A stretch of DNA of 64,000 bases from a virus: positions 7,592-71,591 of IMG/VR virus record IMGVR_UViG_3300035703_000067. One strand, written 5' to 3'. Numbering within the stretch: position 1 is the first letter of the stretch; each line of letters begins with the position of its first letter. Shown here piece by piece: positions 1 through 64,000 of the stretch. The translations under genes were made by a program, and so were the position numbers. The notes beneath the pieces are model-generated. The model saw only the letters and a list, made by a program, of their open reading frames with translations, did no database searches and was not told the DNA's origin.

Positions 1-1925
1 CGTAGGGACTCCCGCTCCTCCTCTGTGGTCGCCCGGAGGTGCCACTGCTCATCCATCGCCGCAATGAGGTAGCGCGTGCCCCTGGCGTCGCCGTGCGCGT
101 TGTCGTGGTGGATCCAGATGATCGTCGTAGGAGGGAAGCCCCCGTCCTCTGGGTCACCGTTCTTGCTGCCGTAGGAATAGAAGGGGCTCGCGAAGGCCTT
201 GTCCTTCTCCTCGATCTGCACCTGCGTGGAGCAAGAGCCGATTGAATCCACCACCACGAGGGCGGGCTTGTACTGCTTGATCCACCCAATCAACTCGGTC
301 TCGTGGTTGAGCTGCCACCCGCGCTTGACGATGAACCACTTGTCCTTGCGCAAGTCGACGCCGTTGTCCTCGCAATCGCGCAGGAGCTTCGCCGGGTTCT
401 GGTCGTTCTGAATCCAGAGCACGGGACCCTTCTGCACCGGTAGGTCGATTCCCCGAATCCGCATCGACTCCCCACGCCCCACGGCCTTGGCGAGACCCAT
501 GCACGCCGAGGTCTTCCCGAGGCCACCCGCCGCATGGAGCATCACCTGCGTGGGCCTCATCAGCAAGTTGGGCACAAGGAAGTCCATCTTTTCGACGTCC
601 TCCCACCAGTTCTCCTTCTCGTTCTTCTCGCGAGCCTGCTTGTAGTAGCGGTACTCATTCATCGCCGAGAGGCACTGCACCCCGGTAAGGCGACGCCCGG
701 TTTCGGCCGCGAGACCGGCCATACGCCCCAGACGAATCGCCGGGTTGGTCTCCTCGTCGTGGATCTTGATCAGCGCCTCGTGAAAGTCCACCTCGGAGAG
801 CACCAGGCGAGGAACCTGCGTGAACGGCTGCGCCTTGGCGTCCTCCGGGTAGTTGTACCCAAGGGCTATGGCGATGTCCGCCACATACGTCTCAAGGTCG
901 GTGCCGGTCGGTTTGGGCGCGTTTTTGTTGTTGCTACGGATTTTGTGGATGAAATCGAGGACGTCCCCACTGACCCCACAGGCCTTGCAATCCCAACAAC
1001 CCGACTCAGCGGCGAACTGGAAGGTGGTGCCGGACTTGCCGCCATGCCAAGGGCACCCACACTTCATCTGTGGGTTCTCGCCACCGCTCTCCTTCCACCC
1101 GTACTGGTCGAAGACCGGGTGGTTGAAGACCAGCTCGGTCAACCGAGGGCGGAGCTTGGCCTGGATCTCCTCCTTGAAGAACCATCCCCTGATTTGCCGA
1201 GGCGGAAGAATGGTGGCGAACTCCTTGAACGCCTCCTCCATCTCACCGGTGAGGAAGGGCTTGGGTTTGCGCCGAGGCCGCACGGCATCCAGCACCCACC
1301 CCGGCGCCTTGGCCGGCATGCCGTTGTTGTAGCTGAGGAACTTGTAGAGCCGCCCCTCGGGGTGCGCCGAGCCCGGCAACACGCTCTGGCAATGGTTGAA
1401 GCGCAGCACCACCTCCTGATACTCCTCACCCTCGGGGGCGTGGTCGTCCTCCGTGCGGTCCTTGTCGCTTTGGCCTTCGTACCAGTTGCCGTCGTAGCGC
1501 AGGATGAGTGTCTTGAGCTTCTCCAGCTCGGGCGTGATCGTCGAGGGGAGCCTGTAGACGATCTGCCGGCGCCCGGGTTTGCCGGACGTCCAGGCCATGG
1601 TGCTCTCCTCGCCGTAGGGCTCGTACTCGTCACCAGCTATCGCCTTGTAGCGGGCATCGGCGAGCTCCCCATCGATGTCGACGGCGATCAGCCCATCGGA
1701 GAAACCGCCGGTGACGACGCCGATGCCGTTGTAGGCCTTGTTGGCCTTGTAGGCCTCGATGCACTGCTCCTTGGTGAGGGGCTGGGTCGCCCACTTCTCG
1801 ATGTAGGTCTCCTTCCCCGAGACCGGGATGAAGCTCCATGCGGCAGGGAAGACGTTGTCCCGCAGCAAATCGATGGCCTTCTTTCCGGAGAAAGGGAAGC
1901 CACTTGCGTTGTTCGCGCTGGTCAT
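1..1925 (-). CDS. Bifunctional primase-polymerase / AAA (RepA-like) helicase, runs off the window edge
   Basis: Read by hand because it is missing from the ORF track (no stop in window). ATG at 1925 gives MTSANNASGFPFSGKKAIDLL...NGIGVVTGGFSDGLIAVDIDG (prim-pol motif); Walker A LHAAGGLGKTS near 505-540. Confidence 0.85.
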   Translation of the reverse strand, partial: MTSANNASGFPFSGKKAIDLLRDNVFPAAWSFIPVSGKETYIEKWATQPLTKEQCIEAYKANKAYNGIGVVTGGFSDGLIAVDIDGELADARYKAIAGDEYEPYGEESTMAWTSGKPGRRQIVYRLPSTITPELEKLKTLILRYDGNWYEGQSDKDRTEDDHAPEGEEYQEVVLRFNHCQSVLPGSAHPEGRLYKFLSYNNGMPAKAPGWVLDAVRPRRKPKPFLTGEMEEAFKEFATILPPRQIRGWFFKEEIQAKLRPRLTELVFNHPVFDQYGWKESGGENPQMKCGCPWHGGKSGTTFQFAAESGCWDCKACGVSGDVLDFIHKIRSNNKNAPKPTGTDLETYVADIAIALGYNYPEDAKAQPFTQVPRLVLSEVDFHEALIKIHDEETNPAIRLGRMAGLAAETGRRLTGVQCLSAMNEYRYYKQAREKNEKENWWEDVEKMDFLVPNLLMRPTQVMLHAAGGLGKTSACMGLAKAVGRGESMRIRGIDLPVQKGPVLWIQNDQNPAKLLRDCEDNGVDLRKDKWFIVKRGWQLNHETELIGWIKQYKPALVVVDSIGSCSTQVQIEEKDKAFASPFYSYGSKNGDPEDGGFPPTTIIWIHHDNAHGDARGTRYLIAAMDEQWHLRATTEEERESL

Positions 1926-1956
1926 GTAGTTTTGTGTCGCGTGAGACCCATCCCCG

Positions 1957-1990
1957 AAAGCCCTTCCCGCACAAGGGGGAGGGCTTTTTT
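1957..1990 (+). terminator. Intrinsic terminator-like hairpin, possibly bidirectional
   Basis: AAAGCCCTTCCC-gcacaa-GGGGGAGGGC followed by T6. Confidence 0.65.
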
Positions 1991-2063
1991 GTGCCCGGCT
2001 TTCAGGGACAGGTCAACGTATCGCCCCGACCCCTGGCGAACAAGGGGGGCATAAGCATCCAGA

Positions 2064-2864
2064 ATGTTTTCAGACTTGTCAGTTAAAAGCGTCTGTTTAA
2101 TATGGTCAAAACAAGGCGCAACCGATTCAGTTTTGAAGACCGACGCACTTGCTACTAACGAAGAGCTGTTCCCGGACTACCCCAGCCTGTACGCGAAAGG
2201 CCGCCGCACCTTCTCCGTCCTGTTCACCCGGTGGATGGACACCAACGAGTGGTCCCACCCCGTGCTGGTGAAGCTCTCGCACGCTTGCATGGGCGGAGTG
2301 CGATGGCTCCACAGCTCCCAGATCAGCGGCCTTCGCCACAACGGCCTTGAGAACCCAGGCCCGAGGACGTTCATCGGCATCGAACGCCTGAACTACTACG
2401 TCCACCGGTACGCCACCACAAAGCGCCTCATCCCAGGGACGACCTCCAGCAACCACTACCAAATCGCCTACGCCATCACCGAGGACGGAGCACCCCCATC
2501 AGCCGGTTGGTTTTACGAAGTCTTCTGTGGACTCCGCGAACCCAAGGACATCGATCTGCGGGAGTCCTATTTCACGGAGAGCCAAGCGCAGGAGATTTCC
2601 TCCAACTGGGGTGCCCTGGTGCGAAAGCTCATGCGGGACAAGGATCTCGACGTGATCACCGACCTCGACAAGCTGCTGAGGCAGTCGTACCCCGCCCGTG
2701 ATTTCGAGCGCTTGACCCGCCTGAGGGAGGTGATCGCCAACCAAAACAGTTGGACGCCCGACGAATTGGTGATGGAGATCCCCGCCCTGATCACCCTTAC
2801 AGCCGAACTCGGTGGCCCTGACAAGGAACAAGACCTGCTTCTTTACTTAAAGGAGAAGCGTTAG
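2064..2864 (+). CDS. Hypothetical protein, possible HTH-containing regulator; start uncertain
   Basis: 266-aa ORF with phage-like codon usage, divergent from the primase; HSSQISGLRHNGLENPGP resembles an HTH recognition helix. Confidence 0.6.
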   Translation: MFSDLSVKSVCLIWSKQGATDSVLKTDALATNEELFPDYPSLYAKGRRTFSVLFTRWMDTNEWSHPVLVKLSHACMGGVRWLHSSQISGLRHNGLENPGPRTFIGIERLNYYVHRYATTKRLIPGTTSSNHYQIAYAITEDGAPPSAGWFYEVFCGLREPKDIDLRESYFTESQAQEISSNWGALVRKLMRDKDLDVITDLDKLLRQSYPARDFERLTRLREVIANQNSWTPDELVMEIPALITLTAELGGPDKEQDLLLYLKEKR

Positions 2865-2923
2865 TAGCCTGCGCCACCGATTACACCACTGGTAGTGGCA
2901 ACGATCCCGCAACAACACTACAA

Positions 2924-3349
2924 GTGCTGTATGGTGTCGCGGTAGTAAAAATCATTACGGCAGTGGGCTACAGCTGTCTTTCCTGGTCCTACGTCTATTT
3001 GCTCGGGGTCACCGCCACCGACAACGGGCTGGCGCTCAGTTGTGGCGACGAACCGGATCGCCCTAACAGCAAGGGGCACTGTGCGTCACATCAATACGAG
3101 GCATTCGCGCCGTATCTCGAGATCTTCACGGCCTGGCGCAAGGATCCCGACGCGTTGGAATGTCCTTTGATTCCCGTTCACCAGGAAGGGACAGGACAGG
3201 CTTGCTTCAGTCTTCCGGGCGCTTTTTACGATTATCCAGACCTCCTTAACAAGGCAGAACCGAGTCACACCAATACTTCTTGCACTCAGTCCAAAGAGAC
3301 TCGGCGCGTTGCTCACGTTTCGGTTGACGGCGCATCCTTGCCGGACTAG
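2924..3349 (+). CDS. Hypothetical protein
   Basis: 141-aa ORF filling the gap; start uncertain. Confidence 0.4.
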   Translation: MLYGVAVVKIITAVGYSCLSWSYVYLLGVTATDNGLALSCGDEPDRPNSKGHCASHQYEAFAPYLEIFTAWRKDPDALECPLIPVHQEGTGQACFSLPGAFYDYPDLLNKAEPSHTNTSCTQSKETRRVAHVSVDGASLPD

Positions 3350-3352
3350 GCT
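3324..3352 (+). promoter_or_regulatory. Sigma70-type promoter
   Basis: TTGACG-N17-TAGGCT upstream of the RHH/SSB genes. Confidence 0.6.
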
Positions 3353-3373
3353 GACTTCAGTTGACCAAATGCC

Positions 3374-3556
3374 TTGGGCACCAAGCACCGCCTCTACGGC
3401 GAGCTGAAGCGCAAGCGGCATCTGTACCTAACAGAAACCGCCTACCGACATCTGGTCAACCTTGCCCAGGCGACGGCCAGCTCCCCTTCTCAGGTCTGCG
3501 AGCAGATCCTGCGCAAGGAGATCGCCACAGCCACGGGCACGCAACCCCCCTTCTAA
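3374..3556 (+). CDS. Small ribbon-helix-helix-like DNA-binding protein
   Basis: KRKRHLYLTETAYRHLVNLAQATASSPSQVCEQILR fits a strand-helix-helix pattern. Confidence 0.55.
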   Translation: MGTKHRLYGELKRKRHLYLTETAYRHLVNLAQATASSPSQVCEQILRKEIATATGTQPPF

Positions 3557-3572
3557 GCAACCCCCATTCACC

Positions 3573-4103
3573 ATGGCTGTTTTCGACCTCGACTTTCTCG
3601 CCGAAGCCAATGCCGAGGGCGGCTCTGGCCGCTATGTCAACCTCAGCAAGATTGAAGGCGAACGCCGTTTTCGCTTCATCGGCGAGGGCATCTCCGGCTT
3701 CTACGCCTGGAACACCGACAACAAACCGGTGCGATGGGAAGTCAAGCCCGCCGAGATCCCTGAGAACATTAAGCCCGACCTCAACGGCAGCCGCGAGGCG
3801 AAGCGCTTCCTGGCGTCCCTCGTGTGGGACTACGAAGAAGAAGACTTCCGCATCATGGAGATCAACCAGATCTCTCTGATGAAGATGATCTTCAAGTACA
3901 TGTCAGATGAAGACTACGGCGACCTCACGAACTACGACGTGAAGATCATCCGCGAGAAGAAGAACGACAAAATCACCTACACCCTTCTCCCGGCGCCTCC
4001 AAAACCCCTCAAGTCCGAAATCGCCAAGGCCTACGAAGAAGTGGAGTGCAACCTCCACGCCCTGTTCGACGGGAAGGATCCCTGGGCCGCAGCCGCTGCC
4101 TGA
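3573..4103 (+). CDS. Phage single-stranded DNA-binding protein (putative)
   Basis: 176 aa, acidic and aromatic-rich (RFRFIG, VWDYEE, YDVKIIR..ITYTLLP); adjacent to an exonuclease. Confidence 0.65.
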   Translation: MAVFDLDFLAEANAEGGSGRYVNLSKIEGERRFRFIGEGISGFYAWNTDNKPVRWEVKPAEIPENIKPDLNGSREAKRFLASLVWDYEEEDFRIMEINQISLMKMIFKYMSDEDYGDLTNYDVKIIREKKNDKITYTLLPAPPKPLKSEIAKAYEEVECNLHALFDGKDPWAAAAA

Positions 4104-4121
4104 GCTGACTGATTCACAAAT

Positions 4122-4151
4122 GGGGCGGCTTCTGACCCGCCCCTTTCTTTT
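4122..4151 (+). terminator. Intrinsic terminator
   Basis: GGGGCGG-cttctgac-CCGCCCC then TTTCTTTT. Confidence 0.55.
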
Positions 4152-4161
4152 GCCTTGTGCC

Positions 4162-4857
4162 ATGACCGTCCTCACCGAGCGCCTTCGACTTCTCCCTCGC
4201 TACGAACCTGTGCGCTCTCACGAGGGCGATGAGCGCGCCTACGCCACCCCCCTCGGGCCGATGCCCTCGGTCACCACGGTGCTGTCCGGTTCCCGCGACA
4301 ACACCGGTCTCGAAGAGTGGCGCGAATCAGTCGGCATCGAGCGCGCCGACGAGATCCTCAAGATCGCCTGTTTCCGTGGCACGGGGCATCACGAAAACAT
4401 CGAGCGGTACCTGACGGATGGAAGCGAACCTCCGTTCAACCTGCTCCTGACCCCGTACTGGAAGTCGACTCGCTCTTTCGTACGCAGCGTGGAGCGCGCT
4501 GTCCTCCTCGAGGGAGCGATCTGGCACCCGGACGGCTACGCCGGAACCCTCGACTGCATCGCCTATCTCCCCGAGGACGATCTCCAACCCACCCTCCTCG
4601 ACTGGAAGACGGCCGACACCCCCCGCAAGCCCAACAAGCTCTACGACTACTCGCTGCAGTGCGCCGCCTACGTCACCGCAGCGAACTACGTCTACGGCCA
4701 CATGGGCCTGGCGATCGAGCGCGCGGCGATCGTCGTTGCCCTCCCTGACCAGGAGCCTCAGATCGTCTGGATCGACGCCGACGCTCTCGCCCAGTACTAC
4801 CAGCACTTCCTCGCGCGCCTTCAGCGCTTCACCTTCGCCCGGGGCTCACGCAAATGA
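4162..4857 (+). CDS. PD-(D/E)XK exonuclease (phage Cas4/MGME1-like)
   Basis: PSVTTVL, RGTGHH, YAGTLDC...LLDWKT and Q.AAY motifs. Confidence 0.85.
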   Translation: MTVLTERLRLLPRYEPVRSHEGDERAYATPLGPMPSVTTVLSGSRDNTGLEEWRESVGIERADEILKIACFRGTGHHENIERYLTDGSEPPFNLLLTPYWKSTRSFVRSVERAVLLEGAIWHPDGYAGTLDCIAYLPEDDLQPTLLDWKTADTPRKPNKLYDYSLQCAAYVTAANYVYGHMGLAIERAAIVVALPDQEPQIVWIDADALAQYYQHFLARLQRFTFARGSRK

Positions 4858-5252
4858 CCTCGACGCCGCAGAAACTCGAGAGTTACCTGGCCACAGCCAT
4901 GGCCGGCAGCCTCATCGGCCAGATCGCCCGCGCCCGAGAGATCCCCTTCCAGGAGATGTTCTCCGCTGACGGCACCACCTCCTCCCCAGCAATCCGCGCC
5001 ATCGCCACCGAGCTCGACGAGCTGGGCATCGACGCCGAACTCCTCGCCTCCCAGGCCCTCGGCGCCCTGGTCGCCCTCTTCGCCCAAGAGCAGAACGCCG
5101 AGCTGATCACCAGCCAGTACACCGCACTGCTCTGGTCAATCCTCGGTGACCCCGAGAACGGCGGAAACCCCCCTGAGATCTACCGCAAAGCCGGGCACGC
5201 GATGTACCTGACCTTCATCGGAATCCTGGACCCCAACTTCCCAAAACAATGA
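4854..5252 (+). CDS. Hypothetical protein
   Basis: ATGA-coupled on both sides. Confidence 0.7.
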   Translation: MTSTPQKLESYLATAMAGSLIGQIARAREIPFQEMFSADGTTSSPAIRAIATELDELGIDAELLASQALGALVALFAQEQNAELITSQYTALLWSILGDPENGGNPPEIYRKAGHAMYLTFIGILDPNFPKQ

Positions 5253-5821
5253 CTCGACTGATCGGCCTCTACTCCCCCGCCCCGCAAAGCGGCAAAACCA
5301 CAGTCGCCAACTACCTCCTGGTCAGTGGTTGGCGCACGGTGTCCTTCGCTGCACCGATCAAGCACATGGTGGTGCAGTTGTTGATCCAGCTCGGCCACTC
5401 GGAGGACAACGCCCGCCGCCTGGTCAACACCGACAAGGAGGAAGTCATCCCCCAGCTGCGCACCACCGCGCGCCACATGCTCCAGACGCTCGGCACCGAG
5501 TACGGCCGCAACTGCATCCACCCACAAGTGTGGGTGATGTGCGCAGAGACCCGGATCACCAAGCTGTTGAACCAGGGCACCCCAGTGATCGTCGACGACG
5601 TGCGCTTCCCCAACGAAGCGGCCTTGATCCGCCGCTTGGGCGGCGAAATGTGGCGCCTCGAGCGCCCCCAAGCCGAACGCGGAACGGAACACGCCAGCGA
5701 GGGCGGCCTCGACGCCTACCCCCTGTTCGACCGTCGCATCGTGAACGACGGCACGTTGATCGATCTCTACGACCGCATCAACGAGGTCTTGAAGCCCACC
5801 GTCACCGTCACCCCTGTTTAG
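5249..5821 (+). CDS. Deoxynucleoside monophosphate kinase
   Basis: IGLYSPAPQSGKTT P-loop, SFAAPIK, RHMLQTLGTEYGR, DDVRFPNEA, HASE. Confidence 0.9.
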   Translation: MTRLIGLYSPAPQSGKTTVANYLLVSGWRTVSFAAPIKHMVVQLLIQLGHSEDNARRLVNTDKEEVIPQLRTTARHMLQTLGTEYGRNCIHPQVWVMCAETRITKLLNQGTPVIVDDVRFPNEAALIRRLGGEMWRLERPQAERGTEHASEGGLDAYPLFDRRIVNDGTLIDLYDRINEVLKPTVTVTPV

Positions 5822-5823
5822 CC

Positions 5824-6081
5824 ATGCCAGTGATTCCATCTGTACCCATGACCCGGGCACCTGAGCCCACAGAGGGTTTGCCCTGCCCCTACCCCTGGCG
5901 CTTCCGCATCGGCGCCTTGGTTTACGTCAAGGGGCACCCATTACACGACACCTTCACCGTGATCGGCGGCGAATTGTGGATGGGCTGGCCCCATTACCAC
6001 CTGTACGACCGCGACGGGCGCACCCTGCGGGTGCCGCAGATCCACTGCTCGTCGAAGCCAATTACCTACAAGAAAAGCTGA
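5824..6081 (+). CDS. Hypothetical protein
   Basis: 85 aa, coupled to thyX. Confidence 0.55.
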   Translation: MPVIPSVPMTRAPEPTEGLPCPYPWRFRIGALVYVKGHPLHDTFTVIGGELWMGWPHYHLYDRDGRTLRVPQIHCSSKPITYKKS

Positions 6082-6800
6082 TGGACCCTTATTTCCGCGT
6101 CGAAGTGCTGGCCCGCACTGAAAATCCTCAGACTGTCTGTTGGTGGGCCGCTCATCAGGATTATTCCGACCGCTTCGTCTTCGATGAAGACCCCCCTGGC
6201 GAAACCGAGGCCGGCGCCCTGGTTGTCAAACATCTCCTTGCCGGTGAGCGTGGTCACTACGGCCCCCTCGAACACCCCCAGATCACATTCAACGTCGGGG
6301 GCTTCCCTCACTCGGTGATGCAACAAGCCCGCACACACCGAGTCGGCGTGAGCTTCGACGTCCAATCAGGCCGCTACACCGGCAAGCGCATCGTGGATGC
6401 CGCCAACCGCGAGCGCGACGTCGAGGAAGTGTTCTACCTCCGCCCCGTGGGCGTCTACCGAGACCGCCAGGGCAAGAAATATGAATACACCGAAGACCAG
6501 CGTGTGGTGCACCGGATCATCTGCGTCGACTCCGCGATCCGCTACAAACTCGCCCTCGAGGCCGGCTTCAGCGAAGAACACGCCCGGGACATCATCCCCT
6601 ACGCCATCCGGCAGGACTTCGTTGTCTCCTTCAATCTGCGCTCGTTGCTCCACTTCATGGATCTCCGCGCCAAGCGCGACGCGCAGCTCGAGATCCAACA
6701 GATGTGCGACCTCATCTGGCCCCACCTCGAGGCATGGGCACCAGATATCGCCGCCTGGTACGCCACCTCTCGCCTGCACAAGGCGCGTCTTGCACCTTGA
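6081..6800 (+). CDS. thyX: Flavin-dependent thymidylate synthase
   Basis: GHYGPLEH, QARTHR-VGVSFDVQ-S-GRY signature, EHARD, NLRSLLHF.DLR...AQLEI. Confidence 0.95.
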   Translation: MDPYFRVEVLARTENPQTVCWWAAHQDYSDRFVFDEDPPGETEAGALVVKHLLAGERGHYGPLEHPQITFNVGGFPHSVMQQARTHRVGVSFDVQSGRYTGKRIVDAANRERDVEEVFYLRPVGVYRDRQGKKYEYTEDQRVVHRIICVDSAIRYKLALEAGFSEEHARDIIPYAIRQDFVVSFNLRSLLHFMDLRAKRDAQLEIQQMCDLIWPHLEAWAPDIAAWYATSRLHKARLAP

Positions 6801-7003
6801 CACTTCTACCTGGGAAAACAATTGATGAGCGCTCTTATGATCCTGACTTAAAGGAAGGGACGCAGACAGTAGTTACAAGACTTGGGCCACAAGAGCTCGC
6901 CTTGTTTAAGCAAACCGCTAACAATATGGGCCTTACACGTAGCAATCTTGCTAGGCGCCTGATTGTTGAAGGGCTTTTAGCTCTACGGGAAAAGCAGAAA
7001 TGA
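6797..7003 (+). CDS. Small RHH-like DNA-binding protein (TTG start, uncertain)
   Basis: TVVTRLGPQELALFKQTANNMGLTRSNLARRLI; locally AT-rich. Confidence 0.5.
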   Translation: MTLLPGKTIDERSYDPDLKEGTQTVVTRLGPQELALFKQTANNMGLTRSNLARRLIVEGLLALREKQK

Positions 7004-7329
7004 CTTACACGTCCCCCCTGCACATCACCATCCGCTCCACCGAGGACGGCTACTACCGCTGGGAGCTACGCGACGGCCCTGATGGCGCCTTCGAGTACGC
7101 CGGTTACGCCCCGCTCTTGGAGCGTTGTTTCGAGGAGATCATCCGCGCCCAATGGGTCCTGTGCGAACACCTCACAGGAGAAGCTGACCCCTCGGCCACC
7201 ACACTCACGGCGAATCCGCCCACGAACCACGCCCCGGCTCGTCTCCATACGCCCCACGGCGAGGTGCTCACCGTCCAACAGGACATCCCAGCCTTGGGCC
7301 ACGAGAGCGAGAGCGCAGACTCTTTTTAA
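7000..7329 (+). CDS. Hypothetical protein
   Basis: Coupled ORF, 109 aa. Confidence 0.6.
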   Translation: MTYTSPLHITIRSTEDGYYRWELRDGPDGAFEYAGYAPLLERCFEEIIRAQWVLCEHLTGEADPSATTLTANPPTNHAPARLHTPHGEVLTVQQDIPALGHESESADSF

Positions 7330-7363
7330 CTTCTCCCAACCGAATCAGGTTGACAATGGCCGC

Positions 7364-8227
7364 ATGTCCAACAGCGAAATCCACGACTACCTGACCGAAG
7401 TAGGTCGCCACCCCGTTCTCTGCAAAGAGGCGCAACTTCGCCATTGTCAACGGATTTACGCCTGGGTGCACCACGAGGCCGGCCGCGAAGGCGCCCCGAA
7501 TGCAGTGCGTCGTTCAGGCCAGCGCTCCATGGACGTGATGATCCGCACCAACACGCGCCTGGTGGTGTCAATCGCCAAGCGCTACCAGGGCCGAGGGCTC
7601 GACCTCCCCGACTTGATCCAAGAGGGCAACCTCGGTCTGATTCGTGGCCTCGAGCTGTTCGACCCCACACGCGGCTACGCGGTCTCGACCTATGTGTACT
7701 GGTGGATCCGCCAAGCGGTGACGCGCGCAATCCACAGTCACGCCCGTTTGATCCGCATCCCGATCAACACCCACGAACTCCTGGGGCGCATCCAGCGCTT
7801 CATCGCCGAGACCGGCGCCTTAACAGGGCGCCGCCCCACAGTCACCGAGATCGCCGAACACGTCAACACCAGCGAAGCGCGCGTAATCGAGGCCCTGGAC
7901 CATCACGCGGTGACGGTGTGCATGTCCCTCGATGTGCTCTGCCGCGAGGGCGAGAGCCCGTTGATCACCCTTATCCCGGACGAGAACCAACCGGAATCCT
8001 ACGAGAACCTCCAGGCGTTACAGAACCGCGAAGCGGTGAAGCGCGCCATGCGGGAGGTGCTCACCGAGACGGAAGCTCAAATCCTGCACGGCGTCTTCTA
8101 CGAGAACATGACCTTCCGCGCCCTATCCGAGGAGATGGGATGCAGCCGAGCGCGTGTCGGTCAGATCCATTACGCAGCTCTGAACAAGTTGCGCATCCAC
8201 CTATCCAGAAAGGGGCACGAGGTATGA
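7364..8227 (+). CDS. RNA polymerase sigma-70 family factor (RpoD/group-2-like)
   Basis: YLTEVGRHPVL, NTRLVVSIAKRYQGRGLDLPDLIQEGNLGL, FDPTRGYAVSTYVYWWIRQA, region-4 SRARVGQI. Confidence 0.95.
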   Translation: MSNSEIHDYLTEVGRHPVLCKEAQLRHCQRIYAWVHHEAGREGAPNAVRRSGQRSMDVMIRTNTRLVVSIAKRYQGRGLDLPDLIQEGNLGLIRGLELFDPTRGYAVSTYVYWWIRQAVTRAIHSHARLIRIPINTHELLGRIQRFIAETGALTGRRPTVTEIAEHVNTSEARVIEALDHHAVTVCMSLDVLCREGESPLITLIPDENQPESYENLQALQNREAVKRAMREVLTETEAQILHGVFYENMTFRALSEEMGCSRARVGQIHYAALNKLRIHLSRKGHEV

Positions 8228-8514
8228 CGATGCCGTTCCAACATCCTTCCTACCCAGCCGGACCCTTGTTCCTTTACCCCCGGCTGGTCTTCGACCCCGC
8301 GTTCATCGGATGGGGGCGTCGCCCGGGTGATCCATGTCCCCTCGCGGTGTACGACTTCGCCCGCTGCGTGGATGCCGTGCGCCAGTGGTACGAGATGGAC
8401 AACGACGAAGCCCACGAATACGTCACGACGCAATGCGAGGGCGCCTGGCTCGGCCCCGGCACACCACTCATCATGCAGGTAGGTACACCGGGCCACCTGG
8501 AGGAACTCCTATGA
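8224..8514 (+). CDS. Hypothetical phage protein
   Basis: FDPAFIG...AVYD...EAHEY...GAWLGPGTP; coupled to the sigma gene. Confidence 0.65.
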   Translation: MTMPFQHPSYPAGPLFLYPRLVFDPAFIGWGRRPGDPCPLAVYDFARCVDAVRQWYEMDNDEAHEYVTTQCEGAWLGPGTPLIMQVGTPGHLEELL

Positions 8515-8723
8515 GCAACGAGCCTTACATCCCACTGAGGTGGTACGAAACCGCGCTCTTGCGCTTTCTACTGAAGAGCCCGCGCATTGACCGCATCATT
8601 GTGCAGCAGAACGTCATCGAAGACGACGACGATGTGGACGACGAACAATACGAATGCGCCTTGCGCGCCCAGCTGGAAGACCTGTACCAAGGCCCCAGCG
8701 CGGAAGAGTACAGAGAGGGTTGA
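8511..8723 (+). CDS. Hypothetical acidic protein
   Basis: ATGA overlap, GGAGG RBS. Confidence 0.6.
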   Translation: MSNEPYIPLRWYETALLRFLLKSPRIDRIIVQQNVIEDDDDVDDEQYECALRAQLEDLYQGPSAEEYREG

Positions 8724-8775
8724 CAGTTAGCGTAGCGGCTATGCTAACCTACGGGTCCTCAGGCGCCGCCCTGCA

Positions 8776-9153
8776 ATGCCCAAACAACGCTCCGAAATCA
8801 GCCTCGATCGACTGCTCGCCGTCTGCGACACCTTCTACGCCCAACAGGGCTATGTCATCTGGAAGGAAGTCGGCGACGCACTAGGCATCAGCCGTCAAGC
8901 TGTCCAACTACGCCTCCGCGCCGCCGTCGAAAAAGGCGACATCAAGCCAGAACTGGTCGAGAAGTACCAGAGCCTCGCCTCACGCCGCGCCGCCGCCCGA
9001 GAACGGGACCGCCAACACAGCCTTTCAAAGCGCTACATCACCTACACCCCTGAGAACCTCAAGTGGTTGCAAGCGGAGTCAGACCGCAAAGGAGCGCAGA
9101 TCACCGAGATCGTTAATGGGCTCATCACCCGAGAACGTGAAAGCACTAAATAG
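8776..9153 (+). CDS. HTH DNA-binding protein with C-terminal RHH-like segment
   Basis: WKEVGDALGISRQAVQLRL helix-turn-helix. Confidence 0.75.
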   Translation: MPKQRSEISLDRLLAVCDTFYAQQGYVIWKEVGDALGISRQAVQLRLRAAVEKGDIKPELVEKYQSLASRRAAARERDRQHSLSKRYITYTPENLKWLQAESDRKGAQITEIVNGLITRERESTK

Positions 9154-9979
9154 CAAGCCAAAAAAAAAAACCACATATATGTGCATATATTTACACGTAG
9201 AAGCTGAATACAGCTTAAACAGCTGAAATTACATATACATACATTTTTTTTCTCGTTCTGGAAGTGAGATGAGATGCATGCCCTATAGCCCCCTAGACTG
9301 GGGTGGTTGCGAGTGTGCTAGGATGTTCTCACGCGCAGGCGCGCGGGTATTCCTACTTAGCTTGCCTGGCGTCCGGCGCCTCCCTGGCGACAGCCTTGCG
9401 CCGATCGCGGCGATGCTGTAGGATTCCAGCAGCAACCGAACCGCCCCGGAGAGCGCCGCTCTCGCGGACGGCGTACCGGTTGTGCCCACCCGCACCTGGA
9501 CAACCGAACACCCTGGCCCCTGGGAGCCCGCGGCTTTGCTGCGCCCATCGGCCAATCGCGCTTCCCTCCTTGTGTGGGTTTCGCGATTCCCGGATTGATC
9601 GCTTGACCGATCCGGGGGCAAGGGTGCTACGTTAGGTGCAACGCCGGAAGCCTCACGGGGCGACCGGCGGAACCTAGACAATCGAAGAATCGCGCGGCCC
9701 GCGCATGGGAGCGGAACATCTCCCCTCTACCCGCCGCTTTTCTATCTGAGCTAACGCAAGTAACGCGTTTGCACAATGCGTTAGCAGGATAGGCAGTCCC
9801 CACACCGGACCATAGGTGTGCTGTCACTTGAACCGGCCCGCCGGTCATCCTACAGTCAAGCTGTAGCAAGTGACAGTAAGGTTTGACTCGTTACTTTATA
9901 GCGAACCGGCACAGTCGCACTGTGCAAAGCATTTGCCCCTGGCCTTTTGGTCGGGGGCTTAAACATTTGGAGGATTGCT
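9154..9979. other. Long non-coding region (AT-rich block, GC-rich block, early promoter); candidate origin or genome-end region
   Basis: Poly-A and poly-T tracts at 9160-9251, palindrome CACATATATGTG, no credible ORF. Confidence 0.5.
9828..9856 (+). promoter_or_regulatory. Sigma70-type early promoter
   Basis: TTGAAC-N17-TACAGT ahead of the first early gene (GGAGG RBS at ~9969). Confidence 0.55.
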
Positions 9980-10279
9980 ATGCGTATTTCGCATAATCGC
10001 CCTCGTTCGCGCCACAAGCTGGCGCAATGGGAGGCTGAACGCGTTCGTCAGGCGCGCAACGGTTTGATTGTTGAAACAAAACCCAATACAAAACCGGCAG
10101 AATCGCGCAGCTTGCGCGCAGCTTCATTCAAGGAAGCCACACCGTATCGGCGAGAATTGTCGCCCCGCGCTGTTCGCCGTCCGAAACAGCTTAAAGCTGA
10201 TCAGGCCCGCAATCGCGCCGCCATTGCCATTGCTGCAACGGGTGATGTGGAATTGTTCCGCGCCGTTGTGCACATTTGA
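9980..10279 (+). CDS. Basic hypothetical early protein
   Basis: GGAGG RBS then ATG; Arg-rich, 99 aa. Confidence 0.65.
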   Translation: MRISHNRPRSRHKLAQWEAERVRQARNGLIVETKPNTKPAESRSLRAASFKEATPYRRELSPRAVRRPKQLKADQARNRAAIAIAATGDVELFRAVVHI

Positions 10280-10321
10280 CCGTTTCGCAAAACGGTTGCT
10301 GTTCACCCTGTATTTATTGAG

Positions 10322-12324
10322 ATGAACCCTGATCAATTCCGGTACATGTCGCCTACGGGCCTTAAACGCGCCGAAACCCAATGGGTCGGCCGTGTCGAGA
10401 TTATTTGCCTTGATAGGTATCAGCGTCTGCCCATGAATTGGGCAATTAAGCACAAAGGCTACCATGAGTTTCGCACACTTAGTGCGGCTAAAAAGTTTGC
10501 GAAAGCAATCTGAGCTGATTATGGCATTAGATCTACTGTCACTGAACCTAACTGACGCGCAACTGCGCGCAGTATCGGCCATGCTGTGTGAATCACAGCA
10601 GAAACATAACGCGGAACTACTGCACATCCGCGCTGCAGTTAAGCGTGAGACAGACAAGCTCAGACTAATCTCCGCCGATGCGGCATCGCATCGCTTGTGT
10701 GATCGTTTATGCGCTCTGTGATCATCTCCCACAAACATCCCCCAGGCACATTGTGTCTGGGGTTGTTTATGTGAGGTGCTCTTTGCACCTTTTCCCTCTC
10801 GCAGTGAGTTATCTGCACTATGCACAAAGTCCACTACAACTGGGTGAAAGTTAAGCTTGCTTGTAAGCAACACTTTCAAGCAAATGAGTCAACTTACCTA
10901 GGCGACAGTATTGCCCAACGTGAATACTGGCTCAACTTCACCGACGACCTGTCACGCTGCGGCCTTATTACGCAGCACCAGCGCGACACTTGGTCGTGCC
11001 CTTTTTGACTCATTCCTGATCTGTTCGTTTGCTTTTCACAACATGAAATGGTTATCACCCGGATCCCTTATCGGTCCGCACTGGGAAGTCCAGCTCAAAC
11101 ATGTAGTAACCGGCGAATGGGTTACTTACACCGAACACACGACAGAAGCTAGTGCTACCGCTCTAGCTGAGCGGTACAACATCGCCTGCGACAGCAACGA
11201 TTCCCGCGTTATCGAAGTCAAATGATTCAAGAATACGCAACACCCGCCGACTTTGAGCGTTGGCGCGACCATGCAGAAACTCTCGATTGCGGAGCTCTGC
11301 GCTACATCGTGCGCGATTGTCGCGCCGCTGCCGCAAACATGCGCGGCTGGAATCCTATTCGTGAGGGCTACTACGAAGATCAGGCATTCACCTATGCCGA
11401 CGAACTAGCCCGTCGCTCACGCTAACCCATTGGATCTGAAGTAATGACAACCGTTTACCGTGTCGGTACTGGCGAGACTTTCGCCTACACACTCGCTCCC
11501 GCGCAGGCCGTCATCGCTGCCTACGAACAGCACACCTGCGGCAACTGGAATACGTGGCGCTACCGCGACCCGTCTCAATACAACGGCTATCGCCGCACCG
11601 AGCGCGGCCACGAATGCAACGGCTACTGGGCAAAAGCATGAATCCCCAAATCACACTCAACCCATCCGACTTCGACGCGCTACTGAAGTATTTTGCGCGT
11701 GCAAATCAGTTTCATTATGACGGTTATTGCTCCCAGGAAGAGTTTGAAACCGTCCAGGACTACATCGACCAGATTAAAGACCTCGCTCTTAACTACCGCC
11801 AATGACTTTCAAAATCATCTGGACAACTCCGTCCGGCCGATTTGGCTGGACTGAGATCACCGACTGCATCGATATGGAAGATGCAATGGAATTCTTTCAC
11901 ACAAATGTCAGAGGTGCAGACGCACCCGCTGACGCTGAAATTGACACTGTACGCAAAGTTTGACCATGGATCGCTATACCAAGACCACAGAAGTGTGGTT
12001 CCTGCTCCATCAAGTGGAACAGCTAATCATCAACGACCCAGCCTACATCTACGTCCTGCGCGACGTGTCCAACTGCATGGACCGGGTTGAAACAATCCAG
12101 CACGACATAGAGGTATCCGGCCAATGAGCATCACTTTCACCCGCCACATCGGCGGATTTGTTGTGCGGTTCAACCGCGCACTCGCAGGTGTCATCTACCT
12201 GCCACGCCCTGACGAACAGATCTGGCGCTTCGTCAATAGCGAGGGCGATTGCTTTACGGCCGACACGCTGAATGACATTCAGCGACTGGCCAGCGACATG
12301 TTGCTGATTGATTGCGCTGCCTGA
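10322..12324 (+). other. Array of ten small early ORFs (10322-10513, 10521-10721, 10820-11008, 11043-11225, 11222-11425, 11444-11641, 11638-11805, 11802-11963, 11966-12127, 12124-12324)
   Basis: Co-directional, tightly packed or ATGA-overlapping 53-67 aa ORFs; typical host-takeover region. Confidence 0.7.
10788..10810 (+). repeat. Repeated early-gene leader CCTTTCCCTCTCGCAGTGAGTT (second copy ~12375-12396)
   Basis: 22-nt exact repeat; each copy follows a hairpin and lies 5-9 nt before an ATG. Confidence 0.8.
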
Positions 12325-12401
12325 CTCGCCCCCAGAGCCTTTCCCTCACGGGTGGGCTCTCTGGGCGCTTCGCGCCTTTCCCTCTCGCAGTGAGTTCTGC
12401 T

Positions 12402-13133
12402 ATGGCCAAAAAGCCTCCCGGTGTGATCATCGATCAGGGCATCTCGCCCATCGACGGCTCGCCCTATGTGGCGATCATGGTTCTCGAGTCCGAGAACAGC
12501 AAGACCGGCAATATGTGCCAGGTCTACATCCTCCGCCCGGATGTGCATCCGCTGGAGGCAATTGCCTCCGGCGACGACCGCACCATCTGCGGCGACTGCC
12601 CCCACCGCCGCCGCCAGATCTGGGATGCCAAGCGCAAGCGCTTCAAGTGGGTGCGCAGCTGCTACGTCAACGTCGGCAAATCGGTTGCTGGCGTCTGGCG
12701 TGCTTTCACCCGTGGCAGTTACCCCGAGTACGACGCCGCGCTCCACGCCCGCTACCTACGCGGCCGCCGCATCCGTTGGGGTGCCTATGGCGACCCTGCC
12801 ATCCTCAATGAGAGCGTGGTGCGCGATCGCACCGCCATCGCGGACGGGCACACTGGTTACACACACCAGTGGCGCCACGAGTTCGCTCAGTGGTGCCGTG
12901 GCCTGTTCCAGGCATCGTGCGATTCCTTCGCCGACTACCTGGAAGCGAGCGATGCGGGCTGGCGTACCTTTGCCGTGGTGCCTAAGGGCGACACGCCCTA
13001 CAGCGGCAAGCTTTGCCCCGCCACGGCCGAGAATTCTCAAGCGCAGTGCCTGACGTGCCGCTTGTGCGATGGCGCCAAAACCGACATCTTTGTCGAGGCC
13101 CATGGCGTCGGCGCTGCCTTTGTCGGCGCGTGA
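12402..13133 (+). CDS. Cys-rich putative Fe-S protein (phage gp88-like / radical-SAM-like)
   Basis: NSKTG, CGDCPH...CYV, RWGAYGDP, GYTHQW, CPA...CLTCRLC. Confidence 0.65.
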   Translation: MAKKPPGVIIDQGISPIDGSPYVAIMVLESENSKTGNMCQVYILRPDVHPLEAIASGDDRTICGDCPHRRRQIWDAKRKRFKWVRSCYVNVGKSVAGVWRAFTRGSYPEYDAALHARYLRGRRIRWGAYGDPAILNESVVRDRTAIADGHTGYTHQWRHEFAQWCRGLFQASCDSFADYLEASDAGWRTFAVVPKGDTPYSGKLCPATAENSQAQCLTCRLCDGAKTDIFVEAHGVGAAFVGA

Positions 13134-13145
13134 CCTGTTCCCGAT

Positions 13146-13178
13146 TAGGTTGACCTTTTCCCGTGAAACAACTACTCT
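13146..13178 (+). promoter_or_regulatory. Sigma70-type early promoter (repeat copy 1)
   Basis: TAGG-TTGACC-TTTT..N17-TACTCT; identical boxes at 16349-16381. Confidence 0.8.
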
Positions 13179-13201
13179 CTGGGCGTCGCCGCAGACGCCC
13201 C

Positions 13202-14319
13202 ATGCCCCCATGGATCGCAGCCGAGCACGTCGCCGGCTTCCTTCTCGGCCTGGCGCTCGCCGCCATGGCCATCGACCACGGAATGCGTCACCCGACGCAA
13301 ACCCTTCCGCCCACACCAACCCTCTACGCAGGCTCATGACCCCTGATCCACGTCCCCTTTCGCCACCGGACGCACCCGAACACATCGCTGAGCCCCATCC
13401 CGTCTGGCACTTCCTGTCAGACGACTGGGATCACGAACACTGGGTGGAGGATCCCACCGCCGTCGACATGCTCCTGGTGGAATACGCCGAGCGCGGCGAG
13501 CCCTTCACCATGCGCCAAATGCTCGTGAACGACTGACCCGTTCACGAACCAGATCACACTCATTTCATCCTCTCTCAAAAGCCAGTGACTATTTCCTATG
13601 TGAAGCGGCCAACGCGCCGCGCCCGTTGTTATGCGCCTTCCGGGCAAGTAGGGCAACGTCTTGCCCGAGCCCGTGAGCTACAGCTCCAGATCCAAGAATT
13701 AACCGCTCTGTACAAAACCGAGCGCACATGGCTCCTGGAGCACATGCAGAGCAAGTCGCTCACCAACCTCGCCCTGGGTGATGTGACGTGCGTTCTGAAG
13801 CAACGCGCTAAGTGGATCTACTCCATCGAAACCCAGCGCGAGATGGAGCGCCTCCAAATCACCCAGGAGTGGGAGCAATCGCGAGGAATCGCATCAAACG
13901 AACCCAGCTACTACGTCTCCCTTTCAACCACAGAAGCCAAATGAGCCCTGCAACTTTCGCCGCGCTTGATGCGCGGACTCAATTCCGCACCTTCACCGCG
14001 ATGGAGCGCCACGGCGGTGGCTTCTGCGCTGCCCTCGCCCAGGCGTGGTTCAAAGCCGACCAAGGCAACAAGCGCCGCATCGAGGCCGCCTTTCCCCACC
14101 TCCTCGACGACTACGGCCCCGATTCCAATTACTTCTACCTCCAAAACATCTGAGACCATGCGCACCATCACCCTTCAAGTCATCCGAGAGCACGGCAGCG
14201 AAACCCGTCTCGCCGTTCAAGTCGACGGTCGCCGTGGTGTTCCTTCATCCCTCGCCCCCGAGGAAGTCGGCACCTGGGTGCAGGGCTTCCTCGCCGCACT
14301 CCCCCCACTGGAGGACTAA
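13202..14319 (+). other. Small early ORFs (13202-13339 membrane peptide, 13336-13536, 13585-13944, 13941-14153, 14158-14319)
   Basis: Coupled co-directional ORFs downstream of the promoter. Confidence 0.6.
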
Positions 14320-14639
14320 TGCGCCGTTTCATCCTCGCCCTAGCGGCCGCCGCGCTTTGCACCCCAGCGCAAGCTCGCACCGTCACCGCCACCGTCTACG
14401 ACGGTTGGTATCACGGCCGCGTCGCCTATTGCGGCCAGACCTACCAGCACTGGGGCGTATCGGCCGCCCATCCCTGGCTCCCATGCGGCACCCGAGTGCG
14501 CGTCTCTCACCGAGGGCGCTCCCTGACGGTGCCCATCACCGACCGGTGCGACTGCAACTCCATCGACCTAAGTGCCGGTGCCGCCTATCGCCTGGGCGTC
14601 CCGCTCGACGGCATCGCTTCTGTGCAAATCAGCTATTGA
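14319..14639 (+). CDS. RlpA-like double-psi beta-barrel protein (putative lytic transglycosylase) with signal peptide
   Basis: Signal peptide; ATVYDGWYHGR...SAAHPWLPCGTRVRV...VPITDR...IDLS. Confidence 0.85.
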   Translation: MRRFILALAAAALCTPAQARTVTATVYDGWYHGRVAYCGQTYQHWGVSAAHPWLPCGTRVRVSHRGRSLTVPITDRCDCNSIDLSAGAAYRLGVPLDGIASVQISY

Positions 14640-14643
14640 TCAA

Positions 14644-15399
14644 ATGAACACGAACTGTTTACGAGGCATTCAGTGCCCTCAATGCAATTCAGTAGGTCCT
14701 TTCTGGATCACAGTTGAGACTCAGGTACTTATGCACGACGATGGCTGGTCTGACACATCATCCACCGACGAATGGGGAGTCTGGTCATTTATCCGTTGTG
14801 ATCAATGTGATTACCACGGAACCGTAGACGAGTTTAATTGCCAATCTTTATCCACATCAAATGACTGACCTCACCCTTCCCACCGTTCATCTCAACGGCA
14901 CCTCGCGCACGATGCTCGCCGAGGGCTACGGCAACGCCTACCGCAAGCTCCAGGAGGCCATCCTTTCCTTCGGCGAAATCGAACACAACGCTCGTGACTA
15001 CTACGTGCAAGGCCCTGGTGCCTGGCCACAAGCAGCGGAACAGCGTGTCCAGATGCGCGAGCACCTGAATGCGGTGCAGAAGTACCTCGAAGCCCACCTG
15101 ATTCACCTAGGCGAATGACTGACCCCACTTTCAACCTGCTTCAACTCGAGCGCCACCCCAACTGGTACGACCACCTCGGCGCAGCCGAGGCCGCCATGCG
15201 CGAGCAAGACCGCATCGACACCCTCCGCTCCCGCGCCGGATGGGAGGGCGACGAGGGCGGTTGGTACTCCCCCTGCGGGATGCACGAAACCGATTGGGAA
15301 CTCGAGGGCTACCCCTTCCCGGAAGACCCCGAGTACGCCTCCTGGGCCTCCGCCTTCTACCACTACGACGCGCTCGACGCTGCCACCCCCACCCCATGA
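14644..15399 (+). other. Three small early ORFs (14644-14868 CxxC Zn-finger-like, 14861-15118, 15115-15399)
   Basis: Overlapping start/stop codons; CPQC...CDQC in the first. Confidence 0.6.
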
Positions 15400-16181
15400 A
15401 GCTCCACCTCCCCTCGCTCCAGGCGGCGGCCCACATCGCCTCCGCCTCCCAGAAAGAGAGCTACCCCCTACGCCTGGTGCAGGTCGTGCGTCGCCCCGGC
15501 GGTGGCCACCGCTACCTCGCCACCTGCGACGGCCACGTCGCCATCGCTTGCGACCACCACTGCGAGCAGACCGTCTCCGCGACCCGTGCGGGCACCTTCG
15601 AGACGCAAACGCACCGTGTCCCGATCGAGGACACCCAGCTCCCCGAGGGTGTCGTCACCTTGATCTGGGCGGACAGCGTCCCCAAGCGCAAACCCACCCA
15701 GCGCGAGATCGCCACCGGCGACCTCTGGATCCCCGAGAGCCACCTCCAAACCTGGCGCATCCTCGAAGGTGACACCCGCCTCGAGATGCTGCCCGACGAT
15801 CGCATCCCCGGCGATCCGCACACCTCGACCCTGCTCGTGATCCCGCGCCTGCACAAGCTCCTGCGCGAGTTCGTGCCCGGCAACTACGCCGCCGGAACCT
15901 CCGCCCGCGTGAACGGCCGCTACCTCGGCATGCTCTCACGCGCCTCTGAACTCCTCGCCCGCGCCGTGCTCGTCAAGAGCATCCACGGCGACCTCTACGG
16001 CGACACCCCCTCACTCGAGTTCTTCACCGACCACCCCCTCGAGGGCGCTCCGATCCTGGTCGACCTCACTGCTCAGCGTTGGGACGACTCCGACGCTTTC
16101 ACCGCCTGGGCGCAACTCATGCCCATCCAACGCCGCCGCGAAGGTATCCGTGGCAAACAACCACTCGCCGCAGTCGCATGA
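15396..16181 (+). CDS. Hypothetical protein with possible beta-sliding-clamp-like N-terminus
   Basis: AAAHIAS...YPLRLVQV...LATCDGH resembles the clamp R..L.GV...ATDGH segment. Confidence 0.45.
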   Translation: MKLHLPSLQAAAHIASASQKESYPLRLVQVVRRPGGGHRYLATCDGHVAIACDHHCEQTVSATRAGTFETQTHRVPIEDTQLPEGVVTLIWADSVPKRKPTQREIATGDLWIPESHLQTWRILEGDTRLEMLPDDRIPGDPHTSTLLVIPRLHKLLREFVPGNYAAGTSARVNGRYLGMLSRASELLARAVLVKSIHGDLYGDTPSLEFFTDHPLEGAPILVDLTAQRWDDSDAFTAWAQLMPIQRRREGIRGKQPLAAVA

Positions 16182-16351
16182 TTCACCCCTACTCCAAGCG
16201 CTCCAGCCAGCGCGTCACGATCACGATCCCCTACACCGTCCACGAGCGCGTCTGCGCTCTGGCCGACAAACAAGGCCGCTCAGCCTCCAACCTCATGGCC
16301 TACCTCCTCGAGGGCGCACTGGACCGCCTCGACTCATCCTCACCGGAATAG
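16178..16351 (+). CDS. Ribbon-helix-helix (CopG/Arc-like) protein
   Basis: RVTITIPYTVHERVCALADKQGRSASNLMAYLLE. Confidence 0.8.
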   Translation: MIHPYSKRSSQRVTITIPYTVHERVCALADKQGRSASNLMAYLLEGALDRLDSSSPE

Positions 16352-16381
16352 GTTGACCTTTTGCCCCGTTCCCTCTACTCT
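16349..16381 (+). promoter_or_regulatory. Sigma70-type early promoter (repeat copy 2)
   Basis: TAGG-TTGACC-TTTT..N17-TACTCT. Confidence 0.8.
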
Positions 16382-16465
16382 TCGCCCAGGGCCGCACAGC
16401 CTGTCCTCCCGAGGGGCGCGTCTCGGCCCAACGCGCAGTTCATCCACGTCTTTCACCTCAGCCAA

Positions 16466-17542
16466 ATGACTTTCACCACCAACCGCGTCTCCACCGCCTA
16501 CGCCGCCGACGGCATCGGCCCCATGGTCTACGGCAAGTACCGCGCTCGCGGCTACGCCGTGAACCCCCTGATCGACCGGGTGGGCACCGCCATCCCCGAG
16601 AACGTCTCGGCATCGGATGCCTTCCGCATCGCCGGCCTCGATTGGACCGCCGACAAGCGCCCCGCCTTCTTCATGGGTGCCGACGGCCCGGTGCAAGCGC
16701 CCGAGCATTGCGCCATCGTCCGCAGTGACAACGACAAGCTCCTCGGCCTCCACGGCTCGGGGTACACCCCGGTCCAGAACACCGCGCTGATCAACCTCCT
16801 GGACTACCTCCGCGAGGACATCACCATCGAGAACGTGCTCTCGATCCGCGACGGCCGCAAGGTGTTCGCCACCGCCTCGATCTCCACCGAGGACGAGGTA
16901 CTCCCCGGCGACAAGGTGCGCCGCTACCTCCACCTGTTCAACTCCCATGACGGGAGCAGCGGTTTCGGGGTGTTCTTCTCCGACGTGCGCCTGGCGTGCG
17001 CCAACCAGCTCGCCTACCTCACGGGCAAAGCGGTGGGCACCGCCATCACCAACGGCACTGGCCTACGCCGCAAGCACACCGCCTCCGTCACCGAGTTCGC
17101 CCAGCAACTCCCCCACCTGATCGACCTGGAGCGCCGGAGCTTCCGCAAGTCCATCGACGAGCTTCGCGCCCTCACCGGGGTGCAGCTCACCACCGAGTTG
17201 GCCCGGCGTGTCCTCGAGACCACCTACGCCGACAAGCTGGCCACCCCGATCAAGGACAAAGACAGCGGCAAGCCTCGCCAGCGCACCATCGGAGACCTCA
17301 AAGAGGTTGACGTGATCCGTGGCCACTTCGCTGGTGACACCGGCCTGGGTATCCGCGACCTCCCCGGATGCGCCGGCACCCTCTACGGCCTGTACAACGC
17401 CATCACCCAGTTCGAGACGCACGACTCCGGTCGGGCGAAGGACGAAACCGAGCGCGCCCGCGCCCGTCTCGAGTCCCTCTGGGGTGGCACCAGCGCCAAG
17501 CGCATCGAGCGCGCCCGTGAGGCATGCCTCGCACTCGTCTGA
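16466..17542 (+). CDS. DUF932/DUF945-family phage/plasmid protein
   Basis: AGLDW, YTPVQN, NSHDGS, RLACAN, GTLYGLYNAITQF motifs. Confidence 0.85.
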   Translation: MTFTTNRVSTAYAADGIGPMVYGKYRARGYAVNPLIDRVGTAIPENVSASDAFRIAGLDWTADKRPAFFMGADGPVQAPEHCAIVRSDNDKLLGLHGSGYTPVQNTALINLLDYLREDITIENVLSIRDGRKVFATASISTEDEVLPGDKVRRYLHLFNSHDGSSGFGVFFSDVRLACANQLAYLTGKAVGTAITNGTGLRRKHTASVTEFAQQLPHLIDLERRSFRKSIDELRALTGVQLTTELARRVLETTYADKLATPIKDKDSGKPRQRTIGDLKEVDVIRGHFAGDTGLGIRDLPGCAGTLYGLYNAITQFETHDSGRAKDETERARARLESLWGGTSAKRIERAREACLALV

Positions 17543-17626
17543 AGCTTCGTCAGACTTATCCCGTCCGGGACCGGTTACGGGGGCATCTTGCCCCCTTCAG
17601 TTCTCCCACTATTCACAGCACCGTAA

Positions 17627-17917
17627 ATGCCTGAGATCGCCATTGTTTCCAAGAATCCTTCACTTGTTGCCTGGCTTAACGCCAAAGGCATCAAAGGATC
17701 CGTATACGACTACGCCAACCCTGGCGATGTTGCCCACAAACACGTCTACGGCATCGTGCCCTACTGGATGGCCGCTTTCGCCGATTGCGTCTCCGAGGTG
17801 AGCATGCCCCACCTCGACCGCGAGGACCGCGACCGCTTCAACCGAGGCCAGCTCACCACCCAAGAGATGGACGCTGCCGGCGCAGAACTCGTCACCTACC
17901 GAGTGCGCCGCATTTGA
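17627..17917 (+). CDS. Csx16-like protein (putative ring nuclease / anti-type-III-CRISPR)
   Basis: IVSKNPSLVAWL...HVYGIVPYWMAA...RGQLTTQEMDAAGAELVTYRV resembles Csx16 (SRHPGA.EW, VIGTLP.HLAA, RG.ELS.E....GA.L..Y.V). Confidence 0.6.
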   Translation: MPEIAIVSKNPSLVAWLNAKGIKGSVYDYANPGDVAHKHVYGIVPYWMAAFADCVSEVSMPHLDREDRDRFNRGQLTTQEMDAAGAELVTYRVRRI

Positions 17918-17926
17918 GCGCCCGAT

Positions 17927-17995
17927 AAAAAGCCCCGGTTTCTCAGGCCGGGGCGTTCATCCACGCAGTGACCAGTGAGTAAACATCACCACGCC
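17927..17995 (-). ncRNA. Candidate ~70-nt small RNA antisense to early-gene leaders
   Basis: Minus-strand TAGACT box at 18006-18001; ~40-nt body; GCCCCGG/CCGGGGC hairpin plus U5 terminator. Confidence 0.5.
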
Positions 17996-18108
17996 AAATC
18001 AGTCTATGTCTGAGGCTCGCCGACCGGCGCAACCGCGTCAGAATGACCGAGCACGGGTGCCGCCCCTGAGCCGCACCACGCGCATAAGCCCCCTACCGCC
18101 CCTCCGAC

Positions 18109-19185
18109 ATGGACACCTCCATGGCAGGTTTCGCTGCGTATGAACTTATGCAAGTGACAACAGGAATAGCTCTGTACACCACATTTGCTACAGCAAACGA
18201 GATTCTCCGAGCCAATGCAAACCTCAAACAACGCGGCATTGAATCCCGCTTCGTTCCTGCAGGATCCTTTGTCATGCCGTCACTACACCACTAGGTACGT
18301 CATCCGTACCGAGCGCGGCTTCCTTGCAGCCTGCACCGGCATCGGTGGCGTCCCCGTCGAAGAGGTTCCCGACCCCTTCGCAGCGGTGCGCTTTGCGGAC
18401 CTCGACACCGCCGCCTACCGCGCCCGAGCCCTTCTCAAGCTCGGTTGGGACCACCACCTACGCATCGTGGCGCTCCGCGTCCCGATGTTCTGAACCCCTT
18501 CATCCACGCATTTCACGTCATGTCTGAATCTTTCTGGTCGTCACTCGCCACCTATTGCCAGGAACTCGCCCCCGTGGCTGGCCCTCTCCTTGGTGCCGTT
18601 GGTGAGACCGCTTCTGCCGTAGAGCGCGCCGGTCGCCAAACCAAATCGCTCAAGGCCGCGTCACGCACCCTCGAGGCGGACCTCCTCGCCACCGAGGACG
18701 ACTTCTAAACCCCAACCGCACCCCGTTCATGTCTGAGACCGCAACCCACTCGTTCATGCCGGGGTGCAACCCCTTGGTGCAGCAAGCACGGCAGGACTAC
18801 ATCGAAACCCTCTACGAGCAAGACGGCCGCCACAACCCTGAGCACCCATTGCACGGCCTCTACACCGGGCTCTGGGAGCTCTACATCGGCCACCGCTGCA
18901 CGGATGAGGACCAATGACCGCCGACGTGAGTGTGACCTACCGCCTCGACGATCAAGGGAACGACTGTTACTGGATCTGTCTCCCCGAGCACGACGTGTGC
19001 TCAATCGTCTCCTCCGCGCACCTGATCGAGGAGCGCACAACGCAGTTGTTACGCCGCTTTAGCGCATGAAACGCTACGCCGTCCTCGCTCTCGCCCTGGG
19101 CCTCGTTGTCGGAGCAACGCTCCGCTGGGCGACCAGCCCCATCAACCCCACTCTTTCCCCCGACGCACCGGATCAATGGCAATGA
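18109..19185 (+). other. Small early ORFs (18109-18294, 18274-18493, 18520-18708, 18729-18917, 18914-19069, 19066-19185)
   Basis: Coupled co-directional short ORFs. Confidence 0.55.
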
Positions 19186-19499
19186 ACTGCCCCAAGTGCG
19201 CCACGCGGATGCGCGTTGTGCATAGCCAGAGCTTCGACAACCTCACACAACGCTGGTATCGCTGCCCCGAGTGCGAAGAAGGGCTACGCACCTGCGAAAC
19301 GATCCATCTCGGTGGCCCAAAGCGCAACCCGAAGGGCTCTGAGCATCCAAACGCAGTCCTGACTGAAGAGAACGTGCGCGCCCTTCGCGCTGCACACGAA
19401 CGCGGTGTTTCCTTAAGTCAACTCGCCATCGAGTACGGCATCCACCGGAGCACAGTGATCAACATCACCACCGGTCGCGCCTGGAGCCACGTCGCATGA
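19176..19499 (+). CDS. Zn-ribbon plus HTH protein
   Basis: CPKC...RCPEC..GLRTCE (NrdR/Ogr-like ribbon); LSQLAIEYGIHRSTVINITTGRAW HTH. Confidence 0.75.
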   Translation: MAMNCPKCATRMRVVHSQSFDNLTQRWYRCPECEEGLRTCETIHLGGPKRNPKGSEHPNAVLTEENVRALRAAHERGVSLSQLAIEYGIHRSTVINITTGRAWSHVA

Positions 19500-19649
19500 C
19501 CGACCTCGAAGCCTGGAAGGATTACTGCGACGCCAGCCTCGACCTAAGCAATCAGGACGACGTTGAAGAGTGCCCAGAAATGTTCGACTTGGTTTGGCCC
19601 AGTTGGATTGAACCAGACGAAGACGAGTAGTCATTACCACTAATCACCC

Positions 19650-20009
19650 ATGACACAACAACATCCCATCACCCCACCGCCTGAGCTGATTCAGAAGTGG
19701 TCAGAACAGTTTGAAGCAGGGAGATCACTCTATGCAATGTTTGAAGATATTTACAGAGCAGGAGCAGACGCTGAGCTTGAGGCGTGCTGTGAGTGGCTGG
19801 TCAGCGAAGGGTGGTTCAAATACGAACACGAGGCTGTGGAAGATCTCCGCGCCGCCCGCCGCCCCAAGCCGCCGAGCTTGAAGGAGCAGGCGCTACAGGC
19901 CCTTGCCGAAGCTGACCTTGGTTCAACGGAAGCGGAGTGGTCTCAACGCTTCGACACCATCCGCCGCGCCCTTGAACAACTTCCCAACCACACAAGTGAG
20001 GAACTCTAA
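19650..20009 (+). CDS. Hypothetical phage protein
   Basis: HPITPPPEL...GADAELEACCEWL...LRAARRPKPPSLKEQAL. Confidence 0.7.
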   Translation: MTQQHPITPPPELIQKWSEQFEAGRSLYAMFEDIYRAGADAELEACCEWLVSEGWFKYEHEAVEDLRAARRPKPPSLKEQALQALAEADLGSTEAEWSQRFDTIRRALEQLPNHTSEEL

Positions 20010-20062
20010 AGACCCGCAAAGACTACAAGAATCTGGACGATGCCATTTGCCCTAATCACACC

Positions 20063-20317
20063 ATGACTGACTGGAAAGCACTCTGCCGTGAATTAGTCAC
20101 TGCTGTCGAATCAAACTGCAAGGAGCACATCATCAGCCACGATCTGAACTGCGCCTACATGAAGGCAGATGCCGCCCTGGCCCAGCCCGAGCCGGAAGCG
20201 CCGACGGATGAGGAGTTGCTGTTTGCGTTCTACGAAGCATCACTGGCTGAAGGAGGCGATACCGACGAGGTAACGCTCAGGGGTCTTCGCGCCGTTCTCG
20301 CCCGCTGGGGCAAGTAG
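20063..20317 (+). CDS. Hypothetical phage protein
   Basis: MTDWKALCREL...ALAQPEPEAPTDEEL...RAVLARWG. Confidence 0.7.
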   Translation: MTDWKALCRELVTAVESNCKEHIISHDLNCAYMKADAALAQPEPEAPTDEELLFAFYEASLAEGGDTDEVTLRGLRAVLARWGK

Positions 20318-20362
20318 TCACCTTCTTTACTCAAGCCCCACTCCTCACACAACGTCATAACG

Positions 20363-20632
20363 ATGTCGTCAAAGCGCCTCGAAACCAAGGTTTACCTCAC
20401 CTCCGAAGAACGCGAAGCCCTCGACCGCGAAGCCACCCGCCTTCTCATCACGCGAGGCCAACTCATCCGAGAGCGTGCCCTCGGCATCGCCGCTCCTCGC
20501 CCCGCAACCCCTCAGATCTACGCCCGTGCCGTCGAGAAAGCCGCTCGCGTGGTCTCCGGCGTCCCCCGCCCGCATTTGGAAGCAATCGTCGCGTCTGTGG
20601 TTTGCACGTTGAGCGAGGCAGAAGCTGGCTAG
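20363..20632 (+). CDS. RHH/MobC-like DNA-binding protein
   Basis: TKVYLTSEEREALDREA..L.ITRGQLIRERAL. Confidence 0.65.
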   Translation: MSSKRLETKVYLTSEEREALDREATRLLITRGQLIRERALGIAAPRPATPQIYARAVEKAARVVSGVPRPHLEAIVASVVCTLSEAEAG

Positions 20633-20672
20633 ACTTCGACCAGATTCGGAATAGTTCAGCAGAACTCGGAAG

Positions 20673-21155
20673 ATGCCAGCACGAAACGCCTCGTTTATCG
20701 ATGGTCTCCGCGAGAACGAGCGAATGGCTGCAGAGTTGCTCGCCCGGGGCAAGACGTGTCGGGAAGTAGCCCGTGCGTTAGGCATCTCCGAGCGTGCGCT
20801 TTACAACTGGCGCAAGCGCCCAGCAGTGCAACGTGCGGTCTACGCCTTACAGCAAGAGCTGATCGACACCTCGGAATCAAAGGGCCTGGCGCTCATGCCC
20901 GAGGCGATCACGACGTTGACGGAAATCATGAACGACCCCTCGGCGCGCGCTGCAGATCGCATCGCGGCCTCACGCGCCTTACTGAATGGCGCCGCCGCCT
21001 ACCAAGAGCGCAAGATGCTCGAGCGCACGGTGTCCGACCTCGAAGCGCAGATCTACGGCTTGCTCCAGGTGCCAGGCGTCGAAGTCCCCGAGAGCGAGGA
21101 CGACCTCGCCGATGACCTCGACCTGCTCAAGAGCGCCGACCCAGAGGACGCGTGA
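20673..21155 (+). CDS. terS: Terminase small subunit (putative)
   Basis: N-terminal HTH (REVARALGISERALYNW); directly upstream of and overlapping terL. Confidence 0.75.
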   Translation: MPARNASFIDGLRENERMAAELLARGKTCREVARALGISERALYNWRKRPAVQRAVYALQQELIDTSESKGLALMPEAITTLTEIMNDPSARAADRIAASRALLNGAAAYQERKMLERTVSDLEAQIYGLLQVPGVEVPESEDDLADDLDLLKSADPEDA

Positions 21156-22633
21156 CGGCCTCCATCGCCCAGCTCCAACGCCGGGCCGACAAACTCCGCC
21201 AAGAACTCGCCCGCCGCAAGGCGCGCTCGGCGAACTTCGACCCCGCCATCGCCCCGACGAAGCTCCCCGGCGTCGACGACTGGCCAGCGTTCGCGCGGCG
21301 CACCTGGATCCGCACAGCCGGCACGGTCGCCCCCTTCGTGCCCTACGCCTACCAAGAGGAGCTAGTGCGCTCGATCAACACGCACCCCAACACGATCATC
21401 AACAAGTCGCGCCAGATGGGCGCCTCCGAGACGGTCTGCTCCTACTTGCTATGCCGAGCCCTCACCGAGCGCGGCTTCGCAGCGGTGGTCTTCTCCAAGA
21501 CCCAACAGGACGCCTCCGAGCTGGGGCGCCGCGTGCGCGCCATGGCCAACAGCATCGAGGGCGAGGCCATCCGCTACCTCACGGACTCCAATACGCAGAT
21601 CGCCATCGAAGGCCGGGGCACGTTGTACTTCCTCCCCGCCTCACCGCGCGCAGCGCGGGGCATCCCGTCCTGCTCCGTGCTGTTCATGGACGAAGGCGCC
21701 TTCCTCGACGGTGCCGCCGAGATCTACCGGGGCGCCATGCCAACCCTCTCGATGGTGGGCGAAGCCGCCAAGGTGATCGTCACCTCGACCCCCGACACCG
21801 AACTCGACTGGTTTGGCCAGCTCTGGCATCAAGGCACACCACCTGACTGGTACGAGTACGTCAAGCGCCGCGACATCAACGGGCTCAACACCCTGCTCGC
21901 CCGGGTGAAGGACTCGTGGAACCGCGTGGCGATCCACTACTCACAACATCCGATCTACGGCTTCGACCCCGAGTGGGCGCGGAAGACCCGCGAGTCGCGT
22001 CGGATGACCCAGGCCGCATGGGACTCCGAGTACGAGCTGGCGTTCGGAGCGACGGACACCCAGATCTACCCATCGGAACTGATTCGCCGCGCCACGCGAG
22101 GCCACTGGCGCGAGTGCGGTTCGATTGGCCGCACCTACGTGATCGGCGTCGACCCAAACGCCGGGGGCAACGACTACTTCACAGCGATCGTGTTGGACAT
22201 CACCGAGCGTCCCTACGAGGTTGTAGGGATGTACCACGAGAACGGCAAGAGCACCGATTACAGCTTGCGTCATGTGAAAGCCTTGATAGACGATTACCTA
22301 CCGGAGCGGGTAATCGTGGAAAAGCAGGCGATGGGCGCTGTGATTGCAGAAGCGCTCTCAACCGTCCTGCCAAACTATGCTATCGAAACTTTCAGCACCA
22401 GTCGCCCGAGCAAGATCGTTGCTACCGATCGCATCTTGTTCTTGATGGAGCACGATGAGCTGATCTTCCCCGAGGGCGTGATACCGAATGAGCTACGAGC
22501 TTTCCAGCAAAAGGAAAGTGGTAACCGCGAAGCCGCCTCAGGAGCGCACGATGACGCGGTGATGGCCCTGGCCTTCGCCTGCCACGCCATCCCAGAGACA
22601 CCAAACACTGCAGGGTTCTTCGCCCACATTTAA
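21152..22633 (+). CDS. terL: Terminase large subunit
   Basis: PYAYQ, KSRQMGAS Walker A, LFMDEGAF Walker B, TSTP, IGVDP, HDDAVMALA. Confidence 0.95.
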   Translation: MTASIAQLQRRADKLRQELARRKARSANFDPAIAPTKLPGVDDWPAFARRTWIRTAGTVAPFVPYAYQEELVRSINTHPNTIINKSRQMGASETVCSYLLCRALTERGFAAVVFSKTQQDASELGRRVRAMANSIEGEAIRYLTDSNTQIAIEGRGTLYFLPASPRAARGIPSCSVLFMDEGAFLDGAAEIYRGAMPTLSMVGEAAKVIVTSTPDTELDWFGQLWHQGTPPDWYEYVKRRDINGLNTLLARVKDSWNRVAIHYSQHPIYGFDPEWARKTRESRRMTQAAWDSEYELAFGATDTQIYPSELIRRATRGHWRECGSIGRTYVIGVDPNAGGNDYFTAIVLDITERPYEVVGMYHENGKSTDYSLRHVKALIDDYLPERVIVEKQAMGAVIAEALSTVLPNYAIETFSTSRPSKIVATDRILFLMEHDELIFPEGVIPNELRAFQQKESGNREAASGAHDDAVMALAFACHAIPETPNTAGFFAHI

Positions 22634-22669
22634 TAGTTTGACGCAGACTTTAATTGTACAAGTCAAAAG

Positions 22670-23005
22670 CTAAGCGCAACTTGTATCGACATTATGGATC
22701 CATTTCCAGATTTCCGCCTCACGCAATGGGTCCCAGAACTCCTGCTGGCGATACCAGTCGAACCAAACGCTATGGCCTTTCTGCGAATTGCAAAGTAGGC
22801 AGCACCCAACAAGGTTCTCCCTAACTGTCACACCACCATGAGCTTTTGGGATGACATGATCAAGGGTCGCTCCTCTCCCTAAGTCTTCATCGCAATAAGC
22901 ACAGCATCCATTCCATTTATCTAAAACAACGCGCCTAAGTCGAGTCTTTGCATCGCGCTTGGTTACTAGCTCAGAGCCATCGATCTGATGGTCCACCATG
23001 AGCAT
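22670..23005 (-). CDS. HNH endonuclease
   Basis: CAYC...TLDHVIPKAHGG...NLVGCCLLCNSQKG. Confidence 0.9.
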   Translation of the reverse strand: MLMVDHQIDGSELVTKRDAKTRLRRVVLDKWNGCCAYCDEDLGRGATLDHVIPKAHGGVTVRENLVGCCLLCNSQKGHSVWFDWYRQQEFWDPLREAEIWKWIHNVDTSCA

Positions 23006-23179
23006 TGGCGCCGTTGCCCCAAGGCTATCGAGGGCGCCCTAAGCGGGGAACAACAAGTTTGCCTTAACTTTAATTGTATAACCAATAGATTCGCCTAATG
23101 GAAAAACGCCTTCAGTTCAACTTGGCTTAGACCTCAGGCAGCCAGCGATAAACTTTGCATATCAGTTGGGTGCTAAGCC

Positions 23180-24982
23180 GTGGCCTCTACTTCTACCGAA
23201 GCGTTCCGGAATGATGGGGCCTTAGTAAATATATTGTCCGGAATGGGTGTATCCACCAAGGACAAGACTGTAGCAACCATAGTAGGTGCAAAACCAATAC
23301 TAACTGAAGGCGAACTCGAAGCTCTATACGCACATGGAATACCCAGACGCTACGTCGACTCCATCTCCGACGAGATCCTGCGCCACCAGACCACGATCAC
23401 GCTGGGCGGCGACGACGAGGAAAACGCCAACGACCTGATCGCATCGTTCGAGGAATTCCTGAAGGCCACGCAATTCCACCACGCCTTCTCCGAGGTCGTG
23501 AAGCTGCAGCGCCTCTACGGCGGCGCCGGCCTGGTGCTCCTCATCGATGACGGCCTCCCGCCCGAAGAGCCCGTCGACATCAATCGCATCCGCTCGATCC
23601 AGGGCTATGTGCCCCTGTCGCGGCACGAGCTAATCCCCGAGGACTTCACGATCACCGACTACACCAAGCCCTCGCACTACCGGATCACGACAGCGCAGCG
23701 TCTGACCCCTGAGCAACAGGGGCAGTACGTCAACGTGCGGATCCATTCCTCGAGGGTGGCGCGCTTCGACGGGCTCTACCTGCCTTGGAACGTGCGCGTG
23801 CGCAACACCGGCTGGGGCCTTCCGGTACTCCAACTCGTCTGGGAGGCATACAAGCGCTACGAGAGCGCCATGTCGGGCCTGGAGTCGATGACGACTGACT
23901 CCGACCTGTTTGTCCACAAGATCCCAGGCCTGTTCAACCGCATCGCCACCGGCAACGAGAGCGACCTGCGCAAGCGACTGGAGGCCAACAACCTTTCACG
24001 CAGCGTCTATGGCGGCATGGTCGTGGACGTGGAGGAGGAGCTGCAGTTCCTCAACCGCGCCCTGAGCAACATCGCCTCCGCGACCGAGCCCTTCATCAAG
24101 GATCTCCAAGCAGCGACGGGTTGGCCCGCCTCGATCCTGATGGGCGACTCCCCCGGTGGCCTGGGCAAGGAAGGCCGCTTCGAGGAGCGCGTCTGGGCCT
24201 CGATTGTCGAGCAATGGCAAGAGGTCTATTGCCGCACGGCGGTGACCGAGGTGTTCCGGTACATCCTCGTCTCGCGCGAAGGCCCAGCCCGAGGACGGCC
24301 CCCTGAAAAGTGGAGCGTCGAATTCCCGAGCGTCTTCACGGAGACAGACAGCGAAAAAGCAGCGTTGCGACTGCAGGTAGCACAAGTTGATGCTCAGTAC
24401 ATCAATCTGGGCGTACTAAATGCATTAGAGGTACGTGAGGCAAGGTTTGGAGGAACCGAATATAGCATAGAAACAACATTAGATCCTAATGTCTCAAGCA
24501 TGCTGACTGAACAAACCAACATGCAGTTCGAGACACAAATGATAGGTATGCAAGCACAGAATGAAGCAGTTCAGAACCCACAAGAGGAGGAAGAACAACA
24601 ACCAGAAGAAGAGACTGAAGAGGAAGCTAAAACAGACTCTATCGACTATATAAATGCCCACGGCTACCGTATAGCAGTCGTAGCGCGCCTGGGCGATGTG
24701 AGCAAAGGAGTTTTAATAGCACCCGATGGACAAAGAGTAGACTCTAAACGTGCCTCAGTATTCGTAGTAGGTCCACAAAGAGCGTACGGACGTAAGTTGT
24801 ACAAGACCAGATTCGACGTACAGGGCGAACTTGTTGAAGGTCCGTATGCCATAGGCTTCCGCACGATCAAAGCAGCGAAGCAAGCAATCGCTTCTTTCTA
24901 TCCTCGGCAGAATGTGGCAGGGCTATCCCCCGTATCCGAGGGCGAGGCCGAAGCCCTTCGCGCCGGTTGGGAGCAGTACTGA
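23180..24982 (+). CDS. Portal protein (DUF1073-type) with acidic linker and C-terminal extra domain
   Basis: Position after terL; RLYGGA, RIHSSRV, GWG.PVLQ, LMGDSPGGLG, EVREAR. Confidence 0.9.
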   Translation: MASTSTEAFRNDGALVNILSGMGVSTKDKTVATIVGAKPILTEGELEALYAHGIPRRYVDSISDEILRHQTTITLGGDDEENANDLIASFEEFLKATQFHHAFSEVVKLQRLYGGAGLVLLIDDGLPPEEPVDINRIRSIQGYVPLSRHELIPEDFTITDYTKPSHYRITTAQRLTPEQQGQYVNVRIHSSRVARFDGLYLPWNVRVRNTGWGLPVLQLVWEAYKRYESAMSGLESMTTDSDLFVHKIPGLFNRIATGNESDLRKRLEANNLSRSVYGGMVVDVEEELQFLNRALSNIASATEPFIKDLQAATGWPASILMGDSPGGLGKEGRFEERVWASIVEQWQEVYCRTAVTEVFRYILVSREGPARGRPPEKWSVEFPSVFTETDSEKAALRLQVAQVDAQYINLGVLNALEVREARFGGTEYSIETTLDPNVSSMLTEQTNMQFETQMIGMQAQNEAVQNPQEEEEQQPEEETEEEAKTDSIDYINAHGYRIAVVARLGDVSKGVLIAPDGQRVDSKRASVFVVGPQRAYGRKLYKTRFDVQGELVEGPYAIGFRTIKAAKQAIASFYPRQNVAGLSPVSEGEAEALRAGWEQY

Positions 24983-27774
24983 TGAGCGAGCAACGCCCTA
25001 CGACCCCGGAAGCCGCACGAGCTGCTGCTTATCTTGCGGCGAAAGAGCGCCTTGATCTCAAAGGCAAAGTCAAATGCAATCCCCCTAATAGAGCGTGCGG
25101 GGACCGTTGCATTCCTCCCAACTGGAAGTGCCGCGTAAAGGGAGAAGGGACAGACTCCCATTCACGAGTCATCGCTGGGGACCCTTTAGCAGGGGCGGCT
25201 TCGATTGCCCGAGGCCGAAAGCGCTTGGCAAAAGGACTCAGAAAGGGAAGAGTTGAAGAAATTCAAGCAGGTCGAGCTGCTATTGCCAGGGGCATTGTAA
25301 AAGCAGTTCCAGGTAAAAACATCAAGCAAAAACAAGAGCTAAGAAAAACAGTAGAAACAGTTATTCTCCCTGTTGCTACTGGCTTATTCGCTGCTTGGGC
25401 ACTACGGCAAGGACACGAAGCAGCCAAACTTCTATTCCCGGCCTATGCACAAGGACCAGGCAAGGACATCGAGAACGCCGCAGGCACAACTGTAGGATTC
25501 GTTCTCGACAGGATCCCCATCTACGGGGAAAAAAGAAGACTGGAAAGGAAGATTGGCAATCAAAGAGCAAATATGCTCGCAAATGCCGCTACTTTCGGAG
25601 CAAATAATGCAGCCCCTTCTGTACCTAGTGCGGACAACACATATTTTAGCAAACTCTCTAGATCGGTAAGTGGAGCCAGCAAAGCAGTCAACGAAGGTCT
25701 AACCGCTGTTCATCCGGAAAAAGGAATTAAACCATACGATACTTTTAGGTCTGATCTTTTAAGTGGTGTATTGGGGGCCACAATAAAAGGAAAGGGTGCG
25801 GATGGCTCGGATCGAGTAAGCGCCTACGCAGAACCAGCCACAATAAGGTTTATGTCTAAGCAGTTTGGTCTCGACCCTGCGACTCTAAAAGGTGGAGCGT
25901 ACGGAGAACAACAAAAGAACTGGCTCATAGATGGCGTAGCACAGCAACTACAAAAGGGAAGAGAACAGCTGCGTGCTGACATGGCCGTTAGAGGACTAAG
26001 CTATAAAAAACCCGAAGACGTAGAAAAGTACGTAGACATCGCAGTGGACAATGCTAGAACAACTCTAGGTAAAGCTCAAAAAGGTAAAAGCGAAGAGGCA
26101 GTAGCCGACTACAGGAGCATGGTTCGCTCTCTCATTAAAGGAGGCGAGGCTCAGAGTACGAAGGCGTTAGCAGATGAAATGTACGTAAAAACATTCAACG
26201 GATTTGATAATTACTTCAAAACCGCAGCCGAGCGCGTCAAAGACGACACTGACGCACGTCGACAAGTCGGAGCGGCCGCCTCAAGGACTTCTCCAGTGAA
26301 AGATACTCTTATCGGTGTAGCAGAGCGTATTAAAACAAAAGTAGGCATGAATTCACCTATTGCTGGGGCTAATCATGCCGAACTGGTCATACTTAAGGTA
26401 TACCATGAGTATTCACTAACTAGCAAAAAGAAATTTGCTAGAGATATTAACGGCAATAACACATGGACAGCTTCCGACTCAACCATTAGGTACGCCGCCC
26501 AAGATCTTGGCTGGGATGGCTCTGGTGGGACCGAGGGCGCTTACAAGCACTTACGCGCTACTGGGCAATTCGCCAGGCTGGCGTGGGGGAACGTATCCAC
26601 AGCCCCTGCTAGACCGCGTAGCCAGAATAAGCAGCAACGCCTTGGAGATCTAATTCGTAGTGTAAGGAAAAGAAAAGGAAACGAGAACCTCTCGATGGAG
26701 CAGATTATTGCTATAGCAAAGCAAGAGCTCAATAGAGATGATAGCGACGATATGCCTGTCCGGGTGAAAGCATACCTCGAGATGCGATTGAGGCAAGACA
26801 AGAAGTGCGGAGCCTCCTACATCTCAGACAATAAAAAGTGCACAAAAGCAAATAAAGGACCCAACTCTAAAGACGACACCGAAGTATTTACCAAGACTCT
26901 GGTCGCAAGCACCGCTTTAGTGGGCGGAGTAGCCGTGACCGCAACCGTAGCAAGCAGTATCGATGATGTAGTTAAAGAGCGGTCTAGGCAGTTCGGAGAA
27001 CCTACTCTCTCAACGTTCACGGGAAAGATAGGGAATCCAGATATTTACAGAAAAAGTGTTATTCGTACTCTCTCATCAGGTCATTTTGGCGACACTGCCC
27101 TCAGTGAAGTAAATAACGCAATGTACGTTGTAAAAACTCCTAAGCAGTCCCCCAAGAGTGCGCGCGTTGCAGCAGGGGCCGGCTTGGACAGTAAAGCGCG
27201 GCGCAACTTGTATCGATCACAAGGGCGCATAACCAGAAGTGAAGTTGTGAATAACACAATCGCAGGTGATATTGGAGTCGCCCCTAAAGTCGTTGCAGCA
27301 AATCGCAACACCCTAGTTACAGAACACGTAAAAGGGCAACCTCTGCGGAAACTAGACGATAAATCCCTGGTAGCCCTAAATGAGTCTTTGGGTAAGCTAC
27401 ATAGAGCGGGAATTGCCCATAACGATCTGAAACCCGCTAATATCTTTATGAATGACAAAGGGAAGGCTGTCTTAATCGATTTCGGCCTCTCGTCCAATTC
27501 GCCCGGGGCTGTAGCCGGAGAGTGGTATAGAGCAATGAACAGTCGTAGCTCTAACCCACTTATAGGTATTACCAAGACTGCGACCGGTAGTCTGAATCTA
27601 AAGCGTCTAAACCCCGAAGGATACAAAAGTGCAGAAAAAGCATTATCAGCCGTAATAGGCGGAAAGGTAAGTGAATCACGTCTGACGCAGGCTGCAAAAG
27701 ACGCAAAAAAAGCTCGTCAGATACAGCTAGTCATAAATAACTACTACGCAGGTAAGTACAATCAGAACAAATGA
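24982..27774 (+). CDS. Modular head-associated polyprotein: two Cys-tag/hydrophobic modules, large unknown domain, C-terminal Ser/Thr-kinase-like domain
   Basis: RLD..KC..CGDRCIPPNWKC; RQDKKCGASYISDNKKC; kinase SGHFG, VVK, HNDLKPANI, DFG. Confidence 0.8.
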   Translation: MSEQRPTTPEAARAAAYLAAKERLDLKGKVKCNPPNRACGDRCIPPNWKCRVKGEGTDSHSRVIAGDPLAGAASIARGRKRLAKGLRKGRVEEIQAGRAAIARGIVKAVPGKNIKQKQELRKTVETVILPVATGLFAAWALRQGHEAAKLLFPAYAQGPGKDIENAAGTTVGFVLDRIPIYGEKRRLERKIGNQRANMLANAATFGANNAAPSVPSADNTYFSKLSRSVSGASKAVNEGLTAVHPEKGIKPYDTFRSDLLSGVLGATIKGKGADGSDRVSAYAEPATIRFMSKQFGLDPATLKGGAYGEQQKNWLIDGVAQQLQKGREQLRADMAVRGLSYKKPEDVEKYVDIAVDNARTTLGKAQKGKSEEAVADYRSMVRSLIKGGEAQSTKALADEMYVKTFNGFDNYFKTAAERVKDDTDARRQVGAAASRTSPVKDTLIGVAERIKTKVGMNSPIAGANHAELVILKVYHEYSLTSKKKFARDINGNNTWTASDSTIRYAAQDLGWDGSGGTEGAYKHLRATGQFARLAWGNVSTAPARPRSQNKQQRLGDLIRSVRKRKGNENLSMEQIIAIAKQELNRDDSDDMPVRVKAYLEMRLRQDKKCGASYISDNKKCTKANKGPNSKDDTEVFTKTLVASTALVGGVAVTATVASSIDDVVKERSRQFGEPTLSTFTGKIGNPDIYRKSVIRTLSSGHFGDTALSEVNNAMYVVKTPKQSPKSARVAAGAGLDSKARRNLYRSQGRITRSEVVNNTIAGDIGVAPKVVAANRNTLVTEHVKGQPLRKLDDKSLVALNESLGKLHRAGIAHNDLKPANIFMNDKGKAVLIDFGLSSNSPGAVAGEWYRAMNSRSSNPLIGITKTATGSLNLKRLNPEGYKSAEKALSAVIGGKVSESRLTQAAKDAKKARQIQLVINNYYAGKYNQNK

Positions 27775-28658
27775 CTATTCCTATCGTAGAGAGGTATAAC
27801 AAGATATTATCTACCACGGAGTCGGAAACAATAAGTGTGCTCGACCGGGTCCTCGACCAGAGCTTCAACCGCCTAGTGCGCCGAGCTCGGGTCCATATGC
27901 GGATTGGTCTTATCGACCCAGTCCAGCGCAACCTCGCTCTGCTTCAAGAATTCAGACAGCTCGTCCCTTCTTTCCGCCCAGATCGCGTCGATGCCTACGA
28001 CAAGGTGCTTCAAGGCTTAATAGGACAAGCAAGCACACGGGGCATCGAGGTTGCGGACAATCTCACCCAACGCATGGCGCCCGAGCGTCCTCGGGTGGAT
28101 GTCTCCATTCCCCTCGAGGCGACCGTGGCCGCAGCGGCACAAGCCAAGGGCTATTTGCGCAAGCATGGTGAACGCTTTGCCACCACCTCAGCCGAGGTCG
28201 TAGCCCAAGGCATCGCCGAAGGTCGCCCCACCGACAGCATGGTCCGCGACATGCGCTCCCGGCTCAGTGTGGTGAAGTCGCGCGCCGAGATGATCGTCCG
28301 CACAGAGTCGCTACGTGCCTACAACGAGGCGTCCAATACGTACTACGCCGCGCAAGGCGTGGAACTTTGTATGTGGTACGCCACCGCTGATGATCGCGCG
28401 TGCTCCATCTGCGCCCCTCGCGCCGGGCAGATCTACAAGCGCTCCGAGATCAAGGCACCATGCCACCCCCGGTGCCGGTGCTACCTCGCTCCCTGGGATC
28501 CCGAGATCGCAGCGATGGACCCCGAGTACGCCGGCCAACGTCAACGACACGCTGACGAAATACGCAAAGCGTATAAACAGCTCTCCAAAGAGCCTGCCAA
28601 CTTGAATCGCGCAGCAGTCTTTGAGCAACTGGCGCCCACACCGGTTGCAACGCCGTAA
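27771..28658 (+). CDS. MuF / SPP1 gp7-like minor head protein (short form, no toxin extension)
   Basis: RAEMIVRTESLRAYN, W.ATADDRACSIC, PCHPRCRC. Confidence 0.9.
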   Translation: MTIPIVERYNKILSTTESETISVLDRVLDQSFNRLVRRARVHMRIGLIDPVQRNLALLQEFRQLVPSFRPDRVDAYDKVLQGLIGQASTRGIEVADNLTQRMAPERPRVDVSIPLEATVAAAAQAKGYLRKHGERFATTSAEVVAQGIAEGRPTDSMVRDMRSRLSVVKSRAEMIVRTESLRAYNEASNTYYAAQGVELCMWYATADDRACSICAPRAGQIYKRSEIKAPCHPRCRCYLAPWDPEIAAMDPEYAGQRQRHADEIRKAYKQLSKEPANLNRAAVFEQLAPTPVATP

Positions 28659-28720
28659 CCGACTTCTGATCCATCCATAGACTGTCCATATCCGTAACCG
28701 GGCGGACGCGCCCTTAAGTC

Positions 28721-29596
28721 ATGCCTGCGATGAAGAAGCGCCCGCCCATGGAAATGGAGCCCGAGATGGAGGAGCAGCGCGAATCCGAGGGCGTCCGCGA
28801 AGGTGAGGACGACATGCCAATGGGCAAGACCAACCGCAAGCGCAGCGCAAAGAACGCCAAACGCACCAAAGCCCCCATGGACGGTGGCATGTACGGCAAA
28901 AAGCCGATGGACGGCGAAGGCTGCGGATGCGGAGGCCGCAAGGGCAAAGGCAAGTGCGACGGCAACTGCGGCAAGAAGATGGATCGGAACGATGCCCTCA
29001 CGCCTCAGGAGTACCTCGACGCATGTGAGCTCGGTATCCAAGGCCGCTCCCGCTCCTACATCCGAGCACGGCTGGACGCGGAGGAGCGCATCGACAAGAA
29101 GTGCGGAGCCAGTGGTATTCCCGACAACAAGAAGTGCCGCATTGGCAGTGGTGGAAGCAGTGATCTCGCTGGAAAGGCAAAACAGGCTGCTAATGCGTAC
29201 AACCGTAAGGCTGGTAAAGGTATTAGTGTAGGTAAAGCACTGCTAGGTGCTGCAGTAATTGGGGGAGGCGTTCTCGCCGCACGCGAAGCTGGCCGAGCTA
29301 TAGAAGAAGGCAACGCCAAGAAGGAGCAACTCAATCGAGTCAATAAACTTCGTCAAAAAGGACCTGCAGGCAAAGAAGCCGCACAGCGCCTCGTTAATAA
29401 GTATAAAGAATCTAGACCCAACTCTGCAGCACGTGATCGCAGAGCTGCACGTAACAGAAAGCTTCTAATGCCAGGAGTCGATCCTGCGCCTGCGAAAAAG
29501 ACACAACGACGGGTGCGCAGGCAAGGGAAAGTCGTAGTGCTTAACTCGATGTATGCAGACGGATTTGCATTTGATCCCGCACTGCTCGGTATTTGA
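28721..29596 (+). CDS. Cys-tag module protein with low-complexity Cys/Gly/Lys N-terminus
   Basis: RIDKKCGASGIPDNKKC + ALLGAAVIGGGVLAA; C-terminal NSMYADGF. Confidence 0.8.
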   Translation: MPAMKKRPPMEMEPEMEEQRESEGVREGEDDMPMGKTNRKRSAKNAKRTKAPMDGGMYGKKPMDGEGCGCGGRKGKGKCDGNCGKKMDRNDALTPQEYLDACELGIQGRSRSYIRARLDAEERIDKKCGASGIPDNKKCRIGSGGSSDLAGKAKQAANAYNRKAGKGISVGKALLGAAVIGGGVLAAREAGRAIEEGNAKKEQLNRVNKLRQKGPAGKEAAQRLVNKYKESRPNSAARDRRAARNRKLLMPGVDPAPAKKTQRRVRRQGKVVVLNSMYADGFAFDPALLGI

Positions 29597-29598
29597 TC

Positions 29599-30183
29599 AT
29601 GGCACTAACTCCTAAGTCAGTCAGACTTGACAAAAAATGTGGAGCAAGCGGAATTCCTGACAACAAAAAATGTCGGATTAACTCCGGGCAGAATCAAAGT
29701 GATCTAATAGCACGAGCTCAAGAAGCGTACCAAAACTATGACAAAACCAAAAGTAGAGGTGTTGACATAGGCAGAACAATAGGCACAAGCGTAGCTGCAC
29801 TTGGCACCGCTTACTCAGCCTATTCTCTGTATCATTCCATAAAGACCGAAAAAGAAAGGAAAAACCAGACTGCTTTGCAGGGGATCAAGTTTAAGAAGAA
29901 AATGGGCAATGAAATTCTGGTAAAAGCTGCGACAAGAGCACGCGATTTTGTCAATGGCAATCGTGGGGTCAACCCATGGGCCACCCGTTACGGCCGGAGC
30001 TCGGCCGAGAAGCAAGCAGTCGAAATGGTGAACCGAGCCAAGGAATCGCGGCGGATGTGGCGAGAAGCCGCCCGCCGTGAACTCAGCGCATTGAAGTCTG
30101 TTGTACCCGAATCACCAGCGCGTAAACGTGCCCGAGAGCGCAATAACAACGATTCCATATGGGCTGATGGCTTCGAGGTTTAA
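29599..30183 (+). CDS. Cys-tag module protein
   Basis: RLDKKCGASGIPDNKKC + hydrophobic helix; C-terminal DSIWADGF. Confidence 0.8.
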   Translation: MALTPKSVRLDKKCGASGIPDNKKCRINSGQNQSDLIARAQEAYQNYDKTKSRGVDIGRTIGTSVAALGTAYSAYSLYHSIKTEKERKNQTALQGIKFKKKMGNEILVKAATRARDFVNGNRGVNPWATRYGRSSAEKQAVEMVNRAKESRRMWREAARRELSALKSVVPESPARKRARERNNNDSIWADGFEV

Positions 30184-30185
30184 CC

Positions 30186-31961
30186 ATGACAAGTCTGACA
30201 CCATCGTCTCTGCGCATTGATAAGAAATGCGGCAAGTCCGGCATTGCGGATAATAAGAAGTGCACCAAACAGACAACACCACAAACTCCGGGCAACGAAG
30301 AGAAGAGCGGGGGTGGAGGCCCCAGCACCGCACTTCTTCTATCGGCCGGAGGTGTTGTTGCTACCGGGGTCGTTCTTGGAGTTATAGCTAAAGATATTTA
30401 CGGAAGCGGTGTACCAAAAGAAAAAGTACCTCCCAAGGTCCCGCCTCCAGGTCTTTATGACACATTCAAACCTGGAGATCTGATTTATCAGACCGATGAA
30501 TTCGCCGGTGCAAATAGGGCACACTACGCCGTCTACGTAGGCAAAGTAGACGGTGAGCATAGGGTGTTTGACACCTCTGCGCAGACGATTAAAGGTAAGC
30601 AGACGTCCAAGATGCAACTGCGCACCATTAAGGAAGCTACGGGGACCGGCACCTCTTTCGCTCTCGCATCCCGCGTAGACGAAAAAAGGCGTCGTCCGAC
30701 ATCTCAAGAACTCGAGAAGATCATTAAGCGTCTCAATGGCAAGTCATTCGACTGGACGGGCTTTGAGGACAACTGTGAAACACTAGCCCGCAGCATTGTG
30801 AACGATCTACCAGTATCGACTCAATCCAAGAACGTATCCGGCATGACCAACTTCTTGGCGAAAACAATGATTTCGGCTATGGCCCCAAAAGGTTACAGAA
30901 AACGTGCAGTAAAGCAAAAGAACATCAATAACTTGGTCGCTCGCACCTTGGGGGACAGCATGTCCATTACGCCTTCTTCTCTCAAGATCCGCGCCGACAA
31001 GAAGTGCGGGAACAGCGGAATCCCCGAGAACGCCAAATGCCACAAAGGTGGTGGAGGATCGTTCAACGCCGGACTCCTTGCCACTGGCCTTGTCGCGGGA
31101 GGTATCACCGCTTACGCCCTGACTCGAGGCGGGGGAAAAGCTACATCTGCATCAACAGAGTCTCCCACTAAGCCGCGCCCCAGCCTTCCGGGTGTAACCC
31201 CCAAAGCATTGCTGGCGCCAGCGCCTCCACGTAAATCAAAGACGCAACGTATGCGTGAGAACACGCAGACCGCCATGCGCGAAGCCGAGGGCGCCATTGC
31301 ACAAACCGCGCGCGAAGAAGTGCGACGTGTGGGGCAGATCGGCAACACCATGGCCAAAGCCGGTGAAGCTACCGGCATGGCAGCCAAGACCACATTCCGT
31401 GAGCTTCGCCTGCGCACCGAAGCCGCGCGGCGTCGCTACGAACCCGGTTACAGGCGCCCTGATCAACGCAGGCTCCCAGGCGGGGTCGGATCAGGTCTCC
31501 CACGTCAAGAACGAACTCGCTCCCTCGAGGAACTTGGGCAGATGAGCACAGAAGAGCTCCGTACGTGGATGACCGATCCCCGCACAGGGCAACCTCGCCG
31601 TCGTAAACCTCAAGGCTTCGGGCGCCGCGACAACTACATCCAGTACTACGCCCCTACGCAACTCCAACCCCCCACCCGCCGCGACGCCGAGGACGGCAAG
31701 AAATACACCAAAACCGTCACCAACCCTGAAACCGGGCGCAAAAACAAGGTCCGCTACGGCGCTAAGGGCTACAAGATCGCCCCCGGCACTAACAAGGGCG
31801 ACCGCTACTGCGCCCGGAGCTTCGGCGACATGAAGTCCGAGGGCTACGACTGCTCCGGTGCCGAGCGCAACACACCCTTGTGCCTCTCGAGGGCGAAGTG
31901 GAAGTGCTCAGGCAAGACCTCACGCCGCGATGGGCTCACGCCGGGAAAGTCCTCGGCCTAG
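30186..31961 (+). CDS. Two-module Cys-tag polyprotein with LRAT-like (permuted papain) domain and C-terminal Cys-rich basic domain
   Basis: RIDKKCGKSGIADNKKC; PGDLI..HYAVYVG..NCETLA; RADKKCGNSGIPENAKC; YCARS...SRAKWKC. Confidence 0.8.
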   Translation: MTSLTPSSLRIDKKCGKSGIADNKKCTKQTTPQTPGNEEKSGGGGPSTALLLSAGGVVATGVVLGVIAKDIYGSGVPKEKVPPKVPPPGLYDTFKPGDLIYQTDEFAGANRAHYAVYVGKVDGEHRVFDTSAQTIKGKQTSKMQLRTIKEATGTGTSFALASRVDEKRRRPTSQELEKIIKRLNGKSFDWTGFEDNCETLARSIVNDLPVSTQSKNVSGMTNFLAKTMISAMAPKGYRKRAVKQKNINNLVARTLGDSMSITPSSLKIRADKKCGNSGIPENAKCHKGGGGSFNAGLLATGLVAGGITAYALTRGGGKATSASTESPTKPRPSLPGVTPKALLAPAPPRKSKTQRMRENTQTAMREAEGAIAQTAREEVRRVGQIGNTMAKAGEATGMAAKTTFRELRLRTEAARRRYEPGYRRPDQRRLPGGVGSGLPRQERTRSLEELGQMSTEELRTWMTDPRTGQPRRRKPQGFGRRDNYIQYYAPTQLQPPTRRDAEDGKKYTKTVTNPETGRKNKVRYGAKGYKIAPGTNKGDRYCARSFGDMKSEGYDCSGAERNTPLCLSRAKWKCSGKTSRRDGLTPGKSSA

Positions 31962-34228
31962 TAAGGAGCGACGCCCCCGAGCGCGCTAAGGGCAAGCCCT
32001 GTGGACAGTCACATATACCAAAACAGCATAATTGCTCGAAAGATTCTAGTAAAGGTGTCAATCAAGTAGAGAGTAATCAGCGCAATCTCGCTAAGTGGGC
32101 CGCCGTCGGCATAAGTGCTGCGGCAGTTGGTGGAATCGCCGCTGTTTTGTATAGCCAAAACAGTTCAAAACAACAGATATTACGTGAGTTAAAGCTAAAA
32201 CAGACTAATGCGCGCGCCGCTCTTTTGTATAGTCAAAACAGTTCAAAACAACAGATATTACGTGAGTTAAAGCTAAAACAGACTAATGCGCGGCTTCGTC
32301 GTGCTGAAGAGCACGCCGCTATATACGATTATGTTTCTGCAAGTTATGGGCTGAACCGCGCACTTAGAAGTGGAGAACAGCTGGACGAACGCTATCAAGT
32401 CATAAAAGACGGACTAGACAGTTGGCTTAATAAGTCGTCTGGGGATAAAGGAATTTACTACAGAGGAATTGCATGGAATGCAAGTACCGAGTGGAGGACT
32501 GCTACAGCAGGTCAAACAATAACTGACAAAGCATTCGGCAGCTTTTCTAGTAGTAGAGCAATGGGTATAAAGTATGGTGAAGGCAAAGATAATAAATCGG
32601 GAGTAGTCATTGTCGCTCGCGGATCTCTTGCCAAGCTGCCGTACCACGTTAAAGGAAGATACGGTCAGTCAATGGGAGAGAAGCTTCGTGCCGAAAGAGA
32701 ATTCCTAGCAAGGCGCAACACGCAATTCAAAGTATTGCGCACTCAAGACGTTACTTTGCGCTACAGCAGGAAAAAAGGAGTAGACGAGCTTGTTCGTGAT
32801 CCTAACGGTGACATTATCAAAAAACAACGAATCGTTTATGTAGATATACTCGATCCTCGGCGCTCCGACGCATACTTTGCGCGCGCTCAGGGCAAGCCCT
32901 GCGGTGAATCTCACATCCCAAAGCAGCATAAGTGCAGCAAGAATTCGAGGATCTCTAATAGCAACAATTTACAAACCGCAGCTAAAGTAGCTCTTGCCGC
33001 AGGCGTCATAGCAGGAGGTGCCTACTTGATCAAAAGCAGATACATCTCACCTAAAGACTGGGAGAAACACCCAGCCAATAGGCTGAACAACCCCAAGATG
33101 ACCGAGGACGAGGCGCAGCGCATCGCCGACGAGGCCATCGCCGGGGGCCAGAAGTGGGACGTCCAGGAAAAGATCAATGCTCGCCGCCGAGCCGAGCGCG
33201 CCACCGAGTGCGGAGGTGGCCTGGGAAAGATCCAAGCCCCGGCGAAGTTTGACGCACAGATCGTCGATCCTCAGTGTCAAGCAGGCTTCGGGGCATTTGG
33301 TACTTACTATGTACACTCATCTGAAAAGTATGGAATAAAGGTTTTTCAGAGTGGAGCAGACGACGACGTTAAAGCTGAATTTAGACGCCTGGATAAAGCG
33401 GACTATGCAGGAGTAAATGTTCCAGCTCCCATTCGCATAAACAAAGTCAAAGACCAATACGGAGATGTAAAAGCTCAGACTCTAGTCATGTCTCATATGA
33501 AAGAGTACAAGACTATTAGCGCTGTACACCATGACGCATACGCCAGAGCAGCGAATGCCCCGCTAATTGTCCAAACAAAGATAGCTCGTGAATTCCGCAA
33601 GCTACATACAGCAGGTCTTGCACATGGGGATATCCACTCAGGCAACGTAATGGTACATCCGCGAAGCCAACGAGTGGCGTTAGTCGATTTTGGCTACGCG
33701 ACTGAATTACACGATGGAAGGCAGCCCTCGCACTACCGCAATGGTGTGCAGAACCTCCTCTACGACATGAATCGACTACCCGAGTTCCTCGGATTCGACA
33801 ACAGAGGCGCTGATTTCTTAAACCGGTACAAAGGTACGCTAGAAAACGTAGAGAAACAAGCCAAAGAGCTTGCCAAGTTCGGCGGCCCCGATAACGAACA
33901 ACGGTTTACCATCGCTGTGAAGCGCTACCACGACGCCCTCGAGCGTGAACTGCTCTGGGACGACCGTATGCCACGTTCTCGTTTTGTTAGCGGCGCCGAA
34001 CAGCCACGCATCCCTGGCCTGACACGCCGCATCCTTACTGCCAACGCCAACACACGGCAGCGCCAGTTGATGGAAGGGCTGCACAACGGCAATCTGACGT
34101 TGTTCCAGGACGGAGCCAAGAACCTGGGCGTTAAGCCCGCGCGTCTGTTCGTAGCCCTCAAACCCGAGCGTGATGCTCGCCAAGCCCGTCAACGCCAACG
34201 GCCCTTCGGCACTCCCTTGGTCCCATGA
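31880..34228 (+). CDS. Cys-tag modules with ADP-ribosyltransferase and Ser/Thr-kinase-like domains (probably a frameshift extension of the upstream ORF)
   Basis: GKPCG.SHIPKQH.C twice; ART LNRALR..YYRG..FGSFS..EREFL; kinase GFGAFG, IK, HGDIHSGNV, DFG; no good start codon. Confidence 0.8.
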   Translation: MPLEGEVEVLRQDLTPRWAHAGKVLGLVRSDAPERAKGKPCGQSHIPKQHNCSKDSSKGVNQVESNQRNLAKWAAVGISAAAVGGIAAVLYSQNSSKQQILRELKLKQTNARAALLYSQNSSKQQILRELKLKQTNARLRRAEEHAAIYDYVSASYGLNRALRSGEQLDERYQVIKDGLDSWLNKSSGDKGIYYRGIAWNASTEWRTATAGQTITDKAFGSFSSSRAMGIKYGEGKDNKSGVVIVARGSLAKLPYHVKGRYGQSMGEKLRAEREFLARRNTQFKVLRTQDVTLRYSRKKGVDELVRDPNGDIIKKQRIVYVDILDPRRSDAYFARAQGKPCGESHIPKQHKCSKNSRISNSNNLQTAAKVALAAGVIAGGAYLIKSRYISPKDWEKHPANRLNNPKMTEDEAQRIADEAIAGGQKWDVQEKINARRRAERATECGGGLGKIQAPAKFDAQIVDPQCQAGFGAFGTYYVHSSEKYGIKVFQSGADDDVKAEFRRLDKADYAGVNVPAPIRINKVKDQYGDVKAQTLVMSHMKEYKTISAVHHDAYARAANAPLIVQTKIAREFRKLHTAGLAHGDIHSGNVMVHPRSQRVALVDFGYATELHDGRQPSHYRNGVQNLLYDMNRLPEFLGFDNRGADFLNRYKGTLENVEKQAKELAKFGGPDNEQRFTIAVKRYHDALERELLWDDRMPRSRFVSGAEQPRIPGLTRRILTANANTRQRQLMEGLHNGNLTLFQDGAKNLGVKPARLFVALKPERDARQARQRQRPFGTPLVP
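31943..31949 (+). promoter_or_regulatory. Predicted -1 programmed ribosomal frameshift site G GGA AAG
   Basis: Lambda G/GT heptamer, correctly phased, 3 codons before TAG; the -1 frame stays open to 34228. Confidence 0.7.
32138..32293 (+). repeat. 78-bp in-frame tandem duplication
   Basis: Two near-identical copies encoding AA(V/L)LYSQNSSKQQILRELKLKQTNAR. Confidence 0.95.
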
Positions 34229-34530
34229 CCTCCCTTCGCCTCGACGGTCGCTCCACCGAGTACTACCGCACGCATCCCGAGGCCGCTGCAAAGAAAGTTC
34301 GCCACCAGGCCGAGATCAACCGGCGCCCCTCTGAGCGCAAGCGCCGCGCCGAGCTCAACCAAGAGCGCCGTCGTCGTGGCATCTACGGCAAAGGTGGCCC
34401 AGACATCTCCCATACCGAGGCCGGAAAAACCGTCCTCGAAGATCCCTCCATCAACCGCGCGCGCAACGGTCACGGCAAACAACCCCGCCTCAAGCGCGAC
34501 TCGATCTGGGCCGAGGGCTTTGCCCCCTAA
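34225..34530 (+). CDS. Small basic protein, HNH-like remnant, with DSIWAEGF tail
   Basis: RKRRAELNQERR..GKGGPDISH...PSINRARN; MTSLRLD start, KRDSIWAEGFAP end. Confidence 0.7.
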   Translation: MTSLRLDGRSTEYYRTHPEAAAKKVRHQAEINRRPSERKRRAELNQERRRRGIYGKGGPDISHTEAGKTVLEDPSINRARNGHGKQPRLKRDSIWAEGFAP

Positions 34531-34742
34531 AGCCCCTCTAAAAGCTTCGACGCTGAAACGCCATACAAATCTGCCAAGTCAAATAATTTCGATACTGCAA
34601 ACTCGATCTCTCCTTTCTCCAACCGACAATAAGCGGCCTGACTAATAGCAAGCTTCTCTGCTACGTGCGACTGAGTAAACTTCGTCGCTTCCCTTAACTG
34701 TCTAATACGCCCACACAATGTGAGTTGCCGATAGATCGCCAC
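34527..34742 (-). CDS. XRE-family HTH transcriptional regulator
   Basis: IRQLRE...TQSHVAEKLAISQAAYCRLEKG...LADLYGVS. Confidence 0.9.
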   Translation of the reverse strand: MAIYRQLTLCGRIRQLREATKFTQSHVAEKLAISQAAYCRLEKGEIEFAVSKLFDLADLYGVSASKLLEGL

Positions 34743-34803
34743 ATCCCCAATACGCTATCCGTATCAGGCTATCGCTTACAGCCAAAACGCTTAAGCTGTC
34801 GCC

Positions 34804-36069
34804 ATGGAAACATCTGTTTCTCGCTACGATTTCGCGCCCATTACGGGCAGCGAAACCACCGACGAGGGGTATCTCCGCGTCTGGTGTCGTGCGGCGCGCT
34901 CGGGCACTCAGCTCTACAAGCGCGCAGATGGCTCCCAGGTTCGGGAATACAGGCCTCCCGAGGAGGTCTCAAACCCTGAGTCTCTCTCCACGTTCGGCAT
35001 GAAACCCGCAACGTGGGGGCACCCCCCTGTTCTTCTCGATTCAGCCAACACCAAGAAGTTCCAGGTCGGCTACTCCGGTAGCCAGGTCCGGTACAACGAC
35101 GGTTTCGTTGAAGTGGCCCTGGTTGTTACAGACCAAGACGCCATCGAGAAGATCAAGCGCAAGGACGCAACGGAAGTCTCTGCCGGATACAAGGTCGATT
35201 TCGACCCCACGCCCGGTGTCACCCCCGAGGGCGAGTCCTACGACGGCGTTCAGCGCAACATCCGGGTGAACCACATCGCCATCGTGCCCCGTGGCCGGGC
35301 TGGCCCGGAGGTACGCCTACTTATGGATCGAATGGATGCGGCCGACGCCGTCGCCTTCGATTCGGCGCTCCAGCCCTGTACACCTGCATCTCCCGTTATG
35401 GCCACCGTCAAACTCGACGGCCTGGAGATCGATCTGCCCGCAGAAGCAGCTAGCGCGGTCCAGTCCTTCGCACGGGACATGGAGCGCCAGCTCAAAGCTG
35501 TGACTACCGAGCGCGATGAGCTTTCCAACAAGCTCGACGCTCAGCAGGAAGAGATCGACAACCTCGCCTACGAAAAAGAAGCCGCCGAAGGCCGCGCTGA
35601 CGCACTCGAAGAGCGCATCAACGAGCTCGAAGACGGCACTTCTACCGGTCGCATCGACACCGCTGAACTCGACGCCCTCGTTTCTGAGCGCCTCGCCACT
35701 CTCCAACGTCTGGCCCCCGCCTTCGATGAGGAGTTCAAGTTCGACGGCATCGACAGCGACGACCTCTACGCCCAGGCCTTCGAGAACCTGACCGGTTCGG
35801 CCCCCCGCGAAGACGCTGACCCCTCCTACATCCACGGTGTGGTGGACGGCATTCTTGCCGCTCGCGCTGACTCCGAGGACGAAGAGGGTGACGAGGACGA
35901 CTCCGAGGAAGAAGGCGAAGAGCCCGAAACCAAAGAGGACCGTGCCGACAGCACCACTTCCCTGCGTGACGCACTGAAAGGTGCCGGTCGCGGTTCCGCT
36001 TCTCCGGTGGACACCTACCGGACGCGCCAAGCGGAAGCCTGGAAGCGCCCCCTCACCGCCACCAAGTAA
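34804..36069 (+). CDS. DUF2213-family putative prohead protease/scaffold
   Basis: EGYL..ARSGTQLY, RPPEEV, HP, EVSAGY, QRNIRVNHIAIVPRGRAG; acidic coiled-coil C-half. Confidence 0.9.
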   Translation: METSVSRYDFAPITGSETTDEGYLRVWCRAARSGTQLYKRADGSQVREYRPPEEVSNPESLSTFGMKPATWGHPPVLLDSANTKKFQVGYSGSQVRYNDGFVEVALVVTDQDAIEKIKRKDATEVSAGYKVDFDPTPGVTPEGESYDGVQRNIRVNHIAIVPRGRAGPEVRLLMDRMDAADAVAFDSALQPCTPASPVMATVKLDGLEIDLPAEAASAVQSFARDMERQLKAVTTERDELSNKLDAQQEEIDNLAYEKEAAEGRADALEERINELEDGTSTGRIDTAELDALVSERLATLQRLAPAFDEEFKFDGIDSDDLYAQAFENLTGSAPREDADPSYIHGVVDGILAARADSEDEEGDEDDSEEEGEEPETKEDRADSTTSLRDALKGAGRGSASPVDTYRTRQAEAWKRPLTATK

Positions 36070-36081
36070 GGAGATCCTTCC

Positions 36082-36696
36082 ATGGCAGTCACTTTTACCG
36101 CCACCACCGTCGCCAATCCGAGCGGCGCACAGGGTTCGTACCCCCTGGTCCAAGTCAAGGGCCACGAGGGCATGATCGCCGACCTGCAGGCCTATGTGTC
36201 TCGCAGCTATCGCAACCAAACCGGCGCCGCCATTCCTTTTGGCGTGCTGGTTGCAACCGATAACACCCCCACCAGCAACGACGCTTTCGCTGTCGAGATC
36301 GCCACTGGTGTGACCGGCATCCAAGGCCTGGCCATCAGCACGATGACCCTGGAGGGTGTGTCCGGCTCCTCGAGCTACACCCCTGTACCAACCCCCGCCT
36401 ACTCGGATGGCCGCATCGGCTACCCCGACAAGGAGACCCTCAATGTGGTGTCCAAGGGTGTGGTCTGGGTGTATTCCACCGCCGCCATCGCCCTCGGCGA
36501 CGCCGTTCGCTTCTTCAAAGCGGACCACTCGGGCACCGTCACTGGCGCCAACCTCGGTCGTTTCACCAAGACCGCTGTTGCCAACAAGACCGTCGAAATC
36601 ACCGCCGGTGCTCGTTGGCTGTCTGAAACCTCGGCCGCCGGCCTCGTCTTGCTGGAGATTGACCTCCCCAGCATGACGTTCTCCGCCGACGCTTGA
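36082..36696 (+). CDS. Capsid decoration/cement protein (putative)
   Basis: Between protease and MCP; IPFG, V.SKGVVWV. Confidence 0.75.
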   Translation: MAVTFTATTVANPSGAQGSYPLVQVKGHEGMIADLQAYVSRSYRNQTGAAIPFGVLVATDNTPTSNDAFAVEIATGVTGIQGLAISTMTLEGVSGSSSYTPVPTPAYSDGRIGYPDKETLNVVSKGVVWVYSTAAIALGDAVRFFKADHSGTVTGANLGRFTKTAVANKTVEITAGARWLSETSAAGLVLLEIDLPSMTFSADA

Positions 36697-36713
36697 TCAC
36701 GGAGCTTCTTCCC

Positions 36714-37631
36714 ATGACCACTGAAATCCGTAACGACGAGGTCGGCGTCTTTCTCGCTCGCGAGCTCGAAACGATCCTGGCTCGCACCTTCGAGGTCGAG
36801 TACGCCGACATCAAGTACTCGTCCCTGATCCCGATCTCCTCCGAGGTCGGCAATGGCTCTGATTCCTACACCTACCGAGTCTTCGACAAGCAAGGCTCGA
36901 TGAAGGTGATCGGCGACAAAGCGCAGGATCTGCCCCGCGCTGACGTGCTCCGTAAGGAAGTGACCCACCCGGTTCGCTCCCTCGGTGCCTCGTTCGCCTA
37001 CACCATCCAGGAGACCCGTGCCGCCGCCATGGTGCCCGGCATGAACCTGGAGCAACGCCGCGCCAACGCCGTGCGCCGCGCCTACGAGGAGAAAGTGCAG
37101 GAGATCGCCTACTTCGGCGATAGCGCTTCCGGCATGAAGGGCTTCTTCAACAACGACCAAGTCGACAAGCTTGTCCCCGACAAGTGGTTCGATGGTGCTA
37201 GCACCACCACCGACGAGATGCTGGCCCTGCTCAACGAGGCACCCACCCGCCTCGTGCAGAACAGCAACATGAAGGAGATGCCCAACACGATGCTGGTGCC
37301 CTACAACGTGTACCGCATCATCTCCACCACCCCGCGCAGCACCACCTCCGACACCACGGTGATGGAGTTCTTCCTGCGCACCAACCCGATGATCCAAGCC
37401 ATCGAGCCCATCAACGAGCTCGAAGCTGGTAAGTCGAACGGCACCCTCTCCAAGGACCGGATCGTGGTGTACGACCGCAGCCCTGACAAGCTGCAACTGC
37501 ACATCCCCCAACCCCTGGAGTTCCTGCCTCCTCTGCGTCAAGCACTGGAGTTCTCCGTTGCTGCTCACGCACGCATCGGTGGCCTTGCTCTGTACTACCC
37601 CAAGAGCGCCCTGGTTCTTGAAAAGGCTTGA
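36714..37631 (+). CDS. Major capsid protein (DUF2184 / encapsulin-like HK97 fold)
   Basis: FLARELE.I, DLPRAD, YFGD...GFFN, ARIGG..YYP. Confidence 0.9.
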   Translation: MTTEIRNDEVGVFLARELETILARTFEVEYADIKYSSLIPISSEVGNGSDSYTYRVFDKQGSMKVIGDKAQDLPRADVLRKEVTHPVRSLGASFAYTIQETRAAAMVPGMNLEQRRANAVRRAYEEKVQEIAYFGDSASGMKGFFNNDQVDKLVPDKWFDGASTTTDEMLALLNEAPTRLVQNSNMKEMPNTMLVPYNVYRIISTTPRSTTSDTTVMEFFLRTNPMIQAIEPINELEAGKSNGTLSKDRIVVYDRSPDKLQLHIPQPLEFLPPLRQALEFSVAAHARIGGLALYYPKSALVLEKA

Positions 37632-37670
37632 CCTATTCCTGAATCAAACATCCTTCATCACGTCCTAGCC

Positions 37671-38084
37671 ATGATCCTCGTTTACCGCCCTGAACTTGAA
37701 AATCCCCCGATGGATAAGGAGTGCACCATCGGGTTCTCGTTCGTTGGAGGTGGCGGCCTGTCCGAGCACATCCAAGTAGACGCAGGCGTTACCCGGGACT
37801 TCCCCGAGAACGTCTGGGAAAAGATCAAGGACTACGACGTGGTGAAAACCCTCCTCAAGCTCGGCGCTCTGCGCATCGAGACCGAGGACACAGAGACCAC
37901 CAAGCCCGCCGTGGAGGCCCCCAGCGATTCCATCGCTGATATGCCGATCGCCGTGGCACTCGAGTTGATCGAATCCTCCTTCGATGTGCAACAACTCGAT
38001 AAGTGGTCTGCCAAGGAGCAGCGCATCAAGGTCCGCAACGCCATCGCTAAGCGGATCCAAGCGATCACGGAAGGTAACGGCTGA
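37671..38084 (+). CDS. Hypothetical virion-assembly protein
   Basis: Position after MCP. Confidence 0.65.
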   Translation: MILVYRPELENPPMDKECTIGFSFVGGGGLSEHIQVDAGVTRDFPENVWEKIKDYDVVKTLLKLGALRIETEDTETTKPAVEAPSDSIADMPIAVALELIESSFDVQQLDKWSAKEQRIKVRNAIAKRIQAITEGNG

Positions 38085-38392
38085 TGGCAGCACCTTCCGC
38101 GACTGAATTCCTCACTCGTTACCCGGAGTTCTCTGAAATTCTGAGTGATGTAGTCGAGGGCGCCGTCGCGGAAGCTGCCCTCTCCACTTCAGAAACTCTC
38201 TGGAGTGGTCAATACACCAAAGCTGTCCTTCTCCTCGCTGCCCATCTCTTGGCCGGGCGCACGATGCAAATCGGCGCACAGGTTGGTTCTCCCACCGGTA
38301 ACCCCACCGGCACCGGGCTCGACGCCACCCAATACGGCCAGGAGTACAAGCGCCTGCTCGCCACCCTCCCTTTGTCGGGATTTGCGCTGTAG
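38084..38392 (+). CDS. Head-tail adaptor (DUF4054-like)
   Basis: FLTRYPEF...LLAAHLL...TQYGQEY. Confidence 0.8.
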   Translation: MAAPSATEFLTRYPEFSEILSDVVEGAVAEAALSTSETLWSGQYTKAVLLLAAHLLAGRTMQIGAQVGSPTGNPTGTGLDATQYGQEYKRLLATLPLSGFAL

Positions 38393-38394
38393 CC

Positions 38395-38790
38395 ATGGCC
38401 ATCGCACCCGAGACCATCGCCACCTACGCCCCCTGGGGTAATGCCCAACTGGCGTTCGAGGTGGGCACCACATCCATTACGGATGACCCCGCGACCGGCA
38501 ACCCGGTCCAGGGCACTGAAGTTCTCGAGTACTTGGCCGCGATCACGTTGGACGCCCCCAACTGGCAACCCCAGGCGGGAGTTGACAACACGACCTACAG
38601 CTGCCGAGGGCGTCTCCTGACACCCGCGACATTCGACAGTCGCATCACGAACGGCTCGCAAGCCGAAGCCACCATCAACGGTGCCTACGGCCGCTTCGAG
38701 CTGACCTTCGATCTGGCGATGGATGCGTTCCACCGCCGGGATTTACGCCAAGCCTTCCAAGGCACATTCCGCGTGAACGGAGGGATGTGA
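38395..38790 (+). CDS. Putative head-closure protein
   Basis: Synteny and size. Confidence 0.55.
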   Translation: MAIAPETIATYAPWGNAQLAFEVGTTSITDDPATGNPVQGTEVLEYLAAITLDAPNWQPQAGVDNTTYSCRGRLLTPATFDSRITNGSQAEATINGAYGRFELTFDLAMDAFHRRDLRQAFQGTFRVNGGM

Positions 38791-39158
38791 TGGCACAACG
38801 CGAGCTCGACAAACAACTCGAAGCCGCCGTCACTAAGGCGCTTCGTCAAACATCGCTGTACCTGGACGCCCGCTTCACCGAGGAAATCTCGGCCGTGAAG
38901 TGGGACTTCCCAAGCCCGCCCCAAGTGCGGGACATCGTGGACACAGGGCGTCTACGCGCAAGCCAGACGCGAGAGCAGAACTCCGATGGCACGGTGACAT
39001 TCACCTGGCCAGTGGAGTACGCCACCGAAGTCCACGAGGGCGGCGTTGGCCTCAACGGCCAGCGATTCCCCGGTCGTCCATGGACCAAGGCCCCTCTCGA
39101 GGAGCTTCCGGCCAAGTTCGGCCAATACCTCAAGGCCGCCATTGAGGAACAGCGATGA
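38790..39158 (+). CDS. Neck / tail-completion protein (HK97 gp10-like)
   Basis: VDTGRLRAS, EYATEVHEG, PGRPW. Confidence 0.8.
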   Translation: MAQRELDKQLEAAVTKALRQTSLYLDARFTEEISAVKWDFPSPPQVRDIVDTGRLRASQTREQNSDGTVTFTWPVEYATEVHEGGVGLNGQRFPGRPWTKAPLEELPAKFGQYLKAAIEEQR

Positions 39159-39628
39159 CCATCAGCACGAACTGGCCCCCTGTCACGCTGCTACGCAGCA
39201 CGATCGAGAAGTACATCCTCGATCTGTACACGACAAGCGGAACGCTCAAGCCCTACACCCAGTGGCCTGGGTACTACACCCTCCCCAACAACAATCGCCG
39301 CCCTGCGGTGTACGTCGTTGGAGCCCAGATGGTGCCTTCCAACTGGAAGATCACGGGGATTGAGTGCACAATCCAGGACGTGCCTGAGGACATCACGTCC
39401 CCGGGGTCGGTGAACGGCGTCATCTCTTTCGAGAGATGGCTGGTTCGTTTCACGAACTACGGGACCAAGGCGGGCACAAAGATGCCGGTTTCCATGCTGG
39501 ACATCCGCCGCCGTCTCGCGAGGGCGTTTCCCCGCGATCAGACGACGTACATGCCCCGCACAGAGGCCACCTTCGAGGCCCTTACAGCCCGAATTCTCGG
39601 CGCTGTCCAGAACCCACCCATTCCCTAA
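39155..39628 (+). CDS. Putative tail terminator
   Basis: Synteny directly before the tube gene. Confidence 0.55.
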   Translation: MTISTNWPPVTLLRSTIEKYILDLYTTSGTLKPYTQWPGYYTLPNNNRRPAVYVVGAQMVPSNWKITGIECTIQDVPEDITSPGSVNGVISFERWLVRFTNYGTKAGTKMPVSMLDIRRRLARAFPRDQTTYMPRTEATFEALTARILGAVQNPPIP

Positions 39629-39640
39629 GGAGAAGGCATC

Positions 39641-40258
39641 ATGGCCGACTACGCCATTGGTCTTTCGTTTCACAAGGCCCACCGCACCCTGGTGCGGGTG
39701 GTTCCCCTGACCCCTCCCAACCGCTACTTCGCCTCGCGCAACGCGCAGGGCGTCATCACGCTGCCCACCTTGGCATCAGGAGACTCCTACAAGGTGATCT
39801 CCGGTGTAAGCCAGTGCTCCTTCCAGATCAACGACAACAACCAAGAGTTTCGACTCCTGGGCGATGACGGCTGGAGCGACAGCGTAATCACTGGCGCTTC
39901 GGTGCAAGCCTCGGTGACCACCTACTTTATGAAGGACATCGACGCTCCTGGTGAAGGCGACGTCAACCCGACCTTCAAGGGTGACTACGACGAGGGCTTC
40001 GACTCGATCCAGCGCTGCCGCTACGACAAGAACTTCGAGGTCTACTTCGAGTTCATGAAGGAGCTCGGCCGTGCCGATGGCGACACCGGCAACTGGATCT
40101 ACGACTTCGCCGGCTTCAACGCCTGCATCCAGAACTACCAGGAGCAACTCTCCGCCGAGGGTCTCACCGAAATCAGCTTCGACCTGATGTCGCGTGGTCG
40201 CCCGGTCTTCGGCAAGTACGACGCCGGCGCAAACCCCCTGTCGTTCTCTGAGTTCTGA
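39641..40258 (+). CDS. Major tail tube protein
   Basis: Strong RBS; DDGWSDSVITG, EGLTEISFDL.SRG.P. Confidence 0.75.
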   Translation: MADYAIGLSFHKAHRTLVRVVPLTPPNRYFASRNAQGVITLPTLASGDSYKVISGVSQCSFQINDNNQEFRLLGDDGWSDSVITGASVQASVTTYFMKDIDAPGEGDVNPTFKGDYDEGFDSIQRCRYDKNFEVYFEFMKELGRADGDTGNWIYDFAGFNACIQNYQEQLSAEGLTEISFDLMSRGRPVFGKYDAGANPLSFSEF

Positions 40259-40312
40259 TCACCGGTTCAGGAACCGGTCGCTACCACACCCGTCCCGTAG
40301 GGAGGAGACACC

Positions 40313-41800
40313 ATGGCCGACTTTTCCAGAGGAGGCGCCTTTCACAAGGCGCACCGCACGCTCATCCGCGCCGTGGAGCCCTCCTCCCCGAGGACGTTTA
40401 CCAGCACGGTGGACGCCAACGGCTTCATCACGCCCCCCGCTCTGGGCGAAGCCGAGTACTACGTCGACATGCAGGGCATCTCCCAGATGTCCATCCAGGT
40501 CAACGACAACAACCAAGACATCCGTGTGTTAGCCGACTCCGGCTGGACGGATGGTGTCGTGATTTCGTCCTCGATCACCGTCTCGGTGACGAGCTACTTC
40601 ATGCGAGACCTCCAGTACGTGGAGAGTTGGGCACCCGGCGTGGTCGCCGACGTCCCTGCGATGGACGACTACAAGAACGCCGCGATCGCCTGCTACATCC
40701 CCGATCGCACGAGCGGCGCCTGGGAGCGCGGCTTCAGCCTGATCGCCAAGGCGCGCTACGAGAAGGACATCGGCCGCATTGTCCACGACCCCAAGATCCG
40801 CAACAACCGGATCTACATCGAGATCCTCAAGGAGATCGGTCACGCTGATGGCACCCCCAACAGCGACCTCATCTACGACTTCCTTGGTTTCGAGGCTGTG
40901 GTCAGCAACTACTCCGAGAACGAGAACGCCGACGGTCTCACCGAGGTGAGCTACGACCTGATCAGCGTGGGTACGCCCTCGGTGGGCAAATACACCGAAG
41001 GCACCGAAGCTCCGAAATTCGTGGACGTGTGGACGTACAGCGACTTCCGGGACGCGATCACCAAGGAATCCATCTGTCGCTTCGGCCCCGACTACACGGC
41101 CATCGTCGCCAACACGACCCCGAGTGCGGGCGTGCTCAACGCTCGTTACAACAACGTAACGGGCCAGCTGTGGATGCAGCTCTCCGGCGTGTCGCACATC
41201 GGTGTGGGGCGCATCGTGCGGCTGTACGCGCTGACGTTCAGCTACTTCCAAGACGACGCTTACAACAGCGACTACTTCCCGATGCCTGGTGCCACCACAG
41301 ACTTCCAGGTGCTGGAGGTCAAGGACCGGGACGTGCGCTCCTACGGCGTACAAAACGCCACGTACAACAACGTAACCGGTGTAGCCACACTCACGCTCGA
41401 GTCGACTGCAACGATAAGCGTGGGCGACTACATCGGTGTACGCGACCTTAAGTTCAGCCGCCTTGTAAACGGCCAGCCCCTCGTGGATCTGCTCCCTGAG
41501 GAGACCGCACACTCGATGGTCCAAGTGTTGAGCCTCTCTGGGCAGACCATCACGGTGAACCTCGGAAGCCGACCTGACACATACACATACGCAGGTGAAG
41601 GCCGCATCGAGCTCGGTCCCCTGATGCGCATCAACTTCGGAACCTCGACTTCAGAGCGCTACTACATCAATGGCGGCTCTGTGACCGTGGTAGGCCCCCT
41701 CGAGCTCAATGGAGTCTTGACCAACGCCACCGGAGCCACCCTGAGCTACAACAACGCCGACGTGAAGCCCCGCTCTTCCAGCGTGTACGCCATCGCCTAA
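40313..41800 (+). CDS. Tail tube paralog with C-terminal beta-rich decoration domains
   Basis: N-half paralogous to 39641 (FHKAHRTL, NDNNQ, GLTEVSYDL); two YNNVTG domains. Confidence 0.75.
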   Translation: MADFSRGGAFHKAHRTLIRAVEPSSPRTFTSTVDANGFITPPALGEAEYYVDMQGISQMSIQVNDNNQDIRVLADSGWTDGVVISSSITVSVTSYFMRDLQYVESWAPGVVADVPAMDDYKNAAIACYIPDRTSGAWERGFSLIAKARYEKDIGRIVHDPKIRNNRIYIEILKEIGHADGTPNSDLIYDFLGFEAVVSNYSENENADGLTEVSYDLISVGTPSVGKYTEGTEAPKFVDVWTYSDFRDAITKESICRFGPDYTAIVANTTPSAGVLNARYNNVTGQLWMQLSGVSHIGVGRIVRLYALTFSYFQDDAYNSDYFPMPGATTDFQVLEVKDRDVRSYGVQNATYNNVTGVATLTLESTATISVGDYIGVRDLKFSRLVNGQPLVDLLPEETAHSMVQVLSLSGQTITVNLGSRPDTYTYAGEGRIELGPLMRINFGTSTSERYYINGGSVTVVGPLELNGVLTNATGATLSYNNADVKPRSSSVYAIA

Positions 41801-42033
41801 TGCAGTGCGATCTACTCACTGATTCTAACAAGTTAATCTACGCAATAAACTGCACAATCGAACGCGACTACGTTCACGTGGGTGCCCTGTACGCCGAGCC
41901 CGGGATTACGGACTTCGCTATACGCTTATCGGATAGCGACGCTAATGTGCTGGTAGAGCTCCCAGTCGATCTGGTCCACCAGAGCGCCTCAACCCGAGCC
42001 TGGAACATCACATTGCAACGAGCCACGCAATGA
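41800..42033 (+). CDS. Hypothetical protein
   Basis: Coupled ORF. Confidence 0.6.
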   Translation: MQCDLLTDSNKLIYAINCTIERDYVHVGALYAEPGITDFAIRLSDSDANVLVELPVDLVHQSASTRAWNITLQRATQ

Positions 42034-42542
42034 GCAAATACGCATCACTTCTCTTCGGCCCTGAAAAGTACTACGAGGTCGGACCATTCCGCTTCCCGAT
42101 TTACAAGGATCTCGTGCCGGGGGAGTCCAGAGGTATAGAAAACATTTCCAGAAGTCAATCAAAGTACACATTTAAGTCGATTAAACTAGCACAGAAGATA
42201 GCAAAAGATAAAAACATTACAACTAAAGAAGCTATTGACATGCTCGCCAACACGAGCGACGAAGACCAAACCACATTCTTTGACTACGCCAGCGAAATAG
42301 AAGAGCTGCAAGAAATTGCTATAAGCGCAACAAGCCAAAAAGTCATGTTAGTATCATTATTCATGAAGTACAGGGGTGAGGTCAAGCTGCCAAAATCAAA
42401 AGAATGGACTAAAGTACCAGACTGGGCCGAAGAAGATACAGAGAATATCCCAGGAAAAGTACTAGATAAGATTGTGGAGTTTATTGAGTGGGAGCGGGAA
42501 GGTTGGCCCACAACCGACGCTGAAGCGGGAAACGAGGAGTAG
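42030..42542 (+). CDS. Tail assembly chaperone (gpG-like)
   Basis: Lies before the tape measure; ends GCG GGA AAC GAG GAG TAG with slippery GGGAAAC at 42527-42533. Confidence 0.8.
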   Translation: MSKYASLLFGPEKYYEVGPFRFPIYKDLVPGESRGIENISRSQSKYTFKSIKLAQKIAKDKNITTKEAIDMLANTSDEDQTTFFDYASEIEELQEIAISATSQKVMLVSLFMKYRGEVKLPKSKEWTKVPDWAEEDTENIPGKVLDKIVEFIEWEREGWPTTDAEAGNEE

Positions 42543-43006
42543 CAGACAAAGAGGTAGAGCTTTCACCTGAACAAAGTCTGCAGCAAGCGGAGAGCATACT
42601 CAAGGCAGGTCTAACGAATTGGGATGAGTTGTACGTCAGAATAAAGAGCTCACCTCTTGGTGCAGAGTATAATAGAGATTCATTTGTACGTACTCCCATA
42701 GGTGTGCTCAGAGAGTTGATGGAGCATATAAGCAGTGAGGAGCAACGCTGTGCGAACATAAATTCAATAACACAGGCTCACCTTGCTGTATTGGTAATAA
42801 CTATTGCTCACGGGCTTTCAGGGTCAAGGCGAAACCCACCGAAAGTCAAAGCAAACGAGTTTTTACCGTTCCCAGACTGGAGACCAAATGAAGAAGATAA
42901 ACCACAGCTTGATCAGTTCACAAGACAGACACTTACTAAGCTAATTAAAGGAAGACGCATACCTATGCACGTATTCGTAGCGCTTCTATCCCTGCCCGAG
43001 GACTGA
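42527..43006 (+). CDS. Tail assembly chaperone -1 frameshift extension (gpGT-like)
   Basis: -1 frame open from the slippery site to 43006. Confidence 0.75.
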   Translation, partial: GKRGVADKEVELSPEQSLQQAESILKAGLTNWDELYVRIKSSPLGAEYNRDSFVRTPIGVLRELMEHISSEEQRCANINSITQAHLAVLVITIAHGLSGSRRNPPKVKANEFLPFPDWRPNEEDKPQLDQFTRQTLTKLIKGRRIPMHVFVALLSLPED

Positions 43007-43052
43007 AGCTAACCTGTGCCTATGACACCCACCCGAGACCGAGGGGCGTAAA

Positions 43053-46000
43053 ATGGCCGACAGTGGATATCGCATAAGAGTCACAGCTGATACTAAAGAT
43101 GCAGCAGAGAAGTTAAGCGCTGTAAAAGGCGAGCTAAGAACTATAACAGAAAAGGGGCATGACATACGGCTGAATCTTGATGCCAATGCGATAAGGCGAT
43201 CGACAGAGAGTAGTAGAGAAATAGCGCAAAACTTAGCTCAGAGCAAGGCTTCACTTCAACAAGCTAGTGGCATAAACGTAGCTACGAACAGCTTGGCAGG
43301 TGCTGCCACACTTGCTACTACCTTTTACGGTCTACGAAAAGATTTTAAGGGGCTTAATCAAGACTTAGGAAAAGCAGTTAGTAAAACGAATATATCCGAG
43401 TTTATGCGTACAAATGAGTTTTTAGACAGAGTAGTTGAGAATGGTCGCGGAAAAACGAAAGAAATCGCAGAGATATACCAAAATGTACGAGAGCTGCCAG
43501 GCTCAGATGCAGTATTAGGGCCTGTTGAGAACTTTGCTAGGGCAAAAGCATGGGAGACCTATGGCTCCGCGATAGCTCAGCAGACGGTCAATGCGGCAAA
43601 ACAGGGCGTAGTAGCCAGCCTAGAAGCAACTAAAGACTTCTTTTATGGCGATGTAATAAAAGAAATGAATAGTGGTATTAGTAGCACTATAGATACACTC
43701 GCACGCTTAGGTTTAGCTATCCAAGGAGTTCAACTGCTTGTAGGTCCGCTAGCAGCAGCGTGGGGAGCGGCGTTTGACGCCATTATTGGTCAGAATGTAA
43801 GACTGCAGCAGACTATTCTTTCGACACAGACTACACTTGCATCTACTGGTCGTATTATCGATCAAGCTACAGGACAAGAATTAACAGATCCGCTGGAGAA
43901 GATAAATGCACTAGGTCCGTCAATAACAAAGGCAATCGATAATATACGCATACGCTCACTAGATTTGGCAGGTGTTACATCACAACAGATAATCGATATA
44001 TTTGGCGTAGTATCAACATCCATAGCTCAAGTAAATGGTGATATTAAAGATGCAGAAGATCTCTCGATAAGCTTCACGGCAGCATTGGGCACATTAGGTA
44101 TTCCTTTCTATCAAGCGAGGCAAGAGATTGGATCTATACTAGGCGGTTACATAACCGAAGACTCTTTACTCGCAAAAAGATTGCAGATATCGAATCAGGA
44201 TATTGCAAAAGCCAAGGGTAACATTGATGGTGTAGTCGGATACTTGAAGAAAAAACTAGAAACAGCTGTAGCCGGTCAAGCGCTGCAAGCCAAAGGCTTC
44301 GCAGGTGTAACCTCGAACATCGCCGAGGTATTTGAAGTCATTGCGCAGAAAATAGGCGCACCCTTACTCAAACCGTTAATCGACGGCTTGACGCTTGTTT
44401 ACAATGGACTTTCCAAGATTCAAGGCATTGTAAGCGAAGTTGGGGAATATATAAGCAAAACTATAGCCAAGACAATATACAGCATAGCCAACATATTCTC
44501 ATCATCTAGAGTGCTCGGTAACATTGGTAAAAGACTAAATGAGATAGGGAAGCCGTTCCAAGAAATGCGGCGCAACGCAGAGTTAGGACTGAGTGACGGG
44601 GTCACAAACCTGTTAGGTGCCTGGATGTCCGGCGCGAAAGAAGTGCCCAAGGTAATGGAAGGCGTTGTGCAGGCTATGCGCAGCCTGACAGCATTCCTGG
44701 CCCTACAAGTAGAACTCGTAACTCGTCCCATCTTAGACATGCTCGATATGACGCGAGAGCGTCTATCAGGTGCGGAAGGTGTGGTGCAGGCACTATCCAG
44801 ATCCCTGCAGTTTGTATTCTTTGAAGGCATGGACGCCTTCACACTTGGTTGGGACACTCTAGAGTCCACAATTAAGTTTGGGGCAGAAGCTTTAACAAAG
44901 TTTGGAGCTGCATTGATTAAGCTCAAGATAACTGAACTCACATCTCAGATTAGAGCTGCTGCTAAAGTTTTTGAGTTATTCGGTAGTCTAGTCCTAGGAA
45001 AGATAAACCTTGCCTTTGCCTTCTTTAACACAGTTGCAGACGTACTCTCAAGTGATTTCGCTCAAATAATACTAAGCATAACAGCTATAAATAAAGTCCT
45101 TAATGATACAGAGACATTCGGTCTTAAAGGTTTAATCCAGTGGGGCCTCCAGGCTCGAGTGATGTTCCAGAAATTAACAGAAGATGCGATGCTATTCGTA
45201 AAGGGATTTAGAGATAGCGCAAATATGGAGAGTTTGCTCGCCAATTCAAAAAAAGAGTGGGATAAGTTATTGGGGCTTACTGCGGACCCCGGGGACGCTA
45301 AAGGACTAAAAGAGCAGCTTAGTAATCTAAAAGCCTTCAAAAAAGAAATGGCGAAAGGAGGTGCTGGAGAAGAAGCTCTGAAACGGTATTCGGAAGAGAT
45401 AGATAAAGTAGGAACACGCTTACAATATGCACAGAAGGAATTGAAGGGATTAGATAGGGTCAACCAAATACAAGCAGAGACCAGAGTATTAGAACAGCAG
45501 TTAGTCACATATCAAAAACTGGCGCGCGAAGCTCAGTTTGCTGGAGCGGGAACAGCAAAAGCAATGGAAGACTATACAGAGAAGATTGCTACAGCTACTA
45601 AACGTCTTGAGACTCTGCGTAAGGAAGCAGAAAGTCTTACGCGCATGCAAAAAATAGGAGGAGCGGCGAAGCAGTTCCTCGGGATGGACGATGCGGCCCT
45701 CCAAGCAGCGCGCAAAGCCGCCGAGAACGCAAGCACCATGGCCGCCGGTGCAGCGAGCGCGAAAGCATTGGAAGGCGCTATGGAAGCGCTACGTCTCAAA
45801 CTGGGGATGACAAAAGACGAATTCAATTCATTAGGGGGAGTCGCTAGAGCTGCTGGAGAATCACTCAAACAATTCATCACAACAACTATATTAGTTAACG
45901 TCGTATTTACTGCGATTACACTGGCATTAAGCGCATATTTTACTTGGCTTCAAAAAGTCGAAGAAGCAGAGACAAGGCGTCGTAGATCTGCTGAAGCTAT

Positions 46001-49000
46001 GGCAGTAACTAATAAAGTACTGGCGAGTGGTTACCAATCAATAATCCGAGCTGCCGAGGGCGGTGATATAGCCTCGCAGCGATTGTTGGAGACTCAGCGC
46101 GAAGTAATACAAAATCAGATTAGTGCTGAAACAACCCGATTGCGTCAGCTCCAAGACGAATACGCAAAGAGAAATGATAAGCTTTTCTTACGCAAGGCTC
46201 AAGTAGAAGCGTATAACAGGCTTGGAACAGATGACTTGATTACTAGCATGCAAAAAGCCGCCGCCGAAGGGCGAATCAATGCCTTAACAAAAGAACAAAC
46301 CAAAAACAAGAAAGAGCAAGCTGAAATAAACCGACGTATATACAAAGAGCAAGAAGCTCTAGCAAAGCTAAATATGGAAGCAGCTCAAGTGAAGCAATAT
46401 GACGTGCTAAGCGAGCGGCGCAAAGATCTAGAGGACAAAATAGCCGAGCAGCGTAAAGAGCTAGAAAAGGAGTTAAGAGATATTGAGTTTCAAGCAAGAA
46501 TGGAAGTTCTTTCACTTGAGGAATCAAAGAGAAAAGAGATGATTGAACAGCAGAAACGTGCAATGGAGCAGCAATTCCAGATACTAATAAATACTTCCAC
46601 AGAGCAAGAAGCTGCCATACTTAAGACAACACAACAGTACGAACAAGCACTGTTGAGTGCTGTTGACAATGAGGAGAGCAGGAGGTCGCAGCTCACACAA
46701 AAACAAATGCAACTGCGTAAAGAAATAGAAGACTACGCCTGGAAGCTAGCAAAAGATAAAGTCGCTCTCGAGAAGCAGATTGGTGGGTACAAGAAACAGA
46801 TGGAAGAGTACTACAACAAGCAAAATCTATTGCGCGGAAAACAGATGGTCGAGGACGCCCGCAAAGCTGAGCGAATCCTCAACGCCTTCTGGCAGCCGAC
46901 GAACGAAGAGGAACGCCAGCAGTTTCAGAATCTGACTCAAAGCGAGAAAGGAGGTAAGCCGATTAACACTGCAGATACTATGCTCGCGCTGCAAGTACTA
47001 GACAAACAAGACCTGCGGATATCGTCAAATGACTCTATTGAAAAGATCGTATTTACGGTAAAAGCCCTTAGAGACAGTATGGAGAAAAGAGGTCAAACTT
47101 TTAATAGTGAGACTCTAGCAAAGATGACGGGATATGACATAAGTGAAGCCAATAAAGCAGTTTTTGAAGCTCTTAGAAGAGAAGCCGTAGAATTAACCCA
47201 GACTGGAAAGTATTACACCAAACCAGATCCCAATGCTCTTAAGCAACCAAATCTGAATATAGATTATGCGGGCATGGAAGCAAGTAGAGCTAAGGCCAGT
47301 GAATCCATTTTAGCCGCACAAGCGGACCTCAATGCGGCACAACAAGCAGGAGACACTCAACGTATACAACTAATACTTGACAACATAAGAAAGGATATCT
47401 CTGTATACACAAAGGTAAAAAGAGACTACACGTCTGCACTGGAGACTCTAGACACTCAACTAAAGTCCTTATACAGAGGAATTAGTGAGTTTGGGTCTAG
47501 CACCACTTTGATGAATAACGAACTAGAAAATATCGACCAGCAGCTAAGAAACGACATTAGGGGTTTCTTTGCTTCAAAGAAGTACATTACAACCGATGAA
47601 GTAAACGATATAGCGGACACGCTAAGCAAAGGCGGACGGATCAAGACAAACGTCAAGATACCGCAAACAGACTTAAATTTTATTAACGCACTCTTTGCGC
47701 GAGCACAGAACGCCAAAAGCGTTGTTAGAGAGAATTTCCCTGTGGCTACTGCCTCAGATGAACTAAGCAAGGCCGTGGCAAAGCTTACGGAAATTATGTC
47801 GCCAGAAAAAGTGAGGGAGCAGCAATCAAATCTGCTTGTCGACGCAATGGCGCAGTTCCAAGAGCTAACAAAGTCAATGAATGAAACAGGTAAATACTCT
47901 CTCCAAGCTGTAATCAACGAAATCCGGCAAAACGTACAGTCCCAATCAATCGGAATACTAGGTCAAATGCCCAATGCAACACCCGAAACGCAAAAGGTTA
48001 TTAACGACTTAATGCAGGCTTACGCAGGACATTTAGTGGCCGTAAACACGGCTATGGACCCGATGCGGAGGGCGATAGAGGATTTCTCTAACCGTCTAGC
48101 AGCAGCAAGCCGTGCGACAGACACATTATTCGGCGCATTTAAAACATTCACTCAATCAGCAATATCAAATATGACGGAGCTAGATCAAGCGGTCACGCAA
48201 TTCGGTGAGACCATCAGCCAAGAATTCACATCACAATTCTTAGACTATGCTCTGGCTCCGCTGAGAGAGCAAATAAAGTCACAAATGCAAAGACTCTTTG
48301 GGGTGCAGAGCGCACAGGAAAGGGCCAATCAAGCACTCATACTGTCTCAAAACGGAATTGTAGTGTCTAATGAGCAATTAAAGAATGCAATAGTGGCTTT
48401 AACAACTAAAGTCGGCCAAGCACCTGCCCCCAATGGTACAACATCACCCAACCCAACTCCTCCAGGCCCAGTAACAGTACCGGTCATACCTCATAACGAA
48501 TCTGGCGCACAAACAGATGGTTTACAAAAGGCGCATGACGAAGCCTTAAAGAGTGCTACTGATAACCTCAACAAAAGTGCAGAGCAAACAGACGATTCCA
48601 ACAAGAAGAATTTCGACTTCGGCAAAGCCCTCTCCGGTGCAACCCAAGCCTTCGGCGCCATCGCCATGGGCATCGGAGGCGCTCAACAGATGGGCAAAGG
48701 TGGCACCTACAACACCCTGATGGGGCTAGCCAGCATCTTTGGCGCCCTCGGCTCGATCACCGGCATGTTCGGCACCGGCGGCATCTTCGCTGCCAAACCA
48801 AGAGCATCCGGCGGCCCCATCAAGGCAAACCGCCCTTACCTCGTCGGCGAGATCGGCCCCGAGCTTTTCATGCCGAACTCCGACGGCGAGATTGTCTCCA
48901 ACGCCAAGTCCCGCAAGCTCCTAAGCGCCGCCGCCCTCGCGGGCAAGACCCAGACGTTCTCCACAAACGTCAACTCCCGGCGCAACGCAAACCCTGCCCA

Positions 49001-49166
49001 AGTGCAATTCGACTTCGCTTACCAGAGCGAGGTGATCAACAACGTCGAATACGTCACCAGCGATCAATTCCGCAAGGGAATGGCCGACTCCGCCGAGCGC
49101 GGCAAGAACATGGCCTTCGCAGCGATGCAGAATAACGTCAGCACCCGTAGGCGCCTCGGATTATGA
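43053..49166 (+). CDS. Tape measure protein
   Basis: 2037 aa, helical, Ala/Leu/Lys-rich; C-terminal RASGGP...YLVGEIGPELF.P. Confidence 0.92.
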   Translation: MADSGYRIRVTADTKDAAEKLSAVKGELRTITEKGHDIRLNLDANAIRRSTESSREIAQNLAQSKASLQQASGINVATNSLAGAATLATTFYGLRKDFKGLNQDLGKAVSKTNISEFMRTNEFLDRVVENGRGKTKEIAEIYQNVRELPGSDAVLGPVENFARAKAWETYGSAIAQQTVNAAKQGVVASLEATKDFFYGDVIKEMNSGISSTIDTLARLGLAIQGVQLLVGPLAAAWGAAFDAIIGQNVRLQQTILSTQTTLASTGRIIDQATGQELTDPLEKINALGPSITKAIDNIRIRSLDLAGVTSQQIIDIFGVVSTSIAQVNGDIKDAEDLSISFTAALGTLGIPFYQARQEIGSILGGYITEDSLLAKRLQISNQDIAKAKGNIDGVVGYLKKKLETAVAGQALQAKGFAGVTSNIAEVFEVIAQKIGAPLLKPLIDGLTLVYNGLSKIQGIVSEVGEYISKTIAKTIYSIANIFSSSRVLGNIGKRLNEIGKPFQEMRRNAELGLSDGVTNLLGAWMSGAKEVPKVMEGVVQAMRSLTAFLALQVELVTRPILDMLDMTRERLSGAEGVVQALSRSLQFVFFEGMDAFTLGWDTLESTIKFGAEALTKFGAALIKLKITELTSQIRAAAKVFELFGSLVLGKINLAFAFFNTVADVLSSDFAQIILSITAINKVLNDTETFGLKGLIQWGLQARVMFQKLTEDAMLFVKGFRDSANMESLLANSKKEWDKLLGLTADPGDAKGLKEQLSNLKAFKKEMAKGGAGEEALKRYSEEIDKVGTRLQYAQKELKGLDRVNQIQAETRVLEQQLVTYQKLAREAQFAGAGTAKAMEDYTEKIATATKRLETLRKEAESLTRMQKIGGAAKQFLGMDDAALQAARKAAENASTMAAGAASAKALEGAMEALRLKLGMTKDEFNSLGGVARAAGESLKQFITTTILVNVVFTAITLALSAYFTWLQKVEEAETRRRRSAEAMAVTNKVLASGYQSIIRAAEGGDIASQRLLETQREVIQNQISAETTRLRQLQDEYAKRNDKLFLRKAQVEAYNRLGTDDLITSMQKAAAEGRINALTKEQTKNKKEQAEINRRIYKEQEALAKLNMEAAQVKQYDVLSERRKDLEDKIAEQRKELEKELRDIEFQARMEVLSLEESKRKEMIEQQKRAMEQQFQILINTSTEQEAAILKTTQQYEQALLSAVDNEESRRSQLTQKQMQLRKEIEDYAWKLAKDKVALEKQIGGYKKQMEEYYNKQNLLRGKQMVEDARKAERILNAFWQPTNEEERQQFQNLTQSEKGGKPINTADTMLALQVLDKQDLRISSNDSIEKIVFTVKALRDSMEKRGQTFNSETLAKMTGYDISEANKAVFEALRREAVELTQTGKYYTKPDPNALKQPNLNIDYAGMEASRAKASESILAAQADLNAAQQAGDTQRIQLILDNIRKDISVYTKVKRDYTSALETLDTQLKSLYRGISEFGSSTTLMNNELENIDQQLRNDIRGFFASKKYITTDEVNDIADTLSKGGRIKTNVKIPQTDLNFINALFARAQNAKSVVRENFPVATASDELSKAVAKLTEIMSPEKVREQQSNLLVDAMAQFQELTKSMNETGKYSLQAVINEIRQNVQSQSIGILGQMPNATPETQKVINDLMQAYAGHLVAVNTAMDPMRRAIEDFSNRLAAASRATDTLFGAFKTFTQSAISNMTELDQAVTQFGETISQEFTSQFLDYALAPLREQIKSQMQRLFGVQSAQERANQALILSQNGIVVSNEQLKNAIVALTTKVGQAPAPNGTTSPNPTPPGPVTVPVIPHNESGAQTDGLQKAHDEALKSATDNLNKSAEQTDDSNKKNFDFGKALSGATQAFGAIAMGIGGAQQMGKGGTYNTLMGLASIFGALGSITGMFGTGGIFAAKPRASGGPIKANRPYLVGEIGPELFMPNSDGEIVSNAKSRKLLSAAALAGKTQTFSTNVNSRRNANPAQVQFDFAYQSEVINNVEYVTSDQFRKGMADSAERGKNMAFAAMQNNVSTRRRLGL

Positions 49167-49624
49167 CGATAGCAATAGTCAACTACATCACTAGCAGTGG
49201 TAGTGGGTCTTCCTGGTCATTTCAGAACTTCTTCGTAGGTAGCACAAGTGACTACGACGGTGCATCTCATAACTTCGCCCCCTTTGCCATTACGGGGCGT
49301 GGCGCCCGTAAAGGCGGAGATCGGGCAGACATCGCGCTCGCATTAGGCAATGATCCTATTAGCCTTAACTTCGCTACAGAGTCAGTTGAAAACCGCCACT
49401 TAATTACTATCAAGACCGTACTTCTCGACGGCGCTAATCTGACACCAAGCGCTTTGCTGACCGACGAAATATGGACCGCCTCGAGCATGGAGGTCGATGT
49501 AGAGAAGATCGTTATGCGACTGACATCTCCACTGGATGCAGTGCGATCCCAATTCCCCCGACGTCAACTCAACAGCAAGCTCGTAGGCAGTCTCCCAATC
49601 ACTGGCAATCTCGTGATCTCCTGA
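49163..49624 (+). CDS. Minor tail protein (gpL-like hub)
   Basis: FQNFF, SPLDAV..QFPRR; follows the tape measure. Confidence 0.6.
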   Translation: MTIAIVNYITSSGSGSSWSFQNFFVGSTSDYDGASHNFAPFAITGRGARKGGDRADIALALGNDPISLNFATESVENRHLITIKTVLLDGANLTPSALLTDEIWTASSMEVDVEKIVMRLTSPLDAVRSQFPRRQLNSKLVGSLPITGNLVIS

Positions 49625-50016
49625 AGCCGGCCACACGCCCCTTCACCTGGCACCAGTTTTTGGGACTGCCCTACAAACTCAAGGCCGACCCTCTCGACGG
49701 CGTCGGTGCCGACTGCATACTCCTCACACTGCGCGTCCTCGAGGCGGGAGGCCTCCCTCGTCCACCGGCCGAAGCCTGGTGGTATCGCGCCTTCCGTCGA
49801 GGTGAGATGTCCCGCTTTGACCGAGCGTTCGCGCGCTACACCACTCCCATAGAGAGACCCGAGCAATACGCCCTCACAATTTTCACTGAGCCTCCGCATC
49901 GAGGTTTTGCCGTTGTTGTCGACGGCGGCCTAGTCACTGCTCTCCCCGAGCGCGGTGTGTGTTGGACAGCGCTCTGCTCCACGACTCCTCGCTCCTTTTA
50001 TCGATTGGCGGCATGA
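49621..50016 (+). CDS. NlpC/P60-like tail assembly protein (gpK-like); start uncertain
   Basis: WHQFLGLPY...GADCI; no ATG near the expected start (CTG at 49621 overlaps the upstream stop). Confidence 0.6.
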   Translation: MKPATRPFTWHQFLGLPYKLKADPLDGVGADCILLTLRVLEAGGLPRPPAEAWWYRAFRRGEMSRFDRAFARYTTPIERPEQYALTIFTEPPHRGFAVVVDGGLVTALPERGVCWTALCSTTPRSFYRLAA

Positions 50017-53000
50017 GCGACTACCCCCTCCTTCCCTCCGACCGCTACCTCGCTCAGATGCTCGGCATCACGGACGAGGAATACGCCGAGTTCAAAGCCG
50101 AGGCGCGGAGGCGTCATCGAGAAGGACCATCAGCTCTGGTTGTAAACACGCCTGCGGCGCTTGCCATCGTCTCGCTCGTCCTGACCGTCATCTCGATCGG
50201 CCTGACGATCGTCGCCCAGTTCTTCAAGCCAAAGCCCGGGCGCCCGGCCCAGCTCAAAGCCAACGACAAATCCGAGGACGCGATCAACAGCGTCGAGCGC
50301 TACGCCCCTCGAGTGGGCTTCGACGCCGCTCAAGAAATCGCCCGCATCGGCCAGGTCATACCCCTGGTCTACACAAAACGCGAACTGATCGCCGGCGCCG
50401 ATGGCGACGAGAACGTCGGTGGCGTCCGGATCACATGCCCCCTGATCTGGTCCCAGATCAAAAGCTATGGAGGCAACCAGTTACTCCGTGCCATTTTCCT
50501 GCTGAGCGAGGGCCAGATCACCTCAATCGACCCCAACAACTTCGCCATCGGCTCCAATGTCATTGGCTCCTACCTCCTCTCCGCTGCAGGCACCGAATCA
50601 CGCCTGTCCATCTATCTCAAGAAGGGTGGCGGCAGCCAACGCATTGGCGACGGTCACTTCCTGACCGGTCGCCCCCCGAGCACGGACCCCGGACGCGATC
50701 CCTCCGGCGACGTTTTTGCCGTCGATAGCGCTCCAGACTTCTGCTCAGTCTCCAAGCCCACCACCCAGACAACCTTCGGTCTCTACGCCCCGATTGGCAA
50801 CAACCTCGGCTTCCGCGTCAACCCCGTCTTCCGCCCCGCCGTGCAAGCGCAGCTTGTCCCCGAGGGCGACGATGGTGACGCCAAGGTCAAATGCGACCGT
50901 GATGTGGTCTCCGCATCGCAACGCCAAAAGTACAAGGCGATGTTCTCCACACGCTCAGGCTTAATAGCGGGTGACGTTAATGCCCTGGATGCTGAATGTA
51001 CCTATAAGCTCTTCAAATCCAGCGATAAAGACACAGACTTCTCTGTTGCCTCCAGCGCGGGCGAGTGGGAACCAAGCGTCGAGATCCAGAACGCCAGCAC
51101 CTTCGCCTGGGGCGCGGGGCTACCCGCTGGCGTCACATCTCAAGAAATCAAAGACTTGATAGCCATCAGCAACAAAACCGTTGACGATGACCAAAAGATT
51201 ATCACATCAACTGCAACTTTTAACATTACGGAAGCCGCAGCCCTATTCGCTGCCGCATCCAAGCCAGGCACCTATGACCTCAAATACAAGATCAAATTTT
51301 CCAACGACAATGGCTCAGACGTAGTCACACTCGAAAAAACCTGGGTAGTCCAAGTCAAAGTCGAAAAGGAGTCCACCTACGCAGGTATATGGAACGACAA
51401 CTCCAGCTCAACTGACGCGCAATGGTCTTACGATCCCAATACAGAAACAATTACCAAGGTCAGCGGGGGCTCAATCAACGTCGATGGCGAAGTCGTCATT
51501 GAAGTGGATGACACCAACATCACCCTGTCGTTCGATGGAGGTAGCGAAGCCACCTCCAACCTCAACACGGGCTTAATGACCCGCCAAATCACGGCGAACT
51601 ATTCCGGGGAAAACTTCCATGAGGAATTGGCCGGCGACGTTGCTTCAACAGTCGGCTCTAAGCAGCGTGGCTGGGACGACTCCATCATCCTGGGTGAACT
51701 GTACAAGGTCGGCAGCGCAATCTGCATCTGCTCTGAGCGTACCGATGACGTATTTCAATCCGAGGCCGAGTTTGAGAGTACCGGTGGCGGCAAAGAAGTC
51801 ACAGCCAAGTTCAAAACGATCCGCCCCGGTGAAACAGCCATTTACGACCCTGAACTCCTTGAACGCTCGGGAAAGGAAGAAGTAGGAGCCAACGAGCGAA
51901 AGACCGGAACCAACGGCCCCCACATCCATCGCATCGCGTTAGGTGAAGTGTCCACAAGCCGTGCCTGTGAAAAAGTCGAAATCGGCCTCAAGTCAGTCCT
52001 CGGTATCCGTGTCGGTGGTCTGTGCAACTTCAAAGACACCCTGAGCTTTAGTGATGTTGACGACAAAGCATGTAAAAACAAACAAGGCAGTAAGGTTGAC
52101 AAAGGCGACACTCTCAAGGTCGACATCTACCAATCCGGTGTGCTCTCCTGCAGCGTTGAGCGTTTTTCCTTCTTCCGCATTGCCTACCGCGAGGCCGGCA
52201 CCACAGGAGAGTTCATCGACCTAGGCGCCAACTTTGGCGTGCGCGGCATTACCCAGCAAAACCAGTTCAACGGCATCGTCTTCAACATGGGTGCCCGCAA
52301 GCGATGGACCTTCCGCTTTGAACCTGTTTCTGGCTGGGAAATCCGCTACGGCAAGGCCCCTGGTCCTCTACACATTCTCGATGCCAAGCTGGGCAACATC
52401 GTGACCCAGGGCATCTATTCATTCCGTGGTCAAACCATTGACGCCAACATCGACGAGTTCGGGATCTCGATCTCCCGTCGCGGTGATGGCCTCGGCCTCG
52501 GTCATCGCGACGGAAACAATTTTGTCGATGGCTGGGGCAAGCTCGCCGAGCAGTTCATCTACGAAGAAGTCAGCGCGAGCACCCAAGGCCCCGAACACGA
52601 GATCGTCTACCTAAACGAGATTGTCTCCAACGAGACAACACCCAACTACGACAACCTGGCAATTATTGGCCTCAACATCCGCTCCTCTACAGAGTGGCAG
52701 CAATTCTCCCAGTTTTCTTGCTACGTCACCGGCGGCATCAACAACACCCACCTATTCCCCGAGATCCTCGAAGACCTCCTGACCAACGACCGCTACGGAC
52801 TTGGCCACGCTATCTCGGCGGAGCAGATCGATACCGACTCCTTTGATGCCGCGACAACGTGGTGCTCCGAGCGCGGCTACTACTTTGACGGCGTGATTTC
52901 CGAGCGCCAGAACATCCGCCAATGGGCGGCCGACGTAGCAGCCACCATGCTTCTGATTTTCGGCGAGGCCAACGGTCGCTTCTTCCTTCGCCCAGCCGTT

Positions 53001-53738
53001 CCCTTCGACGGCGTCGAAATCAAGGGCATGTTCACGGCCGACAACGTCCTCGAGAAGACGTACCAAATGCAGTACTTCGACGCCGAGGATCGCCTACCGA
53101 TCCAGGTGTCGATCAAATACCGCGAGGAGCGCGACTCCGACAACCCCACCAGCCCCGGCGTGTTCCCCACCGAGCGCGAACTGTTGATCCGTGAAGCTGG
53201 CACAGCCGAGACCGAGAAGATCGAAGCCATCGACGTATCGGACTACGTCACCAGCAAGGTCCATGCGATCGACATCGCCAAGTACGTCATCCGCATGCGG
53301 CGCCTGCCCACCCACGGCATCAAGTTCCAAACCACCTACGACGGCTTGACAGCCAACCTGGCGCCAGGCGACTACATCCGCTGCGCCATCGACTCCACCT
53401 ACTACGACGACTTCAACAACGGCGTGGTGAGCGCCACCGGCGCTTTAACAAGCACCCAATCCCTGAGCGACGGCACCTATCAGGTCTTCGCCTGGGATGG
53501 CACCGGTGAAACGGCTCCGGCCGAGACCACACTCACGGTTAGCGGAGGTGGCACGACTGCAACGCCCACCGGCGTCATCTTCTCCGTCCAGAACGTGACG
53601 ACCTCCATCCGCACCTACCAGATCGAATCCCTAGGTCTGGAGGAGAACGGCGCGATCAGCATTGAGGCCATCCACATGCCCACCGATGAAATGACGGCAA
53701 ACTGGGATAGCGCCGGTGCCTGGACAATCGAGCAGTAA
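50013..53738 (+). CDS. Tail tip / host-specificity protein (gpI+gpJ-like)
   Basis: 1241 aa; IPLVY, LLTNDRYGLG..I...ID.DSF..A, FDGVI, LAPGDYI. Confidence 0.8.
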   Translation: MSDYPLLPSDRYLAQMLGITDEEYAEFKAEARRRHREGPSALVVNTPAALAIVSLVLTVISIGLTIVAQFFKPKPGRPAQLKANDKSEDAINSVERYAPRVGFDAAQEIARIGQVIPLVYTKRELIAGADGDENVGGVRITCPLIWSQIKSYGGNQLLRAIFLLSEGQITSIDPNNFAIGSNVIGSYLLSAAGTESRLSIYLKKGGGSQRIGDGHFLTGRPPSTDPGRDPSGDVFAVDSAPDFCSVSKPTTQTTFGLYAPIGNNLGFRVNPVFRPAVQAQLVPEGDDGDAKVKCDRDVVSASQRQKYKAMFSTRSGLIAGDVNALDAECTYKLFKSSDKDTDFSVASSAGEWEPSVEIQNASTFAWGAGLPAGVTSQEIKDLIAISNKTVDDDQKIITSTATFNITEAAALFAAASKPGTYDLKYKIKFSNDNGSDVVTLEKTWVVQVKVEKESTYAGIWNDNSSSTDAQWSYDPNTETITKVSGGSINVDGEVVIEVDDTNITLSFDGGSEATSNLNTGLMTRQITANYSGENFHEELAGDVASTVGSKQRGWDDSIILGELYKVGSAICICSERTDDVFQSEAEFESTGGGKEVTAKFKTIRPGETAIYDPELLERSGKEEVGANERKTGTNGPHIHRIALGEVSTSRACEKVEIGLKSVLGIRVGGLCNFKDTLSFSDVDDKACKNKQGSKVDKGDTLKVDIYQSGVLSCSVERFSFFRIAYREAGTTGEFIDLGANFGVRGITQQNQFNGIVFNMGARKRWTFRFEPVSGWEIRYGKAPGPLHILDAKLGNIVTQGIYSFRGQTIDANIDEFGISISRRGDGLGLGHRDGNNFVDGWGKLAEQFIYEEVSASTQGPEHEIVYLNEIVSNETTPNYDNLAIIGLNIRSSTEWQQFSQFSCYVTGGINNTHLFPEILEDLLTNDRYGLGHAISAEQIDTDSFDAATTWCSERGYYFDGVISERQNIRQWAADVAATMLLIFGEANGRFFLRPAVPFDGVEIKGMFTADNVLEKTYQMQYFDAEDRLPIQVSIKYREERDSDNPTSPGVFPTERELLIREAGTAETEKIEAIDVSDYVTSKVHAIDIAKYVIRMRRLPTHGIKFQTTYDGLTANLAPGDYIRCAIDSTYYDDFNNGVVSATGALTSTQSLSDGTYQVFAWDGTGETAPAETTLTVSGGGTTATPTGVIFSVQNVTTSIRTYQIESLGLEENGAISIEAIHMPTDEMTANWDSAGAWTIEQ

Positions 53739-53740
53739 GC

Positions 53741-54142
53741 ATGGCTGTCACGTTCCCCTCTATTGCACCAACAAATAGAAGCTTTTCCGCTCCTATTTAT
53801 CCCGTCACTGTTTATCGCAGTCAAAGCGGCACTTCTACCCGTCGTTTATGGGCGAGCGCTCCCTCCAACGCGCGCTTAAGCCTGACGTTCAGCAACATTG
53901 CCGACGCAGATGCTGCTTCGATCCTCACTTGCTACAACAACGCCCTCGGAAGCGTCGAAACCTTGACCCTCCCCACGGCAGTGTTCAACGGCGCCGAGAT
54001 CGCGCTCGCCGCATTCCTCAGCCAATCAGGCACGGTCCTCAACTGGCACTTTGCTGACGACTCACCCCCGAAGGTCGACAGCGTCGTCCCCGGTCGCTCG
54101 TCCGTGAGCCTTGAGCTCATCGCATCCCTCGACTACTCCTGA
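53741..54142 (+). CDS. Distal-tail-like protein
   Basis: FPSIAPTNRSF...LSLTFSNI; tail module context. Confidence 0.55.
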   Translation: MAVTFPSIAPTNRSFSAPIYPVTVYRSQSGTSTRRLWASAPSNARLSLTFSNIADADAASILTCYNNALGSVETLTLPTAVFNGAEIALAAFLSQSGTVLNWHFADDSPPKVDSVVPGRSSVSLELIASLDYS

Positions 54143-54145
54143 CCC

Positions 54146-54547
54146 ATGGCCTACGCCATCGCCCACGACGCTGAGATGAAGTGGAACGGGACCGTCCTCG
54201 GTCTCGCCCGCGACATCAGCTTGAGCATCAGCAAGGACGCGCTCGAAACCACCACCCTTGGTGAGCGCGACCGCACCTATGTCGGTGGCCTACGCGGAGC
54301 CACAGGTAGTTGCAGCCTTCTTTACGACGACAGCGACACCCTGGTCGCCTCGCTGCTTAACCGCATCACGAGCAACACCACCGCCGAGGACGACGGTGAC
54401 CTCACCTTTAACTTCGCCGCCAACGGCGCCCGCTTCATCCTTCCGGTGCTGATCACCTCAGTAGGCATCACGGCCTCGGCTGGTGATCTCGTCGCCGCCG
54501 ACGTCGAATTCCAAGTGACCGGTCCTCTGCCCACCGGCGCGTTCTGA
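54146..54547 (+). CDS. Small tail-tube-fold protein
   Basis: LETTTLG..RTYVGGLR.ATGS..., VEFQVTG. Confidence 0.65.
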   Translation: MAYAIAHDAEMKWNGTVLGLARDISLSISKDALETTTLGERDRTYVGGLRGATGSCSLLYDDSDTLVASLLNRITSNTTAEDDGDLTFNFAANGARFILPVLITSVGITASAGDLVAADVEFQVTGPLPTGAF

Positions 54548-55248
54548 TGTCACTTCTGGGTCAAGGTGGCACGCTCACCTTCTCCAGGGCACCGAGAGAG
54601 ATTCTCGTTCTCACGCCCCAAGACAGGCGCGAACAGAGCAACACCTTCCAGACATCCGGCCACGCGCTGTGGAGTGGCGACTTTGTGGAGCTCTCCCCCG
54701 AGAGCGGGCCGGCTCTCCCTCCCTACTACGAGACGTGTTTCGTCCATATCGACCGACTCCGCCGCATCAGTCTTTACACATCGAAACAAGAAGCGCTCGC
54801 CGGAGACCCCTCTGCGCGCATGCCGCTCCCCGAGAGCGGCGACAACCCCCTGCGCCTCCGCCCCCTCGATGGTGACTACGACGTGAGCGCACGCCTGGGC
54901 GAGTGGACCCTGCACACCGACGCGGTGTACCTCAACGAAAGCCTGGTGGAACGCCAACTGGGCTCAGGCGCCTTGGCGCTGTGTGCCTGTGGAGGACAAC
55001 TGAGCTTTACCTACGAAACAGAGAGCGCAAGGTCCTTCATCCGCGATGTGGCAACGATCTCAAATCTGCTCGAAAACAATGCGAGTCTAACTGCATCATT
55101 TGAAATCCAGTACGACTCTAAGCATCAACTCGCATATTCCTTAGGCATCACACCACTCGCTCATGTTATCAATTATCGCGACCTACCAAATGTAGAAGGA
55201 ACCGTCGACTTTTCCGCCACTCATCTGCCCCAGCTCAGGCAAATCTGA
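54547..55248 (+). CDS. Minor tail protein
   Basis: Coupled ORF in the tail module. Confidence 0.55.
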   Translation: MSLLGQGGTLTFSRAPREILVLTPQDRREQSNTFQTSGHALWSGDFVELSPESGPALPPYYETCFVHIDRLRRISLYTSKQEALAGDPSARMPLPESGDNPLRLRPLDGDYDVSARLGEWTLHTDAVYLNESLVERQLGSGALALCACGGQLSFTYETESARSFIRDVATISNLLENNASLTASFEIQYDSKHQLAYSLGITPLAHVINYRDLPNVEGTVDFSATHLPQLRQI

Positions 55249-55317
55249 CGAATCTCGTCAACACATAAGCGCTACGCTTTGGCTAGCCCGTGAGGGCGCG
55301 TTCGCAAGCGGCGCCTT

Positions 55318-57615
55318 ATGTCAGCACAAATCATCCATAAGGGGAGTGGAATCCAAGGCAACGCGCCCCTCCCCACAGACCTGGAAACCCAGGAAATCGC
55401 AGTCAACTACAACGCCAATGACCCGGCGCTGTACCTCAAGGACTCGGCCGGGGCCATCCGCCGTGTCGGTGGCAAAGGGAGCACCAGCGCCCCCGGTGCC
55501 GTCCAACTCACCAACGCGCTGAACTCCACCAGCGAGCTTCTTGCCCCTACAGCAAAAGCGCTGAAAGAGGTCAACGACGACCTGCAGGCGTTCAAGGACG
55601 CCCTGACCTACACCAAGCGGCTCTACGTCAACACCGAGGGCGACGACACAGCCGATGGCGACAGCCCGGCCACCGCGCTTAGAACGATCAAGAAGGCGGT
55701 CGAACTCTCCAGCCCCGGCACCGCCATCTTGGTGCAAGCCGGTGTCTACATCGAGGAGTGCCCGATCATCGTCCCCCGCCAGGTGGGCATCTTCGGCGAT
55801 TCGCTCCGCCAAGTCACGATCAAGCCGACCGAGGCCACCAAGTACGAGGGCTTCTTCCAGGTCGATTCCGGCTTCTACTGCTTCGGTTGCACGTTCACCG
55901 GTCACCAGCAAGGCACCCACCAGGGCGTCTACAAGACCGCCTGGGTGGTGCAATTCAACGCCACGGCCGACAACCTCGCACTCGGCGCCGACGACTTCGG
56001 CGCTTATGTGACTCGTTCGCCCTACATGCAGAACTGCACGAGCTTGACCGCTCGTCAGAACGAGGGCGCTGGTGGCTCCGTCTCCACTGGCGTCACCGGT
56101 GGCGGCTTGATGGTGGACGGCGCCGCTTGCGCGAGCAACTCGCCGCTGCGCTCGATGGTGGTCGACTCGTTCACCCAGGTGAACCTCGGCGGCCCCGGTT
56201 GCTTCATCAAGAACGACGGCTTCGCGCAGCTGGTCTCGTTCTTCTCCACCTTCTGCGAGTACCACGTCCGTTGCGAGAGCGGCGGCCAAGCCTCGATCTC
56301 GGCGTCGACCACGAACTTCGGCACCTATGGCTTGGTAGCCGATGGCTACTCGACCAACCCGGTCTTCTCCGGCACCTCGGCCGGTTCGACGACCAACTAC
56401 GTCAACATCATCAACATCAGCCAACCTCGCTTTGGCTACGAGGCTCGCCCACTTCCCGGCCTCCTCATGCAGGTGGGCTCAGAGTTCTACACCGTCACCG
56501 GCTCGGTGCCCCTGACCGATGGCCAAGTGGGCTATCGCGTCAACTTCTTCCCCGCACTCGATCAAGCCATTCCTCAAGGGACCACGATCAACTTCGTGCG
56601 CCGCTCCCAGATCTCGACGGGCGGCCACAACATGGAGTACGTCGGTGCGGGCACCAACTACAACGCCCTCCCCGAGAACGGCGGCGTACCCATCCCGGCC
56701 AACGAAACGGTCGAAACGAACCGGGGGCGCGTCTTCTTCATCTCCTTCGACCACCTGGGCAACCTCCGGGTGGGCAAGGGTTTCGACGTGGATGGCGCCA
56801 CTGGCAACGTCACGATCTCAACCGATCAGTTCAACCTTGCGGGTTTGAACTTCATTGGTCCCTTCAAGCGCAATGGCGTCTTCGTCGGTGAGCAGCTCCG
56901 AGAGATCAGCAACGATGTCAACCTGCTCTCGGCAGCAACCGGCACTCCTGACGGCAACGCAGTCCCGACTCAATACGCAGTAACCCAGTACCTCGAGACC
57001 AACTACCAAGACAAGCTTGTCTCAGGGACCAACATCAAAGGTCTCCAGAGCGGTGAGCAGATCGACTCTCTACTGGGAAGTGGAACGCTTCAGTTCCGCC
57101 GCCTGGTCAACGGTGAGTTGGTCTATGGCCTGATCGGCCAGGACGACATTCAGTTCAAGACGATCAACGGCAACCAGATCTTCGGAGCCGGTGACCTGAC
57201 CATTGTTGGTGGTGGTGGCGGGGGTGAAGGCGGCGGCGCGATCTACCGCAACTCCACTTCGCTCACCACCCCGTCGATCAATGCCGGGGCTTCCTACGAG
57301 GGCGTGTTGGTCCTTCCCAAGAGCTGCGTGCTCCTGAAGGTGGACCTCTCCAAGCCGTCTTGGTTCCGCCTTTACAACCGCGACGCCGCACTCGACGCCG
57401 ACCTGACCCGAGCCCGCACTGACGATCCACCACCGGCCCGTGGCGTGGTGGTGGAGGTCATCGCGGAAGCCTCCGGCGCCACCGTTCTGGCCCCCACCAT
57501 CAACGCCAACAACATGGAGGATCCGACCACAACGGATTACCCCTTCCGCATCACCAACAATGGAACGACCGGTTCCATCACCATCCTGCTCACCTATCTC
57601 CAACTGGAGGTCTGA
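55318..57615 (+). CDS. Tail fibre/spike with beta-helix domain
   Basis: EIAVN, GAVQLT..APTAKALK, YVN..GDD, TIKKA, GDSLR, RSPYMQNCTS. Confidence 0.75.
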   Translation: MSAQIIHKGSGIQGNAPLPTDLETQEIAVNYNANDPALYLKDSAGAIRRVGGKGSTSAPGAVQLTNALNSTSELLAPTAKALKEVNDDLQAFKDALTYTKRLYVNTEGDDTADGDSPATALRTIKKAVELSSPGTAILVQAGVYIEECPIIVPRQVGIFGDSLRQVTIKPTEATKYEGFFQVDSGFYCFGCTFTGHQQGTHQGVYKTAWVVQFNATADNLALGADDFGAYVTRSPYMQNCTSLTARQNEGAGGSVSTGVTGGGLMVDGAACASNSPLRSMVVDSFTQVNLGGPGCFIKNDGFAQLVSFFSTFCEYHVRCESGGQASISASTTNFGTYGLVADGYSTNPVFSGTSAGSTTNYVNIINISQPRFGYEARPLPGLLMQVGSEFYTVTGSVPLTDGQVGYRVNFFPALDQAIPQGTTINFVRRSQISTGGHNMEYVGAGTNYNALPENGGVPIPANETVETNRGRVFFISFDHLGNLRVGKGFDVDGATGNVTISTDQFNLAGLNFIGPFKRNGVFVGEQLREISNDVNLLSAATGTPDGNAVPTQYAVTQYLETNYQDKLVSGTNIKGLQSGEQIDSLLGSGTLQFRRLVNGELVYGLIGQDDIQFKTINGNQIFGAGDLTIVGGGGGGEGGGAIYRNSTSLTTPSINAGASYEGVLVLPKSCVLLKVDLSKPSWFRLYNRDAALDADLTRARTDDPPPARGVVVEVIAEASGATVLAPTINANNMEDPTTTDYPFRITNNGTTGSITILLTYLQLEV

Positions 57616-57621
57616 TCCACC

Positions 57622-58635
57622 ATGGCAGCAACACTGACCACCGTTGAGCATGGGGTTGTCGCAACCCTCGCTACAGCGGTCGACAAACTCCGCATCGGCC
57701 GCGAAAACGCAGGCTTCGGTACTCGTTCATTCACCACTGGCTCCATCACAACGAGCTACGTCGACATCTACAAGTTCACTGAAGGCACCGGCACTAATGC
57801 AGACACCTTTATCAAGTTTTACAATTCGGGGCAGTATCAGTACTACCAGCAAGGTAAATCCATCGCTCTGGATGGAAACGGCTTTCCCACTAACGTGTTA
57901 AATGATGGAGGAGCCGCGGCTCAAGTCCTCGTTGGAACAGGCGAGATTAACAGTACAACACGTCTTGGTATTTATGCTACGTCTACAGCGTATCGCTCGC
58001 TTTCGTTTAAGCCCACCAGCGGCTCTCAATACGGAGTCCATATTTATCAGAAATACGATAGCAGCTCGGCAAGCTATCAAACTGTCCTGGGAGAAATCTT
58101 TGTAAAACCACAGAATAGGCCAGCCGCCGTTACAGCTAATAACATGGCTCTGACTCAGTTTATGTATTTTGACAACTACATAACTAGGTACGGAGACACT
58201 TATGACGGCCCCCGGTGGCTCTACCCGGATAGCCCCTACAGTTTCTGGAGTGGGAGAAGCCCAGCGACAAGCGGTGAGACCTATGACAGGACTGCCCTCT
58301 ACACAAGACTGAGCCGAGGCACAACAGGCTACCTTAAAGAAGATGGTGATTCTTACAACGGTGGACAAACAATAGTAGGCACCTACAGCTATGGATGCGA
58401 CTACTTCATGCGTAGTTGCGACCCCATGGTCTACGACGTATGGGATGTTAGCGATGACGGTGTGACCTATAAGCTCGCCCGTCCGCTCACGCTGCGTCAC
58501 CGTTCGCGCCCTGTCGGCGTCACCCCTACCGACTTTGCCATCGGCCCCTTGCTGAGCCCTGGCACTGAAATGACTGTTAGCGCCGGAGAGGTTTACACCG
58601 CTCTCGGTGGCTCCCTGTTCCTACGCACAACTTGA
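57622..58635 (+). CDS. Hypothetical virion / receptor-binding protein
   Basis: Thr/Tyr/Gly-rich with an AT-richer core. Confidence 0.6.
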   Translation: MAATLTTVEHGVVATLATAVDKLRIGRENAGFGTRSFTTGSITTSYVDIYKFTEGTGTNADTFIKFYNSGQYQYYQQGKSIALDGNGFPTNVLNDGGAAAQVLVGTGEINSTTRLGIYATSTAYRSLSFKPTSGSQYGVHIYQKYDSSSASYQTVLGEIFVKPQNRPAAVTANNMALTQFMYFDNYITRYGDTYDGPRWLYPDSPYSFWSGRSPATSGETYDRTALYTRLSRGTTGYLKEDGDSYNGGQTIVGTYSYGCDYFMRSCDPMVYDVWDVSDDGVTYKLARPLTLRHRSRPVGVTPTDFAIGPLLSPGTEMTVSAGEVYTALGGSLFLRTT

Positions 58636-58641
58636 TGAGCC

Positions 58642-58815
58642 ATGCCTGCATCACAAGCTCCTCTTGTGCTGCCCGAGTATCAGGCAGTGACCATTCTTGA
58701 AGCCTCGGTGAATTTTACCCAGGTTTTTCCCGCTAGTACGCCGCAACTCGTCGAACTGGGTAGCGGCCCCCTCCGTCCTACAGCCGGCCAAGTTTATCCC
58801 CGAGGTGACCGATGA
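58642..58815 (+). CDS. Small hypothetical protein
   Basis: 57 aa, ends RPTAGQVYPRGDR, overlaps the next ATG. Confidence 0.5.
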   Translation: MPASQAPLVLPEYQAVTILEASVNFTQVFPASTPQLVELGSGPLRPTAGQVYPRGDR

Positions 58816-59171
58816 CTTTTCCTCTGATCACATTCGATACGCCTGTTCAAGTCAGCTCAGATAACGAGCTAACCACAGACACCATCACGGTTCTTGAAGT
58901 CCAGGATCTTGCCAATGTCCAACAACTCTGGGCAGTGCTTCAACTTGAGACTGAGCCTATTAGCAACGTGCGTCTTCTCATCTACGAGCACGACGAATAC
59001 ATCGATCTCGGTGACTGGACCTACGAATCCCTCGCGGCTCGCGTCAAGCTCTACTACGAAAGTGGCCGGAGCTTCCCGCACTATGTGAGCCCGAACGTCC
59101 CTGTTGAAGAAGAGCCCACTCCCGCAGAAGAGCCTGCGCCCGAGGGGGAATCAGCTCCCGAGGAGGAGTAA
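58812..59171 (+). CDS. Acidic hypothetical protein (possible fibre chaperone)
   Basis: ORF track; coupled. Confidence 0.6.
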   Translation: MTFPLITFDTPVQVSSDNELTTDTITVLEVQDLANVQQLWAVLQLETEPISNVRLLIYEHDEYIDLGDWTYESLAARVKLYYESGRSFPHYVSPNVPVEEEPTPAEEPAPEGESAPEEE

Positions 59172-59189
59172 CCGCCATCTAACCCACCC

Positions 59190-59216
59190 AGGCCCTGCAC
59201 GATCAGGGCCTTTTTC
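59190..59216 (+). terminator. Intrinsic terminator
   Basis: AGGCCCTG-cacgat-CAGGGCC-TTTTT. Confidence 0.75.
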
Positions 59217-59236
59217 ATTGCTACACACCCCTCGCT

Positions 59237-59380
59237 ATGGCTGCCAAAGCAAAAGTCGGCGCTCATCACATTGAGCACCGCTCCGGTCCCCCAAAAACAA
59301 CATGCCAAGGGCAGGGACAACACTCCCGCCCCCAACGTCGTGGCCGCAAAAAACTGCGCGGCCAAGGATCGCTACGCTGA
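59237..59380 (+). CDS. Small basic protein
   Basis: MAAKAK...PKTTCQGQGQHSRPQRRGRKKLRGQG, 47 aa. Confidence 0.55.
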   Translation: MAAKAKVGAHHIEHRSGPPKTTCQGQGQHSRPQRRGRKKLRGQGSLR

Positions 59381-59400
59381 CGTGTACCCCCCGTTTGCCC

Positions 59401-59643
59401 GTGGTTGAAGTCGTCGCCGCCGTCGCCGGAGCAGCGATCACCGTGGGTGCGATGGGGCTGGGCAGCGCCACACGCTCGTCACGCGATGGCCGCGAAGCCG
59501 TCATCAAACTGACCGCCGCCGTCGAGAACGTCGCGTTGCGCCTTGAAGAACTCCACGTCGACATCAAGGCGGACCGAAAAGAGACCTATCAACGCTTGAA
59601 CGGCCTTGAGCAGCGGGTCGCAAAACTAGAGGCCACGCAATGA
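59401..59643 (+). CDS. Membrane-anchored coiled-coil protein (holin/lysis candidate)
   Basis: N-terminal TM segment plus heptad repeat. Confidence 0.55.
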   Translation: MVEVVAAVAGAAITVGAMGLGSATRSSRDGREAVIKLTAAVENVALRLEELHVDIKADRKETYQRLNGLEQRVAKLEATQ

Positions 59644-59900
59644 ACCACCCCGCCGTCGTCAGCCTTGTTCTCAAGCTGCTCGTCGGCTGCTACTCCTACA
59701 TGCTGGTGATGGCCAGCGCCAACGTCGCCAGTTGCGAACTGCGCAAACCCGGCCAATGCGGCAACCAGTGGACGCAGGCATTCACCGTGGCCGGTGGCGC
59801 CGCTTCCACGCTTTGGGCCTTCATCACGGAATCGCCCTCGCAATCCAGTGGCACCAATACGTCCCCCCGAGGACGACGCAATGGTTCACCTACCACCTGA
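59640..59900 (+). CDS. Small membrane protein (holin candidate)
   Basis: Two hydrophobic segments, basic tail. Confidence 0.5.
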   Translation: MNHPAVVSLVLKLLVGCYSYMLVMASANVASCELRKPGQCGNQWTQAFTVAGGAASTLWAFITESPSQSSGTNTSPRGRRNGSPTT

Positions 59901-59904
59901 TCTC

Positions 59905-60210
59905 ATGTCTCTCCGCACCCTGCTTGACGGGCTTATTGCATTCCTCGCTATGGGCTTGACCGAAGCTGTCATCAAGCCTGTCGCCAAACGTGCTATTGAT
60001 CGCCCCTTGCGAAAAGCACTGCCTTTTGTTTACGAGCGCCTGGATCAAGAGATGCCGGTGCTCCTTCGCACGGCCGACCCCGAAGTAATGACAGCCGAGA
60101 TCGCCGCATCGATTGCCCACGCCACCGGTAACCCAGCAACCGCTCGTCAGATCGAGCAAGTCGTTGCGCTCTATTCGCCGATCAAAGCTGTTCTGCGCAA
60201 TGTGCGCTGA
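59905..60210 (+). CDS. Hypothetical protein
   Basis: ORF with hydrophobic N-terminus. Confidence 0.55.
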   Translation: MSLRTLLDGLIAFLAMGLTEAVIKPVAKRAIDRPLRKALPFVYERLDQEMPVLLRTADPEVMTAEIAASIAHATGNPATARQIEQVVALYSPIKAVLRNVR

Positions 60211-60248
60211 TCGCCAGCGCTAGCCTGGCATAGGCCTTGGCGTGTGCG

Positions 60249-60569
60249 ATGAAACCGGCCCGCTACGACATTACGATCCACCAGCGGGCGACCTTTCGGC
60301 AGCGCTTCAAGCTGCCTTTTAACGCCACAGGGTACACGCTGGTTGCGCAGGTCTGGAGCAGACGACGCGAAGATCTCCTGCTCGAATTCCAGATCCAGTG
60401 GTTCAACCAAGCACAAGGTGAGTTTGACCTTTACGCACCACGCGCAGCCACTCGCCTCGTTACCAAGTCAGGCGAGTGGGATCTGCTTGTCATTGAGCCG
60501 AATGGCGACGGCTTCTACTGGCTAGAGGGCACCGCCATCCTTGATCCAGGTCAATCCGACACGGTGTAG
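60249..60569 (+). CDS. Ig-like fibre-attachment (BppU-like) protein
   Basis: ITIHQRATF...TGYT..AQV...WDLLV..PNG...WLEG. Confidence 0.65.
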   Translation: MKPARYDITIHQRATFRQRFKLPFNATGYTLVAQVWSRRREDLLLEFQIQWFNQAQGEFDLYAPRAATRLVTKSGEWDLLVIEPNGDGFYWLEGTAILDPGQSDTV

Positions 60570-60571
60570 CC

Positions 60572-60808
60572 ATGGCTGATGAGGTAACACTGGTCATCCC
60601 TGAGGTCATTGTCGAGGTCACCACAACTGACCCCCCTGTGGTTCAGCTGACGACCTCGCCGAGCCTTCCACAATTTGACGCCTTACCCGATGTGGATACC
60701 ACTGCCAGAATAGACAAGAGCCTGCTCTACTACGACGCGGCATCCGCGCAGTTCCGGGCCGACGCAACCATCACCACAACCACACTCACAGACGGGGGTA
60801 ACTACTGA
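60572..60808 (+). CDS. Small fibre protein
   Basis: L.DVD...SLLYYD...; ends DGGNY. Confidence 0.6.
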   Translation: MADEVTLVIPEVIVEVTTTDPPVVQLTTSPSLPQFDALPDVDTTARIDKSLLYYDAASAQFRADATITTTTLTDGGNY

Positions 60809-62112
60809 TGGCCAACACGATCCGGGTCAAGCGTCGCGCATCCGGCGCCGCTGGAGCGCCTGCTGTTCTCGAAAACGCGGAACTTGCCTTTAACGAGGTC
60901 GATAACGTCCTTTGGTACGGCAAAGGTACAGGCGGTGCTAATGGCACGGCCACAAATATCATTGCCATCGGTGGTGATGGTGCCTATCTCAACCTGAGCG
61001 GCACTCAAACAATCACCGGAACCAAGACCTTTACCGGTGCAGTCGATCTCTCCGGTGCCACGGTCAGCGGCTTCACCACAACCGGCGGCGTGGTCATCGG
61101 TGGTGACCTGACCGTCAACGGTACGACCACCACGATCAATTCGGTGACGGTGAGCACCGATGACAAGAACATCGAACTCGGCGCGACCGCATCCCCAACG
61201 GACGCCTCGGCCGACACCGGCGGCATTGTCCTGAAGGGCACCACCGACAAGACGATCACCTGGCTTGACGCCACCGACGCCTGGACCTTCTCCGAGCACG
61301 TCGATCTCGCGGCCGGCAAGAGCTACTACATCAACGGCACCGCCGTCCTGAGCGCCACCGCCCTCGGTTCCGGTGTCACCGGTTCCTCGCTCACCTCGGT
61401 AGGCACCCTCACCTCCGGCATCTGGCAAGCCGGCGTGATCGGCACCGCCTATGGCGGCACGGGCCAATCGAGCTACACCAATGGCCAGATCCTGATTGGC
61501 AACAGCGCCACTAGCGGCCTCTCCAAAGCGACATTGACCGCTGGTAGCAACGTCACTATCACCAACGGCAACGGGACGATCACCATTGCCTCGACAGATA
61601 CCAACACCACTTACAGCGCTGGCAATGGCCTTCGACTGTGGGACACCTCATTCACCGCCAATCTGAAGGAGAACGGGGGTCTCGTCTTTGAGACTGGCGG
61701 AGACTTTGAAGAGATTGCTGTAGACCTAGGCGCCTCTTCGATCACCGGCACTCTGGCGATCACCGATGGTGGTACCGGAGCCACTAGCGCAAGCGCTGCC
61801 CGCACAGCGCTTGGCGTGGCGATTGGCACTGATGTGCAGGCGTATGACGCTGATCTGAGCACCCTAAGCGGGATGCAAACCGGCGCAGCCGCAGCCTTGG
61901 CGGCGCTACAAGCGGGGGAAATTGCTGTTCTCGACGCAGACACTCCCCAAGCAACTCCTACCTTGAGCTTGAGTGATCGTTTCCTTGCAAGGCTCCAATT
62001 TGAGCCCAGTGAAAACGCAGGACAACTGCATCCCGTTGGGCTTCAAGCTCTCGTGGACTTCTTTTCAAACGGCAGCGCAAGCGGCTTCGTTCTAGACGGG
62101 GGCACGTATTGA
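60808..62112 (+). CDS. Tail fibre protein
   Basis: IRVKR..L..AELAFNE, GDLTVNGTTTTINS..V..DDKNIELG, GGTG repeats; ends DGGTY. Confidence 0.8.
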   Translation: MANTIRVKRRASGAAGAPAVLENAELAFNEVDNVLWYGKGTGGANGTATNIIAIGGDGAYLNLSGTQTITGTKTFTGAVDLSGATVSGFTTTGGVVIGGDLTVNGTTTTINSVTVSTDDKNIELGATASPTDASADTGGIVLKGTTDKTITWLDATDAWTFSEHVDLAAGKSYYINGTAVLSATALGSGVTGSSLTSVGTLTSGIWQAGVIGTAYGGTGQSSYTNGQILIGNSATSGLSKATLTAGSNVTITNGNGTITIASTDTNTTYSAGNGLRLWDTSFTANLKENGGLVFETGGDFEEIAVDLGASSITGTLAITDGGTGATSASAARTALGVAIGTDVQAYDADLSTLSGMQTGAAAALAALQAGEIAVLDADTPQATPTLSLSDRFLARLQFEPSENAGQLHPVGLQALVDFFSNGSASGFVLDGGTY

Positions 62113-62113
62113 G

Positions 62114-62461
62114 ATGCCCCGTAATCACAAAATTGTATTCCGGCAAGGCACCACAACCCCCGGTGCCCCAAACTTTGAGGTCGGCGAACCCGCATGGGAC
62201 AAGCTAGCCAAGAAGCTCTACATCAAGGCCGAGGACGGCACGATGGTGGAGATCGCCGGTGGTTCCGGCGGCACAGGCACCGGTTCCTACACCGCAAGCT
62301 CAAGCCCGCCGGCTAGTCCCACCGAGGGCGACCGCTGGTATGACATTGACCTGGGCATTGAGTTCACCTACGTCAATGACGGCAACAGCTCGCAGTGGGT
62401 GGAGAACTCTGTTGCAGCAAAGCCAACTCTTCACCCGATTGTCGCCAACATCGTTCTGTAA
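62114..62461 (+). CDS. Small fibre adaptor protein
   Basis: GEPAWD...LYIK; PASPTEGDRWYD...YVNDGNSSQWV. Confidence 0.65.
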   Translation: MPRNHKIVFRQGTTTPGAPNFEVGEPAWDKLAKKLYIKAEDGTMVEIAGGSGGTGTGSYTASSSPPASPTEGDRWYDIDLGIEFTYVNDGNSSQWVENSVAAKPTLHPIVANIVL

Positions 62462-62464
62462 GAC

Positions 62465-62827
62465 ATGGCCACCCCAAACATCGTCAGCCCCCAGAGCGTC
62501 ACGCCAAAATCCCCGGTGGTCTATGCGGTGACAACCACACTCGCGCAAGCGCTGACGAATGCTGCGGGTAGCAACAAAGCAATCCATGTGGACTCGATTC
62601 TCTGTTCCAACATTGACGGCACGAATGCCGCCGACATCACAGTCAGCGTCTACGACGGAACAACGCACGGGTACATCTGCAAAACGGTCGCAGTACCTGC
62701 CGATGCAACGCAACTCGTGATCATCAAAGACTCTAGTTTTTGGTTGGAGGAGGGTTGGTCGATCTACGCCCAAGCATCGGCTGATGGTGATCTGCAGTTG
62801 CTGATCAATACGACGGAGTTCACCTGA
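62465..62827 (+). CDS. Virion structural protein (paralog of 63799)
   Basis: PNIV...SI.CSNIDGTNAADITV. Confidence 0.7.
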   Translation: MATPNIVSPQSVTPKSPVVYAVTTTLAQALTNAAGSNKAIHVDSILCSNIDGTNAADITVSVYDGTTHGYICKTVAVPADATQLVIIKDSSFWLEEGWSIYAQASADGDLQLLINTTEFT

Positions 62828-63612
62828 TGTACGACGCAAGCGGAAGGCTATTTGGAAAGCCAAGAGTGACATCGGCGGCTGCAAGCGTTCCCGGTCTATG
62901 GACAATGCAACAGCAGATTGAGGCAAAGAGAGCAAGCTTGTGGCCACCAAATGCAGGCGAAGATCCCTACTTTGCCAATGTTTCCCTGCTGCTTCGTGGT
63001 GATGGTGCCAACGGCAGCACAACGATTATTGATGAAAGTTTCTCGCCAAAAACAGTAACTGTTTATGGCAACGCGCAGATCAGCACGGCGCAGAGCAAGT
63101 ATGGCGGGAGTAGTATTTATCTTGACGGCAGCGGAGATTATTTGAGTGCCCCAGCGGATGCCGAATTTGATTTGGGGACTGGAGATTTTACCATTGAGCT
63201 ATGGGTTTATACCTTGTCAACAACCGCTACACGTGGATTGGTGTCAAAAGGGATTGTTAATTCGTTAGGCTCAGAAATTTGGACTGTTGAGTGGATGTCT
63301 GGGTCAACGCTAGGATTTTTTGCAAACAGTGGTGGTAGTTTTAATTTGCGATCCACAACAGCATTTTCACTTAATACTTGGTATCACGTAGCCGTATGCA
63401 GGTCAAGCGGCACGACAAAGCTTTTTGTCAATGGCGCATCCGAGGCATCATCCAGTACCTCTTTCAATGTTACATCAGGAGGAGCGCTCTATGTGGGCAC
63501 TGGAATGTACGCCCCTACGAGTCGCTCCACCAATTCATACATCGACGACATCCGCATCACCAAAGGCGTTGCCCGCTACACATCTAACTTCACCCCACCC
63601 GGTGCCCTGTAA
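62827..63612 (+). CDS. LamG/concanavalin-A-like lectin receptor-binding protein
   Basis: DPYFANVSLLL, GTGDFTIELW, WYHVAVCR, LFVNG, IDDIRITKGVARYTSNF. Confidence 0.85.
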   Translation: MYDASGRLFGKPRVTSAAASVPGLWTMQQQIEAKRASLWPPNAGEDPYFANVSLLLRGDGANGSTTIIDESFSPKTVTVYGNAQISTAQSKYGGSSIYLDGSGDYLSAPADAEFDLGTGDFTIELWVYTLSTTATRGLVSKGIVNSLGSEIWTVEWMSGSTLGFFANSGGSFNLRSTTAFSLNTWYHVAVCRSSGTTKLFVNGASEASSSTSFNVTSGGALYVGTGMYAPTSRSTNSYIDDIRITKGVARYTSNFTPPGAL

Positions 63613-63634
63613 TCCACCCTTGGTAACCTAGATC

Positions 63635-63799
63635 ATGGCCATCGACTTTCCTTCCAGCCCCACGCTCAACCAGCAGTACACCTTCAACGGGCGTACTTGG
63701 CAGTGGAACGGCACCGCATGGGTGGCGCTCTCGCAGGAGGCCGCAGGCTCCGCAGTGTCGGTTGACCTTGACCCAGCCATTGCGGGGATGATCTTCTGA
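63635..63799 (+). CDS. Small fibre adaptor protein
   Basis: MAIDFPSSPTLNQQYTFNGRTWQWNGTAW, 54 aa. Confidence 0.65.
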   Translation: MAIDFPSSPTLNQQYTFNGRTWQWNGTAWVALSQEAAGSAVSVDLDPAIAGMIF

Positions 63800-64000
63800 T
63801 GGCTGCACCGAACCTCAAGGCACCGACGAGCATCACCGGACGCACCGCTCGCTACGCCGTCACGACCACACTCGCCGCCGCGCTGAGCAATGCCGCCGCC
63901 AGTGGCAAGGTGCTCAAGATCAACAGCATCTTCTGCGCCAACGTGGATGGCACCAACGCGGCGGACATCAGCGTGAGCATCTACGACGGCACGACTGATC
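63799..64000 (+). CDS. Virion structural protein, partial (paralog of 62465)
   Basis: MAAPNL...YAVTTTLA.AL.NAA.S.K...NVDGTNAADISVSIYDGTT; truncated by the window edge. Confidence 0.7.
   Translation, partial: MAAPNLKAPTSITGRTARYAVTTTLAAALSNAAASGKVLKINSIFCANVDGTNAADISVSIYDGTTD

What the first reader, a model, noticed from the sequence alone, without database searches (positions are those of the whole stretch)
17927..18006. Candidate trans-acting small RNA complementary to the leaders of several early genes
Seen: on the minus strand, a TAGACT box (18006-18001) is followed by GCGTGGTGATGTTTACTCACTGGTCACTGCGTGGATGAAC and then a 7-bp GC hairpin with U5 that works in the minus direction. The body is complementary to sequences just upstream of early start codons: GTTCATCCACG (~16438, DUF932), TTCATCCACGCA (~18499), CGCAGTGA/CAGTGAGT (~10800 and ~12387), TTCATCC...CCAGTGA (13564-13588, covering the GTG start) and CGTTCAT (~18724, covering the ATG). 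Inference: one sRNA made from a late-type promoter shuts off translation of several early mRNAs, acting as an RNA-based early-to-late switch.
Basis: partly seen in the sequence, partly recalled or inferred. Interest (0 to 1): 0.8.

Follow-up and report, generated by a model that had tools for sequence, protein, structure and literature searches.

The report
Cyanophage small RNA mirroring gene leaders
An uncultured freshwater cyanophage carries a conserved gene for a roughly 70-base non-coding RNA, read against the flow of its neighbours, whose exposed parts are the mirror image of short tags in front of several of the phage's own genes, so it probably tunes those genes together, although no transcript has yet been seen.

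Summary
Comparison with 19 other distinct relatives supports a real minus-strand RNA gene at 18006-17927. Its parts are a -10-like box (TAGACT here), a 5' hairpin, an invariant unpaired GUGGAUG, a GC hairpin with an invariant UGAGA loop, and a U run.

- **Structure:** 95% of cells pair, 10 of 17 pairs show compensatory changes, and 0 of 500 shuffles reach this.
- **Strand:** the 5' hairpin pairs in 168 of 180 cells on the minus strand but 104 of 180 on the plus strand.
- **Family:** no Rfam family fits, and no cellular genome held it.

The trans-target idea is plausible but unproven. The RNA is antisense to a leader module (TCATCCAC, GC[A/T]GTGAGT) that stands before at least five plus-strand genes and is conserved in relatives. 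Matches of 8 or more bases are enriched at start regions (10 of 89 leaders against 2.9 in shuffles). Genome-wide match counts are at chance, and single-sequence folding energy is unremarkable.

Nothing supports a "late-type promoter" or an early-to-late switch. No strand-resolved RNA data exist.

Earlier notes of this scan describe similar "anti-leader" RNA candidates on other cyanophage genomes. None is a sequence look-alike of this one.

The parts
18001..18006 (-). -10-like promoter hexamer TAGACT of the RNA gene. No -35 element.
   Evidence: One search shows the hexamer. In one search, 16 of 20 homologues have nAnnnT at the aligned place; by my own reading this becomes 19 of 20 if three rows are shifted by 1 nt. 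TG stands at -15/-14 in 12 of 20, or 15 of 20 with the same shift. The 5 without TG have TA...T hexamers. This is a prediction only.
17985..17994 (-). Predicted 5' end (about 17994, give or take 2) and 5' arm of hairpin 1, GCGUGGUGAU.
   Evidence: The distance from the hexamer to the stem is 5-6 nt in all 20 homologues.
17973..17984 (-). Loop of hairpin 1, GUUUACUCACUG. It complements CAGUGAGU in the leaders at 10802 and 12388.
   Evidence: Relatives carry AACUCACAGCG here, complementary to GCTGTGAGTT leaders.
17963..17972 (-). 3' arm of hairpin 1, GUCACUGCGU.
   Evidence: Four of the 10 pairs are G:U in this genome.
17955..17962 (-). Unpaired linker GGAUGAAC. Together with the adjoining GCGU it complements the UCAUCCACG(C) box.
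   Evidence: GTGGATG is invariant in 20 of 20 homologues. It gives the best duplexes among 89 leaders.
17927..17954 (-). Intrinsic terminator: 7-bp GC stem, loop CCUGAGAAA (UGAGA invariant), and U5.
   Evidence: 5 of 6 lower-stem pairs co-vary. In one search the mean T count in the 8 nt after the stem is 5.85 on the minus strand and 2.05 on the plus strand.
16438..16448 (+). Candidate target S1: box GTTCATCCACG in the 5' UTR of the DUF932 gene (start 16466).
18499..18510 (+). Candidate target S3: box TTCATCCACGCA, 10 nt before the ATG at 18520 (62-aa gene).
10790..10819 (+). Type-2 leader: it follows a plus-strand terminator, carries CCCTCTC-GCAGTGAGTT, and precedes the ATG at 10820.
12376..12401 (+). 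Type-2 leader: it follows a plus-strand terminator, carries CCCTCTC-GCAGTGAGTT, and precedes the ATG at 12402.
13564..13599 (+). Variant type-2 leader, TTCATCCTCTCTC ... CCAGTGAC, before the GTG at 13600.
   Evidence: It holds only 7-mers and is weak on its own.
19438..19471 (+). Lineage-specific extended match, CATCCAC ... CAGTGA ... AACATCACCAC. It lies inside gene 19209-19499 and 25-58 nt before the ATG at 19496.
   Evidence: local score 31 against a mean of 12.1 and sd of 2.3 over 12,732 windows. Seen only in this genome and in L023.

Best explanation
A non-coding RNA of about 68-72 nt is transcribed from the minus strand, from about 17994 to about 17927. It lies in the gap between the Csx16-like gene (17627-17917) and the small gene that starts at 18109.

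**Architecture.**
- An extended -10-type promoter.
- A 5' hairpin whose loop shows ACUCAC(A/U)G.
- A short unpaired linker carrying the invariant GUGGAUG.
- An intrinsic terminator.

**What it mirrors.** The RNA is the antisense image of a leader module, (T)TCATCC(AC) followed by GC[A/T]GTGAGT. Parts of this module stand in front of at least five plus-strand genes of the non-structural region:
- 10820
- 12402
- 13600
- 16466 (DUF932)
- 18520

**Most likely action.** It base-pairs through its linker and loop with these leaders, within about 10-30 nt of their start codons. This would change ribosome access or mRNA stability for the whole set together. I judge repression more likely than activation, but the direction is inferred. 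The RNA is also perfectly antisense to any plus-strand read-through of its own locus.

**Status of each step.**
- Shown by comparison: the RNA structure, its strand, and the conserved complementarity.
- Inferred: transcription, the exact ends, pairing in vivo, and the effect.
For: **1. One copy per genome.** Covariance model R1 finds a single copy in the window. Over 90 sources it gives 27 hits at E of 2e-9 or better, and the next best is E 0.019. It finds 15 more among the 80 listed loci of the metagenome scan, which reported 98 matching stretches. This yields 20 distinct sequences.

**2. Covariation.**
- 95.0% of 338 cells pair, against 82.3 +/- 1.2 in shuffles.
- 10 of 17 pairs changed on both sides.
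- 0 of 500 shuffles reach this.
- Slid controls pair 23.7-50.6%.
- RNAalifold predicts the same two helices on its own.
- Unconstrained single-sequence folds recover both helices in 10 of 12 sequences.

**3. Strand.**
- Hairpin 1 pairs in 168 of 180 cells on the minus strand against 104 of 180 on the plus strand, with 65 G:U pairs.
- The U run follows the hairpin only on the minus strand (5.85 against 2.05 T in 8 nt).
- The -10-like hexamer stands 5-6 nt before the stem.

**4. A self-contained module.**
- 12 of 13 loci downstream of the Csx16-like gene carry it; L031 lacks about 90 nt exactly there.
- Its downstream neighbour gene differs between groups.

**5. Targets.**
- Among 89 leaders, the linker's best duplexes are with 16466 and 18520 (-20.9 and -20.8 kcal/mol, z -3.9 and -3.8; the next is -16.5).
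- 10 of 89 leaders hold a match of 8 nt or more, against 2.94 in shuffles.
- Over 16 genomes, matches of 9 nt or more number 68 on the mRNA strand and 21 on the other, and most lie just upstream of ATG codons.
- The body (plus-strand sense) is the best local match to the DUF932 start region in 9 of 16 genomes.
- Cofolding pairs the RNA's 5' arm with the CCAUGCA start region in groups B to F.
- In group A2 the loop matches 12 nt (TCGCTGTGAGTT) of two leaders.

**6. Concerted changes.**
- The base after TCATCCAC is G at all three sites in 5 of 5 group-A genomes. It is A in 12 of 12 other RNA loci, in 9 of 11 DUF932 leaders, and in 4 of 5 third-site leaders. The three exceptions carry C.
- This genome has GCAGTGAGT in both type-2 leaders and in the RNA locus, whereas relatives have GCTGTGAGT in both.

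**7. Co-absence.** L018, a DUF932 relative with no box in its leader, also has no RNA hit.
Against: - **No strand-resolved transcript.** Two metatranscriptome runs give contigs over 17864-18300, joined to the flanking plus-strand genes. Contigs carry no strand information, and DNA carry-over cannot be excluded.
- **Single-genome statistics are weak.** Matches of 8 nt or more number 69 on the plus strand and 72 on the minus strand.
- **Boxed leaders are not the unique best site.** Scanning every position, they are among the five best linker sites in 9 of 15 loci but the single best in only 1.
- **Little sign of pairwise co-evolution.** Cognate RNA-leader pairs run 10.3 and 11.1 nt; non-cognate pairs run 9.75 and 10.1 nt.
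- **Counter-examples.**
  - L180 has one leader with the other variant.
  - L014 and L017 have C at the box position in the DUF932 leader.
  - L039 has C at that position in the third-site leader.
  - Contig L002/L031 (7.4 kb) keeps boxed leaders without the RNA.
- **Folding energy is not special.** The minus strand of this genome is G/U-rich and folds better everywhere. The background difference between strands is -3.6 +/- 4.9 kcal/mol and the locus gives -7.4, which 22.5% of background windows reach. Hairpin 1 alone is unremarkable.
- **Alignment bias.** The alignment used for pair counts was fitted to the model structure.
- **Few independent events.** The 20 sequences fall into about 8 groups.
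- **Gene conversion.** Concerted evolution among repeated leader copies would also give the concerted changes.
Confidence: 0.5

Rival explanations
1. The RNA is real but works only in cis. It would act as an OOP-like antisense RNA and convergent terminator. It would pair with, and trigger cleavage of, plus-strand read-through from the Csx16-like gene into the downstream genes, or block that read-through by transcriptional interference. On this view the likeness to other leaders exists only because its template is a decayed copy of a leader.
For: - It is perfectly antisense to the intergenic plus-strand RNA, and RNA-library contigs bridge the locus.
- The plus-strand sense of the RNA body looks like a partial copy of the DUF932 leader and start region.
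- Cognate and non-cognate complementarity differ little.
- Contig L002 keeps the boxes without the RNA.
Against: - The invariant parts are the unpaired linker and the loops, not the stems. This is the pattern expected of seed regions.
- It overlaps no coding sequence in this genome; the terminator starts 10 nt after the stop codon at 17917.
- The order of motifs differs between the RNA locus and the leaders.
- Start-region enrichment and the 12-nt loop matches to two leaders in group A2 are not needed for a cis role.
Confidence: 0.27
2. No small RNA is made. The locus would be one more plus-strand copy of a repeated leader or boundary motif, for example a site for a phage or host protein, or a start-associated signal like the SAS of Cluster K mycobacteriophages. 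The hairpin would be a bidirectional terminator or a stabiliser for plus-strand messages.
For: - The motifs recur on the plus strand just upstream of start codons, in one orientation.
- In relative G001 the 9-mer occurs 7 times forward and 0 times in reverse.
- Most genes here lack a Shine-Dalgarno sequence, so another start signal is conceivable.
Against: - Hairpin 1 pairs in only 58% of cells on the plus strand, which is close to the slid controls, against 93% on the minus strand.
- An A run precedes the hairpin and no T run follows it on the plus strand in 20 of 20 homologues, whereas the true plus-strand terminators of this phage carry T runs.
- The box lies 150 nt from the next conserved start (18109), unlike real leaders, where the distance is 10-45 nt.
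- The -10-like box is conserved across non-3n indels.
Confidence: 0.12
3. The RNA is real, but its main partners are host molecules: host mRNAs, or a CRISPR or other defence component, given the neighbouring Csx16-like gene. On this view the phage leader matches are secondary.
For: - Conserved linkage to the Cas_VVA1548-family gene in groups A and B.
- Invariant single-stranded motifs.
- Phage small RNAs that act on host genes are described in the review PMC12197685 (passages read).
Against: - The host is unknown and could not be searched.
- In groups C and D another ORF separates the RNA from the Csx16-like gene.
- No homologue was found in cellular genomes by the pattern scan.
- The leader complementarity is conserved and enriched.
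Confidence: 0.08

Closest known systems
Yfr1 small RNA of cyanobacteria (PMC2190773; abstract and passages read)
   Same: Similar size (54-69 nt). A 5' stem-loop and a GC-rich terminator hairpin with a U tail flank a short unpaired stretch that is perfectly conserved and thought to be the pairing seed.
   Different: The conserved motif differs: GUGGAUG here, ACUCCUCACAC in Yfr1. The unpaired stretch is shorter (about 8-10 nt against 16-20). The loops are conserved here but not in Yfr1. This RNA is phage-encoded. No Rfam family, Yfr1 included, reaches its threshold.
P4 CI RNA with seqA/seqC (described in PMC4825925, one passage read) and the c4 RNA of P1/P7 (recalled from my own knowledge)
   Same: A short phage RNA whose sequence is complementary to several short sites on the phage's own early transcripts, and which controls them in trans.
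   Different: CI and c4 are cut out of a same-strand transcript and act in immunity, CI by causing premature termination. This RNA has its own promoter and terminator on the opposite strand. Its sites sit at translation starts. No Rfam match.
OOP RNA of phage lambda and sar RNA of P22 (review PMC12197685, passages read)
   Same: A free-standing antisense RNA of about 70 nt inside an early operon, with its own promoter and an intrinsic terminator, convergent with the upstream gene.
   Different: OOP overlaps the 3' end of the cII coding sequence and acts in cis through RNase III. This RNA overlaps only intergenic sequence in this genome and matches several distant leaders.
Start-associated sequences (SAS/ESAS) of Cluster K mycobacteriophages (PMC3203893, passages read)
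   Same: An asymmetric repeat in one orientation just upstream of start codons, found only in the non-structural part of the genome and conserved across subclusters before unrelated genes. The paper leaves open whether an RNA or a protein binds it.
   Different: SAS contains the Shine-Dalgarno core and lies 3-7 bp from the start codon. The boxes here have no Shine-Dalgarno core and lie about 5-45 nt upstream. There are few per genome (about 5 against about 15-20). Here a candidate complementary RNA is encoded by the phage itself.

Membership tests
Any Rfam 15 family | Score at or above the family's gathering threshold | tested here: not met
   One search found 0 matches in the whole window. 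In one search the best match was 18 bits (Betaproteobacteria toxic sRNA, gathering score 50, E 0.12).
Intrinsic (Rho-independent) terminator, minus strand | GC-rich stem-loop followed directly by a U run on the transcribed strand | tested here: met
   One search shows a 7-bp GC stem and U5. In one search the 20 homologues average 5.85 T in the 8 nt after the stem on the minus strand against 2.05 on the plus strand. The stem co-varies.
Sigma-70-type promoter (extended -10 class) | TGn plus a TAnnnT-like hexamer 5-9 nt before the start; a -35 element is optional | tested here: inconclusive
   In one search nAnnnT holds in 16 of 20 and TG in 12 of 20; the rows without TG have TA...T. In this genome the hexamer is TAGACT without TG and without a -35 element. 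The consensus scan called nothing in 9000-23000. No start site was mapped.
Trans-acting base-pairing small RNA | A stand-alone transcript with a conserved single-stranded seed | tested here: met
   The seed GTGGATG is invariant in 20 of 20 homologues and lies between two co-varying helices. Transcription itself is not shown.
Trans-acting base-pairing small RNA | Conserved complementarity to target mRNAs at or near their translation start, above chance | tested here: inconclusive
   For. Against.
Trans-acting base-pairing small RNA | A regulatory effect that compensatory mutations restore | not testable with these tools
   This needs reporter assays.
Yfr1 | Two stem-loops around an unpaired stretch holding ACUCCUCACAC | tested here: not met
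   The architecture is alike, but the motif is absent and there is no Rfam hit.
C4 / CI RNA family (P1, P7, P4) | Rfam C4 model; processed from a same-strand immunity transcript | tested here: not met
   No Rfam hit. The RNA lies on the strand opposite to all neighbouring genes.
Cis-antisense RNA of OOP type | Overlaps the coding 3' end of the convergent gene | tested here: not met
   The stop codon of the upstream gene ends at 17917 and the U run starts at 17927. The overlap is with intergenic RNA only.
SAS-like start-associated repeat (for the leader boxes) | An asymmetric repeat in one orientation, just upstream of start codons of non-structural genes, conserved across relatives | tested here: met
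   There is no Shine-Dalgarno core, unlike SAS.

The most novel reading that the evidence does not exclude
The RNA is a master 'anti-leader' regulator. It would be a single phage-encoded small RNA, perhaps made once the phage's own sigma factor (7364-8227) is present. It would recognise a two-part leader code shared by a regulon of at least five Shine-Dalgarno-less phage genes and switch their translation together. That would be an RNA-based timing device in a cyanophage lineage. Similar candidates noted elsewhere in this scan suggest it could be a general strategy among cyanophages.
Probability: 0.3. Interest if true: 0.75.

Novelty: new member of a known kind. Interest (0 to 1): 0.6.

Why it matters
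Known cyanophage RNAs are cis-antisense RNAs such as CfrI, or riboswitch-like motifs (review PMC12197685, passages read). My two literature searches listed no stand-alone base-pairing small RNA of a cyanosiphovirus. Those searches cover only open-access full text, and paper supplements were closed.

If the RNA acts as proposed, it would show how a phage whose host barely uses Shine-Dalgarno sequences controls groups of genes after transcription. It would also give a concrete partner for 'start-associated' repeats, whose function has stayed open since they were described in mycobacteriophages.

The family is small, well defined (covariance model R1, 20 sequences) and directly testable.

Tried and rejected
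- **Full-length duplex energies.** These were useless. duplexfold ignores internal structure, and every leader scored -45 to -55 kcal/mol. I replaced them with seed-only duplexes.
- **Single-sequence thermodynamics as strand evidence.** Rejected after the background control. The minus strand folds better everywhere in this G/U-skewed genome.
- **'TAGACT is a late-promoter box'.** CATAGACTG with up to 1 mismatch gives 9 matches against 9.2 expected. TAGACT occurs 8 times genome-wide, 4 of them intergenic, with no pattern before late genes.
- **Coding explanations.**
  - The ORF 18006-18143 is not conserved; relatives have no ATG there.
  - The minus-strand ORF 18231-18004 has no coding-like GC3.
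  - The ATG inside the 5' arm in groups B to F opens frames that differ in length and phase between relatives. L014 stops after 26 codons and L017 is out of frame with the downstream gene (my reading). In group C alone a coding N-terminal extension cannot be excluded.
- **tRNA, tmRNA or an attachment site.** There are no tRNA genes, and the hairpin loop is not a T-loop.
- **A host-encoded homologue.** The pattern scan of prokaryote genomes gave 37 stretches, none of them cyanobacterial. The best model score was 20.6 bits. This pattern would miss divergent copies.
- **Metatranscriptome contigs.** They cover the locus but carry no strand, ends or level, so they support neither side.
- **Pairing of the terminator loop (GGGGUGAGA) with the UCUCAC(CC) tract just before several start codons.** I noticed this by eye. 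The order of the motifs would need a separate loop-loop contact. I ran no statistics on it and do not rely on it.
- **Likeness of the linker or loop to the 3' end of 16S rRNA or to a Shine-Dalgarno sequence.** This was considered from memory only and was not tested.
Full report
**Setting.** The window is bases 7592-71591 of a 71,591-bp virus record.
- DNA similarity to deposited phages is limited to short stretches of Synechococcus phages S-CBS2, S-H1 and S-RIP1 (5 records, at most 3% of a 6-kb query).
- Public runs that hold the sequence are mostly lake and freshwater metagenomes, with aquatic, marine and subsurface ones as well; the best holder is a subsurface metagenome.
- From about 2100 onward nearly all genes lie on the plus strand:
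  - SSB-like, exonuclease, dNMP kinase, thymidylate synthase
  - a sigma-70-family gene at 7364-8227
  - a block of small genes of unknown function at 9000-21000
  - terminase at 21152-22633
- Most genes have no Shine-Dalgarno sequence. A few structural genes do.
- The finding lies in a 190-nt gap between a 96-aa Cas_VVA1548 (Csx16-like) gene (17627-17917; Pfam E 1.6e-6) and a small gene whose conserved start is the ATG at 18109.

**The observation.**
- Taken in one genome, the complementarities are not striking.
  - The 72-nt body has 69 matches of 8 nt or more on the plus strand and 72 on the minus strand. The longest are 12, 11, 11 against 11, 10.
- Restricted to start regions there is enrichment.
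  - 10 of 89 leaders hold a match of 8 nt or more.
  - 300 dinucleotide shuffles of the body give a mean of 2.94, and 2 of 300 reach 10.
  - 3.4% of 582 coding windows hold such a match.

**Relatives.**
- Searches with the DUF932 protein and the 96-aa protein fetched 35 IMG/VR loci.
- Downstream of the 96-aa gene, 12 of 13 loci carry the same unit: an A run, a GC hairpin, then TCATCCAC. L031 lacks about 90 nt exactly there.
- Two DNA-pattern scans added more copies.
- A covariance model (R1) finds one copy in the window and in its whole genome.
  - 27 hits at E of 2e-9 or better in 90 sources, with the next hit at E 0.019.
  - 15 hits among the 80 listed loci of the metagenome scan, which reported 98 matching stretches.
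  - This gives 20 distinct sequences in roughly eight sequence groups.

**It is an RNA, and it is on the minus strand.**
- On the 20-sequence alignment:
  - 95.0% of 338 cells pair, against 82.3 +/- 1.2 in shuffles.
  - 10 of 17 pairs have changes on both sides.
  - No shuffle of 500 reaches any of the five measures.
  - Sliding the partners gives 23.7-50.6% paired.
- RNAalifold predicts the same two helices (16 pairs, 10 compensatory).
- This alignment was fitted to the model. However, unconstrained folds of single sequences recover both helices in 10 of 12 cases; L004 and L011 fold otherwise.
- The 5' helix holds 65 G:U pairs. It pairs in 168 of 180 cells on the minus strand and 104 of 180 on the plus strand, which is the level of the slid controls.
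- The run of T follows the terminal hairpin only on the minus strand (mean 5.85 against 2.05 of 8). The phage's plus-strand terminators (before 10801, 12387, 4162) do carry T runs.
- A hexamer nAnnnT stands 5-6 nt before the 5' helix in 16 of 20 homologues. By my reading this becomes 19 of 20 with a 1-nt shift of three rows. It is preceded by TG in 12 to 15 of 20. The five without TG, this genome among them, have TA...T hexamers. The block is kept across indels that are not multiples of three.
- Caution: the minus strand of this genome folds better everywhere (background difference -3.6 +/- 4.9 kcal/mol, locus -7.4). The energies are therefore not strand evidence. The case rests on covariation.

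**Anatomy in this genome (minus strand).**

| Part | Coordinates | Sequence |
|---|---|---|
| -10-like box | 18006-18001 | TAGACT |
| Predicted start | about 17994 | |
| Helix 1, 5' arm | 17994-17985 | GCGUGGUGAU |
| Helix 1 loop | 17984-17973 | GUUUACUCACUG |
| Helix 1, 3' arm | 17972-17963 | GUCACUGCGU |
| Linker | 17962-17955 | GGAUGAAC |
| Terminator | 17954-17932 | loop CCUGAGAAA |
| U run | 17931-17927 | U5 |

- Invariant in all 20 homologues: GTGGATG at the 3' arm-linker junction and TGAGA in the terminator loop.
- No Rfam family fits.
- No copy was found in prokaryote genome representatives by a strict pattern.

**What it mirrors.** Two leader families recur on the plus strand in this phage and its relatives.
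- **Type 1.**
  - (T)TCATCCAC(G/A)C, then usually a small GC hairpin and a CTCTCAC-like tract, then the start codon.
  - It stands before the DUF932 gene (S1, box at 16438). There it lies in a 5' UTR that starts at a conserved TTGACC-17-TACTCT promoter (16353).
  - It also stands before the 62-aa gene at 18520 (S3, box at 18499).
  - A distant relative (L191) has four such leaders.
- **Type 2.**
  - A plus-strand terminator, T(C)CATCC(C)TCTC, GC[A/T]GTGAGTT, 5-9 nt, then ATG.
  - It occurs at 10801 and 12387, with a variant at 13564, and is conserved in all groups.
- The plus-strand sense of the RNA locus reads TCATCCACGC ... GC[A/T]GTGAGT, which combines both elements. The linker therefore complements the box and the loop of helix 1 complements GC[A/T]GTGAGT.
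- In group A2 the loop match is 12 nt to two leaders.
- In groups B to E the RNA body is the best local match to the DUF932 start region in 9 of 16 genomes (z 4.2-7.0).
- Cofolding pairs the RNA's 5' arm (GCAUGG) with the CCAUGCA start region.
- In this genome the best match is instead 19438-19471, inside gene 19209-19499 and just upstream of the ATG at 19496 (score 31, z about 8). It is seen only here and in L023.

**How good is the target case?**
- **For:**
  - Among 89 leaders the linker's two best duplexes are the DUF932 and 18520 leaders (z -3.9 and -3.8; next -16.5 kcal/mol).
  - Start regions are enriched for matches.
  - There are 68 matches of 9 nt or more on the mRNA strand against 21 on the other over 16 genomes (211.6 kb). 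Most lie at leaders. The window alone gives 12 against 10.
  - Two concerted clade-level changes:
    - The base after TCATCCAC is G at all three sites in 5 of 5 group-A genomes.
    - It is A in 12 of 12 other RNA loci, 9 of 11 DUF932 leaders and 4 of 5 third-site leaders.
    - A in GCAGTGAGT stands at both type-2 leaders and the RNA locus of this genome, against T in the relatives.
  - A C-to-T change in one leader box (L009, TCATCTAC) keeps pairing as G:U.
  - L018 lacks both the box and the RNA.
- **Against:**
  - Scanning all positions, boxed leaders are in the top five in 9 of 15 loci but top in only 1.
  - Cognate pairing runs (10.3 and 11.1 nt) barely exceed non-cognate ones (9.75 and 10.1 nt).
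  - Exceptions exist: L180 at 4837; L014 and L017 in the DUF932 leader; L039 in the third-site leader.
  - Contig L002/L031 keeps the boxes without the RNA in its 7.4 kb.
  - Repeated leaders could evolve in concert by gene conversion.
  - The events are few and the genomes are related.

**Expression.** Two metatranscriptome runs hold contigs over the locus: X19 over 17864-18300, joined to 18463-18524; X20 over 17576-17862 and 18059-18304. Contigs give no strand, ends or level, and DNA carry-over is possible. I count this for no hypothesis.

**Mechanism.**
- The best-supported reading is a stand-alone RNA of about 70 nt, built like many base-pairing small RNAs, that can pair with a shared leader code at or near the translation starts of at least five phage genes. 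It is also unavoidably antisense to read-through of its own locus.
- I put the existence of the RNA gene at about 0.8 and trans regulation of the leaders at about 0.5. A purely cis role is the main rival.
- The direction of the effect (repression or activation) and its timing are open.
- The promoter looks like an ordinary host-type or extended -10 promoter. Nothing marks it as late.

**Comparison with known systems.**
- In architecture it is closest to Yfr1 (PMC2190773).
- In logic it is closest to P4 CI RNA with seqA/seqC (passage in PMC4825925) and to P1 c4 (recalled).
- In placement it is closest to lambda OOP (PMC12197685).
- Its leader boxes resemble the start-associated sequences of Cluster K mycobacteriophages, whose binding partner is still unknown (PMC3203893).
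- It meets the sequence definition of none of these families.

**Earlier notes of this scan.** They describe 'anti-leader' RNA candidates on other cyanophage genomes. None is a sequence look-alike of this locus. I did not test them.

Noticed in passing
window 16405-16437 (5' UTR of the DUF932 gene); relatives in alignment A5: A conserved hairpin, CCGAGG-GGYGCG-CCUCGG, whose loop can pair with CGCRC 8-10 nt downstream, giving an H-type pseudoknot. Both parts co-vary across groups: GCGCG with CGCGC, GUGCG with CGCAC, CUGCG with CGCAG, and CCGAGG/CCUCGG against CGGAGG/CCUCCG. It sits right before the TCATCCAC box. Its function is unknown.
   Followed up: partly
window 13150-13178 and 16353-16381: Two near-identical sigma-70-type promoters, (A)TTAGG/AATAGG-TTGACC-17 nt-TACTCT. 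The one before DUF932 is conserved in relatives as GGTTGAC-17-TAnnnT.
   Followed up: partly
window 7364-8227: A phage-encoded sigma-70-family protein with regions 2, 3 and 4 (Pfam E 4e-21, 2e-9, 2e-11). Which promoters it serves is unknown.
   Followed up: partly
window 17627-17917: A 96-aa protein of the Cas_VVA1548 (Csx16-like) family with no cas genes nearby. In groups A and B it is linked to the RNA gene.
   Followed up: no
window 10700-10790; minus-strand hits in L012, L010, L006, L014, L191: A long conserved GC-rich structured stretch (...CCCCCAG...GCGCACTGCGTCCGGGGG...GGCTGAGGTGCTTTGCA...) directly upstream of the first type-2 leader in all groups. It may be a further structured RNA or a compound terminator.
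   Followed up: no
window 18301-18462: A 162-nt stretch (most of the gene called at 18215-18493) is absent from relative L023 and from an RNA-library contig (skip 18300 to 18463). This is a natural deletion variant.
   Followed up: no
L031 / L002 (one 7.4-kb IMG/VR contig): This relative lacks the about-90-nt RNA module at the usual place, yet it has boxed leaders before DUF932 and before the 96-aa gene.
   Followed up: partly
window 32137-32292: Two tandem copies of a 78-nt AT-richer unit, 97% identical.
   Followed up: no
window 24000-28000, 32000-34000, 42000-48000: Blocks of clearly lower G+C (0.44-0.52 against about 0.60) with reversed GC skew. My codon model, trained on the rest of the genome, misses genes there. 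This suggests mosaic origin.
   Followed up: no

Follow-up and report, generated by a model that had tools for sequence, protein, structure and literature searches.

In the DNA of an uncultivated virus, we have identified a short cysteine-loop motif that recurs eight times in five adjacent open reading frames (ORFs A–E) between the genes for the portal protein and the DUF2213 head-maturation protease, often followed by a hydrophobic helix and one of various, mostly unrelated domains. This motif, referred to as the tag in the following, is a real protein family that has so far gone unannotated. Judged from its sequence and gene context, it resembles an address label, so far undescribed, on proteins that would be part of the phage particle. 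The locus would then be a variant of the known theme of injected phage effectors. All coordinates refer to the window, i.e. the whole analysed stretch of 64,000 nucleotides (IMG/VR record IMGVR_UViG_3300035703_000067, positions 7,592–71,591), which had previously been described without database searches (the sequence-only reading).

A conserved cysteine-loop tag

Searched as a regular expression in all six frames of the 64-kb window, the pattern CG.[STGRAC].I.{5}C matches nine times, compared with a mean of 0.155 and a maximum of 2 matches in 200 mononucleotide shuffles. Eight of the nine matches lie on the + strand in ORFs A–E, between the portal and the DUF2213 protease/scaffold gene; the first Cys codon of each begins, in order, at 25096, 26806, 29102, 29638, 30228, 31005, 32000 and 32900. 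This is the number of tags and ORFs given in the sequence-only reading, and each of these codons falls within a tag as placed there. The ninth match, at 44780, is in a frame that has stop codons close by; we discarded it as a non-coding chance match.

The tag spans about 20 residues with the consensus [C]-x-[R/P]-x-[G/D/N]-K-[K/P]-C-G-x-[S/R]-[C/H/G]-I-P-x-x-x-x-C-[R/S/T]-[K/L], and R/K-x-K-G-E-G is found after its last cysteine. In an alignment of 85 tags, the residues C, G, I and C are invariant, as is the C-x10-C loop, which contains the conserved G, I and P. The commoner variants have two cysteines, whereas the first copy in the window, which we call type-0, has four; the six cysteines of protein A are all located inside its two tags. 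The tags of B and C are identical in 20 of 23 residues at a nucleotide identity of 65%, and 14 of the 20 common residues are encoded by different codons, from which we conclude that the tag-helix architecture is conserved as a unit at the protein level. Among all tags in the window, DNA identity is 61–77%, and long exact matches are absent. Pfam, NCBIfam, PHROGs and the PDB contain no model of the tag, which bears out the earlier impression that it lies outside the described families.

Organization of the locus

All genes described here are encoded on the + strand. The array is bounded upstream by the portal protein (600 aa, 23180–24982; Pfam Phage_portal_3, E = 1.8e-54), whose stop codon is overlapped by the start of ORF A (935 aa, 24967–27774). 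ORF A comprises, in this order, the type-0 tag with its four cysteines (25066–25155; KCNPPNRACGDRCIPPNWKCR), a conserved domain of ~550 aa, a type-1 tag (26776–26865; DKKCGASYISDNKKC), a helix (26899–26949) and a Bud32/RIO-like kinase (27034–27771). It is followed by a stand-alone MuF head protein (295 aa, 27771–28658; phrog_115), in which Pfam found only the Phage_Mu_F domain (residues 142–239, E = 3.2e-14); tag and effector tail are absent, in agreement with the earlier description of a MuF protein without a toxin tail. ORF B (291 aa, 28721–29596) combines a conserved N-terminal part of 117 aa with a Cys cluster, a tag (29072–29161), a helix (29228–29278) and a basic tail, and ORF C (196 aa, 29593–30183) represents a minimal module, in which the tag (29608–29697) is followed by a weak hydrophobic segment (about 29776–29829) and a basic region.

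The two longer ORFs downstream each contain two tags. In ORF D (591 aa, 30186–31961), the first (30198–30287) precedes a helix (30336–30386) and an LRAT-like domain (30465–30800), and the second (30975–31064) precedes a helix (31071–31121), an Arg-rich region and a domain at the C-terminus (31671–31958) that is highly conserved and contains Cys. ORF E (782 aa as listed, 31880–34228; its true start lies somewhere in 31880–31960) has two type-2 tags, one (31970–32059) with a helix (32099–32149) and an ADP-ribosyltransferase (ART; 32279–32773), the other (32870–32959) with a helix (32981–33031) and a Kdo/RIO-like kinase (33368–33757). The small ORF F (101 aa, pI 10.9, 34225–34530; phrog_6437, E = 2.2e-25) carries no Cys tag. 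The DUF2213 head-maturation protease (34804–36069; PF09979, E = 2e-41; phrog_530, E = 1.3e-85), whose tail is an acidic coiled-coil scaffold (pI 4.4), forms the downstream boundary and is followed by a cement protein (36082–36696; Phage_cement, E = 4.2e-18) and the major capsid protein (36693–37631; phrog_264, E = 3.3e-81). The tagged ORFs abut or overlap, and no ORFs intervene between the modules, in line with the absence of immunity-like ORFs noted in the sequence-only reading. Since an ORF of 2037 aa occupies the position of the tape measure in related phages, the phage is probably a siphovirus.

Cargo domains

The domains behind the tags are diverse. In the kinase of A, Pkinase reaches 34.4 bits (cut-off 31.7; residues 804–845), ABC1 and RIO1 likewise exceed their Pfam cut-offs, and Bud32-like NCBIfam models match below cut-off; the kinase of E matches Kdo with 42.6 bits (cut-off 21.3), and its ART matches ADPrib_exo_Tox with 25.1 bits (cut-off 23.4). 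The two kinases and the ART proposed from the sequence alone were thus recovered above cut-offs; the LRAT-like domain of D scores below its own (16.2 bits, cut-off 24.3), yet it is aligned over profile positions 3–115 of 120. Most cargo stretches have a GC content of 0.44–0.53, as opposed to 0.60–0.64 for MuF and the head genes, and are AT-richer, as previously claimed.

Across 49 family members, Pfam found LRAT (12), NLPC_P60 (3), kinases (about 5), DnaJ (3), several lipase, cutinase and hydrolase families including Tle3-type matches, and ATLF, ADPrib_exo_Tox and Peptidase_M90 (one each), and the segments after the tags form 34 or more sequence clusters. Relatives have these cargo modules either stand-alone, with the tag at residue 14–17, or fused in varied orders; nine relatives were mapped, and there a tag is located at each junction of the fused forms. 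The idea of plug-and-play modules fits these many unrelated domains, but not for three tagged units (A, B and the middle and C-terminal part of D), which form a conserved backbone of the locus rather than swappable cargo. The N-terminal part of A is 24–53% identical to the 49 other sequences of its alignment (A4), that of B is 47–80% identical in relatives, and the C-terminal domain of D is 89–94% identical in relatives whose portals share only 59–81%. This last domain and ORF F are also found as stand-alone, untagged small proteins in other cyanophages.

Hydrophobic helices, charge and a C-terminal motif

With a Kyte–Doolittle peak of at least 1.3 in a 17-residue window as the criterion, a Gly/Ala-rich hydrophobic helix is present behind six of the window's seven canonical tags (peaks 1.58–2.2), while the segment in C is weaker. 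Family-wide, a strict version of this test was passed by 172 of 349 tags, compared with 60 of 353 random control positions. The earlier claim of a helix behind every tag therefore describes most of the window, but only about half of the family under the strict test. These helices include an uncharged hydrophobic segment of ~17–20 residues, as in transmembrane anchors, and may insert into membranes. The tagged proteins are strongly basic (pI 9.9–10.3; F, 10.9) in contrast to the portal, protease/scaffold and capsid proteins (pI 4.4–5.3), which fits DNA- or scaffold-associated internal proteins.

A second motif, which the sequence-only reading did not mention, is found at the C-termini of C (DSIWADGF, 30151–30174) and F (DSIWAEGF, 34498–34521). 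It reads [K/R][K/R]-D-S-[I/V/M]-[W/Y]-A-[D/E]-G-F, and B has near its C-terminus the variant N-S-M-Y-A-D-G-F (29543–29566), with no K/R before it; in A, D and E it is absent. As a regular expression, it yielded 38 unique instances, 31 of them at most 12 residues from the stop codon, compared with several hundred tags in the same loci.

Distribution among related loci

A profile of 30 columns, built from the 85 tags and searched against 1.84 billion proteins, retrieved 463 cluster representatives (E ≤ 1e-3), of which 134 reach E ≤ 1e-10. The regular expression matches all of the top 150, and 149 of these contain two to four copies; members reach 1838 aa and up to four tags. For ten clusters that we looked up, the 16 members listed are unnamed or annotated as 'hypothetical protein'. 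Of 229 complete ORFs, 158 have their first tag no more than 60 residues from the start, and 79 carry two to four tags, i.e. internal copies as well.

Of 149 loci that had been retrieved by motif patterns, 141 carry head genes related to those of the window. In the 31 loci that hold both boundary genes, all 139 tags (three to seven per locus) are located between portal and DUF2213 on the same strand; as the motif itself served to retrieve most loci, which are no longer than about 5–14 kb, part of this co-location arises by construction. The unbiased part of the evidence consists of the window and five whole-record scans: in these five relatives, which are at least 90% complete (63–76 kb), all 24 profile hits fall into one same-strand cluster of about 3–8 kb per genome. 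Furthermore, in 118 of 119 related loci the portal gene is followed within 300 nt by the start of the type-0 tag (median distance 105 nt). The sequence-only reading had predicted confinement to portal–MuF–DUF2213 loci with variable cargo, and in this lineage the tags are indeed confined between portal and DUF2213; two more distant phages, described below, depart from the rule. MuF, which that reading had included in the tag locus, is not required: three of the 31 loci gave no tblastn hit for it, and in one of them with five tags (L026), Pfam found none in the interval either. We therefore rejected MuF as an obligatory receptor of the tag. In the same interval, L026 carries a dCTP deaminase-like gene on the other strand.

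Among 50,697 GenBank phage records, neither the region nor ORF C has a near-identical or protein-level match, and a 30-aa type-1 tag query found none either. A word-indexed search, a method ill-suited to a 20-residue motif, returned two close homologs of ORF C with similar length and one weak match among longer proteins. PHROGs has no matching family for the N-terminal part of A, for B, for D or for the tagged proteins of the cultured phage described below. Profile searches of the PDB with the N-terminal domain of A (A4) and the tag (A2) gave weak matches to LptE, colicin and the LDL receptor (E = 0.03–0.7), which we did not regard as relatives at such E-values. The accessible parts of the literature on polyvalent proteins, MuF, DUF2213, capsid targeting, packaged effectors and cyanophage ejection yielded no description of such a tag.

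Hosts and distant relatives

The uncultivated phages with the tag probably infect cyanobacteria, to which all host hints obtained here point. The cultured cyanophage vB_AphaS-CL131 has tags in four genes (gp044, gp045, gp047 and gp048), with five of them in gp048 next to three hydrolase domains. A strict type-1 DNA pattern, for which about 3 chance matches are expected by rough estimate, matched three times in 185,579 species genomes, all in one Thermosynechococcus MAG and each with the full motif. In CL131 and in a phage contig binned with this MAG, the tagged genes are located between head-completion genes and the tape-measure gene (in CL131, directly before the latter) and adjoin neither portal nor MuF; in both, they remain part of the virion gene block. 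S-CBS4, the closest relative in culture (capsid protein 55% identical), has no tags and was rejected as a tagged relative; its portal-to-protease interval holds glycosyltransferases, a methyltransferase, an HNH nuclease and a repressor. PaV-LD was not counted, with a single weak tag-like site in ORF085R (E = 0.53).

Comparison with known systems

Polyvalent phage proteins carry kinases and ARTs, and T4 Alt, the P1 Dar proteins and the N4 RNA polymerase are packaged and injected, according to the accessible part of their description (Iyer, Burroughs, Anand, de Souza, Aravind 2017, PMC5512222). Like the tagged proteins, polyvalent proteins combine several unrelated enzymatic domains (kinase, ART, peptidase-like) in one polypeptide. 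They occur near the head genes of portal/terminase phages, and packaging and an early action upon injection are predicted for them; the gene setting here is similar. The minimal kinases of the window resemble the truncated kinases described in the same part of that paper (PMC5512222). Two unrelated effector-type domains, the minimum for a polyvalent protein, are present in E (ADPrib_exo_Tox and a Kdo/RIO-type kinase), and D unites an LRAT-like domain with its conserved C-terminal domain. Unlike in polyvalent proteins, of which, in the accessible text, about 36% contain a zincin-like metallopeptidase as their commonest hub and processing domain (PMC5512222), Pfam found no peptidase domain in A–F, and there is no MuF fusion in the window. 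Instead, every module here carries the Cys-loop tag, usually with a helix; this is unmentioned in the accessible text of the paper, in which the words 'cysteine', 'transmembrane', 'linker' and 'ribbon' do not occur (PMC5512222). The same text notes a paucity of polyvalent proteins in cyanobacteria (PMC5512222), the very hosts indicated for the tagged proteins.

In MuF polymorphic toxins, a toxin domain at the C-terminus is fused to an N-terminal MuF domain. These toxins and SPP1 gp7-type MuF proteins have the portal–MuF neighborhood and variable toxin-like enzymes in common with our locus. Here, however, MuF is a bare protein of 295 aa, the enzymes reside on separate tagged proteins without a MuF domain, immunity genes are absent and tags occur with no MuF in the interval in at least one related locus (L026). 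The capsid targeting sequence (CTS) of T4 is a short N-terminal label common to unrelated head-internal proteins that are injected. If packaged, the tagged proteins would resemble T4 CTS/Alt and the P1 Dar proteins in a short label, in our case often N-terminal; basic cargo and an ART are further common features. Compared with the CTS, the tag is longer; two of its cysteines are invariant, a hydrophobic helix frequently comes after it, and internal copies are present at fusion junctions; to our knowledge, no sequence relation between the two is to be expected. The podovirus ejection proteins (P22 gp7/16/20, T7 gp14–16) are head-internal, have membrane-active segments, leave with the DNA and are in some cases enzymatic; by comparison, PHROGs gave no match for the N-terminal part of A, for B, for D or for the tagged CL131 proteins, and the present phage is probably a siphovirus.

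LDL-receptor class A repeats have six cysteines and an acidic D-x-S-D-E calcium cage after a CIPxxWxC core. The four-cysteine core C-x7-C-G-x-R-C-I-P-x-x-W-x-C matches their first four cysteines and the CIPxxWxC signature, the sole likeness in sequence that emerged, and the tag profile found LDL-receptor chains in the PDB at E = 0.04–0.65 (LRP1 repeat, 0.51). The tag lacks cysteines 5 and 6 as well as the acidic cage, and Pfam Ldl_recept_a gave no hit on A (E ≤ 0.01) or on 49 family members (E ≤ 0.001). With too few cysteines and weak E-values, this identity was rejected.

Possible roles of the tag

We tentatively favor the reading that the five ORFs encode modular, strongly basic proteins that are built into the virion and delivered into the host with the DNA, with tag and helix as their addressing and assembly unit. 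The tagged proteins would be built in together with head components or, in the distant relatives, with tail-lumen components. Protein A, with its self-contained four-cysteine tag encoded directly after the portal, would form a core with B and the middle/C-terminal module of D, and accessory enzymes (kinases, ART, LRAT/NlpC, lipases, DnaJ, metallopeptidases) would join this core via the same tag and helix. The helices may bundle with one another in the cytoplasm and the capsid and, after ejection, insert into the host membrane, thereby anchoring the enzymes at the entry site. The sequence-only reading, which took the tag for a packaging or ejection signal and the helix for a membrane anchor, is partly supported. 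More doubtful is a far-reaching form, in which the tag with a glycine-zipper helix, sometimes aided by the DSxWADGF motif, would be a sufficient and portable means of loading any enzyme into a cyanophage virion, by co-assembly via tag or helix on a core protein near the portal, for membrane-anchored delivery at DNA entry, with enzymes swapped behind it as a plug-and-play arsenal for early takeover or anti-defence.

Packaging has a counterpoint in the portal-to-protease interval itself, which is also a hot spot of accessory genes, and the hydrophobic helices would suit ordinary membrane proteins made during infection equally well. The tagged proteins might accordingly be unpackaged, membrane-anchored enzymes for host takeover or envelope remodelling, with the Cys loop as a juxtamembrane metal, redox or lipid binding site, and lie among virion genes only owing to an accessory-tolerant interval and local duplication. 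The clearly non-structural genes of S-CBS4 and L026 in this interval, the AT-rich cargo, as expected of acquired genes, the tag-helix-enzyme order, a common layout of single-pass membrane proteins, and the F-like and D-C-terminal-like domains that are ordinary small phage proteins elsewhere would all agree with this. Yet we consider it unlikely: six near-complete genomes (the window and five relatives) have no tags elsewhere despite other variable regions, and in the distant phages the tagged genes occupy another site, again inside the virion block. Moreover, all tagged genes are co-oriented with and abut the head genes, and three tagged units are conserved backbone genes, with the first tightly coupled to the portal and the C-terminal domain of D better conserved than the portals. 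It is similarly improbable, in our view, that these are virion-internal ejection or penetration proteins whose tag and helix act after ejection only, for instance in membrane insertion, in oligomerisation of a channel or anchor, or through a disulfide formed in the oxidising periplasm, while packaging relies on another signal, e.g. the C-terminal DS[I/V][W/Y]A[D/E]GF motif in the manner of an encapsulin cargo-loading peptide. The Gly/Ala-rich, glycine-zipper-like helices, the many cargo domains that act on lipids or the cell wall (LRAT, NLPC_P60, lipase, cutinase, Tle3-type and the gp048 hydrolases), the adjacent tape-measure gene in CL131 and a C-terminal motif that is mostly close to the stop and present on the untagged F are in line with such a role. 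However, this motif is far rarer than the tag and missing from A, D and E, half of the tags have no strict helix, and kinase, ART and DnaJ cargo require cytoplasmic ATP, NAD or Hsp70.

A role as a cutting site, at which the DUF2213 prohead protease or another protease would separate polyproteins into single modules, is compatible with virion addressing but in itself quite unlikely. T4 gp21, for instance, removes capsid-targeting peptides. Tags at each fused junction, the existence of the same modules as separate genes and the conserved neighboring protease gene speak for cleavage. So do an apparent relic of a start region before the second tag of D (M-S-I-T-P-S-S-L-K, compared with M-T-S-L-T-P-S-S-L-R at its N-terminus) and internal C-terminal motifs followed by the next tag within about 10–20 residues. 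Most tags are N-terminal, though, where separation is needless, and a C-x10-C loop with conserved G, I and P exceeds a typical linear cleavage site. Finally, shuffling of the modules among relatives with breakpoints at the tags would also be expected if the repeats were DNA-level recombination sites and the peptide had no function. We strongly disfavor this idea, which is rejected on the codon evidence: the tags are too dissimilar as DNA, the residues common to B and C are mostly encoded by different codons, and four residues are invariant in all 85 tags.

If the tag were sufficient for packaging or delivery, the T4 capsid-targeting principle would have a second instance, unrelated in sequence, in long-tailed cyanobacterial phages. 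It would explain the early delivery of kinases, ADP-ribosyltransferases and lipid- or wall-active enzymes by phages of ecologically dominant cyanobacteria, and the reported lack of polyvalent effectors in viruses of cyanobacteria would be made good. At the same time, hundreds of metagenomic proteins that are now 'hypothetical' could be annotated at once, starting from the 463 cluster representatives that the profile already retrieves, and a short tag would be at hand for loading foreign proteins into phage particles. Because the cultured CL131 carries the tag and its virion proteome is published, the packaging question is directly testable; the accessible part of that publication reports 23 virion proteins, with an ORF-level list in Table S5 (PMC6293099).

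Tagged genes between the portal and scaffold genes

In the window, which covers bases 7592–71591 of a 71,591-base viral record rated 100% complete, the large terminase gene (21152–22633) lies upstream of the portal gene (23180–24982, + strand), with a minus-strand HNH endonuclease gene between the two (22670–23005). The portal gene is followed on the + strand by ORF A (24967–27774; 935 aa), the gene for a bare MuF protein (27771–28658) and ORFs B (28721–29596), C (29593–30183), D (30186–31961), E (31880–34228) and F (34225–34530). A minus-strand gene for a 71-aa HTH regulator (34527–34742; HTH_3/HTH_31) lies between F and the + strand genes for the DUF2213 protease/scaffold (34804–36069), the cement protein (36082–36696) and the capsid protein (36693–37631). 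A 2037-aa ORF (43053–49166) occupies the tape-measure position and has no Pfam match at E ≤ 0.001.

When all six frames of the window were searched with a regular expression for the core of the two-cysteine tag (C-G-x-[S/R]-x-I-x5-C), we obtained nine matches, compared with 0.155 expected from 200 shuffles. Eight of them lie on the + strand inside A–E and coincide in position with the eight-copy array of the sequence-only reading, which is thereby confirmed. The remaining match falls in a frame interrupted by stop codons and is due to chance. Six of the seven canonical tags precede a clearly hydrophobic stretch rich in Gly and Ala. As for the cargo, i.e. the enzyme domains downstream of the tags, the two proposed kinases score above the Pfam cut-offs and the proposed ADP-ribosyltransferase passes its cut-off when the domain is scanned alone, whereas the proposed LRAT-like domain scores below the cut-off in this phage. 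The tagged proteins and F have isoelectric points of 9.9–10.9, compared with 4.4–5.3 for the portal, scaffold and capsid proteins.

Two local features accompany these genes. Directly downstream of the first helix of ORF E, a 26-residue stretch is repeated by a 78-nt tandem duplication in perfect register (32137–32292), with copies that are 97% identical. ORF B contains, in its conserved N-terminal part upstream of the tag, a separate Cys/Gly/Lys-rich cluster, G-C-G-C-G-G-R-K-G-K-G-K-C-D-G-N-C (residues 68–83; 28922–28969).

The tag family

An alignment of 85 unique 30-residue tag stretches, taken from the window and from related loci, shows C, G, I and C to be invariant, the two cysteines being spaced as C-x10-C; in a logo of 313 tags, conservation is confined to positions −7 to +14 relative to the first of these cysteines. 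The tags fall into three co-varying subtypes: type 0, with the core K-C-x-P-P-N-x-x-C-G-x-R-C-I-P-x-x-W-x-C-R-x-K-G-E-G and two extra cysteines; type 1, with the core D-K-K-C-G-x-S-G-I-P-x-N-x-K-C; and type 2, with the core G-K-P-C-G-x-S-[H/Y]-I-P-K-x-H-x-C.

The array extends to a large unannotated family. A tag profile run against 1.84 billion cluster representatives matched 463 proteins at E ≤ 1e-3, of which 134 reach E ≤ 1e-10, all seen as proteins alone, outside their genomic context. The regular expression is present in all of the best 150 matches, and 149 of these 150, proteins of 100 to 1838 aa, carry two to four copies; ten clusters that we looked up are all of metagenomic origin and bear ‘hypothetical protein’ as their sole name. 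Scans of Pfam, PHROGs and NCBIfam yielded no model for the tag, and a profile search of the PDB gave only a weak match, between the CIPxxWxC core and LDL-receptor class A repeats; the remaining hallmarks of these repeats are missing from the tag. Neither the tag itself nor the presence of a tag at every module junction is described in the libraries and literature searched; phage-carried multi-enzyme effectors with an address label are an already known kind of system.

Modular architecture

Projecting the modules of the window onto nine relatives revealed a conserved backbone, which begins with the portal, the N-terminal domain of A with a type 0 tag, MuF, and the N-terminal domain of B with its tag, and continues with a tagged module of the middle (D-mid) and C-terminal domains of D, often a tagged kinase, often F, and then DUF2213. 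In these relatives, variable cargo is inserted downstream of the tags, and one and the same module is found either as a separate gene, its tag lying at residue 14–17, or fused in varying order. For instance, the window combines the LRAT-like domain, a tag, D-mid and the D C-terminal domain in one ORF, and the ADP-ribosyltransferase, a tag and a kinase in another, while the related loci L128 and L114 join D-mid, the D C-terminal domain, a tag and a kinase, and F, a tag and a kinase, respectively; in a third locus, L080, A has three tags.

Across all loci, among the matches listed, the first tag lies at most 60 residues from the start in 158 of 229 complete tagged ORFs, 79 of the 229 carry two to four tags, and 324 post-tag segments form at least 34 clusters, a minimum, since kinases and other modules were joined by single linkage. 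Pfam matches in 49 family members comprise LRAT (12), NLPC_P60 (3), kinase families (about 5), DnaJ (3), several lipase, cutinase, hydrolase and Tle3-like domains, and one each of ATLF, ADPrib_exo_Tox and Peptidase_M90. The tag heads every module, and the cargo is effector-like and highly diverse.

A second motif, [K/R][K/R]-D-S-[I/V/M]-[W/Y]-A-[D/E]-G-F, was found in 38 unique instances, 34 of them in tagged ORFs and 31 at most 12 residues from the stop; where a copy is internal, the next tag follows about 10–20 residues downstream. Therefore, an N-terminal tag and this C-terminal peptide often bracket a module. In the window, C and F terminate in the motif and B in a variant of it, NSMYADGF.

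Two modules are also known without tags. The Cys-containing C-terminal 96 aa of D (31671–31958), which match no Pfam, PHROG or NCBIfam model, are 89–94% identical in relatives whose portals are only 59–81% identical. S-TIM5-type cyanophages encode stand-alone hypothetical proteins with 69% identity to this domain, which is present in Vibrio and Roseobacter phages as well. The small and highly basic F, a phrog_6437 protein, has an N-terminus (M-T-S-L-R-L-D-G-R-S) that resembles the tag lead-in but lacks cysteines, and its homologs are untagged hypothetical proteins in the Synechococcus phages S-CRES1, P60 and S-CBP4 and in 67 Flavobacterium phage records. Small proteins that resemble these two domains and have no tag are present in Synechococcus phages and other marine phages.

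Genomic context

A strict type 1 DNA pattern retrieved 36 viral-contig loci and a type 0 pattern at least 120, a motif-based retrieval biased toward lineages with canonical tags. All 39 type 1 pattern matches have the second cysteine, and most the helix. Among the matches listed, relatives of the window head genes are present in 141 of 149 loci, the other eight being short or from the Thermosynechococcus set described below; in 118 of 119 loci, less than 300 nt separate the portal gene from the start of the type 0 tag downstream of it; and in the 31 loci where portal and DUF2213 are both present, the 139 tags without exception fall in the interval bounded by these two genes, on the same strand, with three to seven per locus. 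Because these loci had been fetched centered on tags, we also scanned five whole related records (63–76 kb, at least 90% complete), in which 24 profile matches form one same-strand cluster of about 3–8 kb per genome.

MuF gave no tblastn match in three of the 31 loci, among the matches listed, and in one of the three, L026, which has five tags, Pfam likewise found no MuF in the interval. MuF is not obligatory for the tags. The sequence-only reading, a tagged effector array around MuF, is supported in part: modularity, confinement and novelty hold, and dependence on MuF does not.

A weak tblastn match led to the cultured Aphanizomenon siphophage vB_AphaS-CL131, in which the regular expression and the tag HMM identified tags in four proteins: gp044, gp045, gp047 and the 1811-aa gp048, which has five tags and three lipase/hydrolase domains. 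A hydrophobic helix follows many of these tags. The genes of all four proteins are located between the head-completion and tape-measure genes. Within the virion gene blocks to which they are restricted, the tags take one of two positions, depending on the phage group. For the CL131 virion, 23 proteins are reported to have been identified by LC-MS/MS (PMC6293099).

In PaV-LD, ORF085R (10124–11203 in L162), a ‘minor head protein’ encoded two genes upstream of the tape-measure gene, contains a single weak site similar to the tag, C-G-K-S-C-I-x5-C (HMM E 0.53). The protein matches positions 634–991 of phrog_16619, of which the window MuF matches positions 193–273, and possibly links the tags with large MuF fusion proteins.

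Possible roles of the tag

We infer that the tagged proteins are packaged and ejected, with tag and helix as a common assembly or address unit. In the model that we tentatively favor, at somewhat less than even likelihood, the portal-proximal protein A and the other tagged backbone proteins would form an internal core, accessory enzymes would be recruited to this core via the same tag and helix, and on ejection the helix bundle would be inserted into the host membrane. It is unlikely that tag and helix function in the membrane only after ejection, with packaging specified elsewhere. We likewise consider it unlikely that the tagged proteins are membrane proteins that are synthesized during infection and not packaged, from genes in a hot spot for accessory genes. 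That the tag is a protease processing site appears quite improbable, and such a site would be compatible with the favored model.

The repeats could also reflect a DNA cassette site, and here the codons are informative. The B and C tags have 20 of 23 residues in common, 14 of these by different codons, and a nucleotide identity of 45/69; a repeat finder showed the window tags to be only 61–77% identical as DNA. These differences exclude both recent gene conversion and a site for DNA recombination as causes of the repeats and leave the cassette reading with hardly any likelihood. Selection acts at the level of the tag peptide.

Host and relatives

The hints on the host all point to cyanobacteria, for which polyvalent proteins are described as scarce by Iyer et al. 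(PMC5512222). Among cultured phages, the Synechococcus siphophage S-CBS4 has the closest capsid protein (55% identity). It has no tags; the same interval of its genome encodes glycosyltransferases, a methyltransferase, an HNH nuclease and a repressor. Matches in prokaryotic genomes are limited to two phage-like contigs of one Thermosynechococcus MAG, one of which contains genes for terminase, DUF2213 and capsid; a tagged DnaJ protein of 654 aa is encoded on it some 3 kb downstream of the capsid gene. The tagged proteins of these contigs (L158 and L159) repeat a lead-in helix, A-D-A-L-L-A-R-L-D, upstream of the tag and a P-N-C-V-P element, which recurs in other loci before a tag or the C-terminal motif; this may be a further junction element.

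Minus-strand regulators, S-CBS4 gp021 and CL131 gp037, occupy the same place as the HTH gene of the window, just upstream of the protease genes, which looks like conserved synteny.
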